A DNA stretch of 37,639 bases from an uncultured Lentisphaeria bacterium (GTDB taxonomy: Bacteria > Verrucomicrobiota > Lentisphaeria > Victivallales > Victivallaceae), in the NCBI GenBank assembly GCA_903840185.1, contig CAIMFA010000686.1, forward strand, positions 1-37,639. Direction: 5' to 3'. The notes beneath the pieces were generated by a model. That model saw nothing but the letters and a program-made list of their open reading frames with translations, had not been told where the DNA came from and did not search any database. Positions 1-37,639 of the stretch are shown here, piece by piece; positions within the stretch are counted from its first letter, which is position 1; each line of letters opens with the position of its first letter. Both the position numbers and the translations under genes were made by a program.

Positions 1-235
1 AAAATTGATTGCGAAGATTTTGAGAATTGGTTCGTATTCTGAGAGGCTGCCGATACCGGGGTATCGAAGGCCTCGAAGAGTGCGAATCCAAACTCGAAAG
101 ATCGCAACCGCTTTGCGGCGAGCGTCTTGCGGCCGTATTTTTCCGTTCCTTCTTCAGGCGATATTCATATCGCCAATCAGTCGGATCGAAAAAATCCAAT
201 CCACAATCCTGCGCGTCTATTCTTAAATTTTCAGC
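1..235 (+). repeat. Window-truncated second, diverged copy of the structured element at 22211..22482
   Basis: Blocks collinear with the 22211..22482 element: gattgcg (7-13 vs 22241-22247); stem-loop gaggctg-cgatacc-(loop)-ggtatcg (41-75 vs 22273-22310); ctcg.a.ag..cg.atcc (72-89 vs 22307-22324); cgcaaccg (103-110 vs 22338-22345); palindrome ggcgatattcatatcgcc (167-184 vs cccgatattcatatcggg 22392-22409). Hairpin stems differ by compensatory changes. The left end is cut by the window edge. Strand is tentative, based on G.U wobbles. Confidence 0.5.
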
Positions 236-423
236 TGTGCAGAGTATGTACAGTTGAAAAAATAATGATACATTATTTTTCCGATTTTTCAAGTATAAAA
301 TTCGCTGGAAGTAACAGTTTTGTAAAAAGATTTTACGCTTTATTTCAAAAATTACATTTTTGAAATAAAATATCGGGATTTTTATCTTCTGTCGTTTTTT
401 ATTTCCGGATTGGCGGCAGTTCT

Positions 424-3400
424 CTATTTTACCGTAACGGCAGTTTTTTCCGGGGATGCCGGATAAACATTTTTTGCTTTGCCGAATCTATGCCTGAGAT
501 ATTCAATACAGACGAAGAATACCGGCGTAACATACAGAGTCAGCAGTTGTGAGAATAACAGCCCGCCGACCAGCGTGATCCCCAGGGGCCTTCTGGCTTC
601 ACCGCCGCCGCCGATGCCGATTGCCAGCGGAATGCCGGCCATAATTGCCGCCGCGGAAGTCATCATAATCGGGCGGAAACGCACCAGACAGGCCTCGATA
701 ATCGCCTCCTTCGCCGATTTGCCGTGCTCGCGCTGCGACACAATCGCAAAGTCAATCATCATAATCCCGTTTTTCTTGACAATCCCCACCAGCATGATGA
801 TCCCGACGAATGCATAGAGCGAAAGCTCGATATTGCAAATCAGCAGGGACAGCAGCGCGCCGAATCCGGCGAACGGCAGCGCCGTAAGAATCGTTATTGG
901 ATGGAGATAATCTTCGTAAAGGATGCCCAGAATGATGTAGATGACGAACACAGTGACAATCAGCAGGAGAATCATCCCTTTCATGGATTTCTGGAAAGCC
1001 TGGGCATTGCCTTGAAAATTTGCCGTGATCGTCGGAGGCATTTTATTTTTGATTTTACTATCAACCTCATCCACCGCCTGGCTCAACGCGATATCGGGTT
1101 TAAGGTTGAAGGAGATCGTAACTGAAGGCAGTTGTCCGGAATGGTTGACCGTAAGCGGCCCGGCGGCGCGATTGACTTTGACCAGATCGCTCAACGGCAC
1201 CAGCTGCCCGGACTGTGATCGAACGTAAAGCAGGGACAGCGCCTCCTGGGTCATCTTGTAATCATCTTTCAATTCCATCAAGACGCTGTATTGATTGTCC
1301 GGCGCGTAAATAGTCGAAATCTTTCTTTCGCCGAACGCGCTGTAAAGCGCATTTTCAATCTGGGTGGCGGAAATATTCATCAGCGAGGCTTTTTCGCGGT
1401 TGAGCTCCAGATTAAGCTGCGGATTGGTGACCCGCAGATCGCTGGTCACGTCCTGGATTGTGGCAAACTTTGACATTTCCTTTTCGGCCTTGCCGGCGAA
1501 ACTGTATAATTCGGCGATGTCCGAGCCCTGCAGGGTGAATTGATACTGCGCTTTAGATATTCTCCCGCCGGTGTTGATTGACGGAAGCATCTGAACATAA
1601 ACGTTCAATCCGGGAATATCCGTAAATTTTTTACGCAGATCCCGCATGATATCCTGAGCAGTCCTTTTTCTTTCGCTGCGCGCTTTCAGCCGCATGAAGA
1701 GCATACCGGAATTTCCGGTCATAGTCATGCCGCCGGCGCCGGCGCGGCACATGAATGCCTCCACATCCGGGTCCGCCATGACAATTTTCGCCGCCGCAAT
1801 CTGGTGTTCTTTCATTGATTCATAAGAAATCCCCTGCGCGGCTTCGGTCTGCGCCAGCAGCGCATTGATATCTTCATCGGGAATAAATCCTTTGGGAATA
1901 ACCGCAAAAAGAACGCCGGTGCCGGCAAGAATGATAAATGAAAAAATCATGACGAGAACCCAGTGGCCGATGGTCCAGCGCAGGGTTTTATCATAAAAAG
2001 CCAGAATTCCGGTTTTTGGTTCGGAACCGTCTACTGATTCTTTGTCCAGTTTTACCATGTGCGGTTTAAGGAACAAGCTGGCCAGCATCGGAATCAAAGT
2101 CAGGGCGACCACCCCGGAAACCAGCACCGCAATCGCAATCGTCACGCCGAATTCCTGGAAAAGCCGGCCGATAATCCCCCCCATGAACAGCACCGGGATA
2201 AACACCGCGGAAAGCGACAGCGTCATCGAAACGATCGTAAACGCGATCTCGCCGGAACCGTCAAGCGCCGCCTGATATACCGACTTGCCCATCTCCAGAT
2301 GGCGGAAAATATTTTCCAGCATGACAATCGCATCGTCAACCACAAAGCCGATGGACAGTGTCAATGCCATCAATGAAAGATTGTCCAGACTGTAGCCCAG
2401 CAGATACATGGCCACGAAGGTGCCAACAATGGACATCGGCAGCGTAAGGCTGGGAATAACCGTGGCGCGGATATTCCGCAGAAACCAGTAAATAACGAGG
2501 ATAACCAGAAATAAAGTCAGCAGCATGGTGAATTTAACATCCGCCACCGAGGATTTGATCGGTTCGGAACGGTCAAACATCACGACCATTTTTACCGACG
2601 CCGGAAGCTGTTTGCCGATAATCACCAGCGCCTCTTTGACTGCCGTCGCGACTTGCACCGTATTGGTCCCCGGCTGGCGCTGAATCCCCAGGATGATTGA
2701 CGAGGACATTTTTCCGCCCTGGCAGAACCACGCCTGGGTTTTGCTGGTTTCCACGCTGTCATATACTTCCGCCACGTCCTGCAACCGTATCGGCGCGCCA
2801 TCCCGGTAACCGACAACAATGCGTTTATAATAGTCGGCGCGGTACAACTGACCGTTGGTCTGGATGGTATAGGAGTTATAGCGCCCGTCAATCGTCCCGG
2901 TCGGCAGGTTGACATTGGCATTCTGGATTGCCGTCTGAATTTCATCGATCCCGATTTTCCATGAGGAAAGCAATTTCGGGTCAAGCTGGATCCTCACCGC
3001 GTATTTTTTTGAGCCGAGCACCTGGACCTGTGCAACGCCGTCAATTGTCGAGAGCCGCTGTGAGATCAGCGTCTGCGCATAATAATCCAGCATGGACAAC
3101 GGCTGAGTCGGACTGGTAAGCGCGACATACAGAATCGGCTGGTCGCCGGGGTTAAGCTTGAGGTAAGTCGGCGGGCTGGGCATATCCGAGGGGAGCTGTT
3201 TGAGCGTCTGCGATATTGCCGACTGCACGTCCTGCGCCGCGGAATCAATATTGCGGTCAAGGCTGAATTGCAGAGTAATCGCGGTCGTTCCCAGGGCGCT
3301 GGAAGAGGTCATGGTGTCCAGGCCGGCGATGGTCGAGAACTGCTTTTCCAGCGGGGTGGCCACTGCCGAGGCCATGGTTTCCGGACTTGCGCCCGGAAGA

Positions 3401-3549
3401 CTCGCCTGAACCAGGATTATCGGAATATCAACGTTCGGCAGGTCGCTTACCGGGAGCTTGGGATAAGACATCAGCCCGAAAATCAGGATACCCAGCGTCA
3501 GCAGCGTCGTCATCACCGGACGCGTAATAAAGATCCTGGAGATATTCAT
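424..3549 (-). CDS. RND efflux transporter permease (AcrB/MdtB/MdtC-type inner-membrane pump)
   Basis: 1041-aa ORF. The N-terminus MNISRIFITRPVMTTLL...LPVSDLPNVDIPII is typical of the family, with two large periplasmic loops and about 12 hydrophobic helices. It lies 8 nt downstream of an adaptor gene. Confidence 0.92.
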   Translation of the reverse strand: MNISRIFITRPVMTTLLTLGILIFGLMSYPKLPVSDLPNVDIPIILVQASLPGASPETMASAVATPLEKQFSTIAGLDTMTSSSALGTTAITLQFSLDRNIDSAAQDVQSAISQTLKQLPSDMPSPPTYLKLNPGDQPILYVALTSPTQPLSMLDYYAQTLISQRLSTIDGVAQVQVLGSKKYAVRIQLDPKLLSSWKIGIDEIQTAIQNANVNLPTGTIDGRYNSYTIQTNGQLYRADYYKRIVVGYRDGAPIRLQDVAEVYDSVETSKTQAWFCQGGKMSSSIILGIQRQPGTNTVQVATAVKEALVIIGKQLPASVKMVVMFDRSEPIKSSVADVKFTMLLTLFLVILVIYWFLRNIRATVIPSLTLPMSIVGTFVAMYLLGYSLDNLSLMALTLSIGFVVDDAIVMLENIFRHLEMGKSVYQAALDGSGEIAFTIVSMTLSLSAVFIPVLFMGGIIGRLFQEFGVTIAIAVLVSGVVALTLIPMLASLFLKPHMVKLDKESVDGSEPKTGILAFYDKTLRWTIGHWVLVMIFSFIILAGTGVLFAVIPKGFIPDEDINALLAQTEAAQGISYESMKEHQIAAAKIVMADPDVEAFMCRAGAGGMTMTGNSGMLFMRLKARSERKRTAQDIMRDLRKKFTDIPGLNVYVQMLPSINTGGRISKAQYQFTLQGSDIAELYSFAGKAEKEMSKFATIQDVTSDLRVTNPQLNLELNREKASLMNISATQIENALYSAFGERKISTIYAPDNQYSVLMELKDDYKMTQEALSLLYVRSQSGQLVPLSDLVKVNRAAGPLTVNHSGQLPSVTISFNLKPDIALSQAVDEVDSKIKNKMPPTITANFQGNAQAFQKSMKGMILLLIVTVFVIYIILGILYEDYLHPITILTALPFAGFGALLSLLICNIELSLYAFVGIIMLVGIVKKNGIMMIDFAIVSQREHGKSAKEAIIEACLVRFRPIMMTSAAAIMAGIPLAIGIGGGGEARRPLGITLVGGLLFSQLLTLYVTPVFFVCIEYLRHRFGKAKNVYPASPEKTAVTVK

Positions 3550-3556
3550 ATCCTGC

Positions 3557-4723
3557 TCACTTTTTCGCCGGGTTGTTCTCGGTTACCGACAGGCTGGACT
3601 GGACTTTCACCTTCGCTTCAGGATAAAGCCGGATGTGGCCGTCGGTCACAACAGTATCGCCGGCATTAATGCCGGATTTGATAATCGCCTCTTTGCCGGC
3701 AAAGCGTTCGATGATTACAGGCCGCATGGCGATCGTATCGCCGGGCTGGATGATAAAAACATAACTTCCATCCTGACTGGTCTGAACCGCTTGAGAAGGC
3801 ACTACAATTCTGTCCTTGTCAATCGCCATAGTCAGAACAACATCGACGTACTGGCCCGGCCAGAGCCGCCCTTCCTTATTTTCAAAAGTCCCCTTAAGCC
3901 GGACGGTTCCGCTGTTGGTATTGATATTGTTGTCAATGAATGTCAGTTCGCCGCGTTCCTGTGCGCCGCCCTCTGCCGGAACTTTGGCGTCCACATACAG
4001 TTTACCGGTTTCCATATATTTCTGAATCATCGGCAGATACGCCTGCGGAACTGAAAAACTGACATAAATCGGTCTGGTCTGGGCAATATTCATAATCACC
4101 GCGTCATTCGCTTTCATGACCGCGCCTTCATGATTGATCAAATCCCCCGCATGTCCGTCTATCGGAGAACGGATGCTGCAATATTCAACATCCAGCATGG
4201 CTTTCTCCACACTTGCCTTGCTGGATTCAATCATCGCCCGCGCGGAATTGGCGATCGCCCGTATCCGCTTGGTTTCATCGGTGGCGCCGGCCCCGTGCTT
4301 GAGCAATCCTTCTTTCATCTCCGCCTGACGGTTTGCATCCTCAAAAATCACTTCATCGCGGGCCAGTGTCGCCTGGAGCTGTTTCAGCGTCGCCTCATAG
4401 GTGCGCGGGTCTATTTGAACCAGCATTTCACCTTTTTTAACATAGTCGCCGGGTTTAATATAAATTTTTTTGATCGGCCCGGTGACCATCACTTTAATCG
4501 GCACTTCGCTGTACGATTCAACATTGCCGAACGTTCTGATTTCCAGCGGCATATCTTTAAGCACCGCTTTTTCCGCCATTACCGGAACTACAGGCATAGG
4601 CTGCTTGACGGCTTCCTGCTTTGAACAGCCGGTTTGACAGAAAAGGAATAAACTCATCGCCGGAACGCCAAGACATAAATAAGCGTTTTTCAGGCAGATT
4701 GATTTAATTTTAAACAGCCGCAT
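3557..4723 (-). CDS. RND efflux periplasmic adaptor (membrane fusion protein, AcrA/HlyD family)
   Basis: 388-aa ORF with a signal or lipoprotein-like N-terminus (..LFCQTGC). It has a lipoyl-like motif VKKGEMLVQIDPRTYEATLKQLQATLARDE, a coiled-coil hairpin and a beta-barrel region. It sits directly upstream of the RND pump. GGAGAG lies about 8 nt before the ATG. Confidence 0.88.
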   Translation of the reverse strand: MRLFKIKSICLKNAYLCLGVPAMSLFLFCQTGCSKQEAVKQPMPVVPVMAEKAVLKDMPLEIRTFGNVESYSEVPIKVMVTGPIKKIYIKPGDYVKKGEMLVQIDPRTYEATLKQLQATLARDEVIFEDANRQAEMKEGLLKHGAGATDETKRIRAIANSARAMIESSKASVEKAMLDVEYCSIRSPIDGHAGDLINHEGAVMKANDAVIMNIAQTRPIYVSFSVPQAYLPMIQKYMETGKLYVDAKVPAEGGAQERGELTFIDNNINTNSGTVRLKGTFENKEGRLWPGQYVDVVLTMAIDKDRIVVPSQAVQTSQDGSYVFIIQPGDTIAMRPVIIERFAGKEAIIKSGINAGDTVVTDGHIRLYPEAKVKVQSSLSVTENNPAKK

Positions 4724-4982
4724 ATAAATCTCTCCGATCTAAACCCGTCCGCACCGACGGGAATTAAAGACAATAAAACAGGATGAGTATTATACCTCGG
4801 AAATCTCACGATTTCAATGACAAATCTGCCGTTATGGCTATTGAATTTCGGGAAAAAAGCATTTCTATTTCTGAGTAATATTCGAAATCAGACGCTATAA
4901 AAAGACTTGCCGGATACAGGATAGTTGTTTCAAATCATCAATAGCCGGACATGAAAAACCGTATCTTTTTATGTGCGTATAC

Positions 4983-5010
4983 TTGTAAATCTGCCAAAAG
5001 ACAGTATCTT
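4983..5010 (+). promoter_or_regulatory. Candidate sigma70-type promoter for tRNA-Val
   Basis: TTGTAA (4983-4988), a 16-nt spacer, then TATCTT (5005-5010), about 28 nt upstream of the mature tRNA 5' end. Pattern match only. Confidence 0.25.
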
Positions 5011-5037
5011 TTGCATCTGGTTTAAACAGTTTCATCC

Positions 5038-5114
5038 GGGCGATTAGCTCAGTTGGCTAGAGCACTTGGTTTACACCCAAGGTGTCGGGGGTTCGAGTCC
5101 CTCATCGCCCACCA
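5038..5114 (+). tRNA. tRNA-Val (anticodon TAC), CCA encoded
   Basis: Hand-folded cloverleaf: acceptor GGGCGAT/ATCGCCC, D arm GCTC-AGTTGGCTA-GAGC, anticodon arm CTTGG-TTTACAC-CCAAG, variable GTGTC, T arm GGGGG-TTCGAGT-CCCTC, discriminator A plus CCA. 77 nt. Confidence 0.93.
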
Positions 5115-5326
5115 TTTCCATCCTCAAGACAGATTCAGCAAATTTATAAAAATTGCTCTTAGTTGCGCAGTTTTAACACATTTTATTTTGCGAGGACTGA
5201 GCTATAGCCAACTAAAAAAATATGTCCATAAAACTATTTGACTGGTAAAGTTTTGCTGAAACTACTTGAGCAACAGAACCCCGTTCACTCTATCCATGCT
5301 TTTTGCCGCTAAGATATAATGAATAA

Positions 5327-5749
5327 TCAATTTCGTTTCGACTCAGTTATCGAGAGACCGCGCTTATTGATAGAAATACGTACAATGTTGTTAATTAAAG
5401 TGTCTTTCTGATAGAATCGCTTGGTTAATCGGATACCTATTGTGTCCCCGCCGACTTTTTCATTACCGACTTCATAGGTTAAAGAAATGGAGGATAAAGG
5501 ATAACCGTTAAGTAGTTTAAGCTGGTCTTCATTAAGTTTATATTCCGTTCCATCAATTTTGATTAAAAACTTATCAAACTCAAATTGCCGGTTTTGGCTT
5601 GCAATAACTTTAACATCCTTATTCTCACCAGGAGTTTTAAGACCAATTGTAACCGACTGCCAACCTAAAAAATCTATCTCGGAAGAAAATACCTGAACAG
5701 TAGAAAGGACGATACATGCAAAAATATAAAACGATACCCATGTTTTCAT
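5327..5749 (-). CDS. Small secreted hypothetical protein
   Basis: The ORF-track entry is 5327..5764. The internal ATG at 5749 (MKTWVSFYIFACIVLSTVQVFS) is preceded by GGAGGT at about 8 nt and gives a clean signal peptide. I recognise no family. Confidence 0.6.
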   Translation of the reverse strand: MKTWVSFYIFACIVLSTVQVFSSEIDFLGWQSVTIGLKTPGENKDVKVIASQNRQFEFDKFLIKIDGTEYKLNEDQLKLLNGYPLSSISLTYEVGNEKVGGDTIGIRLTKRFYQKDTLINNIVRISINKRGLSITESKRN

Positions 5750-5955
5750 AGAAGCAACCTCCATAATTACAGTAAAGATACTGTCCGGACAGAATAATTC
5801 AATCCTTAAAACATAACGGGTATAGAGTCAATACTCGCCGCAGCTTTATCTTGACTTTACATTTATCTATTCTGACTCAAATATGACAGCGTTGATTTTA
5901 TTCATTGCTTGTGTATTATTTAGTCAAAGTAGAGTAGCTTAAATAAATCATCTTT

Positions 5956-7158
5956 TCATTTTTTTAGCATTATGTGGGTTGGCTGTGGGTTATTTTCCGT
6001 TTCTTTTTCAGCTCGTTTTTTATCCAATTCGTTAAGACGCTCTATTTTCTTGGCACGCTGCTCAAGTAGTTTCTGCATGTTGGCGTCATCAACTAGAACA
6101 TAAATATCGTTTACTTTTTTAATGCCTGGATAATTGTCCAGAATGCCTCTGCTTTTGATCCCCTGAGAGTTATCCGCAATGCCTCTGTTTTTGCAGCTAA
6201 CTGAGTTTTCAGGCTGATATAATTCAAGTAATATTTTGGCTGCTTTGGGGTCTCTCATTCTAACCAGAGCATCCACATACTGGCGGCGAAAGTTGTCATT
6301 GGTCCTGGCAAACTCAGCCCAGGGTAAAAACAGGTCTGTAACCCGCAAGTCCCCGGTTTGGGATAGTACCCGCAATATAGCATAATAAATATCAAGATTA
6401 AACTCATCAAAGTCGCCTGTACTCTTTATAATTTTGTCCCATAAATTGACGCTAATGGAATGATTGTTGTTTGTAATTAAGAAAATGATATTCTGTTTTT
6501 GCGGAAATGAGGCTAACTGTAAATCATCACAGATATATTGTACGCCCTTGGCCTGGTCGAGGCGCAAGATTATTCCAAGAAGTATACCTCGAATATAGCG
6601 GTTGTTGTTATAGTCGTTGTCGGGATATTTTTCCAGCGTCTTTTCAATTGTTGGCAAGTCTGATTTTTTGACTATGTTTGGAGCTGTATTGTGCAATATA
6701 CTGACTACAGTGGATACGACTTGCTGATTATTGTTGCTGTCCAGAAGTTTCATAAAGACATCATGACATTTTTGACTTCGTATATTGCCCAAGGCGCTCA
6801 AAATCGCGGGAGACTGATTTGGCGAAGCAGTTTCCAGCATTTCCAGCAATATTGGCTCTGCTTTTGAACCGCCGATAGTTCCAAGGAGGGAAATCGCCAT
6901 TGAGGACTGGCTTTCCGGGAGATTTCTTGCCAGTAGTACCGCCGCATTAAAAAGTTGGTCTTGTTCGGAACTGGTAACGGTTTTGCTGTCCAATGCCTTG
7001 CGTAGCGCAGCAATGTCTTCCTGCTGCTTATTCAGAGTTGACCGGATTTCTGCAATGTCGCCGGCTTGCTGACTGCTTGGGGGCGTTGTGTTACAGCCTG
7101 CATTAGCCCCGGCAATTGCAATTGCGACCCAAAATGAAGTAAAATACCTTGTTTGCAT
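5956..7158 (-). CDS. Hypothetical lipoprotein with HEAT/ARM-like helical repeats and a charged C-terminal coil
   Basis: 400 aa with a lipobox ..AIAGANAGC and AAGGAGAAG upstream of the ATG. Repeat-like segments include LLGTIGGSKAEPILLEMLE...AILSALGNIRSQKCHDVFMKLLDS. The tail is K/E-rich (EQRAKKIERLNELDKKRAEKE). Confidence 0.65.
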   Translation of the reverse strand: MQTRYFTSFWVAIAIAGANAGCNTTPPSSQQAGDIAEIRSTLNKQQEDIAALRKALDSKTVTSSEQDQLFNAAVLLARNLPESQSSMAISLLGTIGGSKAEPILLEMLETASPNQSPAILSALGNIRSQKCHDVFMKLLDSNNNQQVVSTVVSILHNTAPNIVKKSDLPTIEKTLEKYPDNDYNNNRYIRGILLGIILRLDQAKGVQYICDDLQLASFPQKQNIIFLITNNNHSISVNLWDKIIKSTGDFDEFNLDIYYAILRVLSQTGDLRVTDLFLPWAEFARTNDNFRRQYVDALVRMRDPKAAKILLELYQPENSVSCKNRGIADNSQGIKSRGILDNYPGIKKVNDIYVLVDDANMQKLLEQRAKKIERLNELDKKRAEKETENNPQPTHIMLKK

Positions 7159-7287
7159 TGTAATCTTCTCCTTTATGATTAAATCAAGTATAAATATAAT
7201 ATTAGGAAATGGAGAGAATTCAAGAATTCACTTTGTGTTTTGTCTGCTTTCTCCAGGACAATGGCAAATAAAAGCATTCTTGAACAC

Positions 7288-7320
7288 GGTAGAGGTCGAG
7301 GGTTCTAGCCCCCATCGCCG
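7288..7320 (+). repeat. Degenerate tRNA 3'-end-like fragment (putative att remnant)
   Basis: gtcgagggttctagcccccatcgcc (7295-7319) aligns with the tRNA-Val T arm and 3' acceptor (5084-5110). By my hand count 22 of 27 columns are identical with one 1-nt gap. There is no matching 5' acceptor half upstream, so this is not a full tRNA. Confidence 0.4.
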
Positions 7321-7322
7321 TT

Positions 7323-9533
7323 TTACTCCGCTGGACTATTAAAGCCGCTGTTGATAATGATGTCTTTGCGCCTTGTTTCGGGAAAGACTTTCAAATCTAG
7401 AAGTCTGCCGTTACTGACAACTCCCTCAATTACGGTGTTTCTGGCGGCATGGAGTTTAAAGCTTGCGTTCCAGTGCGCAGGCCAGGCCGGCAGCAGATAT
7501 ATTTTGCCTGAATACATGTCTTCCTGCATCAGCATTGCCTGACATGTTTTGATCAGCACCCCGCCGTGATCCTGGTCCGGCACCCAGTCATAATTCGGGC
7601 CCCAGAACGCGGGGAAACGGGAGTTTTTGTCATAGTTCCCGGCCCGCTCAATGATGGCTTCCTCAACCTGATCCGCAAGGCCGAGATATGCCATGAAAAT
7701 ATCATCCTGACGCCATCCGAACACGCCTTTATCCTGGCGATATTTCAAGGCGTTTATGGCCGGAGTCAGATCCGGACTGCCAACGGCGGTTCTCCTGAAA
7801 GGAAATACCGCATAAAGCTCCGGATTCTCGCAGTTCCGCTTGTCTTCGTATTTCGCGGCCGGGGCAAACGCCTTCCCTTCTTCTGTATCGCGCAGCGGCA
7901 GTTCCGGAAGAATGCCTTTTAAATCCTGCCAGTATTTACGCTGACTCTCTGTCGTTAGTGCAGGTGACAGTCCAAGCAGGCGGTCGATAACGGCATACAA
8001 CCCTGCCAGCTCCGGCATGGGATCAGTGCAGTTCCACCAGGTCTCACAGGCCATGGCCGGATGCATGACCATAACTCCGGCATCGTCAGTCTTATAATGC
8101 TGTTCAAAAAATGTAATCACTGCCATGGCTGCCGGAATCAGTATTTCCTTCAGAAATTTCTCATCCTTTGTATGATCATAGTAGTCCTGCATCATAAACG
8201 TCAGTTCGAGCCCGGCAACCCATTCCCACTTGTGCCATCCGCTAGTCTGCAACGGATCTTCACGCAGCTCAAATGGCGCTTCCCAGCCGTAAGTTTCCGA
8301 GAAGACGGCGCCCCAGTGATACATGCATTCCGGAAAATAAGCGCCGTCATGCCCGAAATATTTCCGGGTGCGGTGGAGGCAGACTGGCAGGATATCTTCA
8401 AAATACATCCTGAACAGTGACTGCATTAAATCATAATCGCCAGAGGCGCACATGCCGATATAAGGCAGCCGGGTGTTCTGCCACCAGTATCCTCCTCCCC
8501 AGCGGCGGTAGTCGGCGTCCAGCGGCGCATCCGCGGGCGGCACTGTGAAGATGGATCCGTTGAATTTTATCGGATATCTGCCCCGTCCGCCGCAGGCATT
8601 GATAAAGCGCTGCAGATTATATGCGCGTGATACCGCCGCCACCGCTTTCGCATCCTGCTCGTCGTCCGCCGAAATATAAATATGGCTTCTGTTCCAGAAG
8701 TCATTCCACCATTTTGTGTGCGCCTGCCATCGCAGGTCATAATCCTGTTTTTCGATTTCACGGATGGTTTTAAGCATTGAATTTAACCACAGGGCAGGAC
8801 TGGAAGGATGTTCTGTCAGGACGTAAATGCAGATGTTCTGTTTTTCCGAGATTGCCGTTTCGAGCGTCCTCTCATCCAGCCGCGTGGCGTTGCCGGCCTT
8901 GATGACGGCGCCAAATGTCCGGTGCAGTATCGGATCGTTAAAACTAGGAGCATCAGCAATACCCTGATATTCCATTGTCATCGCCGGGCTGTCCGATTTT
9001 TCATTGTGATGATACCAGCCGATGCCGTCTTCAAGATTTTCGATCAGGGTATCCGGCTCCGCGAACTGCATCTTATCTTTATCCGGACAGTTCCTGTAGA
9101 TATCGCTTACCTGCGGCGGCAGCAGACAATGTTCTGTACGCCACAGTTCAATTGCCGCCTCGGCTTTCAATGGAATATTGCTGTCAACGGCAACGCCGAT
9201 GACCGGGTTATTGGCATCCACCCATATACGGATGCCGGTTTTGCTTTTGCCGGCGGCGGAACTGATGAAAATTTCTCCGGTCTTCAGTTTCAGGGTCTGC
9301 GAGAATTCCCCGTCCGAGGATACTGGCGAAGGCGTGAATTTTATTCTGACCTTGCCAACTTTCAACAGACGCGAGTCATCCCCCCAGCTGTCAGTTTTGC
9401 CGATGTAAAAGCACAAATCTCCGGACGGTTCCATCCAGACATTCAGTCCGATATCCCCGTTGCCCAGCGGCATCGAGCCGTGGTGATTTTCGCTTGGCGA
9501 ATTCCAGCTGACATCATGGTCTTCAAGTTTCAA
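7323..9533 (-). CDS. Putative cytoplasmic glycoside hydrolase, (alpha/alpha)6-type, GH95-like/DUF5703-like N-terminus
   Basis: 736 aa with no signal peptide. The N-terminal motif SMPLGNGDIGLNVW resembles the GH95/DUF5703 N-domain signature. The start codon is TTG at 9533, with AGGAGG 8 nt upstream. Family assignment is from memory of motifs only. Confidence 0.6.
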   Translation of the reverse strand: MKLEDHDVSWNSPSENHHGSMPLGNGDIGLNVWMEPSGDLCFYIGKTDSWGDDSRLLKVGKVRIKFTPSPVSSDGEFSQTLKLKTGEIFISSAAGKSKTGIRIWVDANNPVIGVAVDSNIPLKAEAAIELWRTEHCLLPPQVSDIYRNCPDKDKMQFAEPDTLIENLEDGIGWYHHNEKSDSPAMTMEYQGIADAPSFNDPILHRTFGAVIKAGNATRLDERTLETAISEKQNICIYVLTEHPSSPALWLNSMLKTIREIEKQDYDLRWQAHTKWWNDFWNRSHIYISADDEQDAKAVAAVSRAYNLQRFINACGGRGRYPIKFNGSIFTVPPADAPLDADYRRWGGGYWWQNTRLPYIGMCASGDYDLMQSLFRMYFEDILPVCLHRTRKYFGHDGAYFPECMYHWGAVFSETYGWEAPFELREDPLQTSGWHKWEWVAGLELTFMMQDYYDHTKDEKFLKEILIPAAMAVITFFEQHYKTDDAGVMVMHPAMACETWWNCTDPMPELAGLYAVIDRLLGLSPALTTESQRKYWQDLKGILPELPLRDTEEGKAFAPAAKYEDKRNCENPELYAVFPFRRTAVGSPDLTPAINALKYRQDKGVFGWRQDDIFMAYLGLADQVEEAIIERAGNYDKNSRFPAFWGPNYDWVPDQDHGGVLIKTCQAMLMQEDMYSGKIYLLPAWPAHWNASFKLHAARNTVIEGVVSNGRLLDLKVFPETRRKDIIINSGFNSPAE

Positions 9534-11908
9534 ATTCCGCGCCTCCTGTTATGATATGAGTAGATGATAATATACTCTATGCACGATTTATTCAAGTCAG
9601 GGAATCGAGAGGTTTCACGCTTTGCCCATCTCCACATCCACCTGATAGGTGACTCCCGGCACACAGGGGAGGAGCACTCCTTCGAGTTTTTTTCCGTCAA
9701 CCGAGACAGATCGCACACCACGGCCAACACCATGAGGATTTTGAACAGTGATCCGATATCTTGCCCCGCGAAAACGCGTTCGATGGAGAATTTTTTCCAG
9801 GCTGTCGGAATAACCGGATCAATGATCAAGCCTTCGGCGGTGGCGCGAATACCCAGCAGATATTCCACGGTTATCAGGAGCAGCCACGCGCTGGTGCCGG
9901 TACCGTAAAATTGACTTGAAAGGCCGTAGTCGGGGGAATCCGGCAGCGCAAAGTAATAATTCGGCACAAACAACGGTACCTGTCCATTTTTTTCGGGCGG
10001 GTTGTCCGGATTGGTGGGAAGCGTCCTGCGGATCAGGTCATACGCCTTTTCACCAAGGCCTTCGATGCAGTATGCAAACGCGGCGAACATCGAACCATGA
10101 CAATATACTGAGCCGTTTTCGGTGGTTCCCGGCTGTTTCAGGCTGATGCGTCCCGCCTGGCTGTTCCACGAGGTATAGGCCGGCCAGGTGATAAGCGGGC
10201 CGAAAGGGGTATTGAGGCTCTCAATGGTTTGTAACAATATTTCTTTTTTATCCGGCGAAACGCTTTTGCTGATCAGCGCCCAGGCCTGCGGATTAAGATA
10301 AACCGATCCCTCCTGGTTGGCGGAGGAGCCGAACGGTTGACCTTCGTCGTCGAACCCGGCCACGAAGCGGTCAGTATCCCAGCAATGTTTGTTAATATTT
10401 TCTCCCAGCCGTGCGTCAATCTCATTCAACCGTGCCGCGCTGGCGGTATCGCCGCGCAGCTGACAGACAGGAATCATCTGCTGCACGGCAAAACGGAATG
10501 CCATGGTGAGCCAGGTTGATTCGCCCTTGCCTTTGCGTCCAGGGCCGTTCAGCGGATCGAACCAGTCGCCGCCGCCGAGCAGGCACAGGCCGTGACTGCC
10601 GGTGTCGCTTTCAAAGTGATAGAGCGCCCGGAGCAGGTGTTCGTAGAGCGTTACCGGCTGTTCCGAATCCTTGAATGGAATTGCCTTGTCGAGAACGGAC
10701 ATATCTTTCAGTTCATTGAGCAGAAAGGCGATGCAGCTGACCAGCCAGTACGGCGCATCCTTGTAATGCGCCAGACAGTTTCCGCCCGGAGCCGAGCCGT
10801 CAAGCGCGTACCACTGCCATAAAAAGCCGTTCTGCTGCTGCCATGAGGCGTAATCAGTCATGCGGGCGATCGCGTACTCCGGATCGAGCAGGGAATAGCC
10901 GAGAGCATCCTGCAGCAGATTCCGCACCGGCATCACCGTGTGGCCCCGGTCGTTCCGCCCCATAAATGTCACCTGTTTTTTCAGCCAGAAATTGACCAGG
11001 GTGTTAAAATCGGAATCGGGCGTGGAGATGGTGAATATTTTTGAAACATCGTTCCAGTATTTCCCGGCCATCGCGAGTTCATCATCCCAGTATCCCGGCC
11101 GGGCCGATTCCGCGCGCAGCCGCACAATCTCTTCAAACGAAACTGCCGCGCCGCCGGCAATATGCAGAAGCAGCGATTCACCCGGGGCAAGCCTGACGGT
11201 ATAATGAAAAGCTCCCAGCGGAGCTTGCATGTGATTTGTTACGGAAGGGCAGCGCCGCCGGCTGACAGCCACTGGAATCCCGCTGGTATCATCGGAGCCG
11301 AAAAAAGCAGTTTCGCCGCAGGCATACGATTCGTGCGGCAGACTGCCGAACAGATAGAACAGATCCTTGCCGGGATTGGGGATGTCGTTCGCCTCATAGG
11401 GACTGCGGAACGGTTCGTTCCGGACACGGATAATGTTGTCAACGCACGCGGTTTCCTGCAGATAACCACCCGGATTGACAAACGAGTGCGCTACGAAATA
11501 GTTTATCTGCTTTGTCTCATTGCTTTCATTAATGAGGCAGTGCCGCCATATTTCCCGGTCGCCGCCGCGCGGCACCCAGGCGGTGATTTTAGCCGACAGG
11601 CCGTTGCGGCGCGATGTCCATTCAGTCTGCGCAAGCGCGTGAATGCACTCGAATGAATCGGGCGGAGAATCGTGCAGTCTGCCGAGCGGGCTCCACGGAG
11701 CATTATCGCCGTCAGCAATGTAGAAAAAGCGGCTTCCGGAAAAGACATCTTTTCTATTCGGCCTGAGGCATGTGCTTTTACCCTGACCGGTTTGTGAAAC
11801 ATTGACGAAGTAGGAGTCGTTAAATAGTATATTTCCCCAGGCAGCCGGAGTCTGCGGTGTTGTTATCCGGTACCGCGCTCCGTTGTCTATAAAATTTCCG
11901 TATGCCAT
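9530..11908 (-). CDS. GH94-like glycoside phosphorylase (cellobiose/chitobiose phosphorylase superfamily), apparently frameshifted near the 3' end; authentic stop predicted at 9615
   Basis: The N-terminus MAYGNFIDNGARYRITTPQTPAAWGNIL and the motif GGGDWFDPLN (catalytic-Asp region) are typical. After ..WKKFSIER the listed frame gives a non-homologous tail. The adjacent frame instead reads RFRGARYRITVQNPHGVGRGVRSVSVDGKKLEGVLLPCVPGVTYQVDVEMGKA-stop (stop at 9615-9617), which is the expected family C-terminus. Confidence 0.8.
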   Translation of the reverse strand: MAYGNFIDNGARYRITTPQTPAAWGNILFNDSYFVNVSQTGQGKSTCLRPNRKDVFSGSRFFYIADGDNAPWSPLGRLHDSPPDSFECIHALAQTEWTSRRNGLSAKITAWVPRGGDREIWRHCLINESNETKQINYFVAHSFVNPGGYLQETACVDNIIRVRNEPFRSPYEANDIPNPGKDLFYLFGSLPHESYACGETAFFGSDDTSGIPVAVSRRRCPSVTNHMQAPLGAFHYTVRLAPGESLLLHIAGGAAVSFEEIVRLRAESARPGYWDDELAMAGKYWNDVSKIFTISTPDSDFNTLVNFWLKKQVTFMGRNDRGHTVMPVRNLLQDALGYSLLDPEYAIARMTDYASWQQQNGFLWQWYALDGSAPGGNCLAHYKDAPYWLVSCIAFLLNELKDMSVLDKAIPFKDSEQPVTLYEHLLRALYHFESDTGSHGLCLLGGGDWFDPLNGPGRKGKGESTWLTMAFRFAVQQMIPVCQLRGDTASAARLNEIDARLGENINKHCWDTDRFVAGFDDEGQPFGSSANQEGSVYLNPQAWALISKSVSPDKKEILLQTIESLNTPFGPLITWPAYTSWNSQAGRISLKQPGTTENGSVYCHGSMFAAFAYCIEGLGEKAYDLIRRTLPTNPDNPPEKNGQVPLFVPNYYFALPDSPDYGLSSQFYGTGTSAWLLLITVEYLLGIRATAEGLIIDPVIPTAWKKFSIERVFAGQDIGSLFKILMVLAVVCDLSRLTEKNSKECSSPVCRESPIRWMWRWAKRETSRFPDLNKSCIEYIIIYSYHNRRRGI

Positions 11909-11950
11909 AATTGTTCCCAGTCGGATTGTTTTCCAGTTATCAATACGGGT

Positions 11951-14101
11951 TTATTTTAAAACGAAAGAGCCCTGAAGGCCTCTTTCAGAATCAGGCCCGA
12001 CCCATATTATAAACTCTCCAGGTTCCGAGCCCCAGGACATGTCGCTCCTGGTAAAGGCAAGGTCGACTTCATTCAGTTTAAATTTCACGGTCTTTGTTTC
12101 GCCGCGCCGGAGATAAACCCGGTCAAACCCCTTTAATTCTTTCACCGGCCGGTTTACGCTGGCGATGCAATCCTTGACATATAGCTGCACAACTTCCTCA
12201 CCGTCTGCTTCCCCGGCATTGGTTATATCAGCCGCGATTACGATCCCGGAATTTCCGGTCATAGTGTCCGGCGAAATGGAAAGATTGGAATAATCAAAGC
12301 GGGTGTAGCTCAGGCCGAATCCGAATGGAAATAACGGCCCCTGTCTGGCAATTTCAAGATAATTCTGCATGTTTGACGGGTTGCCGAAGATGTTGCGTTT
12401 GCAATTATAATAAAGCGGAATCTGCCCGGTTGTGCGCGGGAAAGTAACCGGCGTTTTTCCTGAAGGATTAACCTTGCCGAACAGGACGTTTGCTATCGCC
12501 TGTCCGCCCATTGTTCCAGGATGCCACGCATAGACGATTGCCGGAATATGCTCAGCCGCCCAGGACAGATCAAGCTGTCTGCCCGCCATGACCACGAGAA
12601 TAACCGGGATGCCGCAGTTATGCACTCTGCGGATCAGCTCCTCCTGCCCGGCCGGCAGCGTCAGCGAAGTAATATCGCGTCCTTCGCCGCTGCGCAGCGG
12701 ATGTTCGCCGACAACTAGAATTACTGCATCCGCCTTTGAGCTGGTAGTGAGCAGCGTGTCTTCAAAGCCGCCACCGCCGGTAAAGACGGTTGTCCCCGGA
12801 GAAACGACTGACTTGACTCCTTCCGCCACCGTGATGACGTCTTCGCTTCTGCCTGCCGGATTCCAGCAGCCGAGCAGTTCGCTGCGGCTTTCACTGAGCG
12901 GCCCCATAACCGCGATGCGTTTGATGTCCGGGGAAAGCGGCAGCAGATGATTTTCATTGCGCAGCAGCACCAGTGATTTTTCCGCCGCTTCCAGCGCGAC
13001 TTTTTTATGATTTTCACAAAGAATGATTTTGCCTGCGAGGTTGAAATCGGCATATGGACGCTCAAACAATCCAACCCTGAATTTTATTCTGAGCACATTC
13101 CTGACCGCTCTGTCCAGTTCTTCAACCGGCACGGCTCCTTTTCCCACCAGCTGAACGAGGTGATCATTGAAACAGCCGCTGACCATATCCATGTCAATGC
13201 CGGATTTTATCGCCATCTCCGCGGCTTCCGCTTTATCAGCGGCAATTCCCTGCAAGCGGAGATAATCAATACACTGGAAGTCTGTTACCACAAAACCGTC
13301 GAACCCCCATTCCTCCCGGAGCACGTCCTTCAGCAGATATTTGCTTACCGTGCACGGAATGCCGTCAATATCATTGAATGCCGTCATAACAGTGGCAACG
13401 CCGGCTTTAACCGCGGCCCGGAAACTTGGCAGATAAATATCCCGCAAAGCTCTTTCAGAAATATTCGAGTTGGTATGGTCGCGTCCCCCGACGGCGGCCC
13501 CGTAGCCGGCAAAGTGTTTGACGCAGGCGGCTATTTTATCCGGAGCGCCAAGCTTCTCCCCCTGGTACCCGCGGACCGCCGCAAACGCCAGTTCACTGCA
13601 AAGATAAGGGTCTTCGCCGAAGCTTTCCGCGATTCTTCCCCAGCGCGGATCCCGCGAGATATCCACCATCGGCGTAAAAGTCCAGCGGATGCCGGCGCTC
13701 GCGGTTTCAGCCGCCGCAATTGACGCTGTCGCCAGCGCCGCGTCACGCGACCAGCCTGCCGCCAGCCCGAGCGGAATTGGAAAGACTGTGCGCAAGCCGT
13801 GAATGACATCAAGCCCGAACAGGATCGGAGTTCCCAGCCGGGATTCTTCGACCGCAATTCTTTGAATTTCATTCACGGCATTTTCCCGCTCATCGTCCGC
13901 CCTTCCCGTCGGCATACCCCAAAGCAGGATTGAACCGACCCGGCCCTTGCGGACCATAGCCATCATATCTTCATACGAACAACAGCTCTTATGGGTCTGA
14001 TGCAGCTGTCCGGCTTTTTCCTCCGGAGTCATTTTCCCCAGAAGCTCATTTATCTTTTGCTCGATGGCTGAATCACTGGCAGCCGGCATTCTTTTTTTCA
14101 T
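11951..14101 (-). CDS. GH3 beta-glucosidase (BglX-like), cytoplasmic
   Basis: 716 aa with no signal peptide. GH3 motifs present: GLDVIHG, KHFAGYG, and nucleophile region GFVVTDF. The C-terminus is an FnIII-like beta-sandwich (VVQLYVKD..). Confidence 0.9.
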   Translation of the reverse strand: MKKRMPAASDSAIEQKINELLGKMTPEEKAGQLHQTHKSCCSYEDMMAMVRKGRVGSILLWGMPTGRADDERENAVNEIQRIAVEESRLGTPILFGLDVIHGLRTVFPIPLGLAAGWSRDAALATASIAAAETASAGIRWTFTPMVDISRDPRWGRIAESFGEDPYLCSELAFAAVRGYQGEKLGAPDKIAACVKHFAGYGAAVGGRDHTNSNISERALRDIYLPSFRAAVKAGVATVMTAFNDIDGIPCTVSKYLLKDVLREEWGFDGFVVTDFQCIDYLRLQGIAADKAEAAEMAIKSGIDMDMVSGCFNDHLVQLVGKGAVPVEELDRAVRNVLRIKFRVGLFERPYADFNLAGKIILCENHKKVALEAAEKSLVLLRNENHLLPLSPDIKRIAVMGPLSESRSELLGCWNPAGRSEDVITVAEGVKSVVSPGTTVFTGGGGFEDTLLTTSSKADAVILVVGEHPLRSGEGRDITSLTLPAGQEELIRRVHNCGIPVILVVMAGRQLDLSWAAEHIPAIVYAWHPGTMGGQAIANVLFGKVNPSGKTPVTFPRTTGQIPLYYNCKRNIFGNPSNMQNYLEIARQGPLFPFGFGLSYTRFDYSNLSISPDTMTGNSGIVIAADITNAGEADGEEVVQLYVKDCIASVNRPVKELKGFDRVYLRRGETKTVKFKLNEVDLAFTRSDMSWGSEPGEFIIWVGPDSERGLQGSFVLK

Positions 14102-14120
14102 ACGTCCGTTTCCGTTCTTC

Positions 14121-17100
14121 CTATTTGATGATTACCACGCCGTATCCTGCGGGGCTGGCGTGGTTGTTCTCGGTGCCGGACCACACCATCTGCACCTTGC
14201 GGCCGGATGTTGCGGTATCGGCATCATCAAGCGAGACGTCGAACCCGAACATATTGGTGATGTGCGCCGGCAGCGTGAAGCTGACTGATACGGTATATCC
14301 GCCGGCAGCTTTTTCGGCACGTACCACGAGATCCTGCAATTTTTGATTGCGCACAATGACATATTTGCCGGCGGCGGTGACGCCAAGCTGGACAACTCCG
14401 TCCATGGAATTTGCATCCTTCTGTGCATCAGTACGGAGATCGAAGAAAAATTCAATCGCATCTCCGGCCCACGGGGCGCTGCCGCTTTCTTCAGGAAAGA
14501 CCGCGTCGTCTTTAACCTTTACGACAACGGTCACCTTGCGATCCTGCACGGTTACGGTTCCGGCGGCGCTCAAGTCATTCCTGCCTTTCCAGCTGCCTTC
14601 GGACACGACCCGGTTCTGGTTGTCGATCACCGGTCCGCCCATGCGAACTTGCGCGGCTTCGTTGATGTCAAACCGGCCTGGAGTTGCGCCGTTCACCACC
14701 GCTGCTTTTTTAGGTTGCACGGGCAGTTCCAGGAGGAAATCCTTCGAGACTGCGCCTGAGAGATTTCCTTCAAGCGTCAGCGGTGTGCCGGTGCCTGATA
14801 TTCTGATGGACTCGGTCTTTTCTTTGCCCGCCGGTATGTTTAACGATTTGCGCATTTCCGGCTTGCCGGCGGCTTTCACATTAAAGGAGCACCGCAGTTC
14901 TTCATCAAACGGATTGCGGACTGTCAATTGCGCGTCGTAAGGCATTCCGGTCAGCACCAGTTCCGGCAGGCGGAATCCGATCATTTCCTGCAGCACCGGC
15001 GGCTGTTCCGATTCAAGATAGAACGGTTCCTCGGTAAGTACAAGCACACCCTCGCCATTCGTGCGGTTTCCGAACATGTCAATTCTGGTAATGGACTTGC
15101 CCTTGGCCGCGCTTTTTGCTACCAGCACCTCGGAACCGTCCATCGTCCACAGTACCGTAACGCAACGGCCGGTGCTGCTGAATTGATAGGCGCGGATGTT
15201 GCGGTTGAATGGGAGGGTACGTTCATACTTAAGCCCGGCCAGAATATTGGAGAGCATTAAATGAGCGGCGTAGGCCGGTTTGGGCGAGAAGTCGCTGTTG
15301 AGCGGTCCGCCGTCACTGCGGACGGTGTAATTGAAGTTATGCTTGATATCAACGGCTTTCGACTGCACGTGCCACTGGATTATGCGCCACGCCTGTTCGC
15401 GCAGGCTGAGCAGCGGCACATTGGCCCATCCGCCCTGGACTCCCACCATTTTCGGATTATCAGTTGCCAGGAAGCTGGTTTCGCTGTTCCAGACCTGTTT
15501 GCCGCCATCGCCGTGCGCGGCCATATAAGGGCGGAGTTTTTCCATCAACTGTACGGAAGTGTCCCAGGACTGCTTCGGTCCGCCCACGCTGTAAAAGTGG
15601 TAGTCGACAACATCATAATCCGCCTGCGGGTTCTGAGCATACCATTCCGCCATGCCGTAGGCTGAGTTCTTATCCGTATGGCTGGTGCTGGTTAAATCAT
15701 TGTAGGCAGCGCAGAATCCGCCCAGGCAAATTTTGGCGGCCGGGTCTATGGAGCGGATGATTGAGGATGTCTCTTTCAACCACGCGGCATAGGCTTCGGT
15801 TTTGAATGGATAGAGGAACTGGCGGGTATCCGCTTCGTTCCACATCTGATAATAGGGTATCCTGCCTTTGTACCGGGTTGCGAATGCTTTAACATAGTTT
15901 CTCCAGAGATTCATGTCCGGCGGCAGGCGGAACCCCATGGAGACTTCGCATTTATGCGATATTTCTTTGGGATTCATGAACGGTTTGCTGCCCCCCATGA
16001 TGACGGGATAGACCACAATGCCGTATTTATCCGCGATGGCGAGGAATTGATCGAAGCCGTCCCAGTAGTATGAGCCGGGATTCTCTTCGATAAAGTCCCA
16101 GGCGACCCAGGCGCGAAACCAGCGGATTCCCATCTGGGAAAGGCGGAACATTAAAGCATCGACTGTGGCGGCATCAAAAGTTTTGCGCCCGAATGGCCAT
16201 TCCTCGGTAATCCCGTAAATGGATTCTTCGGCGGGTTCCCGGATTGCGGCGGAGGGGGTGATGCTGATTGGCAGCGTCACCTGTTTTTCAACGCCTTCGC
16301 CGGTTATCGTCGCTTTCAGTTTATACCAGCCGAACGGAAGCTTCGGAAGCGTATACTTGTGGCTTTCGGCAGTGACTAATGCCGGTTTTATAGTGGCAAT
16401 CTTTTTCTCGTCCAGGTCAAAAACCGCGATGGTGCTTGTAAGATTTTTACCGTTTTTGGCCGGGAAAGACAGCGCCGTCGTAAAAGGGCCGGAACCGGTA
16501 AAGTAGCCCAGGTCACGCGGGGTTCCCTCAAATACCGCTTTGACTTTTGGCTCGTACACCCGCAGCGAGAAATGCTCGACCTCGGCATCGAGTAAATCCC
16601 TGCCGGGGCTTTCGCCGAATACGTAGAAAATGCGTCCTTTCTGCCATACAAATTTTTTGGCCATGACCGTGCGGGAAACTGCTTTGCCGTTTATCCACAG
16701 GGTTGATTCGTTTTCAGACCATCGAGTCTTGATCGAACATCGCTCTCCGGCATTGACGGATACTGCAGCTCTGGCACCGCACTGCGTGCCGCCTTCAGAC
16801 GCGTTCAAGCGGCTTATAACGGTGGCTCCGCCCAGGAACACGAGGTTGAAGGAATTTGGATCGGAACCCCAGATATTTGTGCCCAGTGCGAAGATAAAAT
16901 GAGAGGCTTTCAGGGTATCCCCGGAACTCCATTTCGGCCGGAAAGTACACTCAATTTCGTAGACCAGGTCGGGATTGTTACAGAGGTCGTCAGGCAGCAC
17001 AAATGCACAGGGCAGTCCTTGATTAACCGGTTTCAGGGTGATATCCTGACTTGCGAGAGTGGCGGTATCGCCGGTCTTTTTATAGATCAGGTCCGTCTTC

Positions 17101-17693
17101 AGCTGGAAGGCTTTCATATATTCAAGTTCTTCAGTATTTTCCACGGCGGCGGAGACTTTTGCCGGCTCTCCTGCCGAAATATCGGCGATATCGAATCTGC
17201 CGTTCAGTTCCTGCATGCGGAACTGGACAGCGCATTTAGTCGCGCCCTCTGGTACAGTGATAACCTCTGCGAGTTCTTTCCACTGTGTTGCGGGCTGGCA
17301 GAAGATCGCAACGGCATCTCCGGCTCCGGCTCCGGAACTTTTACCAAAAGCGATGCGCACCCAGCTTCCGCGGTCGCTGGCGGCGAACGGGGCTGATGAG
17401 CGATACTTGAAACGCACTTCCAGTTTGGTAAGATTGCCGAGTTTGATATTGTCAGCAGTATAACAAGCCATTTTATTGTCGGACACGGAAAGCTGTATGT
17501 ATTTCCCTGAGCCTGAAGGCATGCTTTGTATTGTCACGTCGCCCGAAAACGTTCCTTTCGCCAATTCTGTTGTAAACGAATTGCTGTAAAGCGTTTTGCG
17601 GGTTTCGCTCTTGCCGTTTATCTCCTCGCCGTTTGCTCCAAAGGTCAGGAGGACTCCAGTTAGCGCCAGTACAAATAATCTCGATCTTTTCAT
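14121..17693 (-). CDS. Large secreted multidomain glycoside hydrolase: CBM-like module, LamG-like module, clan GH-A TIM barrel, C-terminal CBM9-like module
   Basis: The ORF-track start is TTG at 17696; the ATG at 17693 has GGAG about 8 nt upstream. Signal peptide MKRSRLFVLALTGVLLTFGANG. Clan GH-A signatures are YYQMWNEAD (acid/base NE) and VWNSETSF (nucleophile E). The C-terminal DAIEFFFD...FGFDVSLDDAD resembles CBM9. The N-terminal module is shared with the upstream 316-aa protein. Confidence 0.75.
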   Translation of the reverse strand: MKRSRLFVLALTGVLLTFGANGEEINGKSETRKTLYSNSFTTELAKGTFSGDVTIQSMPSGSGKYIQLSVSDNKMACYTADNIKLGNLTKLEVRFKYRSSAPFAASDRGSWVRIAFGKSSGAGAGDAVAIFCQPATQWKELAEVITVPEGATKCAVQFRMQELNGRFDIADISAGEPAKVSAAVENTEELEYMKAFQLKTDLIYKKTGDTATLASQDITLKPVNQGLPCAFVLPDDLCNNPDLVYEIECTFRPKWSSGDTLKASHFIFALGTNIWGSDPNSFNLVFLGGATVISRLNASEGGTQCGARAAVSVNAGERCSIKTRWSENESTLWINGKAVSRTVMAKKFVWQKGRIFYVFGESPGRDLLDAEVEHFSLRVYEPKVKAVFEGTPRDLGYFTGSGPFTTALSFPAKNGKNLTSTIAVFDLDEKKIATIKPALVTAESHKYTLPKLPFGWYKLKATITGEGVEKQVTLPISITPSAAIREPAEESIYGITEEWPFGRKTFDAATVDALMFRLSQMGIRWFRAWVAWDFIEENPGSYYWDGFDQFLAIADKYGIVVYPVIMGGSKPFMNPKEISHKCEVSMGFRLPPDMNLWRNYVKAFATRYKGRIPYYQMWNEADTRQFLYPFKTEAYAAWLKETSSIIRSIDPAAKICLGGFCAAYNDLTSTSHTDKNSAYGMAEWYAQNPQADYDVVDYHFYSVGGPKQSWDTSVQLMEKLRPYMAAHGDGGKQVWNSETSFLATDNPKMVGVQGGWANVPLLSLREQAWRIIQWHVQSKAVDIKHNFNYTVRSDGGPLNSDFSPKPAYAAHLMLSNILAGLKYERTLPFNRNIRAYQFSSTGRCVTVLWTMDGSEVLVAKSAAKGKSITRIDMFGNRTNGEGVLVLTEEPFYLESEQPPVLQEMIGFRLPELVLTGMPYDAQLTVRNPFDEELRCSFNVKAAGKPEMRKSLNIPAGKEKTESIRISGTGTPLTLEGNLSGAVSKDFLLELPVQPKKAAVVNGATPGRFDINEAAQVRMGGPVIDNQNRVVSEGSWKGRNDLSAAGTVTVQDRKVTVVVKVKDDAVFPEESGSAPWAGDAIEFFFDLRTDAQKDANSMDGVVQLGVTAAGKYVIVRNQKLQDLVVRAEKAAGGYTVSVSFTLPAHITNMFGFDVSLDDADTATSGRKVQMVWSGTENNHASPAGYGVVIIK

Positions 17694-17739
17694 CAATCAA
17701 CTCCGTTTTCTATATGTTGGATTTTAAAAAATATGACCG

Positions 17740-17790
17740 AAAAAAAATCATGCGGAACGATTCCGCCGCTACGCAAACGCGGCGGAATCG
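17740..17790 (-). terminator. Strong intra-operon hairpin with a displaced T8 tract (attenuator, partial terminator or RNA-stability element)
   Basis: There is a perfect 12-bp stem: plus-strand cgattccgccgc at 17758-17769 pairs with gcggcggaatcg at 17779-17790. Read on the minus strand, the transcript carries cgattccgccgc (17790-17779), the 9-nt loop, then gcggcggaatcg (17769-17758), followed by ttccgcatga and then TTTTTTTT (17747-17740). It lies between the CBM-like gene and the large hydrolase gene. Confidence 0.4.
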
Positions 17791-17816
17791 GGAATATTTC
17801 TTGCAGCAATAAAAGA

Positions 17817-18767
17817 TTAATTAGTTTTGGCGGAATCAGTTGCAGCAGCCGGCTTCGCCGGCGCCAGCCGTATTTCCCGCACGTCAAGAGTTCCTTTACG
17901 CTGTTGCAGTCTGACCTGGAAAGACACTGATTCCGCTTTTTCGGGCGGGATCAATGAAAAAGCCTGCGTCTGCCAGGTTTCAGCAAGACCGAAAATCAGA
18001 GCGGAGTTACCGGCAGGAGCGCCTTTAGCATTATACCATGATACATAAATCCATGCACCGACATGCGGAGCAGAACCTTCGATCGAGGTTTGATAGATCA
18101 CCGACAATTCAAGCGGCTTGCCGGGCTGAACGGAGAACATCGCAGGCATCAGCATCGCCATGCCGCTGTCTGCTTTCAGCTCAAGTTCCAAGTACTTAAA
18201 CCCTTCCGGCGATGTTTTAATGGCACCATTCTCGGATTTTAAACTGCCTTTGCCGGATTCAAAATTCCATATCCGCGCACTGTTTTCCGGAGTGGCTTCC
18301 GCAATGGAAACCTCTTTGACGTCGATGAGTCCGGGACGTTCCTGTAAACGCAGTTGAAAGTTTATCGTCAGGGGAGCCGTCACTGGAACCAGAATTTTTT
18401 CCGTCGCCCAGCCGTCGGTCGGCGGCAATATGTAACTTTTAAGCACTGCATCCGGGTTGTTCTGGTCTTTGCAGAAAACGGCCACCCAGGTGCCGCGGTC
18501 CGGTCCGGAATCCGCGACAGCAGTACGATAAGTAATTGAAATGCACGCTGTTGTTCCCTGGGCAAATTCAACTGCCGGAGATGATATGGCGGCAAAGCCT
18601 TTATTATCGCTGCTTTTCATGCGGAAAATTCCGATGCCGCTATCGGTAACACTTTCCGCTTTATCCAAATTCCAGCCGTCAGTGCTGCCGCCAGGCTTTA
18701 ACACGTTGTCCGCCCATACTGGTGATGCGATAAAAAGCCCGGCAACTAAACATGTAATCAGTTTCAT
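17817..18767 (-). CDS. Secreted protein made of two tandem CBM-like (galactose-binding-like) modules
   Basis: 316 aa with signal peptide MKLITCLVAGLFIASPVWA and AAGGAG upstream. Two internal repeats of about 145 aa end in FQLRLQERPGLIDVKEVSI and FQVRLQQRKGTLDVREIRL. Confidence 0.75.
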   Translation of the reverse strand: MKLITCLVAGLFIASPVWADNVLKPGGSTDGWNLDKAESVTDSGIGIFRMKSSDNKGFAAISSPAVEFAQGTTACISITYRTAVADSGPDRGTWVAVFCKDQNNPDAVLKSYILPPTDGWATEKILVPVTAPLTINFQLRLQERPGLIDVKEVSIAEATPENSARIWNFESGKGSLKSENGAIKTSPEGFKYLELELKADSGMAMLMPAMFSVQPGKPLELSVIYQTSIEGSAPHVGAWIYVSWYNAKGAPAGNSALIFGLAETWQTQAFSLIPPEKAESVSFQVRLQQRKGTLDVREIRLAPAKPAAATDSAKTN

Positions 18768-18795
18768 AAAAACTCCTTTATTTAAGATTTTAAAA

Positions 18796-19464
18796 TTATT
18801 TTTTCTTCAGACTTAAAGCGTCAAACCATGCCGGATTGTACGGCACCTGCTCTACATGCCCGTCGACAAAAACTATATTTTCTGAATTACCCGGATGATA
18901 CCAGTTCAAGTAACCCATATTGGCAACGGCATACCACAATTCATAGACGGTGCTGTAGCCGCTGACGGTATCAACCGCCCGTATATAAGCATCCCCATGC
19001 AGCATGCCGCGCTCCGAAGGTTTGGTAATCTGTGTAACCCGCAAGGACTTCCAGTCAGTAGTGAATCCGCCGCGCGCGCCAAGCAGCGTTGTCCGTATAA
19101 CACTGGAGTCTGTTGCCAGTGCCGAACTTTCCGGACAAACCAGTATTTTACCGGTCTTTTTAGTGGCCCCGTTTGACCAGTTCCATTGTTTGTCAACATA
19201 AAACATCAGCTTGACAAACCATAGTTTGTTCAACGCTCCGAAATTTCCATCCTGTGCCAGTTCCGGCTGCCATTCCCGGTTATCCTGACGGTAGAATTCC
19301 ACCAGCGTCCCCACCTGTTTTAAATTATTTTTGCAGGTGGCATTTCTTGCGGTTTTTCGCGCTTTGCTCAACGCCGGGAGCAGCATTGAGGCTAGAATTG
19401 CGATGATGGCGATCACCACGAGGAGTTCGATGAGCGTAAAAATTCTCTTTTGTTTAGTCTTCAT
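18796..19464 (-). CDS. Prepilin-type N-terminal domain protein (pseudopilin-like, H-X9-DG-type paralogue)
   Basis: The ORF track gives 18796..19482. The ATG at 19464 ([32 protein letters not shown]) has GGAGGA/AAGGAA upstream. It has the FTLIELLVV methylation-type motif and a C-terminal [15 protein letters not shown] motif. Confidence 0.85.
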
Positions 19465-19468
19465 TTCC

Positions 19469-19537
19469 TTACTTTCCTCCATTTTTTTCTTGTTTATTTA
19501 AAATGTTTAAGACCAATTCTTTTTTTATTGTCTTCAT
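19469..19537 (-). CDS. Candidate 22-codon upstream ORF ([22 protein letters not shown])
   Basis: AGGAGGT lies about 9 nt upstream of the ATG at 19537. The stop TAA (19471-19469) ends 4 nt before the pseudopilin ATG. It is too short for the ORF track and there is no homology evidence. Confidence 0.25.
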
Positions 19538-19583
19538 GCGCTTAAGTCACCTCCTGTTTGATTATCTCCGCCCATTGCAGAGC

Positions 19584-19612
19584 AGTATCTGAATATGTGA
19601 TTTTTAAGTCAA
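19584..19612 (-). promoter_or_regulatory. Candidate sigma70-type promoter of the pseudopilin/glycan operon
   Basis: Minus strand: TTGACT (19612-19607), a 17-nt spacer, then GATACT (19589-19584), about 45 nt upstream of the uORF ATG. Confidence 0.35.
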
Positions 19613-19628
19613 TAGAATACGTTGTAAA

Positions 19629-20708
19629 TCATTTGACCGGACCGGTGCTCTGCCGGACAATCAGCTCCAGCTTAACCTTCTGCTGGATTTTCCGGTTCAT
19701 ATAATTGCTCATCATCTGAAAAACACTGTCGGCGGCCATATAGCCCAGCGAATAATAATCCTGCCGGATGGTTGTCAACGGCGGATCGATGTATCCGGTA
19801 AAATCAAGATCGTCAAACCCGGTTACCGACACCTGTTCCGGAACTTTGTAATGATGATGGTTCAGCCAGCGTAAAATCTCAGCACAAGCATCGTCGGAAA
19901 CAGAGATAATCGCGGTCGGCGGCTCCGGAACCTGGAAGAATTTTTCTGTCAACCTGTAAAATTCAGCCACTGGATTCTTATCAGCTACCGCGACAGAAAC
20001 CTCCAATCTGGGATCAAAAGCAATGCCATGATTTTTTAATGTCTCAATAACCCCGCGGCGTCTCTCCTTAAAATGATCGTGCATTAATGATTCCATCATG
20101 AACAGCCCGATCCGGCGATGCCCCAGATCCAGTAAATGCTCTGTCACCTTCTTCATGGCGTCATAATTGTCAATATCCTGATAACTGCACCCCTGAACAG
20201 TGCGTCCTTCAACAATAAACGGTATTCCGGCATCCTCCACCAGCTTGATCGTACCGGCATCCAGTTCGTAATCGTACATAAAAATGACCCCGGCCTGCAG
20301 CGAGGGGTTATTTTTAACCGCGTCAATAGTTTTTTTCAACTGTTCATTGGGAATTAATTGAAGCTGGCCATGCTCTTCCTGCACCCGCATAAAAGCCCCG
20401 GCCATTAAACTTTGCAAGGTTTTGTGTTCCCGTGCCGGCATGCTGAGTACGCCGATCAACACTTTCTGTTTGCGCCCGGCGGGAGAAATAAAAGTGCCTT
20501 TGCCGCGGACCCGGTAAATCAGTCCTTCGTTTTCCAGCTTTTTCAGCGTACTGCGGATCGTAATCCGGCTGACGTCAAATTCCTGGCACAACACCTCTTC
20601 CGGCGGAAGCTGGCTCTCCGGAGAGTACTTGCCGGAAGCAATATCAGTATGTATTTTCTCCGCCAGTTGCAGATAAATCGGTTTAAAGCTGTACCGGTTT
20701 AAAATCAT
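19629..20708 (-). CDS. Transcriptional regulator, GntR-type winged-helix N-domain fused to a LacI/PBP1-type sugar-binding domain (AraR-like architecture)
   Basis: 359 aa. The N-terminus ..IYLQLAEKIHTDIASGKYSPESQLPPEEVLCQEFDVSRITIRSTLKKLENEGLIYRVRGKGTFI is a GntR HTH. The remainder looks like a periplasmic-binding-protein type 1 fold (..GVIFMYD.., ..VTGFDDL..). Confidence 0.85.
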   Translation of the reverse strand: MILNRYSFKPIYLQLAEKIHTDIASGKYSPESQLPPEEVLCQEFDVSRITIRSTLKKLENEGLIYRVRGKGTFISPAGRKQKVLIGVLSMPAREHKTLQSLMAGAFMRVQEEHGQLQLIPNEQLKKTIDAVKNNPSLQAGVIFMYDYELDAGTIKLVEDAGIPFIVEGRTVQGCSYQDIDNYDAMKKVTEHLLDLGHRRIGLFMMESLMHDHFKERRRGVIETLKNHGIAFDPRLEVSVAVADKNPVAEFYRLTEKFFQVPEPPTAIISVSDDACAEILRWLNHHHYKVPEQVSVTGFDDLDFTGYIDPPLTTIRQDYYSLGYMAADSVFQMMSNYMNRKIQQKVKLELIVRQSTGPVK

Positions 20709-20915
20709 GCTTGCGCTCGCTGTTAATTATCGTTGTACTGTTAAGTATTATATGACATACTTGGAGATATGTCAATAGCATTTTGCTATGATAAAGTAAA
20801 GTTTTTTAAAATAATATTGGCATTCAGAAAAATTCGCGAGGAAAAACGAATATTCCGCTGGTGAAAGACTTTCTCTATTTCACGGACAGCCGCCCTGTAT
20901 AATGTTCTCAAGGGT

Positions 20916-20976
20916 CTTATGATGGGGGCTTATGGTGGGTCTTATGGGGTTTATGGGGTTTATGGGGTTTATGGGG
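20916..20976. repeat. Tandem repeat array, TTATGG-containing units (13, 12, 10, 9, 9, 8 nt)
   Basis: The array reads cttatgatggggg / cttatggtgggt / cttatggggt / ttatggggt / ttatggggt / ttatgggg, directly from the sequence. It is intergenic, downstream of pfk. Confidence 0.9.
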
Positions 20977-20977
20977 C

Positions 20978-20995
20978 GGGGGAGGATTCTCCCCC
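20978..20995. repeat. Perfect 7-bp GC-rich hairpin separating two tandem arrays
   Basis: gggggag (20978-20984), loop gatt, ctccccc (20989-20995). Confidence 0.85.
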
Positions 20996-21030
20996 TGTCC
21001 GTTCTGTCCGTTTTGTCCGTTCTGTCCGTT
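20995..21030. repeat. Tandem 9-bp repeat array (CTGTCCGTT x4, one T variant)
   Basis: ctgtccgtt / ctgtccgtt / ttgtccgtt / ctgtccgtt, followed by a degenerate tctttccctg. Confidence 0.9.
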
Positions 21031-21066
21031 TCTTTCCCTGTTTTAGATAACTGCGTATTTCGGGCG

Positions 21067-22185
21067 TTATACGCCGAAGCTGATGCCGGTTTCCCGGGCG
21101 CTTTTAATCCAGGGGTGGTCTTGAGGAACCAGTTTAAGTTTTCCTGCGACCTCTTCAATCGGAACCGGCTCAATGTCCTGCCCTTTGGAGGCGACCATGT
21201 AGCCGAATTGTCTTTTCCTGATCAGGTCAACACAGGCATTGCCGAGTTTGGTTGCCAGTATGCGGTCGGAAGGGGAAGGTTTGCCGCCGCGCTGGAGGTA
21301 ACCGAGGATCGTGACGCGGGTTTCCTGACCGGTGAGTTCTTCCAGTTTCTGGGCGATCCGCAGCGTATTGCCGGTGCGCGCCAGCCAGAGGTTCTCAAGT
21401 TCGATTTTGGATTTTTCCTTGTCTTTTTTGGAAGTAGCTTTCTCTTTTCTTGCCGCGGCCTGGGCAAAGAGCAGGGCTTCAGCTTTGGAAACCGCGCCTT
21501 CGGCCACCGGAACAATCGAGAAGCGTTTTCCTTCTCTGGAGCGCTGGAGAATGGCGTTGGCGACATTATTGATGTCGTAAGGCAGTTCCGGAATTAAAAT
21601 AACATCCGCGCCGCCGGCGAGTCCGGCGCCGAGGGTCAACCATCCGGCGCGATGTCCCATGATCTCCACCAGCATGATCCGTTTGTGGCTGCTGGCGGTG
21701 GAATGCAGGCTGTCAATTGCATCGGTGGCAATCCGCAGCGCGGTGTCAAAGCCGATCGAGTTATCTGTACACGCGATATCATTGTCAATAGTTTTGGGGA
21801 TCGTAATGATGTTGAGCCCTTTTTCTTTCAACTTTAAAGCGCTCTTATGGGTGCCGCCGCCGCCGATGCAGATCAGGGCGTCAAGCTGATGTTTCTTGTA
21901 ATTTTCGACAATGACATCGGTCATGTCCATGATGTTTTTCCCCACCGGCATTTTTTGCGGTTTGGTGCGGCTGGTGCCGAGGACGGTGCCGCCGGCAGTC
22001 AGGATGCCGGAGAGGTCATCATTATTCAGATGCATTGTTTTATCATAAACCAGGCCTTCGAAGCCGTCTCTGAATCCCAGCAGTTGAATATTGTAATGCA
22101 GCAGGCTTTTGCCGACCGCCCTGATGGCGGCATTAAGTCCGGGGCTGTCGCCGCCGGCAGTCAGAATTCCAATACATTTAGCCAT
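21067..22185 (-). CDS. pfk: 6-phosphofructokinase (phosphoryl donor ATP or PPi, unresolved)
   Basis: 372 aa with the PFK motifs [39 protein letters not shown] and LGYLQRGG. Confidence 0.9.
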
Positions 22186-22210
22186 ATTTTATACCATAAG
22201 TTGATTGTTA

Positions 22211-22482
22211 ATACCGAATCGCAATCTTAAAGCTAGTAAGGATTGCGGATTCCGTCTTTGCCGGGATGGGCTGGACGAGGCTGGCGCTACCAGGGTAGCG
22301 ACTGAACTCGTACAGCACGTATCCGGCATGGCGGAAACGCAACCGTTTCGCGGCAAGGCCCTTTTGCGTTTATTTGAAAACGGCTCCATCCCCCGATATT
22401 CATATCGGGCTTCCGTCACTGTTCCCAAATAATTCTCAAAATTGCTCTTGTCGTTACTGGCTTTAAGATTGCGAATCGGTAT
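22211..22482 (+). ncRNA. Unclassified highly structured element (candidate ncRNA, or MITE-like inverted-repeat element)
   Basis: A 23-nt terminal inverted repeat (22211-22233 vs 22460-22482, one A.A mismatch) encloses several hand-foldable helices. A diverged paralogue at 1..235 shows compensatory stem changes. Strand is tentative. No signature of RNase P, tmRNA, SRP or a common riboswitch was recognised. Confidence 0.45.
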
Positions 22483-22545
22483 AAAGATAATGCTTAAGAA
22501 TATAATCCGTTTACAGCAAAATCAAAAGCGCCGGCTTCACAAACT

Positions 22546-24708
22546 TTAAATTTCTTGAGGACGGGAGAATACTTTGAGTTTCTTTATCTCTTCACGCCGC
22601 TGTCTGGACTTGTCGTAAATTTCCTGGAAAAGCTGATAAGTGCGGAACTGACTGGCGGAATTGTCTTTGACTTTATTGAATGTCCGGGAATAGGCGCCGG
22701 TCGGCAGCATGTGCCGTGATTTGCGCTTATCCTTAAGCTGAATCTCCAGTGTCTGCCGGATGACTTTCCTGACGCTTTCCTTTTCCACTGGAAACATGAT
22801 CTCAATCCGGTGATCCAGGTTTCTGGGCATCCAGTCGGCGCTGGAGAGATAATATTCCTCTTCGCCGCAATTCCTGAAGTAGAAAACCCGGCTGTGTTCA
22901 AGATAGCGGTCAACAATGCTGATGACATTGATATTACTGGTGCCGATGCCGGGCTTCAGACAGCAGATGCCGCGCACGATCAAGTCAATTTTAACCCCGG
23001 CCATCGCCGCGCGATAGAGGTGCGCAATGATTTCCGGGTCAACCAGCGAATTCATTTTGGCGATGATGCGTCCCGGATTGTTTTTAGTCGAAATTCTGGC
23101 TTCACGGTCAATCAACTCGATGAATTTCTCTCTCAGGGAGAACGGCGCCACCGCGATCCTTTTCCAGGTGTTCAGCGGCGAAGAATAGCCGGTCATGACG
23201 TTGAACAGCGAAGATACTTCCAGGCAGATTTCCGGGTCGCACATGAACATCCCGATATCGGTATACAGCTTTGCGGTCTTGTCGTTGTAGTTGCCGGTTG
23301 CCAGATGGACATAACGTTTAATCCGCATATCCTTGTTGCGCTTGACGATCAGCAGCGCCTTGCAGTGTATCTTGAATCCTGCGATACCGTAGATAACGTG
23401 CGCGCCGGATTCTTCAAGTTTTACCGCCCAGTTAATATTATTGTTTTCGTCAAACCGGGCCTTTAATTCCAGAATAACTGTGACCTGCTTGCCGTTTTCA
23501 GCGGCGCGCTGCAGTGCCTTGATTACCGGGGAGTCACCGCTGACCCGGTAAAGCGTCTGCTTGATCGCCAGCACATCCGGATCTTCCGCCGCTTCATTCA
23601 GCAGTTTGACTACCGGGTCAAACCCCTGGAAAGGCACCGCGTCCATTACACATTCCTCGCGGTCAATCACGCTGAACATCGAACCGCCGCCGGTAAATTC
23701 CGGAACCGGCAACGGCGGCCACGGCTGGTTCATCAGGTCGGGACGGTCAACCTTGCCGATAAACTCAAAAAAAGCGGCGGGATTAAGCGGCATCGGCACA
23801 TTATATTTTAAATCATCATCCAGCTGGAATTGTTCCATCAGCCATTCCGCCAGCTTGCCGCGGCTGCCCTTGGGCAGTTCGAGCCGGATCGGCTCCCGGC
23901 TCTTGCGGTGAAGCAGTTCCTTTTTCATGTACTGCAGAAGGTCGGCAACTCCTTCCTCGTCCAGCGAAAAATCCATATCGCGGGTAATCCGGAAAGGAAT
24001 GATTTCGTGTATTTTGCAGTTGCTGAACAGGAACTGGATATGCTCCATGATCAAATCTTCCAGCAGCACATACTGCTGCTTGTTTTTGGGCGAGAAACTG
24101 AGCCGGATAAAGCGCGGCAGCAGTTGCGGGACTTCGACGAATGCATGCAGCACTTTGCCGGAATCATCACGGCTCAGGCTGACGGCGATTTCAATTGCCC
24201 CGCTGTTGAGAATCGGAAACGGATGGCTGGGGTCAACCGCGAACGGAGTAAGCACCGGAAACACCTGATTGAGGAAGTATTCCTTCAGAAAAACCCGTTG
24301 TTCGCTGGATAACTGTTCAGGATTGACGAGTTGAATTCCTTTCTCCTCCAGCGCCGGCATGATTTCCTGCAGCAAATAACGGTATTTGCGCTCGATCAGC
24401 CCCTTAAGTCTTTTCTTTATCGCTTTGATTTGCGCCGCCGGTTCCAGTCCGGAACAATCGGTCTGCAATGTTTTGGAACTTAACAACTGCCGCAGCCCGG
24501 CAACCCTGATCATGAAAAATTCATCAAGATTGTTGCTGAATATGGCGATGAACTTGAGTCTTTCCAGCAGCGGGTTGCCGACATCGCCGGCCTCGTCCAG
24601 CACCCTGGCATTAAATTCTAGCCAGCTCAATTCGCGGGAAACAAAATATTTTTTATCGAGAAAACCACTCACTGCGCTAATACTCCTGAAATTTGCTATC
24701 CTCTGCAC
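22546..24708 (-). CDS. ppk1: Polyphosphate kinase 1
   Basis: 720-aa ORF starting at a GTG. The likely true start is the GTG at 24672 (MSGFLDKKYFVSRELSWLEFN), with AGGAGT about 10 nt upstream. PPK1 hallmarks: RELSWLEFNARVLDEA, phosphohistidine region GFKIHCKALLIV, and C-terminal LEHSRVFYF. Confidence 0.93.
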   Translation of the reverse strand: MQRIANFRSISAVSGFLDKKYFVSRELSWLEFNARVLDEAGDVGNPLLERLKFIAIFSNNLDEFFMIRVAGLRQLLSSKTLQTDCSGLEPAAQIKAIKKRLKGLIERKYRYLLQEIMPALEEKGIQLVNPEQLSSEQRVFLKEYFLNQVFPVLTPFAVDPSHPFPILNSGAIEIAVSLSRDDSGKVLHAFVEVPQLLPRFIRLSFSPKNKQQYVLLEDLIMEHIQFLFSNCKIHEIIPFRITRDMDFSLDEEGVADLLQYMKKELLHRKSREPIRLELPKGSRGKLAEWLMEQFQLDDDLKYNVPMPLNPAAFFEFIGKVDRPDLMNQPWPPLPVPEFTGGGSMFSVIDREECVMDAVPFQGFDPVVKLLNEAAEDPDVLAIKQTLYRVSGDSPVIKALQRAAENGKQVTVILELKARFDENNNINWAVKLEESGAHVIYGIAGFKIHCKALLIVKRNKDMRIKRYVHLATGNYNDKTAKLYTDIGMFMCDPEICLEVSSLFNVMTGYSSPLNTWKRIAVAPFSLREKFIELIDREARISTKNNPGRIIAKMNSLVDPEIIAHLYRAAMAGVKIDLIVRGICCLKPGIGTSNINVISIVDRYLEHSRVFYFRNCGEEEYYLSSADWMPRNLDHRIEIMFPVEKESVRKVIRQTLEIQLKDKRKSRHMLPTGAYSRTFNKVKDNSASQFRTYQLFQEIYDKSRQRREEIKKLKVFSRPQEI

Positions 24709-24759
24709 GGCTGAAAATTAAACTATAGATGAATTTTCAACCGCGCAAAGTATATATTG

Positions 24760-26310
24760 CTACTCTAAAACTATTTTCATTCCGTAAACATCTTCAAACA
24801 GATCAGATTTCCTGGTCAGCAGGGTTTTTTCCAGTCCCATGTCAACCGAACCGCTGCTTTTAATCGCCAGCACCCGGTCCTTGACGGTAACCGAGCAATT
24901 CCGGGTTTTACGCTCCTGGGAATTGGCCACGGCGTCGGCAACCCGGAGGATGGCAGCCAGTTTGCAGACCAGCACCCGCATCGATGGCGAAAGAATCATG
25001 TATTCAGGGTGTGACGCCTGCGGCTTGCCTTTGCGGTGATAGCGGGCCACGGCCGCCACTACCAGCCGCTCTTCTTCGGTCAAGCCGGGAATCTGCGTAT
25101 TTGAAATCAGATAACACGAATGCTTATGATGCTTCCGCGAATCCACAAAACGGCCGATATCATGCAGAATCGCCGCAATTTCCAGATACAGCCGCTCCCG
25201 TTCGCCCAGTGAATGAACCGCATGCATCTTATCAAAAATTTTGACCGCTATCTCTTTAATTGCCTCGACATGGCACGGATCGAAACAGTATTTTTTGCCC
25301 ATGGATTTAACCACGGACAGCATATCCGGAATAAACGGGTCTTTTTCATTGAACAACTGGCGGATTATATCTTCAAGCACGGCATTTCTGGTTGTCACCG
25401 CCGGCACAATCAGAGCACCGGCGCCGGTCATGTCGAAAAAGCGTTTTATAATCCAAGCGCATGGAACAATTCCCCTGGCGGCGACATCGCCGATCTGGTA
25501 TTTTTCCGCTATTTCCGCCTGCGACATCAGATTGATTTTGCGGAAAAGTTTTTCAAATTTTTCCAGCGTAATTGTCCTGACCGGCTGATTCTTCACGGCT
25601 TTACCGTTAATATCCATAATGATGCGGACACTCTCGCCGACCGCAACAAACTGGATGGTTTTGGGAATGTCGGAAATCCGGCTGATCCGGTCGGCGATCA
25701 GGTCCGTATATGAATCAATGATGTCAGTGAGCCTTTCCGGTTCCGCCGCCTTGTTGCCGTATTCTTCAAAAATACGGATGGTGCCGAGGGCGAAAGTCTC
25801 GGCAAATTTCAGCTCCCCGTTGCGCACCAGTGAAACTTCCACCGAGCCGGAGCCTATTCCCAGCAGCAGCAGATCGGCTTTGGCCAGCGCGGTTTTCCCG
25901 CCAAGCGCTTTTTTTACCGCCATGGTGATCAGCGCGGCCTCTTTCGAGCCTTCCAGAATTTCCAGGTCAATGCCGCTGGCAATTTTGATATTGTTGATGA
26001 AGATTTCGCGGTTAAAAGCTTCGCGCACCGCACTGGTCGCGAAAGCCCGGATATAGCCGACTCCGTATTCCGCCGTTTTCGCGGCAAAATCTTTCATGAT
26101 TCCGCACAGCAGACTGGTTGAATCAGGCGAGATCATGCCTCTGGTGAAAACATCTCTGCCCAGATTTACCGGCTGCACCAGGCTTTCCAGTATTTCGTAG
26201 CTTTTATTCTTTTCGATCTGGATTATATCCATCCGCGCCGAATGGGCGCCGATATCAATAATCGCCGCCTGCAGCGGCATCTTAATCTTTTTTGCCGGAA
26301 TCAACGCCAT
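24760..26310 (-). CDS. ppx: Exopolyphosphatase / pppGpp phosphohydrolase (Ppx/GppA) with C-terminal HD domain
   Basis: 516 aa. ASKHA-type N-terminus AIIDIGAHSARMDI and an HD region ILHDIGRFVDSRKHHKHSCYLI. GGAGGA upstream. It lies 51 nt upstream of ppk1. Confidence 0.9.
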   Translation of the reverse strand: MALIPAKKIKMPLQAAIIDIGAHSARMDIIQIEKNKSYEILESLVQPVNLGRDVFTRGMISPDSTSLLCGIMKDFAAKTAEYGVGYIRAFATSAVREAFNREIFINNIKIASGIDLEILEGSKEAALITMAVKKALGGKTALAKADLLLLGIGSGSVEVSLVRNGELKFAETFALGTIRIFEEYGNKAAEPERLTDIIDSYTDLIADRISRISDIPKTIQFVAVGESVRIIMDINGKAVKNQPVRTITLEKFEKLFRKINLMSQAEIAEKYQIGDVAARGIVPCAWIIKRFFDMTGAGALIVPAVTTRNAVLEDIIRQLFNEKDPFIPDMLSVVKSMGKKYCFDPCHVEAIKEIAVKIFDKMHAVHSLGERERLYLEIAAILHDIGRFVDSRKHHKHSCYLISNTQIPGLTEEERLVVAAVARYHRKGKPQASHPEYMILSPSMRVLVCKLAAILRVADAVANSQERKTRNCSVTVKDRVLAIKSSGSVDMGLEKTLLTRKSDLFEDVYGMKIVLE

Positions 26311-26526
26311 TTTTTCCTCCGGGAAATATACTGAACGCTTTGATAATTATAAAACTTTACTCTTGAAATTTAAATGTCAAACTGGTTTTGCACAAGCCTT
26401 GGAACACGGAAATGCAATATTTTTTAAGGATTGTTCTGCTTTTGCAGTTTCTATATCTCTTTCTATTAGAAATCAATTAAAAACATGCCAGGCGACTGGC
26501 AAAACCGCCCGGATATATCTATGTTT

Positions 26527-26626
26527 TAAGGCGGACTTCGCCCGCAACCCAAAAGACAGGAAATTCAGGAGTCAGAATTCAGGAGTCAGAATAAAATTTA
26601 TAATTTAAAACCTGAAATATGAAACC
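26527..26626 (+). repeat. 100-nt intergenic repeat family, copy A (contains TCAGGAG/TCAGAAT heptamer tandem at 26565-26592)
   Basis: In an ungapped alignment with the reverse complement of 35993-36092, 81 of 100 positions are identical by my hand count (61 of the first 71). It points toward the Nudix gene, whose ATG is at 26703. Confidence 0.8.
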
Positions 26627-26702
26627 AGTAGTCAATATTTAAAAACGTTTAAAACATGGAAAACTAAAGCAAAGACACGAAAAGATTGTTAACTTAAGGA
26701 GC

Positions 26703-27116
26703 ATGATCTTGAATAAAATAATACAGCAGGCAGGTGCGATCCCCTTTATTTTCGATAAAGAATTGAAAGTTATGATCATCACCTCCAAAGCATTTCCGGA
26801 CCGCTGGGTGCTGCCGAAAGGGCACATTGAGGAAAACCATTCCCCGCAGGAAACTGCCGTTCGTGAAGCGTTTGAAGAAGCCGGAATCCACGGCGTCGTT
26901 TCGGATATCCCGGTCGGAGCTTACGACTATCACAAGTTCAATCGCAACTACCATGTTTTGATATATATGCTGAAGATAACTGAAACGCTTGACAGCTGGC
27001 CGGAGCAGACGTTCAGAAAGCGTCAGCTGCTGCCGCTGAAGCAGGCGCTGGCAGTCCTTAGCGATGCCAATGTCAGAGAGATTGTTACAGCCGCCGCCGA
27101 TTTGTATTCCGTTTAA
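26703..27116 (+). CDS. Nudix hydrolase (DIPP/Ap-n-A hydrolase-like)
   Basis: 137 aa. Nudix box GHIEENHSPQETAVREAFEEAGI (REAFEEAGI core). AAGGAG lies directly upstream of the ATG. Confidence 0.85.
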   Translation: MILNKIIQQAGAIPFIFDKELKVMIITSKAFPDRWVLPKGHIEENHSPQETAVREAFEEAGIHGVVSDIPVGAYDYHKFNRNYHVLIYMLKITETLDSWPEQTFRKRQLLPLKQALAVLSDANVREIVTAAADLYSV

Positions 27117-27179
27117 CTTGAAAGTATTTTAGATATAGTGAATTTTGCGTTCCTGTATTCCGGTTAATGAGGTCTCGAA

Positions 27180-28748
27180 ATGGCGATTGACACTAAAAAA
27201 AATCTTCGGGAAGTCAGATTTCTGCTTGCTCCGGAAAGAACGGATATTGCCGGCATGATAGCGGTGATCGCCGCCGGGTTCAGCGTCAATAAAGCAAGTG
27301 AAGAATGTGAACAGCAAACCTTTTTTGATTCTTATGACCGGCGTCTCCTCAACAAAGGTTTTATTCTGGCTAAATGTGGACGTCTTTATAATTTGACCAG
27401 CCTCGCGGACGATTCACTTCAGTCATCAATCGTCTGGAATAAAAAACATGAATTGAAGCACGGTGATGATATTTCAAAGACTGAATTAAGCAAAAAACTG
27501 TCGCGGATACTTGGCAACCGGGCGGTTATTCCACTGCTTGCGCTGGATGTCCGCAACCGCAGCTTCACTCTGGTGTCAAAAGCAAAACAGACCGTCATTC
27601 TGACTTTCAGTGAATACTCGCTCCCCGGCAGACCGGATTCTGCGCTGCCTGCAATCATCAGCCTGCAATCATCCCAGGCCGGCAAAAAGCAGCTAAGGGC
27701 AATGTGCTCATCCGTTGCGCCGGATATTCTGCGCGAAGCAGGCGGCATCTGGAAAACGTTAATTGATGCGGCGCTGAAAGCCGCCGGAATCGAATTTATT
27801 CCAACCGAAACGGCCGCGCAGAAATTTCCGCTGGATGCAACCATCAAGTCGGCGGCAATCTCCATTCTTAAAACACAGCTGGATATTCTCAGATATAATG
27901 AAAAAGGCGTCATCGCCGACATTGATTCTGAATGTCTGCATGATTTACGGGTGGCACTGAGAAAAATGCGCGTGGCGCTGAGCGAACTGAAAGAGGTCTT
28001 CCCGGAAGACAGGATCGCGCCTTTCGTGCATAAATTTGATGAACTGGGCAGCATTACCAACCAGCTCCGGGATTACGACGTTTTTATGGGTCGGAAGGAA
28101 CATTTTTTAAAAATATTATCCTCCGGTATGCGTCCCGCGCTGCTCAACTTTTTTAAAACCCTGCGCCAGCGGCGGCATCGTCAGTATCTCGCGCTGGTTG
28201 CCATAATCAATTCAAAGCAATATTTGTCCACCATAACCGCCTGGGAAAAATTCCTGCATGGCGCGGACAAGCTTCCGGCAACTGAAAAATCCGGAACTGC
28301 GGTACTGCCGGGAATCGCCGCAATTATTCTGAACAGGCTGGAAAAAGTCATTGACAAAGGCCTCGCCGTGAAAACGGATTCTCCGGATGCGGTTTTACAT
28401 AAAGTGCGGATTCAATGCAAAAAACTGCGCTACCTGCTGGATTTCTTCTGCTCAGAACTTCCGGGCGGCAAAACCGCCAGGGTGATCAAAGATTTGAAAA
28501 AGATCCAAACGGTACTCGGTGACTTCAATGATCTTTCAGTTCAAATCAGAAATATGGAGGAACGGCTCCACAAGCTGACCCCCGGCAGGACAGCAATAGA
28601 AAATGCCGCCATATTCGGTGCCATCATCGCCGCCATGTCAAAAGAGAAAGCTGCGATACAAGCTCAATTCAAAAAAGCGTTCAGTAAATTCAGCAGTCAG
28701 GAAACAATAACCCCGCTGAAATCTTTTCTAACTAAATCCCGTCCATAA
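27180..28748 (+). CDS. CHAD domain protein with an N-terminal CYTH-like region
   Basis: 522 aa. CHAD-type helical His/Arg motifs LHDLRVALRKMRVAL and LHKVRIQCKKLRYLLDFF. The N-terminal ~200 aa are positioned like a CYTH domain, but the ExExK motif is not evident (REVRF). Confidence 0.75.
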   Translation: MAIDTKKNLREVRFLLAPERTDIAGMIAVIAAGFSVNKASEECEQQTFFDSYDRRLLNKGFILAKCGRLYNLTSLADDSLQSSIVWNKKHELKHGDDISKTELSKKLSRILGNRAVIPLLALDVRNRSFTLVSKAKQTVILTFSEYSLPGRPDSALPAIISLQSSQAGKKQLRAMCSSVAPDILREAGGIWKTLIDAALKAAGIEFIPTETAAQKFPLDATIKSAAISILKTQLDILRYNEKGVIADIDSECLHDLRVALRKMRVALSELKEVFPEDRIAPFVHKFDELGSITNQLRDYDVFMGRKEHFLKILSSGMRPALLNFFKTLRQRRHRQYLALVAIINSKQYLSTITAWEKFLHGADKLPATEKSGTAVLPGIAAIILNRLEKVIDKGLAVKTDSPDAVLHKVRIQCKKLRYLLDFFCSELPGGKTARVIKDLKKIQTVLGDFNDLSVQIRNMEERLHKLTPGRTAIENAAIFGAIIAAMSKEKAAIQAQFKKAFSKFSSQETITPLKSFLTKSRP

Positions 28749-28846
28749 CGCAAGCATGAGTTGTATTCAAAATCGCGAAGTATTCGCAAATCTATGATTT
28801 TCAAGGTTAATTTTCTTCCGGCTTTCTCCGGTCGCATATTAGAAAA

Positions 28847-31765
28847 ATGGCCGAATCGGGAGTAATATGTAAATCTGTATTTGTAATAAATCCGGGATTT
28901 TATGTGATGAGCAATGTATTTAAATTGAAATGTGAGAAATGTCACAGGGAATATGACGCTGACGCCATCGATCCAGGCAATATGCCGGAATGTGAATGCG
29001 GCGGAGCGATTCAGGCCGTCGGACAGCTTGTATTCTGCTGCGATGCCTGCAATACGGAAAGTGACCCGGTCGCCGTTTCACTGAAAGACCCGGTGCTCTG
29101 CCCGTCATGCGGCATGTCAATGCCGGTAATTAGTCAGGTTTTTGATGATATTCCGGCAGTGCCCGTCAAATCTCCGGAACAGCCTGCAAGCTCACCGGAT
29201 AAAACCATCGGACTGGCGATTGACCGGAAAAGCAAAAATGACGGAACTGTTAAAAATAGTTCTTTAAAGATGGCGCAATCTGCTAAAGCGGCATCACATG
29301 AAGATAAAACCGTGATTTTGACGGATGCCTCAATTGAGGAACTTGGCCAGCATTCCGCTGCCAGAAGCAGCAAAAACAGTGGAGGCAAAAATTCAATTTT
29401 CGGCAAATACCAGATATTGAATGAAATCGCCCGCGGCGGCATGGGGATTGTTTACAAAATTTATGATCCGCATCTGAAGCGTGAACTGGCGTTGAAGTTG
29501 ATGATCCAGGGTGAGGGCGCTACCGAAATGGCAATCAAGCGTTTTCTGCTGGAAGCCAGGGCCGCCGGCAACTTGAAGCATCCGAATATCATTGCAGTAC
29601 ATGAAATGGGTGAACTTGACGGACAGTTTTACTTCACCATGGATTTTATTGATGGCAGCTCTTTTCAGGATATCTTTCAATCCAGTCAGAAAATGCCGGA
29701 AAAGGTGTTTGTCCAGCACATGGCCGCTGTCTGTTCCGCGCTGCAGGCGGCGCATGACCGGGGAATCATTCACCGCGATTTGAAACCGGCGAACATCATG
29801 CTGGAAAAGCAGACCGGGCGCGTGGTGCTGATGGACTTCGGGCTGGCCAAGGATACTTCCAGCATGTCGATTCAGTCCATTACCGGCGCAGTTTTCGGTT
29901 CGCCTGCTTACATGAGTCCGGAACAGGCGCAAGGGCAGACGCACTCGATTGACAGCCGCTGCGATATTTACAGCATGGGGGTAATCCTTTATGAAGGCTT
30001 GACCGGCAAAAAGCCGTTTCACGGCGAAACCGCGTTTGAGACGATCAGCATGGTCGTCAATACCGAGCCTGTCCGTCCGCAGACTATCGCGCCCGGCGCA
30101 GTGTCGAAGGACATGGAAAATATAATTCTGAAGTGCCTGGAAAAAGATCCTGACCGCAGATATCAGAATATCATTGATCTCCGGGCCGACCTGCTGGCTT
30201 ATCTTAAAGGCGATCCGGTTTCGGCGCGGCCGATTCCGCCTCACATGCGTATCTGGCGTAAAATCCGGCGCAAACCGGCGGTTCTCGGAACTGTGCTGGC
30301 GTCGCTGCTGGTAGTCGCCGCAATAATTGCCGGATGGCTGATTTTCAGCAGTCCGTCATATCTGGAAATCGCCGATGACGCGGTAAAAAGCGGAGATACA
30401 ATCCGTCAAATTGGAGCCGTTAAAGATCTCTCCATTCGTCTGGAACAGCAAAAGATCAAAAAGCCGGAACAACGTGAAAAGGCTTTTAATTTATTCCGCA
30501 AATGTTATTCCGGCAGTCCTGAAGCCGCCGCCGCCGCCATCGGGGCTTCGGTTAAATTCAGCGATGAAAAAGCCATTCCTGATCTGCTGGCAATAGCGGT
30601 TAATCCTGCTGCGACGGATGCAAACAAAGCGGCGGCGGTCACCGCCGCCGGAATCATTGAAAGCGTCAAAAAAACCGGCATTCAGGAATATTCCGGCAGA
30701 ATAGCAGAAATTGCCGCGGACCCGTTGGCGCCGGTTCCCGTCAGGATTGCGGCCGTGAAAGCATTGAAGTTCTTCATCGGCGCCACCGTAACTCCCGCGC
30801 TCCTCAGTATTGCCGAAAACCGCAAACTTGCGCCTCCGCTCCGGATTGCCGCGATAGAAGTATTGAGTGAAAGAGTTTCACTGATCAATCCGGGAATGAA
30901 AAATATCATCGGTCTGTATGCGGATGAGAACCGCGAGGTTGCCCAGGCGGCGGCCAAAGCTTTAACCAGAATCCGTGAACCCAGCCAGGTGTTGAGTTTC
31001 TACGGAATAAAAGAAGTCGTCGGCAGAGCTTATGCCAAAATTGCGGATATCAAGCTGAAAGAAGCCGAGCGGAACAAAGTCATGATGGACCTGATTAACG
31101 ACACGCCGGATTCCAGCCGGCAGAAAGCAGACACCCCGCTGGAAGCCATGCTGAAGAAGCTTAAATCGCATGACGCAGGAGAAAGATCCGCCGCCGCATA
31201 CGATCTGGGACAGCTTGGCGAAGGCGGTGCGGTGCCGGAGCTGGTCAAATGTCTGACGGACAGGGAGAATGACGTGCGCCGGGTTTCAGCCCGCTCAATA
31301 GTATTGCTTGCTCAGAAACAGGCCCCGGATTTGACATATATTCGCGATCTGATGCACGATCCGGAATCGCTGATCCGCGAGCAGGCGGTTTATATCCTGG
31401 GCGAACTGCAGGATAAGAAATCGGTTCCGGATCTAATCGCGCTGGCCCGGCAGGAAGAGAGTGCGCGGGTACAGACTGAACTGGCAAAGGCGCTGGCCCG
31501 TACAGGCGACGCTTCCGCCATTCCCGCGCTGGAGGAGATTTTCAACCGCAGCCGGGAAAACAGCGCATCCGCCGCGCTGACCAGCCTGAAAGCAATGTCC
31601 AAATTTGAAAAACCGGCCATCCCGTTTCTGATAAATTCACTGGATACCAAAGACCGCGAATTGAACTCGGCGGCGGCAGCATATCTCAAGGAGATCACCG
31701 GCGAGGATTTCGGCAGCGATAAACAGAAATGGACGGAATGGCTGAAAAAACAGAAACAGGAATAA
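28847..31765 (+). CDS. Ser/Thr protein kinase with N-terminal double zinc ribbon, one TM helix and C-terminal HEAT repeats
   Basis: 972-aa ORF; an alternative start at 28907 (MSNVFKLKCEKC) is plausible. Cys pairs CEKC..CEC and CDAC..CPSC. Kinase motifs ARGGMGIVY, LALK, HRDLKPANIM, DFGLA, SPAYMSPEQ. TM helix AVLGTVLASLLVVAAIIAGWLIF. HEAT-like repeats include AVPELVKCLTDRENDVRRVSA. Confidence 0.9.
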   Translation: MAESGVICKSVFVINPGFYVMSNVFKLKCEKCHREYDADAIDPGNMPECECGGAIQAVGQLVFCCDACNTESDPVAVSLKDPVLCPSCGMSMPVISQVFDDIPAVPVKSPEQPASSPDKTIGLAIDRKSKNDGTVKNSSLKMAQSAKAASHEDKTVILTDASIEELGQHSAARSSKNSGGKNSIFGKYQILNEIARGGMGIVYKIYDPHLKRELALKLMIQGEGATEMAIKRFLLEARAAGNLKHPNIIAVHEMGELDGQFYFTMDFIDGSSFQDIFQSSQKMPEKVFVQHMAAVCSALQAAHDRGIIHRDLKPANIMLEKQTGRVVLMDFGLAKDTSSMSIQSITGAVFGSPAYMSPEQAQGQTHSIDSRCDIYSMGVILYEGLTGKKPFHGETAFETISMVVNTEPVRPQTIAPGAVSKDMENIILKCLEKDPDRRYQNIIDLRADLLAYLKGDPVSARPIPPHMRIWRKIRRKPAVLGTVLASLLVVAAIIAGWLIFSSPSYLEIADDAVKSGDTIRQIGAVKDLSIRLEQQKIKKPEQREKAFNLFRKCYSGSPEAAAAAIGASVKFSDEKAIPDLLAIAVNPAATDANKAAAVTAAGIIESVKKTGIQEYSGRIAEIAADPLAPVPVRIAAVKALKFFIGATVTPALLSIAENRKLAPPLRIAAIEVLSERVSLINPGMKNIIGLYADENREVAQAAAKALTRIREPSQVLSFYGIKEVVGRAYAKIADIKLKEAERNKVMMDLINDTPDSSRQKADTPLEAMLKKLKSHDAGERSAAAYDLGQLGEGGAVPELVKCLTDRENDVRRVSARSIVLLAQKQAPDLTYIRDLMHDPESLIREQAVYILGELQDKKSVPDLIALARQEESARVQTELAKALARTGDASAIPALEEIFNRSRENSASAALTSLKAMSKFEKPAIPFLINSLDTKDRELNSAAAAYLKEITGEDFGSDKQKWTEWLKKQKQE

Positions 31766-32460
31766 TGAATAAAGAACCGTCACAAATAGTATACGGACTG
31801 GTAGACGGTCTGGCCGTTCTTCAGGAGATGGCCATGAGCCCGGAGCCGGTTTCCGGTCTGGCTGTCGCCAGAAAGCTTGACCTCAGCCCGATCCGCGTTA
31901 ACCGGCTGTTGAAAACGCTGGCATACCTGGGACTGGCTTACCGTACGTCATCCAGACGCTACGCCGTCGGCGCCGGCATGCACGTTATTGCAGCGCAGAG
32001 CATGGCGGCATCAGGACTTTTGAGCAGGTCATTCATCCATCTTGACCGGCTGGCCAAACACGGATATCTGGTCGCGCTCGGAGTGCTGTGGAAAGATAAA
32101 GTCTGCTACCTCTATTATAATTCAGGCGGCATGCCCGTTGAAAACGGTCTGGGCGGCATGACGCTTTATCCCGCGCTGGAGTCCAGCATCGGCATGTCGC
32201 TGCTGGCCGAACTGCCGGAAGAAGATGTCAAAGCTTTGTTTCATGAACAGGCGGATGAAGAACTTTTCCGGAAACTCGACGAGATCAGAAAGAAAAAACT
32301 GGCTATGGTAAAGCATAAAAATCACCTGAGTCTGGCGGTAAATATCGGCAGTCCGGCATATGCGGCAATCGCCATCTCCGGATTTAAAACCTCCGGAGGG
32401 ATGGAAAAGTTTATAAAGCTTTTAAGAGAAGCCGCAAAAGCAATAGAGAAGACGAAATGA
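31765..32460 (+). CDS. IclR-like transcriptional regulator
   Basis: The ATG at 31765 overlaps the kinase stop (TAATG) and gives MNKEPSQIVYGLVDGLAVLQEMA..VSGLAVARKLDLSPIRVNRLLKTLAYLGLA, a winged-helix region, plus a small effector-like domain. The ORF track lists a longer 31729 start. Confidence 0.65.
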   Translation: MNKEPSQIVYGLVDGLAVLQEMAMSPEPVSGLAVARKLDLSPIRVNRLLKTLAYLGLAYRTSSRRYAVGAGMHVIAAQSMAASGLLSRSFIHLDRLAKHGYLVALGVLWKDKVCYLYYNSGGMPVENGLGGMTLYPALESSIGMSLLAELPEEDVKALFHEQADEELFRKLDEIRKKKLAMVKHKNHLSLAVNIGSPAYAAIAISGFKTSGGMEKFIKLLREAAKAIEKTK

Positions 32461-32666
32461 AATTCATCCATGGCTTTTGATTGCTGGAAAATAGCGGTTA
32501 AATAGTAATTTTTAAACAAATTTCTAATTAATTATGCATTTTTGATAAAAAAAGAGAAGCATCATTTGATTTTTTGTGCTAAAATATAATAATGATGATA
32601 AGAATATTTTTATGATCCTCTGGCTGCTGCTATGATTTTACGGATTTAAAATATGGAAATGGCCTT

Positions 32667-34037
32667 ATGAAAAGACTGATGTATATTGATTTAAAGTGTT
32701 ATCTGCTTGCGCTGGCGGGATTTTTTTCTGCCGTTCAGGTATCTGCGGTAACGATTCAAACCACTGATGTTGACAAAGACGGCACCCCTGATTATGTGAT
32801 TGCTAACAAGTATTATACGGCCGTCATCATAAATCCTGGAGCGAAATCTCTGGATCTGTCTGCTCCCGGCGTATCCAGAGGCGGATGGTTCAAAGATATC
32901 GTTCCCGCCGGCAGCGAAAAAGGGCTTCTTGCCAGCGAAAACGGAGTTAAATTCGGACTTACTCAGGTTTTAGGGCCGATGACTTTCACTTCTCCAGAAC
33001 AGGCCGCCAAAACCGAGGAGCCCGGCGCGGCGAAAGAAACTCCGGCCGAGCCTCCTAAAGAGTCCACCGAGCCTCCTGCTCCCGCCGCTGCGTCACAGCC
33101 GTGGCAGAGCAATGTAGAGAAGAAAGACAACGATACCGAGGTCATCGTATCTTTTTCTCAGGACGTTCAGGTTTCAAAAGAGCGATCTTACAAGCTTCGC
33201 ATTGATACCAAGTTTGGCGATACCTCAAAGATTACCATCAAAGGAGTATTGTTTAACAACAGCAAGGAGATTTTAACAACTACAGTCACCCCGCGCCCGT
33301 TCTTCAATATAGCTTTTGAGGCGCTGGTGCCGAAATCATGGATATCCATCCCGATTAAAAGATCTTTCAACGTCGGTGACAAAAAGATAGTCTCTATTAA
33401 CTCTGAGCCGATTCCAATCAGCAAAATGATGAAATATACCGAGTATAACGAAGACCGTTTTTCTAAAGCGGAACGCTGGGTTTCCGCCGGCAGCATCGGC
33501 GAAAACGGAGTTTTCGCAATCCTGACTAAAAGTCCTATATCCAAAATTGCTTTCTGGAAGGACAATGACAGTTTCGGCATTGAGCCGACCATCAAAATCG
33601 AAGTGCAGCCGGAACAGCGTGTCGAATGGGAATGGACCATTCTTTTCGGAAAAGGTTTGGAATCTGTATCTAAAGTCACCGACGCAGGAATTTATTCAGT
33701 AAGAAATGTGGATGTTAAAGATACCACCGAAGTAATTATTGACTATCTGCCGTCCAAAGACATGGACGGTATTTCTCTTGACTTGACCTTGAACTCGCCC
33801 GAAGGCAAGATGATCATGAACAAGAACAAGGAATTTGCCGGAATTTCACCGCTGAAACCGGGTTCGGTCAAGCTGAATCTGCCGGCGGATATGAAAAACA
33901 AGCGGTATCTGCTGAAGTTTGAATTTTTCACGAACGATGTCGCAATGGATCAATTTACCCACTGGCTGAATCCGCCCTTGAAGGCGGGGGCGGCACCATC
34001 TGCCGTAGCGGCACCTGCTTCACCTGCGGCAGAATAG
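32667..34037 (+). CDS. Secreted hypothetical protein with an internal Pro/Ala/Glu-rich linker
   Basis: 456 aa with signal peptide ..LLALAGFFSAVQVSA. Low-complexity insert EEPGAAKETPAEPPKESTEPPAPAAAS and an Ala/Pro-rich C-terminus. The upstream region is AT-rich with TGCTAAAAT (32577-32585) as a possible extended -10. Confidence 0.6.
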   Translation: MKRLMYIDLKCYLLALAGFFSAVQVSAVTIQTTDVDKDGTPDYVIANKYYTAVIINPGAKSLDLSAPGVSRGGWFKDIVPAGSEKGLLASENGVKFGLTQVLGPMTFTSPEQAAKTEEPGAAKETPAEPPKESTEPPAPAAASQPWQSNVEKKDNDTEVIVSFSQDVQVSKERSYKLRIDTKFGDTSKITIKGVLFNNSKEILTTTVTPRPFFNIAFEALVPKSWISIPIKRSFNVGDKKIVSINSEPIPISKMMKYTEYNEDRFSKAERWVSAGSIGENGVFAILTKSPISKIAFWKDNDSFGIEPTIKIEVQPEQRVEWEWTILFGKGLESVSKVTDAGIYSVRNVDVKDTTEVIIDYLPSKDMDGISLDLTLNSPEGKMIMNKNKEFAGISPLKPGSVKLNLPADMKNKRYLLKFEFFTNDVAMDQFTHWLNPPLKAGAAPSAVAAPASPAAE

Positions 34038-34217
34038 AAAACCATACTTTATAGTTTTCTTCTGAATACAGACTTTATCTCTTTACGGCTTCTTTTTGCA
34101 TTTAGTCCAATTCCGGGTTATATTACTGATATGGAATTGAATATGGAGAATTTATCAGGATGTCCATATCCGGTCCATTCGTATAAGAAATGTTGATATT
34201 TATGGAAGAAATGGAAA

Positions 34218-34481
34218 ATGGCGAATAAAGACCTTACAGAGATCAGAGTAAGAAATGTGATGAACCAGATCCCGAAAAGCGCGATGGCGAAACGGGAGAG
34301 CAAGGTACGGAATACGGTCAGATCAACGCTGTCCTCCATGAAAACCGTCCTCGGCCAGCTGAAGGCGGGTAATATGAATAAACTGCGGAGCGAAAAGCGC
34401 CGCAAGAAAATTACCGTGATCACTATTCTTACAATCGTGGTTATACTTATTGTAATCGCGGCAAGAATAATCTTTCATTAA
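34218..34481 (+). CDS. Small tail-anchored membrane protein (hypothetical)
   Basis: 87 aa: a basic, hydrophilic N-terminal ~60 aa, then a single C-terminal TM (ITVITILTIVVILIVIAARIIF). Preferred over the overlapping minus-strand ORF 34118..34423 on composition grounds only. Confidence 0.45.
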   Translation: MANKDLTEIRVRNVMNQIPKSAMAKRESKVRNTVRSTLSSMKTVLGQLKAGNMNKLRSEKRRKKITVITILTIVVILIVIAARIIFH

Positions 34482-35962
34482 GGTTTGGCATTCTTAATCG
34501 AATAGATCCGCTGGAAATTTTTCCCGGCGGACACAGGATCAAGAATCTTGTCTTTGAACCGTCCGGTAAATGCACTTTCGTCTCCTCCTCCGGTCAGAAT
34601 CGCTTTCCGGCAGTTATTCCCGATTGACAGGACTTTCCCTCTCGGGTTGTCAAAGCACCATACATCCTGCGAAACTCCCAGCATTTTTCCATAGAAAACA
34701 ATTGAATACGGGTCCGCATTAAAACTGATATAGATCCTGGCGTCCGGCTCCGCCGCCCCCTGCACCTGAAGGGATTTTACCGCGTCAAACGGGTTGAAAC
34801 TCTCCTTCATGTAGTACGGGCAGAAAAAGTCATCCAGAGCCTGCTGCCCGACATATTTTGCCGAAAGATATTCTTTAATCTCCTGCTGCGCCATCCCGCA
34901 GGCAAAAACCGCGCCCGCAAGTACGGCCAGCGGCAGCAGCGGTTTCACCGCCAGACGGTATTGCTTTAATCTGGCCAGCGCAAACAGATGTCCCAGTCCG
35001 CGGCAGAGTAAATACATCCACACCGGCCAGATGGAGAAGAAGACTCTGGGAAACGGCGCAGGCGAAATGATTAAGAAAAACGGCACCGGCAGCAGCAGCA
35101 CCAGAACCGCGATCAAAGCCCTCCTGCACGAATGCTTTCTCTTCAGCAGCAGCAGCGCGGTAAAAATTACGGTGATGATGACCGGCAGGAATGAAATCGC
35201 CCAGGATAAATAGAGCACAGTCATTGCCGCTATACCATTGCTCCAGCCTTCTTTGAGCGCCATTACTCTGGCGACTCCTCTGGAGACCGGCAGATAAAAC
35301 AGTACCAGCGCAATCAACGGAATGACCGCTAAAAACATGTAGCGGAGAATGAATTTCCGGCTTTTCAGCGGGAATTCCGCAAGACATAAAACTACAGCGC
35401 CGAGAGCGATAATATTAGAGGGAATGGTGCCGACGGCCAGCAGGCTGATGATGAAATAAGCGGTTCCGTTTTTCCAGTCCGGTCCGGTAATCCAGGACCG
35501 CGCAAATTCCAGCGCCATGACGATGAGCAGAAAACTGAGCATATAGCCGCGTATCGCAACGGAATATATCCCGAACGGCAGCGAGAACGCGAAACAAGCG
35601 CAGACCAGCGCGGCCGGCCAGATGCCGCACGGCTTCTTCCACCGGAAGAACATGGTTGCGAATGCGGCAAACGTAATGACCAGCGATAACAGCCGCAGGT
35701 ATACATCGAATGCGACAACCGGCTGGTAGGCGTACGACCAGAATTTAAGCAGTATGGTATATATGATGTGATTGTTCGGGATGACATAGTTATGATAGAT
35801 TTCCACCGGCCCCGGGAGGGCCATGAAATTCATAACCGTCAAAGCCTCGTCAAACCACAGTGGCCGGAAAGCTCCATCCCGGGTAAAATACAGCACCAGA
35901 ATAAAAAGCGCCGCGGCTGTCAGAAAACTCTTCTTGCTTCTACTTTGAGCATGATCCGTCAT
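34478..35962 (-). CDS. Polytopic membrane glycosyltransferase, GT-C fold (GT39/ArnT-like)
   Basis: 494 aa with about 10-12 hydrophobic helices, an early loop motif LWFDEALTV (DE motif typical of GT-C enzymes) and a soluble C-terminal ~130 aa. Confidence 0.6.
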   Translation of the reverse strand: MTDHAQSRSKKSFLTAAALFILVLYFTRDGAFRPLWFDEALTVMNFMALPGPVEIYHNYVIPNNHIIYTILLKFWSYAYQPVVAFDVYLRLLSLVITFAAFATMFFRWKKPCGIWPAALVCACFAFSLPFGIYSVAIRGYMLSFLLIVMALEFARSWITGPDWKNGTAYFIISLLAVGTIPSNIIALGAVVLCLAEFPLKSRKFILRYMFLAVIPLIALVLFYLPVSRGVARVMALKEGWSNGIAAMTVLYLSWAISFLPVIITVIFTALLLLKRKHSCRRALIAVLVLLLPVPFFLIISPAPFPRVFFSIWPVWMYLLCRGLGHLFALARLKQYRLAVKPLLPLAVLAGAVFACGMAQQEIKEYLSAKYVGQQALDDFFCPYYMKESFNPFDAVKSLQVQGAAEPDARIYISFNADPYSIVFYGKMLGVSQDVWCFDNPRGKVLSIGNNCRKAILTGGGDESAFTGRFKDKILDPVSAGKNFQRIYSIKNAKP

Positions 35963-35971
35963 ATCCGCCTT

Positions 35972-36092
35972 TTAGTGTTTTTTAGACTTTTAGGTCTTAG
36001 GTTTCAGGTCTTAGATCTTAGATTTTATCCTGACTCCTGACTTCTGACTCCTGACTTCCATGCCTTTTGAGTTGCTGGCAAAGCCCGCCTTA
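35972..36092 (-). repeat. 100-nt intergenic repeat family, copy B (35993-36092), plus an extended 7-10 bp stutter array
   Basis: The plus strand reads ttagtgtttt/ttagactt/ttaggtc/ttaggtt/tcaggtc/ttagatc/ttagatt/ttatcc/tgactcc/tgacttc/tgactcc/tgacttc. The reverse complement aligns with 26527-26626. The copy starts exactly at the apgM stop codon and points toward the GT-C gene (ATG at 35962). Confidence 0.8.
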
Positions 36093-37313
36093 GTTTAAGC
36101 TCATTACCATGCGCATCAGCTGGTCGCCCTTCATCAGTCCAAGGCGGCCTTTCGGCGCTTCGTTTTCAGTAAAGCGGCAGATGCCGTCAGGGGTGATGCC
36201 CGGACCGCAGACAGCGACAGGAACCGGAGTCGTGGTATGCTGGCGCAGTTTGATCGGCACCGGGTGGTCAGGGAGCACCGCAAAAATCACGGGTTCGTTC
36301 GCCAAAGCTTTCATCACCGGAGCTACGATTTTGGCGTCGAAGTCAGCTATCGCCTGCATTTTCAGGGCCAGATCGCCCATGTGGGAACATTCATCTATCG
36401 CCTCGACATGCAGATACACAAAATCATGCGTCTTCAAGGCTTCCAGCGCCGCCTCGACTTTTCCGGCGTAGTTGGTATCGATGAATCCGGTTGCGCCGGG
36501 AACATCAATCACGTCCATGCAGGCGCATTTAGCCAGTCCTTTGATTACGTCAACCGCGCTGATTACTGCTCCGGTGCGCCCGGAATAGCGCTCGGCAAAC
36601 GGCATCAGCGACGGTTTTCTGCCTGGACTCCACGGCCAGATATGAGATGCCGGAGCGTCTTTCCCCTGGTTCAGCGGATGCAATGCCAGAAATCTGGCGG
36701 TCCGGGCGGAAAGGTCTTCCAGGAATTTCACCGTGTGAACGGCTTTGGCATCGCCGGCCAGCGGAGCAAGTCGCAGTTCATCCAGATGCATCCCTTGGGA
36801 TGAATCCGGCTTGAAATAATCAACCTTGTCAGAGAACTCGCTGCCGTGCAGCACCAGCAGATTGCGGTAGCTTACTCCGGGGTAAAAAGTGACCTTCCCG
36901 CTGCCGAACTCGTGCTGGAGATCGGCCATAATGCGGGCGGACACCGCGTTGTCAATGTGTCCGGCGGAATAATCCAGCAGAATGCCGTCCGGCGAGACCG
37001 TCACCAGATTGCAGCGCCAGGCAATGTCATCCGGTCCCAGTTCAATGCCCTGGCTGACGGCTTCAATCGGACCGCGTCCGGGATAGTTCTGTTCCGGATA
37101 AAAACCCAGTACCGACATGTTGGCCACGTCGGAAGAGGTGGGCAGCCCTTCAGGCAGGGTCAGGAAAGTGCCGCTGGCGCCGCTGGCGGCAATAGCGTCC
37201 ATAGCCGGAGTTTCCACTGCTTCCAGCGGAGTTCTACCCCCCAGCTCATCCAGCGGGAGATCGGCCATCCCGTCTGCAAGAAAAATAATACCTTTCGGCA
37301 TAAAAAGCTCCAT
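36090..37313 (-). CDS. apgM: Cofactor-independent phosphoglycerate mutase, ApgM type
   Basis: 407-aa ORF. The likely start is the ATG at 37301 (MPKGIIFLADGMADLPL..GGRTPLE), with GGAG 6 nt upstream. The metalloenzyme-superfamily N-terminus DGMAD is typical of ApgM. Confidence 0.85.
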   Translation of the reverse strand: MELFMPKGIIFLADGMADLPLDELGGRTPLEAVETPAMDAIAASGASGTFLTLPEGLPTSSDVANMSVLGFYPEQNYPGRGPIEAVSQGIELGPDDIAWRCNLVTVSPDGILLDYSAGHIDNAVSARIMADLQHEFGSGKVTFYPGVSYRNLLVLHGSEFSDKVDYFKPDSSQGMHLDELRLAPLAGDAKAVHTVKFLEDLSARTARFLALHPLNQGKDAPASHIWPWSPGRKPSLMPFAERYSGRTGAVISAVDVIKGLAKCACMDVIDVPGATGFIDTNYAGKVEAALEALKTHDFVYLHVEAIDECSHMGDLALKMQAIADFDAKIVAPVMKALANEPVIFAVLPDHPVPIKLRQHTTTPVPVAVCGPGITPDGICRFTENEAPKGRLGLMKGDQLMRMVMSLN

Positions 37314-37385
37314 GTCTTAAAAAGTTACCCTTCAATATACACCGGAAAAGGCTCTTTTCCAGCAGAAGAAAGAGTCGGAAAACAA

Positions 37386-37460
37386 TTCTAAAGTTCTAAA
37401 GTTTTTACCAGTTACCAGTCACCAGTCACATTCTTTCCATTCTGGACATTCCGGACACCC
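37386..37460. repeat. Concatenated micro-tandem repeats (8-mer x2, 7-mer x3-4, 9-mer x3)
   Basis: ttctaaag/ttctaaag (37386-37401); accagtt/accagtc/accagtc/acattct (37407-37434); ..ccattc/tggacattc/cggacaccc (37437-37460). Confidence 0.85.
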
Positions 37461-37538
37461 TTGTGCAGAACCGTCCCGTCATTGCGGGACCGTTTATCGC
37501 ACGAAGACACGGAGGCACAAAGAACAGCCAGTTTTAAC

Positions 37539-37564
37539 ATCTGCGCCAATCTGCGTCATCTGCG
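37539..37564. repeat. Triple ATCTGCG stutter (periods 10 and 9)
   Basis: atctgcg occurs at 37539, 37549 and 37558. Confidence 0.8.
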
Positions 37565-37614
37565 GATCATTCCGGAGACATTAGAGAGTCGTTGAACACA
37601 ACTGTGCAAAGTAG

Positions 37615-37635
37615 GGCGGTTTTGCCAAAACCGCC
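37615..37635. terminator. Perfect 9-bp hairpin at the window edge (possible terminator of a gene to the right)
   Basis: ggcggtttt (37615-37623), loop gcc, aaaaccgcc (37627-37635). No clean U-tract on either strand. The half-motif ggcaaaaccgcc also occurs at 26500-26511. Confidence 0.3.
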
Positions 37636-37639
37636 TCAT

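Follow-up and report, generated by a model that had tools for sequence, protein, structure and literature searches.

The first 246 nucleotides of the window, by which we mean the whole 37,639-nucleotide stretch of DNA analysed here, are most probably one copy of a MITE, a non-autonomous DNA transposon that measures about 270 bp and occurs many times over in Victivallales, and the segment at 22213-22481 in all likelihood represents a divergent subfamily of the same element. We base this identification on terminal inverted repeats (TIRs), TA or TTA target-site duplications, dispersed loci, empty sites in relatives and deletion derivatives. An initial annotation of the window had described a structured element in two copies and suggested selection on its RNA (or single-stranded DNA) structure; rather than to a two-copy structured RNA locus, the TIRs, TA/TTA duplications, empty sites and deletion derivatives point to a dispersed MITE. 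The features by which MITEs are defined, as summarised in PMC3184786, are found here: TIRs surround a core, the target site is duplicated, the element is small and non-coding, it is multi-copy and polymorphic, and it forms long stem-loops as RNA. The window contains two copies, referred to below as copies A and B, and one tiny derivative (Table 1).

Copies, ends and insertion sites

Copies A and B are homologous, as had been proposed in the initial annotation. They share 51% identity over 268 aligned positions of a 40-sequence family alignment, and both match the family profile (nhmmer, E=4e-83 over model positions 2-247 for copy A, E=2e-50 for copy B). Copy A was completed through locus L001, which comes from another assembly of the same species and runs past the window edge. 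The missing arm, which a leftward extension had been expected to reveal, was recovered there; the 22 nt that the window lacks pair with window positions 217-246. The sequence of this 217-246 arm recurs within the window at 24699-24752. Six-frame translations contain stops in all six frames and no open frame through copy A or copy B, and the family alignment contains frame-breaking indels and no conserved frame, which marks the element as non-coding. Read on the minus strand, copy A lies between a gene for an RND-pump protein (424-3549, minus strand, also found on other assemblies of the same species) and gltA (citrate synthase), whose start codon is 62 nt beyond the element, so that the left flank places no coding gene over this region, an outcome for which the initial annotation had allowed. 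Copy B, read on the same strand, follows ppk and ends 27 nt before the ATG of pfkA; gltA and pfkA are both encoded on the minus strand of the window. The ppk of the window shares 56% identity with its Victivallis vadensis counterpart, and the host is a member of Victivallales outside that genus or family. When the whole window was searched against Rfam 15 at gathering score, only tRNA-Val matches were returned, and a search of both copies at E<=10 gave nothing better than E=7.8, riboswitches and Acido-Lenti-1 included.

Table 1. Positions of the element copies, their parts and nearby features in the window (or in L001 where stated)
Feature	Position	Strand	Remarks
Copy A, a MITE of subfamily A truncated at the window edge	1-246	-	nhmmer E=4e-83; lacks the last 22 nt of the 3' TIR (minus orientation)
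Full-length copy A, 268 bp	L001 13304-13571		Other assembly of the same species
5' TIR of copy A, TACTCTGCACAGCTGAAAATTTAAGAATAG on the minus strand	217-246	-	Partner arm immediately beyond the window edge (L001 13545-13571)
Degenerate target-site TA of copy A	247-248	.	CA on the minus strand; TA in the orthologous L031 copy
Hairpin A of copy A	119-215	-	Palindromic apex CGATAT-GA-ATATCG (157-174); minus-strand G.U at the non-Watson-Crick pairs
Copy A, short hairpin CCGC-AAA-GCGG	108-118	-	CCCGC-GCCT-GCGGG at the same position in some copies
Hairpin B of copy A	9-107	-	Apex cgatacc-gg-ggtatcg at 51-66; plus-strand G.U wobbles
Copy B, a complete 269-bp MITE of subfamily B in the ppk-pfkA spacer	22213-22481	-	Missing from this spacer in three close relatives
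Inverted-repeat arm of copy B, left	22208-22242	.	35 nt, 89% complementary; TIR proper from 22213
Inverted-repeat arm of copy B, right	22451-22485	.	TIR proper up to 22481
Target-site duplication of copy B, left	22210-22212	.	TAA on plus, TTA on minus; empty sites in L104 and L106 read CTT-TA-ACAATC
Target-site duplication of copy B, right	22482-22484	.	TAA on plus
54-bp ends-only derivative of subfamily A, between ppx and ppk	24699-24752	-	Two TIRs and a 10-nt remnant; absent from relatives
TA flanks of the 54-bp derivative	24697-24698 and 24753-24754		
Promoter-like site TTGAAA-16-TATCAT, just upstream of copy A (gene orientation)	265-292	-	Consensus match only; L001 13258-13285

To determine the extent of the family, we scanned a collection of genomes with two conserved core motifs, built a profile from the matches and ran it over the retrieved loci, which gave at least 70 copies in Victivallales/Lentisphaerota MAGs. 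Among the matches listed, most of the real ones lay in Lentisphaerota/Victivallales MAGs, with several per genome. More than 100 further copies, most of them in samples of lake hypolimnion, came from a metagenome scan that was keyed on another region of the core. Genomes and metagenomes together yield at least 185 copies, at least 96 of them full length, at no fewer than 155 distinct loci as judged by flanking sequence, and many copies are cut by contig ends. Victivallales of freshwater and of the gut carry the family in abundance. The viral, plasmid and phage collections that we searched contained no match. Neighbouring genes at these loci are unrelated to one another and both orientations occur; copies are also found between convergent genes (12) and between divergent genes (14). 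The element measures 268-272 bp and has no transposase gene inside.

Its boundaries are sharp in the family alignments and are formed by TIRs of 25-35 nt. Subfamily A ends read TA-TACTCTnnnnGGnTGAAAATTT...AAATTTTCAnCCnnnnAGAGTA-TA, and subfamily B, which consists of copy B and the copies at L024 and L055, has its core in common with subfamily A and a different TIR (TACCGATTCGCAATCTTAAAGC). We found TA at the left end in 36 of 50 copies, at the right end in 35 of 48 and at both ends in 22 of 35, and the preferred target is T-TA-A, with a T before the TA and an A after it. The duplication is the 2-bp TA in subfamily A and appears to be a 3-bp TTA in subfamily B (copy B, also L055). At least 10 haplotypes occur among copies at the hypervariable positions 6-14 of the TIR, and the left TIR differs from the reverse complement of the right TIR by 2.1 mismatches per 22 nt within a copy, compared to 5.1 between copies.

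Empty sites were found in the relatives L104, L105 and L106, whose ppk genes are 88-92% identical to that of the window. All three keep the ppx-ppk-pfkA order, and all three are without copy B and without the 54-bp derivative. Their ppk-pfkA spacer is 75-97 nt long, versus 360 nt in the window, and the empty site ATTATCTT-TA-ACAATC of the relatives corresponds to CT-TTA-(TACCG...CGGTA)-TTA-ACAATC at copy B. Likewise, the ppx-ppk spacer reads CA-TA-G in the relatives and TA-(TACTTTGCGCGGTTGAAAAT...ATTTTCAGCCGTGCAGAGGA)-TA-G in the window, where the insert is 54 bp long. Other internal-deletion forms of the element consist of the TIR and hairpin B (about 160 bp) or of the TIR and the apex of hairpin A.

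Fold, covariation and strand

The element can fold into a terminal stem that closes two long hairpins, A and B (the apex of B being CGATACC-CC-GGTATCG), with a short one, CCGC/GCGG, between them. Both strands of both window copies fold into this same architecture, with minimum free energies of -116 to -135 kcal/mol across copies and strands and z = -8.5 to -11 versus shuffles. Copies A and B each have a long closing stem, and the sequences of these stems differ. Across subfamilies, the hairpin fold is kept by many double substitutions. We measured covariation on the 40-sequence alignment with a structure of 97 pairs: 92.9% of cells pair (36-44% with partners displaced by 1-3 columns), 55 of the 97 pairs are altered on both sides, and the covariation score is 0.241 versus 0.05-0.07 for shifted and 0.107 for shuffled alignments, with none of 500 shuffles reaching 0.241. 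In three copies the short hairpin has been swapped for CCCGC-GCCT-GCGGG, and compensated variants of the hairpin A apex (CAATAT..ATATTG and TGATAT..ATCA) occur among the copies that were found through hairpin B.

Comparing copy A directly with copy B, we found that 43 of the 97 structure pairs are identical and paired, 27 are altered on both sides with pairing kept, 5 are altered on one side with pairing kept, and 17 are paired in one copy only. This agrees with the initial annotation, which had found the differences between the two copies mostly compensatory; the fold is kept far beyond the shuffled and shifted controls, and the observation holds well beyond these two copies. The helix set that it described is hairpin B. 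Its inner hairpin (cgatac/gtatcg at 51-56/61-66, versus cgctac/gtagcg in copy B), its 12-bp helix of 29-40 with 77-88, with G.U pairs at 30.87, 35.82 and 37.80, and the U102.G132 pair, which adjoins cgcaa/ttgcg, are all found in the sequence. Two details needed correction. The palindrome ggcgata/tatcgcc of copy A does correspond to cccgata/tatcggg in copy B, but it lies at 157-174 and not at 167-184; and the outer helix gaggc/gcctc is found at 43-47/70-74, but its proposed counterpart in copy B, acgag/ctcgt, is register-shifted and not strictly covarying.

Plus-strand transcription, which the initial annotation weakly favoured on the basis of G.U pairs, finds no support in our results: hairpin A has the opposite wobble bias, the two strands fold equally well, and the gene context points to the minus strand. 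Hairpin B has persistent plus-strand G.U positions (those reported initially), and hairpin A has persistent minus-strand G.U positions at 49:124, 53:121, 54:120 and 63:111; over the pairs predicted in both orientations, the count is 33 G.U versus 33 A.C cells. Single-copy folding energies show no consistent difference between the strands (copy A, minus -118.0 and plus -116.4 kcal/mol; copy B, plus -134.8 and minus -123.8 kcal/mol). RNAalifold energies are similar for the two orientations with 40 sequences (-63.0 minus and -64.2 plus), and with 92 sequences they are -43.1 minus and -54.6 plus. The wobble biases are contradictory between hairpins and identify no strand. We also considered whether the two halves of the element are inverted duplicates of one arm, which would explain the opposite wobble biases, and rejected this, as the similarity outside the TIR is not significant (z about 1.8) and a direct-orientation control scores similarly.

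The orientation of the element relative to genes is biased. The window-minus orientation is the same as that of the neighbouring gene or genes in 82 cases and opposite in 40 (p=0.0002), counting informative copies only, with orthologous duplicates collapsed and crude ORF calls, and the ratio for copies between co-directional genes is 27:9 in favour of window-minus (p=0.004). Overall, the bias amounts to no more than about 2:1. The two copies in the window both have the favoured orientation, and if the element matters as RNA, the relevant strand would be the window minus strand and not the plus strand. Consensus scans within the element found no intrinsic terminators or strong internal promoters. 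The promoter-like site just upstream of copy A has 10 of 12 consensus matches, with 1.4 such sites expected by chance in the region; if used, it would put copy A in the 5' leader of gltA.

In line with the initial annotation, which suggested structural selection and weakly favoured plus-strand transcription, the element might be read as an independent non-coding RNA with a plus-strand transcript, or as a leader of the riboswitch type for genes of central metabolism. Strong covariation and a very stable fold are what such an RNA would display, the genes directly downstream of the two window copies (gltA and pfkA) are metabolic, and hairpin B does carry plus-strand G.U pairs, but we consider this reading hardly tenable. 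The copies occupy at least 155 loci with unrelated neighbours and in both orientations, including the 12 convergent and 14 divergent gene pairs; they have TIRs and TA duplications; close relatives keep ppk-pfkA without the element; and ends-only and half-size derivatives exist. In addition, no Rfam family matches even at E<=10, RNA from the plus strand would be antisense to the gltA and pfkA leaders, and the wobble bias of hairpin A is opposite. A role as a riboswitch or leader specific to gltA and pfkA was rejected on the element-free ppk-pfkA spacer of the relatives, the unrelated neighbours elsewhere and the opposite orientation of one third of the informative copies.

Mobilisation and possible constraint

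We propose that the MITE is moved in trans by a TA-targeting DDE transposase that would be encoded elsewhere in the genome. Elements of the IS630/Tc1-mariner type target TA, generate a 2-bp TA duplication and have terminal inverted repeats, and enzymes of the IS5 group fit a 3-bp duplication. Candidate enzymes may accordingly be IS630/Tc1-mariner-like, or IS5-like for the 3-bp duplication. We found no transposase with matching ends in the approximately 1.3 Mb of retrieved loci, nor in the viral, plasmid and phage collections. Solo-TIR searches of the retrieved loci returned only deletion derivatives and no ORF-bearing element, and all-vs-all clustering of the ORFs in these loci gave no multi-copy transposase-like ORF. 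The ORFs beside fragmentary copies in L015 and L020, which we considered as the partner transposase, turned out to be ordinary genes. Given this negative result, we name an enzyme for the mobilisation, and its family, as candidates only.

An alternative is that the ends are recognised as folded single-stranded DNA, either by an IS200/IS605-type system (PATE) or by an undescribed structure-dependent one, and that the hairpins serve transposition. The complementarity of the TIR stem is kept without sequence conservation, the 5' half on each strand is the G.T-tolerant half, and each half of the element holds its own conserved hairpin, all of which such a mechanism could produce. IS200/IS605 elements, however, lack terminal inverted repeats and do not duplicate their target; elements derived from them have subterminal hairpins and insert beside a fixed tetra- or pentanucleotide. 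The TIRs and TA/TTA duplications found here exclude membership of the IS200/IS605 (PATE) family. No TnpA/TnpB-like ORF is found near any copy, ends-only derivatives without either hairpin have still been inserted with a TA duplication, and outside the TIR no inverted duplication of the two halves is detectable. On this evidence, we regard recognition as single-stranded DNA as very unlikely, although transposition may include some step that depends on structure, and retain the MITE moved by a DDE transposase as our preferred reading.

We next turn to whether the fold itself is selected. The orthologous copies upstream of gltA in L001 (the window species) and L031 (a related species) are 94% identical, and the same two loci share 80% identity in the upstream spacer, 88.5% in the 62-nt leader and 89% over the first 900 nt of gltA. 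The trend is the same in four other orthologous pairs, in which the copies have diverged less than the sequence around them. When subfamily A is compared with subfamily B, conservation is higher in the core than in the TIRs. The slower divergence, the conservation of the core and the agreement between TIRs may hint at constraint, and are suggestive only. Each of these hints also has a neutral alternative, namely ectopic or intra-hairpin conversion. Ectopic conversion among copies could explain the higher conservation of orthologous copies, and compensatory change in inverted repeats is possible without selection, through template switching or mismatch correction in hairpins.

Function-free concerted evolution is a serious alternative explanation for the covariation. 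In its full form, the element would be a MITE with functionless pairing, kept up at the DNA level by hairpin-templated correction or template switching, and the similarity among copies would come from recent spread or ectopic conversion. Strand-blind processes of this kind would give equal numbers of G.U and A.C cells (33 versus 33) with opposite biases in the two hairpins, and both strands do fold equally well; left and right TIRs are homogenised within copies despite their hypervariable sequence; and derivatives without hairpin A or without the whole core persist. Such an element is not expected, however, to show the 82:40 orientation bias, and its core should not be more conserved between subfamilies than its TIRs; a MITE constrained by its transposase alone would show the opposite. 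G.T and A.C positions have remained frequent over a long time although mismatch correction should remove them, and orthologous copies diverge about 3-fold more slowly than the flanking spacer. Weighing both sides, we consider a functionless fold possible, but on the whole doubtful.

We favour a MITE whose fold may be under constraint, beyond being a mere by-product of palindromic sequence. With less confidence, we suggest that this constraint might act at least partly during transcription of the element together with the genes beside it. The strand concerned would here be the window minus strand, on which copy A would belong to the leader of gltA and copy B to the spacer between ppk and pfkA. 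A co-transcribed element would form a very stable multi-hairpin RNA that could affect mRNA processing, stability or read-through. An effect of this type has been shown for ERIC and is a proposal in the case of bcr1.

A stronger version would see the branched core (hairpin A, short hairpin and hairpin B) as a selected structured-RNA module that is carried by two end systems, one duplicating TA and the other TTA, and that acts on mRNA processing, stability or read-through in an orientation-dependent manner after insertion in leaders or intercistronic spacers such as those of gltA and ppk-pfkA. We think this unlikely. If it were true, a transposon would be spreading a functional riboregulatory cassette through Victivallales genomes.

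Comparison with known elements and implications

In its behaviour, the element is closest to bcr1, Correia/RUP and ERIC, and it is an ordinary kind of element. In our literature searches, we came across no account of MITEs or intergenic repeats for Lentisphaerota, Lentisphaerae or Victivallales. The bcr1 element of the Bacillus cereus group (group A bcr repeats) is likewise non-autonomous and intergenic, is flanked by short direct repeats, has a distribution that is not conserved between close relatives, and has a predicted cruciform-like fold of two independent stem-loops with compensatory base changes (Okstad 2004; Klevan 2007; as summarised in PMC3184786). The initial annotation had considered covariation unusual for junk repeats; bcr1 is a precedent to the contrary (PMC3184786). 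It differs in being about 155 bp long, in its 5-bp duplication, in its Firmicutes host and in that its transcription has been shown experimentally, whereas the present element is about 270 bp long, has a TA/TTA duplication and TIRs of 25-35 nt, belongs to Lentisphaerota and is known from sequence alone. No sequence relationship between the two is expected.

The Correia/NEMIS elements of Neisseria and the RUP elements of Streptococcus pneumoniae are, like this element, short and non-coding, with TIRs and with insertion at, and duplication of, TA. Correia elements duplicate TA, and RUP is linked to IS630-Spn1. Both often lie near gene starts or ends, are co-transcribed and form long RNA hairpins (general features in PMC3184786). 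They differ in their size of 100-160 bp and their simple rod-like hairpins, and Correia also in having an IHF site and promoters in its ends; the present element is larger, has a branched core and two subfamilies with different TIRs, and has no partner IS in the retrieved loci. ERIC sequences of Enterobacteriaceae resemble it as imperfect, intergenic palindromes with TIRs and TA at both termini. They lie in transcribed intergenic DNA, and their effects on mRNA stability depend on how they are transcribed (PMC3184786), which is comparable to the idea of an orientation-dependent effect at the RNA level. ERIC is 127 bp long and restricted to enterobacteria, and its RNase E-dependent effect has been shown experimentally, whereas an effect is only predicted here. 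Among transposon families, IS630/Tc1-mariner elements share with subfamily A the TA target, the 2-bp TA duplication and the TIRs, but differ from subfamily B, whose apparent 3-bp TTA duplication fits the IS5 group better.

These findings have practical consequences. The repeat breaks assemblies, with many copies at contig ends, including the one at the start of the window. It also covaries strongly enough to be mistaken for a riboswitch-like RNA, and we caution that covariation alone cannot separate functional RNAs from mobile palindromic DNA. The features that we single out are the orientation bias, the slow divergence, the TIR complementarity and the use of one core with two end systems. For the organism, the element lies inside central-metabolism operons, in the ppk-pfkA spacer and in the putative gltA leader. 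For the family, the orientation bias, the slow divergence and a TIR complementarity that is kept while the sequence varies make it a good system in which to ask whether structure is selected at the RNA level, selected at the DNA level, or merely homogenised.

A short motif repeated within the MITE

In the consensus alignment of the MITE family (the ~270-bp non-coding dispersed repeat of Victivallales), the motif GATTGCG/CGCAATC, or its shorter form TTGCG/CGCAA, occurs four to five times per element and in both orientations (examples in the table below). Because it is repeated in both orientations, several mutually exclusive pairings can be drawn, and the cgcaa/ttgcg helix proposed in the initial annotation is one of these. 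The motif could instead be a repeated protein-binding site.

Coordinates of the features discussed (window unless a locus is named)
Feature	Position	Strand
MITE motif, examples	101-107, 127-131, 22221-22227	
Full MITE copies, L027	3712-3982, 5182-5458, 7593-7857	
Full MITE copies, L080	2458-2728, 3467-3742	
ppk ORF start, mechanical	24708	minus
ppk start, probable	24660	minus
Island, L001	1819-8295	
Region compared with the island	~4724-5040	
tRNA-Val	5038-5114	
100-nt repeat	26527-26626	plus
100-nt repeat	35993-36092	minus
Tandem 9-mer	20996-21031	

The ppk start codon and other features of the window

The mechanical ppk ORF begins at a GTG that falls within the 54-bp mini-element, an ends-only MITE derivative. 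The true start is probably a different GTG (table), since in close relatives that lack the insert ppk begins at the equivalent GTG, with AGGAG upstream. Upstream of a zone near the 3' end of pfkA where ORFs overlap, the 9-mer TGTCCGTTC/T is present as four tandem copies.

We also observed a dispersed repeat unrelated to the MITE, a 100-nt pair inverted relative to each other (81% identity) and containing a tandem TTCAGGAGTCAGAA motif, with a co-directional gene immediately downstream at both sites. Related pieces were found by blastn in at least 12 further Victivallales loci.

In L001, a locus from another assembly of the same species, an island encoding a phage-type integrase, an AAA_25 protein, and a Fic-like protein adjoins the RND-pump operon, whereas the corresponding window region has only a tRNA-Val close by. 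This suggests a strain-variable integrative element.

Distribution and clustering of MITE copies

Full-length MITE copies were also found on contigs from MAGs labelled Chloroflexota (QLUN01000182.1, 2.5 kb) and Verrucomicrobia (JAKJHH010000006.1). Mis-binning probably accounts for the short Chloroflexota-labelled contig; failing that, the MITE would have spread horizontally. At some loci (L027 and L080), two to three complete copies lie within 4-5 kb, with both orientations present, and such local clusters could favour rearrangements.

Follow-up and report, generated by a model that had tools for sequence, protein, structure and literature searches.

A pseudopilin-like gene in a predicted sugar-inducible glycan-utilisation cluster of an uncultured Lentisphaeria bacterium

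Related pilin-type and glycan-utilisation systems

PVC bacteria encode a massively paralogous protein family, DUF1559 (PF07596; Pfam name SBP_bac_10), which has no assigned function (PMC10632474, PMC2754498); its function has been stated as unknown (PMC10632474), and DUF1559 has also been called a solute-binding family (PMC2754498). Homologues are named "prepilin-type processing-associated H-X9-DG" proteins in JGI and NCBI annotation, and the pseudopilin paralogues of R. baltica are stress-responsive. In agreement with the initial annotation of the DNA studied here, which had described the family as massively expanded and its role as unresolved, the DUF1559-type profile matches 381,217 clusters at 50% identity. 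Here, we analyse a family member encoded in a seven-gene cluster on a 37.6-kb contig (the window, analysed over its whole length) of an uncultured Lentisphaeria bacterium. The protein shares with the family a class III signal-like N-terminus, an above-threshold Pfam match and a C-terminal H...DGHV signature. However, with about 220 aa it is shorter than the planctomycetal members (300-370 aa), it matches only the first quarter of the Pfam model, the spacing of its C-terminal motif is X10, and it belongs to a Lentisphaerota branch in which Gly/Ala at position -1 is lost.

The pseudopilins of type II secretion systems and the minor pilins of type IV systems (GspK; PilK with PilY1/PilC) have the same short basic leader, F+1, E+5 and hydrophobic helix, and minor-pilin/PilY1 operons likewise place a pilin-like gene beside that of a large exported protein. 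A minor pilin can hold such a large tip protein through beta-strand addition (PMC13533445). Compared to these systems with their sets of four or five pilin-like genes, the present locus has a single one without assembly genes nearby, residue -1 is not Gly, the paralogues number in the hundreds, each within its own catabolic operon, and the interaction with an exported protein is a predicted one. In Akkermansia muciniphila, also a PVC bacterium, mucin uptake needs pilus-type MUL genes; the pilus-type proteins of MUL2 (Amuc_1099-1102) are required both to acquire a fucosylated glycan and to accumulate it internally, a possible analogy to our locus (PMC13174399, PMC12418764). MUL2 is, however, one conserved locus with the assembly protein PilM and a type IV-like pilin rather than a per-operon paralogue, and Pfam searches found no PilM on our contig.

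The SusC/SusD PULs of Bacteroidota resemble the cluster in their co-directional regulator, surface glycan-binding protein, secreted endo-enzyme and downstream exo-enzymes. The cluster differs in having neither a SusC-like TonB-dependent transporter nor SusD; moreover, its late enzymes lack signal peptides and are thus predicted to be cytoplasmic, in contrast to the periplasmic enzymes of Bacteroidota PULs, and its regulator is of the cytoplasmic AraR type. The architecture of this regulator, a GntR HTH fused to a LacI/GalR sugar-binding domain, is identical to that of the B. subtilis AraR-type regulators, but a convincing palindrome as operator was not found. In the archaeal bindosome, Sulfolobus sugar-binding proteins carry class III signal peptides and are assembled by the Bas system. 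There, the proteins bearing the pilin signal are full-size ABC solute-binding proteins, whose ABC transporters are encoded with them. Pilin-type signal peptides on proteins serving sugar uptake may be the feature in common, whereas the pseudopilin of our locus has a small globular part without assigned fold, and ABC genes are absent from the locus.

Gene content and predicted substrate of the cluster

As stated in the initial annotation, all seven ORFs lie on the same (minus) strand (Table 1), with intergenic gaps of 146, 28, 123, 19 and 42 nt. An apparent 4-nt overlap, already called a frameshift artefact there, could be traced to the loss of one nucleotide between 9770 and 9769 in the GH94 gene, which as read continues to 9530, and to the next ORF having been extended to a TTG. 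With one base restored, the conserved C-terminus is regained and the product length matches the calls on two other assemblies; the corrected gap between the GH94 and GH139 genes is 141 nt. The same operon is present on 9 other metagenome contigs. A consensus sigma-70 promoter lies 39 nt 5' of the ATG of the regulator, whose GntR HTH and LacI-type Peripla_BP_3 domains span residues 12-74 and 189-355. The region between regulator and pseudopilin is presumably a regulated promoter/operator; no significant palindrome was found in it. Between the gene of the 316-aa protein and the enzyme genes, a hairpin whose run of eight U is offset from the long stem by 10 nt, not adjoining it, is possibly an attenuator or partial terminator.

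Table 1. Features of the cluster and its surroundings, in window coordinates.
Feature	Position	Strand	Basis or remark
Sigma-70 promoter, TTGACA-17-TATAAT	20747..20775	-	12/12 hexamer matches
AraR-type regulator, 359 aa	19629..20708	-	Pfam: GntR 1.2e-18, Peripla_BP_3 2.6e-31
Regulator-pseudopilin intergenic region	19483..19628	-	Two overlapping promoter-like sites, 9/12 matches
Pseudopilin-like DUF1559 / H-X9-DG family protein, 228-aa ORF	18796..19482	-	Pfam, NCBIfam, AF2 model
316-aa secreted protein, two tandem CBM4/9-like beta-sandwich repeats	17817..18767	-	Signal peptide, repeats
Hairpin and U-run	17740..17790	-	Perfect 12-bp GC-rich stem, eight U starting 10 nt beyond
1190-aa multidomain enzyme	14121..17693	-	CBM-like N-domain, LamG-like region, GH39-like, CBM9
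GH3 BglX-like beta-glucosidase, 716 aa, no signal peptide	11951..14101	-	Pfam
GH94 phosphorylase with 1-nt deletion, no signal peptide	9615..11908	-	Corrected product 764 aa
GH139-family glycosidase, 716 aa from ATG 9473, no signal peptide	7323..9473	-	Structure-sequence matches
8-TM protein	34478-35962		No class assignable

The compartment logic proposed initially is retained: two products carry signal peptides and the three enzymes GH3, GH94 and GH139 do not. The first secreted product, described there as a tandem CBM-like protein, indeed has a Sec signal peptide (MKLITCLVAGLFIASPVWA) followed by two repeats (residues 43-166 and 170-312) that share homology with residues 44-187 of the 1190-aa enzyme (E=7e-18), and a clustered relative matches CBM_4_9. 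For the 1190-aa enzyme, which also has a signal peptide, a CBM/LamG/clan GH-A/CBM9 composition had been put forward. Hereof the CBM-like domain and the C-terminal CBM9 (Pfam, 1.5e-11) stand, while the LamG-like region has a weak match (E=0.13). In the centre, a domain similar to GH39 structures (5jvk, 4.6e-8; PslG, 2e-4) has an invariant NE motif and nucleophile Glu, so that a GH39-like, clan GH-A catalytic domain is predicted; as the AF2 model is poor (pLDDT 57), its fold matches are generic only.

The GH3 and GH94-like identities given earlier were likewise kept. The GH3 enzyme carries the GH3 N-terminal, C-terminal and Fn3-like domains and scores 655.6 bits against the BglX profile (cut-off 666), the match beginning at profile position 32. 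In addition, the GH94 enzyme keeps the carboxylate-binding equivalents of R609 and K613 of the S. degradans cellobionic acid phosphorylase (GRISLKQPG); cellobiose phosphorylase carries E and Y at these positions. This points to a sugar-acid-type acceptor site. The product of the last gene matches 9hmb (E=2.5e-124) and 9hyq, i.e. BT0984 (5.5e-89), and Q411, N412, E561, W403, E641, W683 and D723 (BT0984 numbering, PMC12282258) are conserved in the GH139 alignment. By sequence it is thus a member of GH139, the 2-O-methyl-fucosidase family, and not the GH95/DUF5703-like hydrolase assumed before. Given GH139, a GH94 with carboxylate-binding residues and a GH39-like endo-enzyme, the earlier reading as a beta-glucoside pathway is too narrow: rather than a plain beta-glucan, an acidic heteroglycan bearing fucose or methyl-fucose, and containing beta-glucosides as well, is the most likely substrate.

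The pseudopilin-like protein

Translation of the pseudopilin likely starts at the second ATG (19464), so that the leader MKTKQKRI precedes FTLIELLVV (junction MKTKQKRI/FTLIE). The protein scores 21.5 bits against N_methyl (cut-off 21.2) and 28.7 bits against DUF1559/PF07596 (cut-off 23.3; profile positions 2-66 of 268 only), and TIGR02532 matches as well. Its C-terminal motif reads H196-X10-DG, which corrects the H-X9-DG spacing reported initially. The AF2 model, of moderate confidence (pLDDT 73), consists of a long N-terminal helix and C-terminal strands, and structure comparison found no solved relative beyond the N-terminal helix. Residue -1 is Ile instead of the canonical Gly, rendering canonical prepilin-peptidase cleavage and filament assembly uncertain.

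The pseudopilin might hence stay uncleaved, signal-anchored in the inner membrane with its domain in the periplasm, and be not a filament subunit but a tethered factor of solute-binding or chaperone-like type that serves the oligosaccharides or exported proteins of the regulon, similar to the pilin-signal sugar-binding proteins of the bindosome. G or A occupies position -1 in 5/40 Lentisphaerota family members, compared to 24/24 in Planctomycetota and 30/32 in Verrucomicrobiota, and in 22% of the 250 closest relatives, which is in line with such an anchor, as are the Pfam name, the solute-binding label (PMC2754498) and an SSF symporter gene that adjoins one paralogue. However, F+1, E+5 and the entire helix are invariant across paralogues that are about 35% identical elsewhere, a pattern that is difficult to account for without a continuing role of cleavage, N-methylation and filament packing. 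Moreover, the globular part of about 170 aa is far below known solute-binding folds in size, no such fold was found, and we could not find an experiment behind the SBP label of Pfam. We regard an uncleaved anchor as improbable.

Genomic neighbourhoods and possible role of the pseudopilin

Pfam searches of the entire contig for MFS, ABC, PTS, SSF and TonB/Sus components found none, extending to the whole window the earlier observation that the locus encodes no uptake component; the sole transport-type find was an AcrB/HlyD efflux pair. Pilus or secretion assembly genes were not found on the contig either, nor a retraction ATPase or secretin near the pseudopilin. As a general feature of pseudopilin cassettes, the lack of a transporter does not hold: one paralogue has a LacI regulator gene before it and an SSF symporter gene directly after it, and 7/71 genes in runs downstream of pseudopilins encode polytopic membrane proteins.

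The initial annotation had called for a survey of pseudopilin-CAZyme adjacency, which we carried out on 29 Lentisphaerota and 4 unclassified pseudopilin loci, with ORFs called by our own program and signal peptides assigned by a crude rule. Of the same-strand genes directly upstream of a pseudopilin, 9/31 encode homologues of our AraR-type regulator, compared to 3/273 among the remaining genes in these loci (odds ratio 37, p=6.6e-8). Among the upstream neighbours, Pfam detects Peripla_BP_3 in 12/30 and GntR in 10/30, and Peripla_BP_3 is absent from the family list of 66 control genes located five or more genes away. Directly downstream, a signal-peptide-like N-terminus is found in 17/29 cases versus 34/258 for other genes (p=1.5e-7), and a gene product that is both large and signal-peptide-bearing in 13/29 versus 13/258 (p=3e-8). 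In Verrucomicrobiota and Planctomycetota, the downstream effect is weaker yet present (17/33 versus 74/398), and the placement behind a regulator, which sets the Lentisphaerota members of DUF1559 apart, was not seen in their loci. Families encoded downstream include CBM_4_9, LamG, DUF4838, sulfatase, GH78, GH123, GH42, GH43 and heparinase; a phmmer search for a domain common to all downstream proteins found none. Independently gene-called contexts are consistent with this and read GntR-pil-763aa(SP)-GH29-CBM9 protein-GH29, LacI-1075aa-pil, pil-316aa-GH39-like, pil-GH39-like/CBM9, GntR-pil-esterase and AraC/pil-...-GH123, with short gaps of 16-58 nt between pseudopilin and exported neighbour. 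The association of the pseudopilin with sugar-regulated CAZyme loci in Lentisphaerota is thus beyond chance, integral and recurrent.

One could still argue that abundant, mobile paralogues simply tend to take up 5'-terminal positions in regulated operons or have a general envelope role, adjacency to CAZymes reflecting CAZyme-rich genomes. This would fit the enormous size of the family, the stress response of the R. baltica paralogues and the heterogeneous neighbours in Verrucomicrobiota and Planctomycetota, which carry no regulator or CAZyme signal. It would also fit the closest orthologues of the 1190-aa enzyme (60-64% identity), which are solitary, with no pseudopilin, regulator or CAZyme nearby; this enzyme type thus has no universal need for a dedicated pseudopilin. 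Against it, the enrichment is position-specific relative to genes of the same loci, with the regulator at -1 and the signal-peptide protein at +1. Furthermore, the pairing with exported proteins is conserved across species: in one locus the pseudopilin is 67% and the 316-aa CBM orthologue 77% identical, while the next enzyme is merely 29% identical, and elsewhere the pair of pseudopilin and GH39-like protein persists at 47% and 33% identity. A lack of coupling is therefore quite unlikely.

The initial annotation had favoured a PUL-like apparatus for glycan capture or import that uses type II secretion or type IV pilus machinery encoded elsewhere. In such a model the pseudopilin, replacing SusC/D, would be the glycan-specific subunit of a retractile pseudopilus that captures polymer or large fragments and, like competence pili with DNA, pulls them into the periplasm by way of a secretin. 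The recurrence in sugar-regulated CAZyme loci speaks for this idea, with one pseudopilin per sugar regulon, as do the missing outer- or inner-membrane sugar transporter on the contig, the paralogue between LacI regulator and SSF symporter, the hypervariable middle between conserved ends, as a binding surface would show, and the competence pilin ComGC as best NCBIfam match of the N-terminus. It is also in line with the pilus-dependent mucin uptake of Akkermansia and with the import of labelled glycans by PVC bacteria without SusC/D (PMC13174399, PMC12418764). On the other hand, it is the adjoining exported protein, rather than transporters or cytoplasmic enzymes, that shows the tightest linkage; Pfam and structure comparison detect no lectin or CBM fold in the pseudopilin, and dedicated CBM proteins are already present in the operon. 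One pseudopilin, 69% identical, stands at the head of an operon whose enzymes differ and whose regulator is 34% identical over the HTH, the residue at -1 makes filament assembly doubtful, and retraction ATPase and secretin are not encoded nearby. We consider glycan capture of this kind somewhat unlikely. The data separate none of export, tethering and import, so that of the earlier idea the recurrent linkage stands and import as such is one possible role; a protein partner fits at least as well as a glycan importer.

In conclusion, we tentatively favour a sugar-inducible glycan-utilisation operon in which the pseudopilin is the operon-specific envelope partner of the exported proteins. The AraR-type repressor, expressed from its own consensus promoter, would sense a cytoplasmic sugar and release the downstream promoter. 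Early products would be three envelope proteins, i.e. the pseudopilin paralogue, the secreted tandem-CBM protein and the secreted GH39-like endo-glycanase with CBM9. For its insertion and assembly, the pseudopilin may depend on a type II secretion or type IV filament machine with genes at another locus, and, in the manner of minor pilins such as PilK, which carries or releases the large non-pilin protein PilY1, it could secrete the CBM protein and the endo-glycanase or tether them at the cell surface. Fragments would be taken up through transporters encoded elsewhere and finished in the cytoplasm by the late products, the GH3 beta-glucosidase, the GH94 phosphorylase and the GH139 fucosidase-type enzyme. 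Gene content, compartment signals and the recurrent order of regulator, pseudopilin and exoprotein are observed, while processing, assembly, physical partnership and substrate are inferred. Against a partnership speak the solitary orthologues of the 1190-aa enzyme, the paralogue followed by an SSF symporter gene instead of an exoprotein gene, the 69%-identical pseudopilin heading other enzymes, Ile at -1, the failure of phmmer to detect a domain common to the downstream proteins, the lack of assembly genes on the contig, and the moderate confidence of the pseudopilin model, for which no structural relative was found. Recurrence of the layout of this gut/environmental bacterium in the Lentisphaerota survey thereby offers a testable hint at what this very large, uncharacterised family does.

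Organisation of the operon and its surroundings

The seven co-directional minus-strand open reading frames at 7323-20708 are separated by intergenic gaps of 19-146 nt and place several CAZymes and CBM proteins behind an AraR-type regulator, which according to Pfam and NCBIfam combines a GntR helix-turn-helix with a LacI-type binding domain. CAZyme genes clustered with a gene for a transcription factor make the locus PUL-like in the looser sense of the term. The window is one complete contig of 37,639 nt, and its cluster mates with at least 90% identity, from whose names the taxonomy is taken, are Victivallaceae or Lentisphaerota MAGs. The same gene order is also present on nine other metagenome contigs. 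Both the 316-aa and the 1190-aa products carry Sec signal peptides and match no Pfam or NCBIfam family, except for CBM9 at the C-terminus of the latter. The same databases recognise GH3 and GH94 in the next two products and DUF5703_N, together with a weakly scoring GH95, in the last; none of these three has a signal peptide. The enzymes and the regulator are all ordinary members of known families.

The regulator gene is preceded by a sigma-70 promoter whose match to the consensus is unusually strong for the promoter of a repressor, and the 146-nt gap before the pseudopilin gene contains weaker promoter-like sites. An operator shared by these two promoter regions was considered and dropped, as they have only one 8-mer in common, which is within chance. 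In front of the enzyme genes there is a hairpin with a U-run behind it, which may attenuate the operon or divide it in two; expression of the pseudopilin and CBM genes may thus exceed that of the enzymes or be partly separate from it. Beyond the GH139 gene lie two further genes on the same strand, the smaller of which encodes a signal-peptide protein for which no family was found. Since no terminator-like site was found separating them from the operon, they might belong to it. Two blocks of tandem repeats lie between the stop codon of the PFK gene and the promoter of the regulator. A polyphosphate module, which adjoins the gene of a HEAT-repeat-containing Ser/Thr kinase (972 aa), has no relation to the glycan operon.

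Coordinates of the operon genes and of further features on the contig
Feature	Position (nt)	Strand	Description
AraR-type regulator gene	19629-20708	-	
Pseudopilin gene	18796-19482	-	likely start ATG 19464
Pseudopilin leader	19441-19464	-	
316-aa CBM protein gene	17817-18767	-	
1190-aa enzyme gene	14121-17693	-	
GH3 gene		-	
GH94 gene	9615-11908	-	corrected
GH139 gene	7323-9473	-	true start ATG 9473, 716 aa
Sigma-70 promoter	20747-20775	-	TTGACA-17-TATAAT, 12/12 consensus match, precedes regulator gene
Hairpin	17740-17790	-	perfect 12-bp GC-rich stem, eight U 10 nt later; between 316-aa CBM and 1190-aa enzyme genes
Tandem repeats	20936-21031	+ (strand as read)	two blocks of 9-nt repeats, TGGGGTTTA (~4 copies) and TGTCCGTTC/T (4 copies)
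Two same-strand genes beyond GH139	5327-7158	-	400-aa HEAT-repeat protein, lipoprotein-like N-terminus, 164-nt gap; 145-aa signal-peptide protein
Polyphosphate module	22546-31765		PPK1, PPX/GppA, NUDIX, CHAD-domain protein
8-TM protein gene	34478-35962	-	494 aa; 8 or more hydrophobic segments; unmatched in Pfam even at E=5

Enzymes and predicted substrate

The last gene, which the initial annotation had described as GH95/DUF5703-like, encodes a predicted glycosidase of family GH139. Its product matches both GH139 structures of PMC12282258, 9hmb with E=2.5e-124 and 9hyq with E=5.5e-89, and the residues with roles given there in BT0984 numbering, i.e. the base N412, the acid E561 and the key binders Q411, W403, E641, W683 and D723, are all conserved, with Asp found in place of N729.

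The apparent gene overlap had been interpreted as a frameshift artefact, and this is borne out by a 1-nt deletion in the GH94 gene between 9770 and 9769 (TTC^CGC), be it an assembly error or a real mutation, through which the last 51 residues are swapped for 79 unrelated ones. Adding one base yields a 764-aa protein that ends at 9615, the same length as that of the intact protein called on two longer assemblies of the operon. The correction brings back the conserved C-terminal strand region and raises the score to cellobiose phosphorylase from 243 to 290 bits. The protein contains the catalytic and supersandwich domains of GH94 (Pfam, 1.2e-67 and 7.5e-25) and, as GDWFD, the catalytic DW.D motif. 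Arg and Lys are aligned with R609 and K613 of the cellobionic acid phosphorylase of S. degradans, where cellobiose phosphorylase has Glu and Tyr, and the Q190 position is Arg. In the S. degradans enzyme these two residues bind the acceptor carboxylate, as reportedly described in the 2015 structure paper of Nam et al. By these residues GH94 would fit a cellobionic-acid-phosphorylase-like subgroup. Over the whole protein, the acid phosphorylase and cellobiose phosphorylase score almost alike (295 and 290 bits), so we only infer its specificity.

Only members of GH39, namely GH39wh2 (5jvk; 4.6e-8) and PslG (2e-4), match the central domain of the 1190-aa protein significantly in sequence; the Pfam GH39 profile stays below threshold here and is weak in paralogues. 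The Asn-Glu motif of clan GH-A (W618-N619-E620) and the putative nucleophile E738 are invariant in six orthologues. Since the structural model is poor (pLDDT 57; alignment of 7 sequences) and its Foldseek matches are generic glycosidases of TIM barrel plus sandwich, the domain is classified as GH39-like on the basis of its sequence. The domain at the N-terminus of the 1190-aa enzyme occurs twice in the 316-aa protein and makes it up, and a clustered relative of the latter matches CBM_4_9.

The initial annotation had further proposed a beta-glucoside pathway. The presence of GH139, of a GH94 enzyme with acid-acceptor residues and of a GH39-like endo-enzyme does not agree with a simple beta-glucan route, and a pure beta-glucan such as laminarin, cellodextrin or beta-1,2-glucan was therefore rejected as substrate. 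The predicted activities would fit an acidic heteroglycan that bears beta-glucosyl and fucose-type residues.

The pseudopilin and its genomic neighbourhood

The pseudopilin encoded behind the regulator belongs to a known yet uncharacterised family. It starts with a basic leader of 8 residues, MKTKQKRI, followed by a hydrophobic helix of about 20 residues with F+1 and E+5. Its N-terminus scores 21.5 against N_methyl (cut-off 21.2) and 22.8 against TIGR02532 (cut-off 16.3), and PF07596 is matched with 28.7 bits (gathering threshold 23.3) over profile positions 2-66 of 268 only. The helix is invariant and two Cys are conserved, and at the C-terminus the motif H196-X10-D207-G208-H209 (H-X10-DGHV) is kept in 30 relatives. 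Homologues come from MAGs named Victivallaceae or Lentisphaerota; JGI calls homologues H-X9-DG proteins. Judged by these features, the protein can be assigned to the DUF1559 / H-X9-DG family. With E<=1e-3 the profile built here retrieves 381,217 clusters (50% identity), and with E<=1e-30 it retrieves 38,904.

Directly before FTLIE, the -1 residue is Ile, and the canonical Gly (rarely Ala/Ser) is missing. Among the family members in the fetched loci, Gly or Ala occupies this position in 5/40 cases in Lentisphaerota, as opposed to 24/24 in Planctomycetota and 30/32 in Verrucomicrobiota; within the best 250 relatives of the pseudopilin the share is 22%. Its loss in Lentisphaerota means that the prepilin peptidase is unusual or that cleavage does not take place. 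Hereby, the missing Gly suggests that the protein might stay uncleaved and signal-anchored, with a role in the periplasm, an explanation against which the strict conservation of F+1 and E+5 has to be set. The AF2 model (pLDDT 73) contains a helix (17-67) and strands at 159-162, 200-205 and 210-214 and is compatible with a pilin-like fold, short of establishing it. Foldseek returned no PDB match to it below E=1, and solved pilins match the 30-sequence profile and the model over the helix only. For an SBP or a lectin fold, AF2/Foldseek and the profile gave evidence neither for nor against. No genes for a prepilin peptidase or for an assembly ATPase, platform or secretin were found on the contig with Pfam, and T2SS ATPase genes lie near 1/80 pseudopilin loci, that one from Kiritimatiellia.

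These 80 pseudopilin-centred loci were taken, among the matches listed, from species-representative genomes. Open reading frames were called with our own script and gene positions were compared within the same loci, the main figures referring to 29 Lentisphaerota and 4 unclassified loci. The same-strand upstream neighbour of the pseudopilin is a homologue of the regulator in 9/31 cases, compared to 3/273 for other genes (p=6.6e-8). Pfam analysis of 30 upstream neighbours yielded Peripla_BP_3 in 12 and GntR in 10, with one each of the LacI, AraC, FCD and sigma-54 types. Downstream on the same strand, 17/29 neighbours have a signal-peptide-like N-terminus (34/258 for other genes; p=1.5e-7), and 13/29 are in addition large (13/258). 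Families found among these proteins are CBM_4_9, LamG, DUF4838, sulfatase, GH78, GH123, GH42, GH43 and heparinase; control genes at least 5 positions away from the pseudopilin are mostly housekeeping genes. Contexts that were gene-called independently and annotated with Pfam agree with the survey.

The initial annotation had proposed to survey how often H-X9-DG genes directly precede transporter-free CAZyme operons across PVC bacteria. In the Lentisphaerota loci the order of regulator, pseudopilin and exoprotein recurs in a position-specific manner. In the loci surveyed from Verrucomicrobiota and Planctomycetota no regulator homologue was found upstream of the pseudopilin gene and the neighbours show no regulator or CAZyme pattern; the downstream enrichment of signal peptides is present there in weaker form. 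The Planctomycetota loci (e.g. L025, L032, L049, L053, L074, L087) often show a DUF1559 gene of 300-370 aa followed by a small same-strand open reading frame of 110-190 aa, a two-gene pattern unlike the Lentisphaerota cassette.

The pseudopilin is linked more closely to the exported protein next to it than to the enzyme set. At L091 (678-4655) the pseudopilin is 67% and the 316-aa CBM partner 77% identical, whereas the next enzyme, a paralogue, is only 29% identical. In another lineage (L092, 22-4329) the pseudopilin (47%) is directly followed by a GH39-like/CBM9 enzyme (33%), without the CBM protein. Another pseudopilin, 69% identical, stands at the head of an operon that contains GH29 fucosidases and whose regulator is only distantly related. 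The orthologues nearest to the 1190-aa enzyme, with 60-64% identity, are encoded by genes that stand alone. The proteins downstream of pseudopilins have no docking domain in common, 39/61 being singletons in an all-against-all phmmer comparison, nor was a clear common C-terminal peptide found in them.

Uptake, envelope role and significance

No MFS, ABC, PTS, SSF or TonB/Sus component is detectable with Pfam in any open reading frame of the 37.6-kb contig. Bacteroidota PULs differ in having an adjacent SusC-like TonB-dependent transporter and a SusD-like lipoprotein; no contig open reading frame matches the TonB-dependent receptor or SusD families. An AcrB/HlyD efflux pair is located 2.6 kb downstream of the operon. 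The 8-TM protein is encoded 14 kb upstream, beyond unrelated genes, and is a possible transporter. In a 5.7-Mb Victivallales-type genome (L098, 6620-11709) the gene of a pseudopilin paralogue is flanked by those of a LacI regulator and of a sodium:solute symporter (SSF) that, with 775 aa, is unusually long; a second SSF gene is found near this site. Polytopic membrane proteins make up 7/71 genes in the downstream runs of pseudopilin loci, i.e. they are not depleted. The transporter-free locus of the initial annotation thus stands for this contig, where no transporter is recognised, but as the SSF-adjacent paralogue and the 7/71 membrane genes indicate, this is a property of the locus and not of the cassette type.

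In the role that we favour, the pseudopilin would partner the exported proteins of its own operon in the envelope and would help to secrete them or to tether them at the surface, using a type II or type IV machine that is shared. The known analogue is a minor pilin, which holds PilY1/PilC via beta-strand addition (PMC13533445). Capture and import of the glycan by the pseudopilin, as originally proposed, is possible and has a precedent in Akkermansia, where mucin uptake needs pilus-type MUL genes (PMC13174399, PMC12418764). Akkermansia MUL2 has a PilM-like protein beside an Amuc_1102-type pilin and Amuc_1099/1100; in contrast, no PilM match was found with Pfam on the present contig. A more far-reaching and in our view rather unlikely variant is that Lentisphaerota possess, for each sugar regulon, an own pseudopilin with altered signal (no -1 Gly), placed between an AraR/LacI-type regulator and exported proteins. 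These cassettes would be the equivalent of PULs, in which substrate-specific pseudopilins on a shared type II/IV machine bind the glycan themselves, or carry the proteins that capture it, and move it through the outer membrane.

In the searchable literature we found neither the regulator-pseudopilin-exoprotein cassette described nor the loss of the -1 Gly that is specific to Lentisphaerota, and no work linking pseudopilins to Lentisphaerota CAZyme loci; a paper on laminarin and PVC bacteria and one on Lentisphaerae phages do not mention pilins. With 68 members in Planctopirus and 74 in Rhodopirellula, DUF1559 / H-X9-DG is among the largest paralogue families of PVC bacteria, and we know of no function assigned to these pseudopilin-like proteins. 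PVC bacteria play a major part in the degradation of complex glycans in the sea, in soil and in the gut and, to our knowledge, are without the SusC/D machinery by which uptake is explained in Bacteroidota. If the cassettes were indeed PUL equivalents, the 'selfish' uptake of PVC bacteria, which is independent of SusC/D, would be explained and the DUF1559 / H-X9-DG superfamily would have a function. Should the pseudopilin be dispensable, the locus would be an ordinary heteroglycan CAZyme cluster. With the canonical peptidase site lost in Lentisphaerota, the processing of these proteins is a second, independent puzzle. In conclusion, the recurrent and position-specific order of regulator, pseudopilin and exoprotein in Lentisphaerota ties the family to individual sugar regulons, whereby its role becomes experimentally approachable with one operon, one pseudopilin and one glycan.

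Follow-up and report, generated by a model that had tools for sequence, protein, structure and literature searches.

A spacer of 360 nt separates ppk1 from pfk in a contig of an uncultured Lentisphaeria bacterium, and most of its length is occupied by a segment whose two ends are complementary and whose interior can form several further helices. The locus raises the question of whether this segment is a structured RNA, a regulatory leader of pfk or a mobile element, all of which had been named as candidates in an initial annotation of the 37,639-nt stretch of DNA analysed here (the window). We conclude, with a probability of roughly 0.9, that positions 22212–22481 are a non-autonomous DNA transposon (MITE) of an undescribed family confined to Victivallales (Lentisphaerota), and that this element was inserted in a TTA, which was duplicated. 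The readings of 22211–22482 as a pfk leader, a non-coding RNA (ncRNA) or a switch are not supported.

The genes on either side of the element, pfk (21067–22185) and ppk1 (22546–24708), both lie on the minus strand, and the spacer between them contains just mechanical open reading frames (ORFs) of 75–79 aa, on both strands. The first observation made at this site, that the arms 22211–22233 and 22460–22482 match at 22 of 23 positions, is borne out: the window holds exactly two occurrences of the 23-nt arm, on opposite strands, with 0 and 1 mismatch, while the number expected from shuffles is 0. A repeat search extends the inverted repeat, the sole long close-range one in the window, to 35 nt with 89% complementarity (22208–22242 with 22451–22485), and detects two more inverted repeats in the element, AAACGCAA/TTGCGTTT and CCCGATAT/ATATCGGG.

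The boundaries of the element were set by filled/empty comparison. The gene order ppx-ppk1-pfk is kept in three relatives, L227, L225 and L226, whose pfk genes are 96%, 94% and 78% identical to that of the window; their ppk1-pfk spacers measure 87, 75 and 152 nt, respectively, against 360 nt here. When aligned, the empty site of L227 and L225 reads ATC-TTA-ACAATC and the filled site of the window reads ATC-TTA-[TACCG...CGGTA]-TTA-ACAATC. Since a single TTA is present in the empty site and TTA stands on both sides when the site is filled, the element comprises 22212–22481 and is accompanied by a 3-bp duplication. Its absence from the same site in close relatives identifies it as an insertion; it is neither a regulator devoted to pfk nor a novel gene for an RNA. 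The features of the locus are as follows, where 'sense' in the family alignment corresponds to the minus strand of the window:

22212–22481, minus strand: subfamily-A MITE copy, 270 bp, TACCG...CGGTA, non-coding.
22209–22211: target-site duplication on the pfk side, TAA on the plus strand, from the empty sites of L227 and L225.
22482–22484: target-site duplication on the ppk1 side, TAA on the plus strand and TTA on the minus strand, from the same empty sites.
22212–22242: pfk-proximal arm of the terminal inverted repeat (TIR), preserved in all A copies and invariably complementary to the opposite arm.
22451–22481: ppk1-proximal arm of the TIR, carrying a single T.T/A.A mismatch.
22240–22344: long internal hairpin with apex cgctacc/ggtagcg, consensus helices 6–10, found in the minimum free energy (MFE) fold and with compensatory changes in helices 7–10.
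22350–22449: long internal hairpin with apex CCCGATAT-GA-ATATCGGG, consensus helices 3–5, found in the MFE fold.

The window also contains other copies of the same element. The claim that a second, diverged copy lies at the window start proved correct, and a third copy, reduced to little more than its ends, is present between ppx and ppk1, giving three family copies in 37.6 kb:

1–246, minus strand: subfamily-B copy, collinear and clipped by the window start, nhmmer E 2e-75.
24699–24752, plus strand: internally deleted B copy, consisting of the 5′ 38 nt and the 3′ 22 nt (54 bp in total), from alignment to B copies.

The complete form of the clipped copy is found on a sister contig (L005:9304–9571). 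It lies 61 nt upstream of the citrate synthase gene gltA, in the same orientation to the gene as the pfk copy, and its closing stem is equal in length to that of the A copy but wholly different in sequence. The gltA-upstream insertion is also present in another MAG species (L148:5729–5999), at the same distance from a gltA that is 95% identical; this insertion, being common to two MAG species, is older than that at pfk. The 54-bp mini-copy is flanked by TA at 24697–24698 and 24753–24754 and is missing from L227 and L225, where one TA is present at the site. Together with the pfk-spacer copy, it indicates that the ppx-ppk1-pfk operon has been hit by two independent insertions. We note that the GTG start of the mechanical ppk1 ORF (24708) falls within the mini-copy, and that the start conserved in relatives is GTG 24672 (708 aa), in agreement with the gene call of L001.

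To collect the family, a pattern of two core motifs common to both larger window copies was scanned over metagenomes and GTDB genomes. More than 120 stretches were found among the metagenome matches listed, 65 of those with the exact 69-nt spacing of the window copies, and the GTDB genomes yielded at least 97. Almost all of the matches with 69-nt spacing listed in genomes belong to Lentisphaerota/Victivallales/Victivallaceae MAGs, and the highest counts for single MAGs among the genome matches listed are at least 16 and at least 15. An HMM built from complete copies and searched with nhmmer gave 261 matches, including 97 full-length ones, in the 1.4 Mb of loci that were fetched; the pfk-spacer element is matched over its full length with an E value of 7e-71 and is 89–96% identical to 11 other A copies. 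Many family matches lie at contig ends, as is typical of repeats that interrupt assembly. The 84 complete copies are similar up to sharp limits at [A/G]TAC...GTA[T/C], and their flanks are unrelated. Copies measure 269–275 bp, and indels of 1–2 nt between them break any reading frame. Three subfamilies can be told apart by their ends: A, to which the pfk copy belongs (ATACCGATTCGCAATCTTAAAGC); B, to which the gltA copy belongs (ATACTCTGCACGGCTGAAAATTTAA, with several variants); and G (GTACTCTGTAAAGCTAAAAATTT). The identity between A and B is approximately 50%. The mismatch in the arms of the pfk copy is common to most A copies (column pair 8/282, UU:10), and was thus inherited from the founder of the subfamily.

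Four independent comparisons demonstrate that the family has moved, namely the two filled/empty sites of the ppx-ppk1-pfk operon described above and two further cases. An A copy is present in L028 and missing in L048, where the flanks are 96.7% identical. In L083, a B copy is nested in the terminal repeat of another copy at the junction ...AAATT-TA-[TAC...GTA]-TA-ACATAG, with duplication of TA; when the flanks are rejoined, they match intact copies at 99%. A family restricted to copies at orthologous positions is contradicted by this filled/empty polymorphism. The flanks of further copies carry the same signature: 7 of 13 other A copies have identical 3-nt TNA (TTA, TAA or TCA) at their two ends, 45 of 59 B copies are bordered by TA at each end, and 6 of 10 G copies show cTA...TAg. 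The possibility that every copy duplicates TA was considered and rejected, as filled/empty alignment gave 3 bp (TNA) for subfamily A. In a separate instance, a B copy in L097 (360–2245) is split by an insertion of about 1.6 kb with a 373-aa IS1380-like DDE transposase, so other insertion sequences can in turn insert into the MITE.

The element thus combines TIRs at sharp ends, small size, lack of coding capacity, a target-site duplication, many dispersed copies and presence/absence polymorphism, which are the defining properties of a MITE. That the element might be MITE-like was the last of the candidates put forward initially, and it is the one confirmed by the dozens of copies, sharp ends, target-site duplications, nested insertion and filled/empty pairs. 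The same data bear on a different kind of mobility, in which a Y1 (HUH) transposase mobilises a palindrome of the REP/REPIN or IS200/IS605 type in single-stranded form. REP/REPIN and IS200/IS605 elements do not duplicate their target site, and in place of long TIRs they have subterminal hairpins. The extensive self-complementarity of both strands and the multi-copy, intergenic distribution of the family would suit such an origin, but TA or TNA duplications are seen in three filled/empty comparisons and in the nested insertion, and the family ends are true inverted repeats; we regard this origin as scarcely credible.

The MFE of the element is −134.8 kcal/mol for the plus strand (z −9.1 against shuffles) and −123.8 kcal/mol for the minus strand (z −9.4), and the fold consists of a long closing stem that encloses two long hairpins, forming a three-way junction. 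The helices that had been paired by hand are all present as complementarities. Both MFE and family covariation back three of them, namely the closing stem, the cgctacc/ggtagcg hairpin together with the 10 bp that extend it, and the hairpin cccgata/tatcggg. The long-range ggatgg/ccatcc pairing and the aaacgcaa/ttgcgttt pairing fall outside the supported fold; instead, in consensus helix 6 of the family, GGTTGCG pairs with CGCAATC beside the 3′ arm.

Covariation was examined in 79 distinct copies using an RNAalifold consensus of 62 pairs. Compensatory double changes occur in 37 of the 62 pairs, in 415 cells where 95 are expected, many of them being single A-versus-B events inherited by 12–13 sequences; the pattern used for collection had also held the two anchor motifs constant. 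Pairing is retained in 95.6% of cells, against 85.0% when partners are shuffled and 37–45% when they are slid. The closing stem shows three to four pair types at several positions, and the changes in the 22350–22449 hairpin include GC↔CG exchanges in its apex stem. Apical hairpins have been swapped with pairing kept, from GATATGAATATC to GATGCCCGCATC in L107 (1351–1620), and from GCCGCAAAGCGG to CCCGCGCCTGCGGG in L144 (5183–5457) and L094 (808–1083), which carry CCCGCG..CGGG. The difference between the closing stems of A and B copies was rejected as an instance of RNA-stem covariation, each stem being the conserved TIR of its own subfamily. A structured fold, as proposed at the outset, is present in the element. 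Covariation of this strength indicates that selection acts on the multi-helix fold: the three-way fold is held by compensatory substitutions between subfamilies that are about 50% identical, and is not neutral. Most likely, it is selected because it benefits the propagation or persistence of the element. In defining what would count as a plain MITE, the initial annotation had listed numerous copies, target-site duplications and a lack of covariation; the first two are observed here, and the third is not, since covariation is strong.

A conserved fold upstream of a metabolic gene could instead point to a leader or riboswitch-like element of pfk and gltA, which senses a central-carbon metabolite and toggles between the closing stem and a local hairpin. 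In favour of this, the two larger copies in the window each stand immediately before a central-carbon gene and share one orientation to it, Iso_dh or Ldh_2 genes follow some of the other copies, and the fold covaries. The local pairing from which switch-like folds had been proposed is present in subfamily A, where the alternative hairpin reaches about −11 to −14 kcal/mol (mean −11.2 kcal/mol), but is missing in subfamily B (−3.6 kcal/mol). Its origin is a second CGCAATC that is present by chance in the A-type end, and with the pairing restricted to a single subfamily a switch is not supported. The orthologous ppx-ppk1-pfk clusters lack the element upstream of pfk genes that are 96%, 94% and 78% identical, and downstream genes elsewhere are varied, including an ArsP permease, a DNA methylase, a GFO/IDH/MocA oxidoreductase, a PLP enzyme and unknowns; ten downstream genes sampled have unrelated functions.

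The orientation of copies also argues against a leader. By crude ORF calls, copies fall into four orientation classes relative to their neighbours, namely 19 (+,+), 13 (−,+), 11 (+,−) and 7 (−,−), so that 11 of 50 lie between convergent genes and seven are antisense to both neighbours; the bias is weak (19 same-sense co-directional against 7 antisense, again by crude ORF calls). Folding energy favours the sense strand by 3.8 kcal/mol in subfamily B and the antisense strand by 6.5 kcal/mol in subfamily A, meaning that neither is consistently more stable and that there is no consistent RNA strand. The spacer contains no terminator-like or start-site-masking expression platform; a search of the pfk spacer found no terminator, and one promoter-like site (plus strand, 22463–22491) that is within chance. 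A cis-regulatory leader of pfk is accordingly very improbable.

The reading as a new structured ncRNA is likewise not supported. The absence of RNase P, tmRNA, SRP and riboswitch signatures, noted from the letters alone, holds against Rfam: searches with 4227 models (6S and Acido-Lenti-1 included), at gathering and at permissive (E ≤ 10) thresholds, gave no family match on the window, copy A or copy B other than a tRNA at 5038–5111, which is the sole Rfam match in the window. The best scores on copies A and B were chance-level, 13.0 and 13.8 bits (E 8–10), compared with gathering scores of 57–63. The likeness of the element to these RNAs is just that of a multi-helix fold of about 270 nt.

An observation of a different kind concerns the ends of B copies, which read outward as TTGAAT/TTAAAT-16 nt-TATA (L083:245–515, L204:5528–5798). 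A B end, the TA duplication and an AT-rich flank can together complete a sigma-70-like promoter, for which strict criteria are satisfied in 15 of 114 ends. This is a hint of an outward promoter at B ends.

As a MITE, the element encodes nothing, and a transposase acting in trans would be expected to bind the TIRs of approximately 25–35 bp. Groups IS1031, ISL2 and IS427 of the IS5 family make 2–3-bp TA or TNA duplications, and IS630 duplicates TA. Going by the duplications, 3-bp TNA for A and 2-bp TA for B and G would fit a DDE transposase, with the IS5 family (IS427/IS1031/ISL2 groups, PIF/Harbinger-like) as one candidate source and IS630/Tc1-mariner as another in the case of B and G. The strict TA duplication of IS630/Tc1-mariner is found only in B and G, the pfk-spacer copy having a 3-bp TTA (TNA); 2–3-bp duplications of the IS5-family type are found throughout, as TNA in A and TA in B and G.

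The terminal-repeat sequences by which a partner element would be recognised, as inverted pairs, are TACCGATTCGCAATCTTAAAG and TACTCTGCACGGCTGAAAAT. A search of the 1.4 Mb of fetched loci for exact-seed inverted repeats 700–3000 bp apart found no autonomous element with the same terminal repeats, and a scan of these loci for TA-flanked imperfect repeats found no element of IS length with family ends. No IS630-type motif was present in six-frame ORFs of the fetched loci, and viral contigs contained nothing that matched the B end. The repeats picked out in L060, L186 and L200 were dismissed as an autonomous partner, because they flank a LacI-type gene or ordinary genes, as was the repeat pair in L097, where a B copy is split by the IS1380-like insertion described above.

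The relationship between core and ends is an unusual aspect of the family. Between A and B the core is better conserved than the TIRs (53% versus 37%), although its apparent conservation is inflated by the collection pattern, which fixes two core anchor motifs, and the subfamilies differ in duplication length as well. This is the opposite of a simple decayed insertion sequence with conserved ends, and hints at a role for the core. One possibility is a mobile element with a functional core, such as an RNA or DNA module processed by RNase III or a structure needed in cis for transposition, which would have been captured by two transposase systems (one giving A its TNA ends, the other giving B and G their TA ends) and for which the fold would be the payload rather than a by-product. 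Pairing in 95.6% of cells despite sequence identity of about 50%, apices that can be replaced with pairing kept (L107, L144 and L094), the weak excess of same-sense orientations and the coexistence of A and B copies in the same genomes are in keeping with such an arrangement. The absence of a strand preference in folding energies and of any Rfam relative speaks against it, as do the anchor motifs and the 54-bp mini-copy, in which ends persist without a core. Overall, we consider capture of a functional core by two systems unlikely. The broader proposal, that the three-way-junction core is a functional module, either an RNA freed from host transcripts when RNase III cuts the long terminal stem or a DNA or RNA structure needed in cis for propagation, which has spread in Victivallales on at least two kinds of transposon end (TNA and TA), is a little more doubtful still; if it were true, insertions before pfk and gltA would rewire the expression of central-carbon genes.

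The preferred reading as a MITE allows for consequences at pfk of another sort. The near end of the element is 27 nt from the pfk ATG, and its two neighbouring genes are co-directional. A transcript that reaches pfk from upstream would therefore always contain the element, as a segment of about −124 kcal/mol with a near-perfect stem of 31 bp. By analogy with Correia and ERIC elements, this RNA may be cut by RNase III or may alter mRNA stability. Any such effect on pfk mRNA would be a side-effect of the insertion, not the action of a dedicated regulatory device.

The closest parallels are found among MITEs of other lineages. Stowaway (TA) and Tourist (TAA/TNA) MITEs of plants are derivatives of Tc1/mariner and PIF/Harbinger, respectively, and their bacterial counterparts derive from IS630 and IS5 (IS427/IS1031/ISL2). 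Their target duplications are matched here by B and G (TA) and by A (TNA), and they are also alike in size class, AT-rich targets and strong potential for secondary structure. The two plant classes are normally unrelated internally, whereas the TA- and TNA-type subfamilies described here have cores that are homologous and conserved in structure.

Correia elements (CREE/NEMIS) of Neisseria are likewise non-coding and intergenic, number dozens to hundreds of copies, and have TIRs of approximately 26 bp and, like subfamilies B and G, duplicate TA at the target. They are co-transcribed with neighbouring genes, and their paired TIRs give a long double-stranded RNA stem. These stems are cut by RNase III, and MITE transcripts typically form very stable stem-loops (PMC10969869). 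Correia elements differ in being simple hairpins of 100–155 bp with an IHF site, found only in Neisseria and without sequence similarity to the present family, which is 269–275 bp in length and has a three-way junction, several TIR variants and one TNA-duplicating subfamily. MITEs of the ERIC/IRU and QMITE type are also intergenic imperfect palindromes with very stable transcript folds (QMITE2 has 23–29-bp TIRs and a ΔG of about −113; PMC10969869), and can affect the stability of flanking mRNAs. Their hosts and sequences are different, ERIC is 127 bp long, and for the present family conservation of the fold has been quantified across subfamilies that are about 50% identical. A literature search found no paper on MITEs of Lentisphaerae or Victivallales, and the main text of a large MITE survey from 2024 does not mention the phylum.

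The MITE family described here is new but of an ordinary kind, and the conservation of its structure is unusually well documented. What sets it apart is that one structurally conserved core is carried on unrelated ends with different target duplications, which raises the question of what role the core plays. The family also offers a clean case of MITE secondary structure kept by compensatory change. The strong fold, covariation and lack of an Rfam match mimic a new riboswitch or ncRNA, yet the element is a transposon insertion, and a false positive is thereby removed. In addition, the analysis defines a high-copy repeat family of Lentisphaerota, with at least three subfamilies, that breaks MAG assemblies and marks strain-level polymorphism, and that could be used to mark the lineage or to point out mis-binned contigs. 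Some MAGs that were assigned to other phyla include short contigs with full or partial copies, namely L151 (Chloroflexota, 2.5 kb), L190 (Bacteroidales, 2.5 kb) and L172 (labelled Verrucomicrobia); for these, mis-binning of Victivallales contigs is more likely than horizontal spread, and the repeat could accordingly flag contamination.

Two further observations concern the arrangement of copies and the variability of the window. Copies form local clusters, with two A copies about 1 kb apart in L071, two B copies about 740 nt apart in L183 and six HMM matches within 8 kb in L144, which suggests insertion hot spots or local hopping. The tRNA gene at 5038–5111 adjoins an RND efflux operon, in a region of about 4724–5955. 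In the sister contigs L005 (1–4826) and L007, this tRNA site is occupied by genes for a tyrosine integrase and an AAA_25 protein and by a Fic-like gene, in place of which HEAT-repeat and other genes are found in the window and in L006; the tRNA-adjacent region looks like a strain-variable integrative island.
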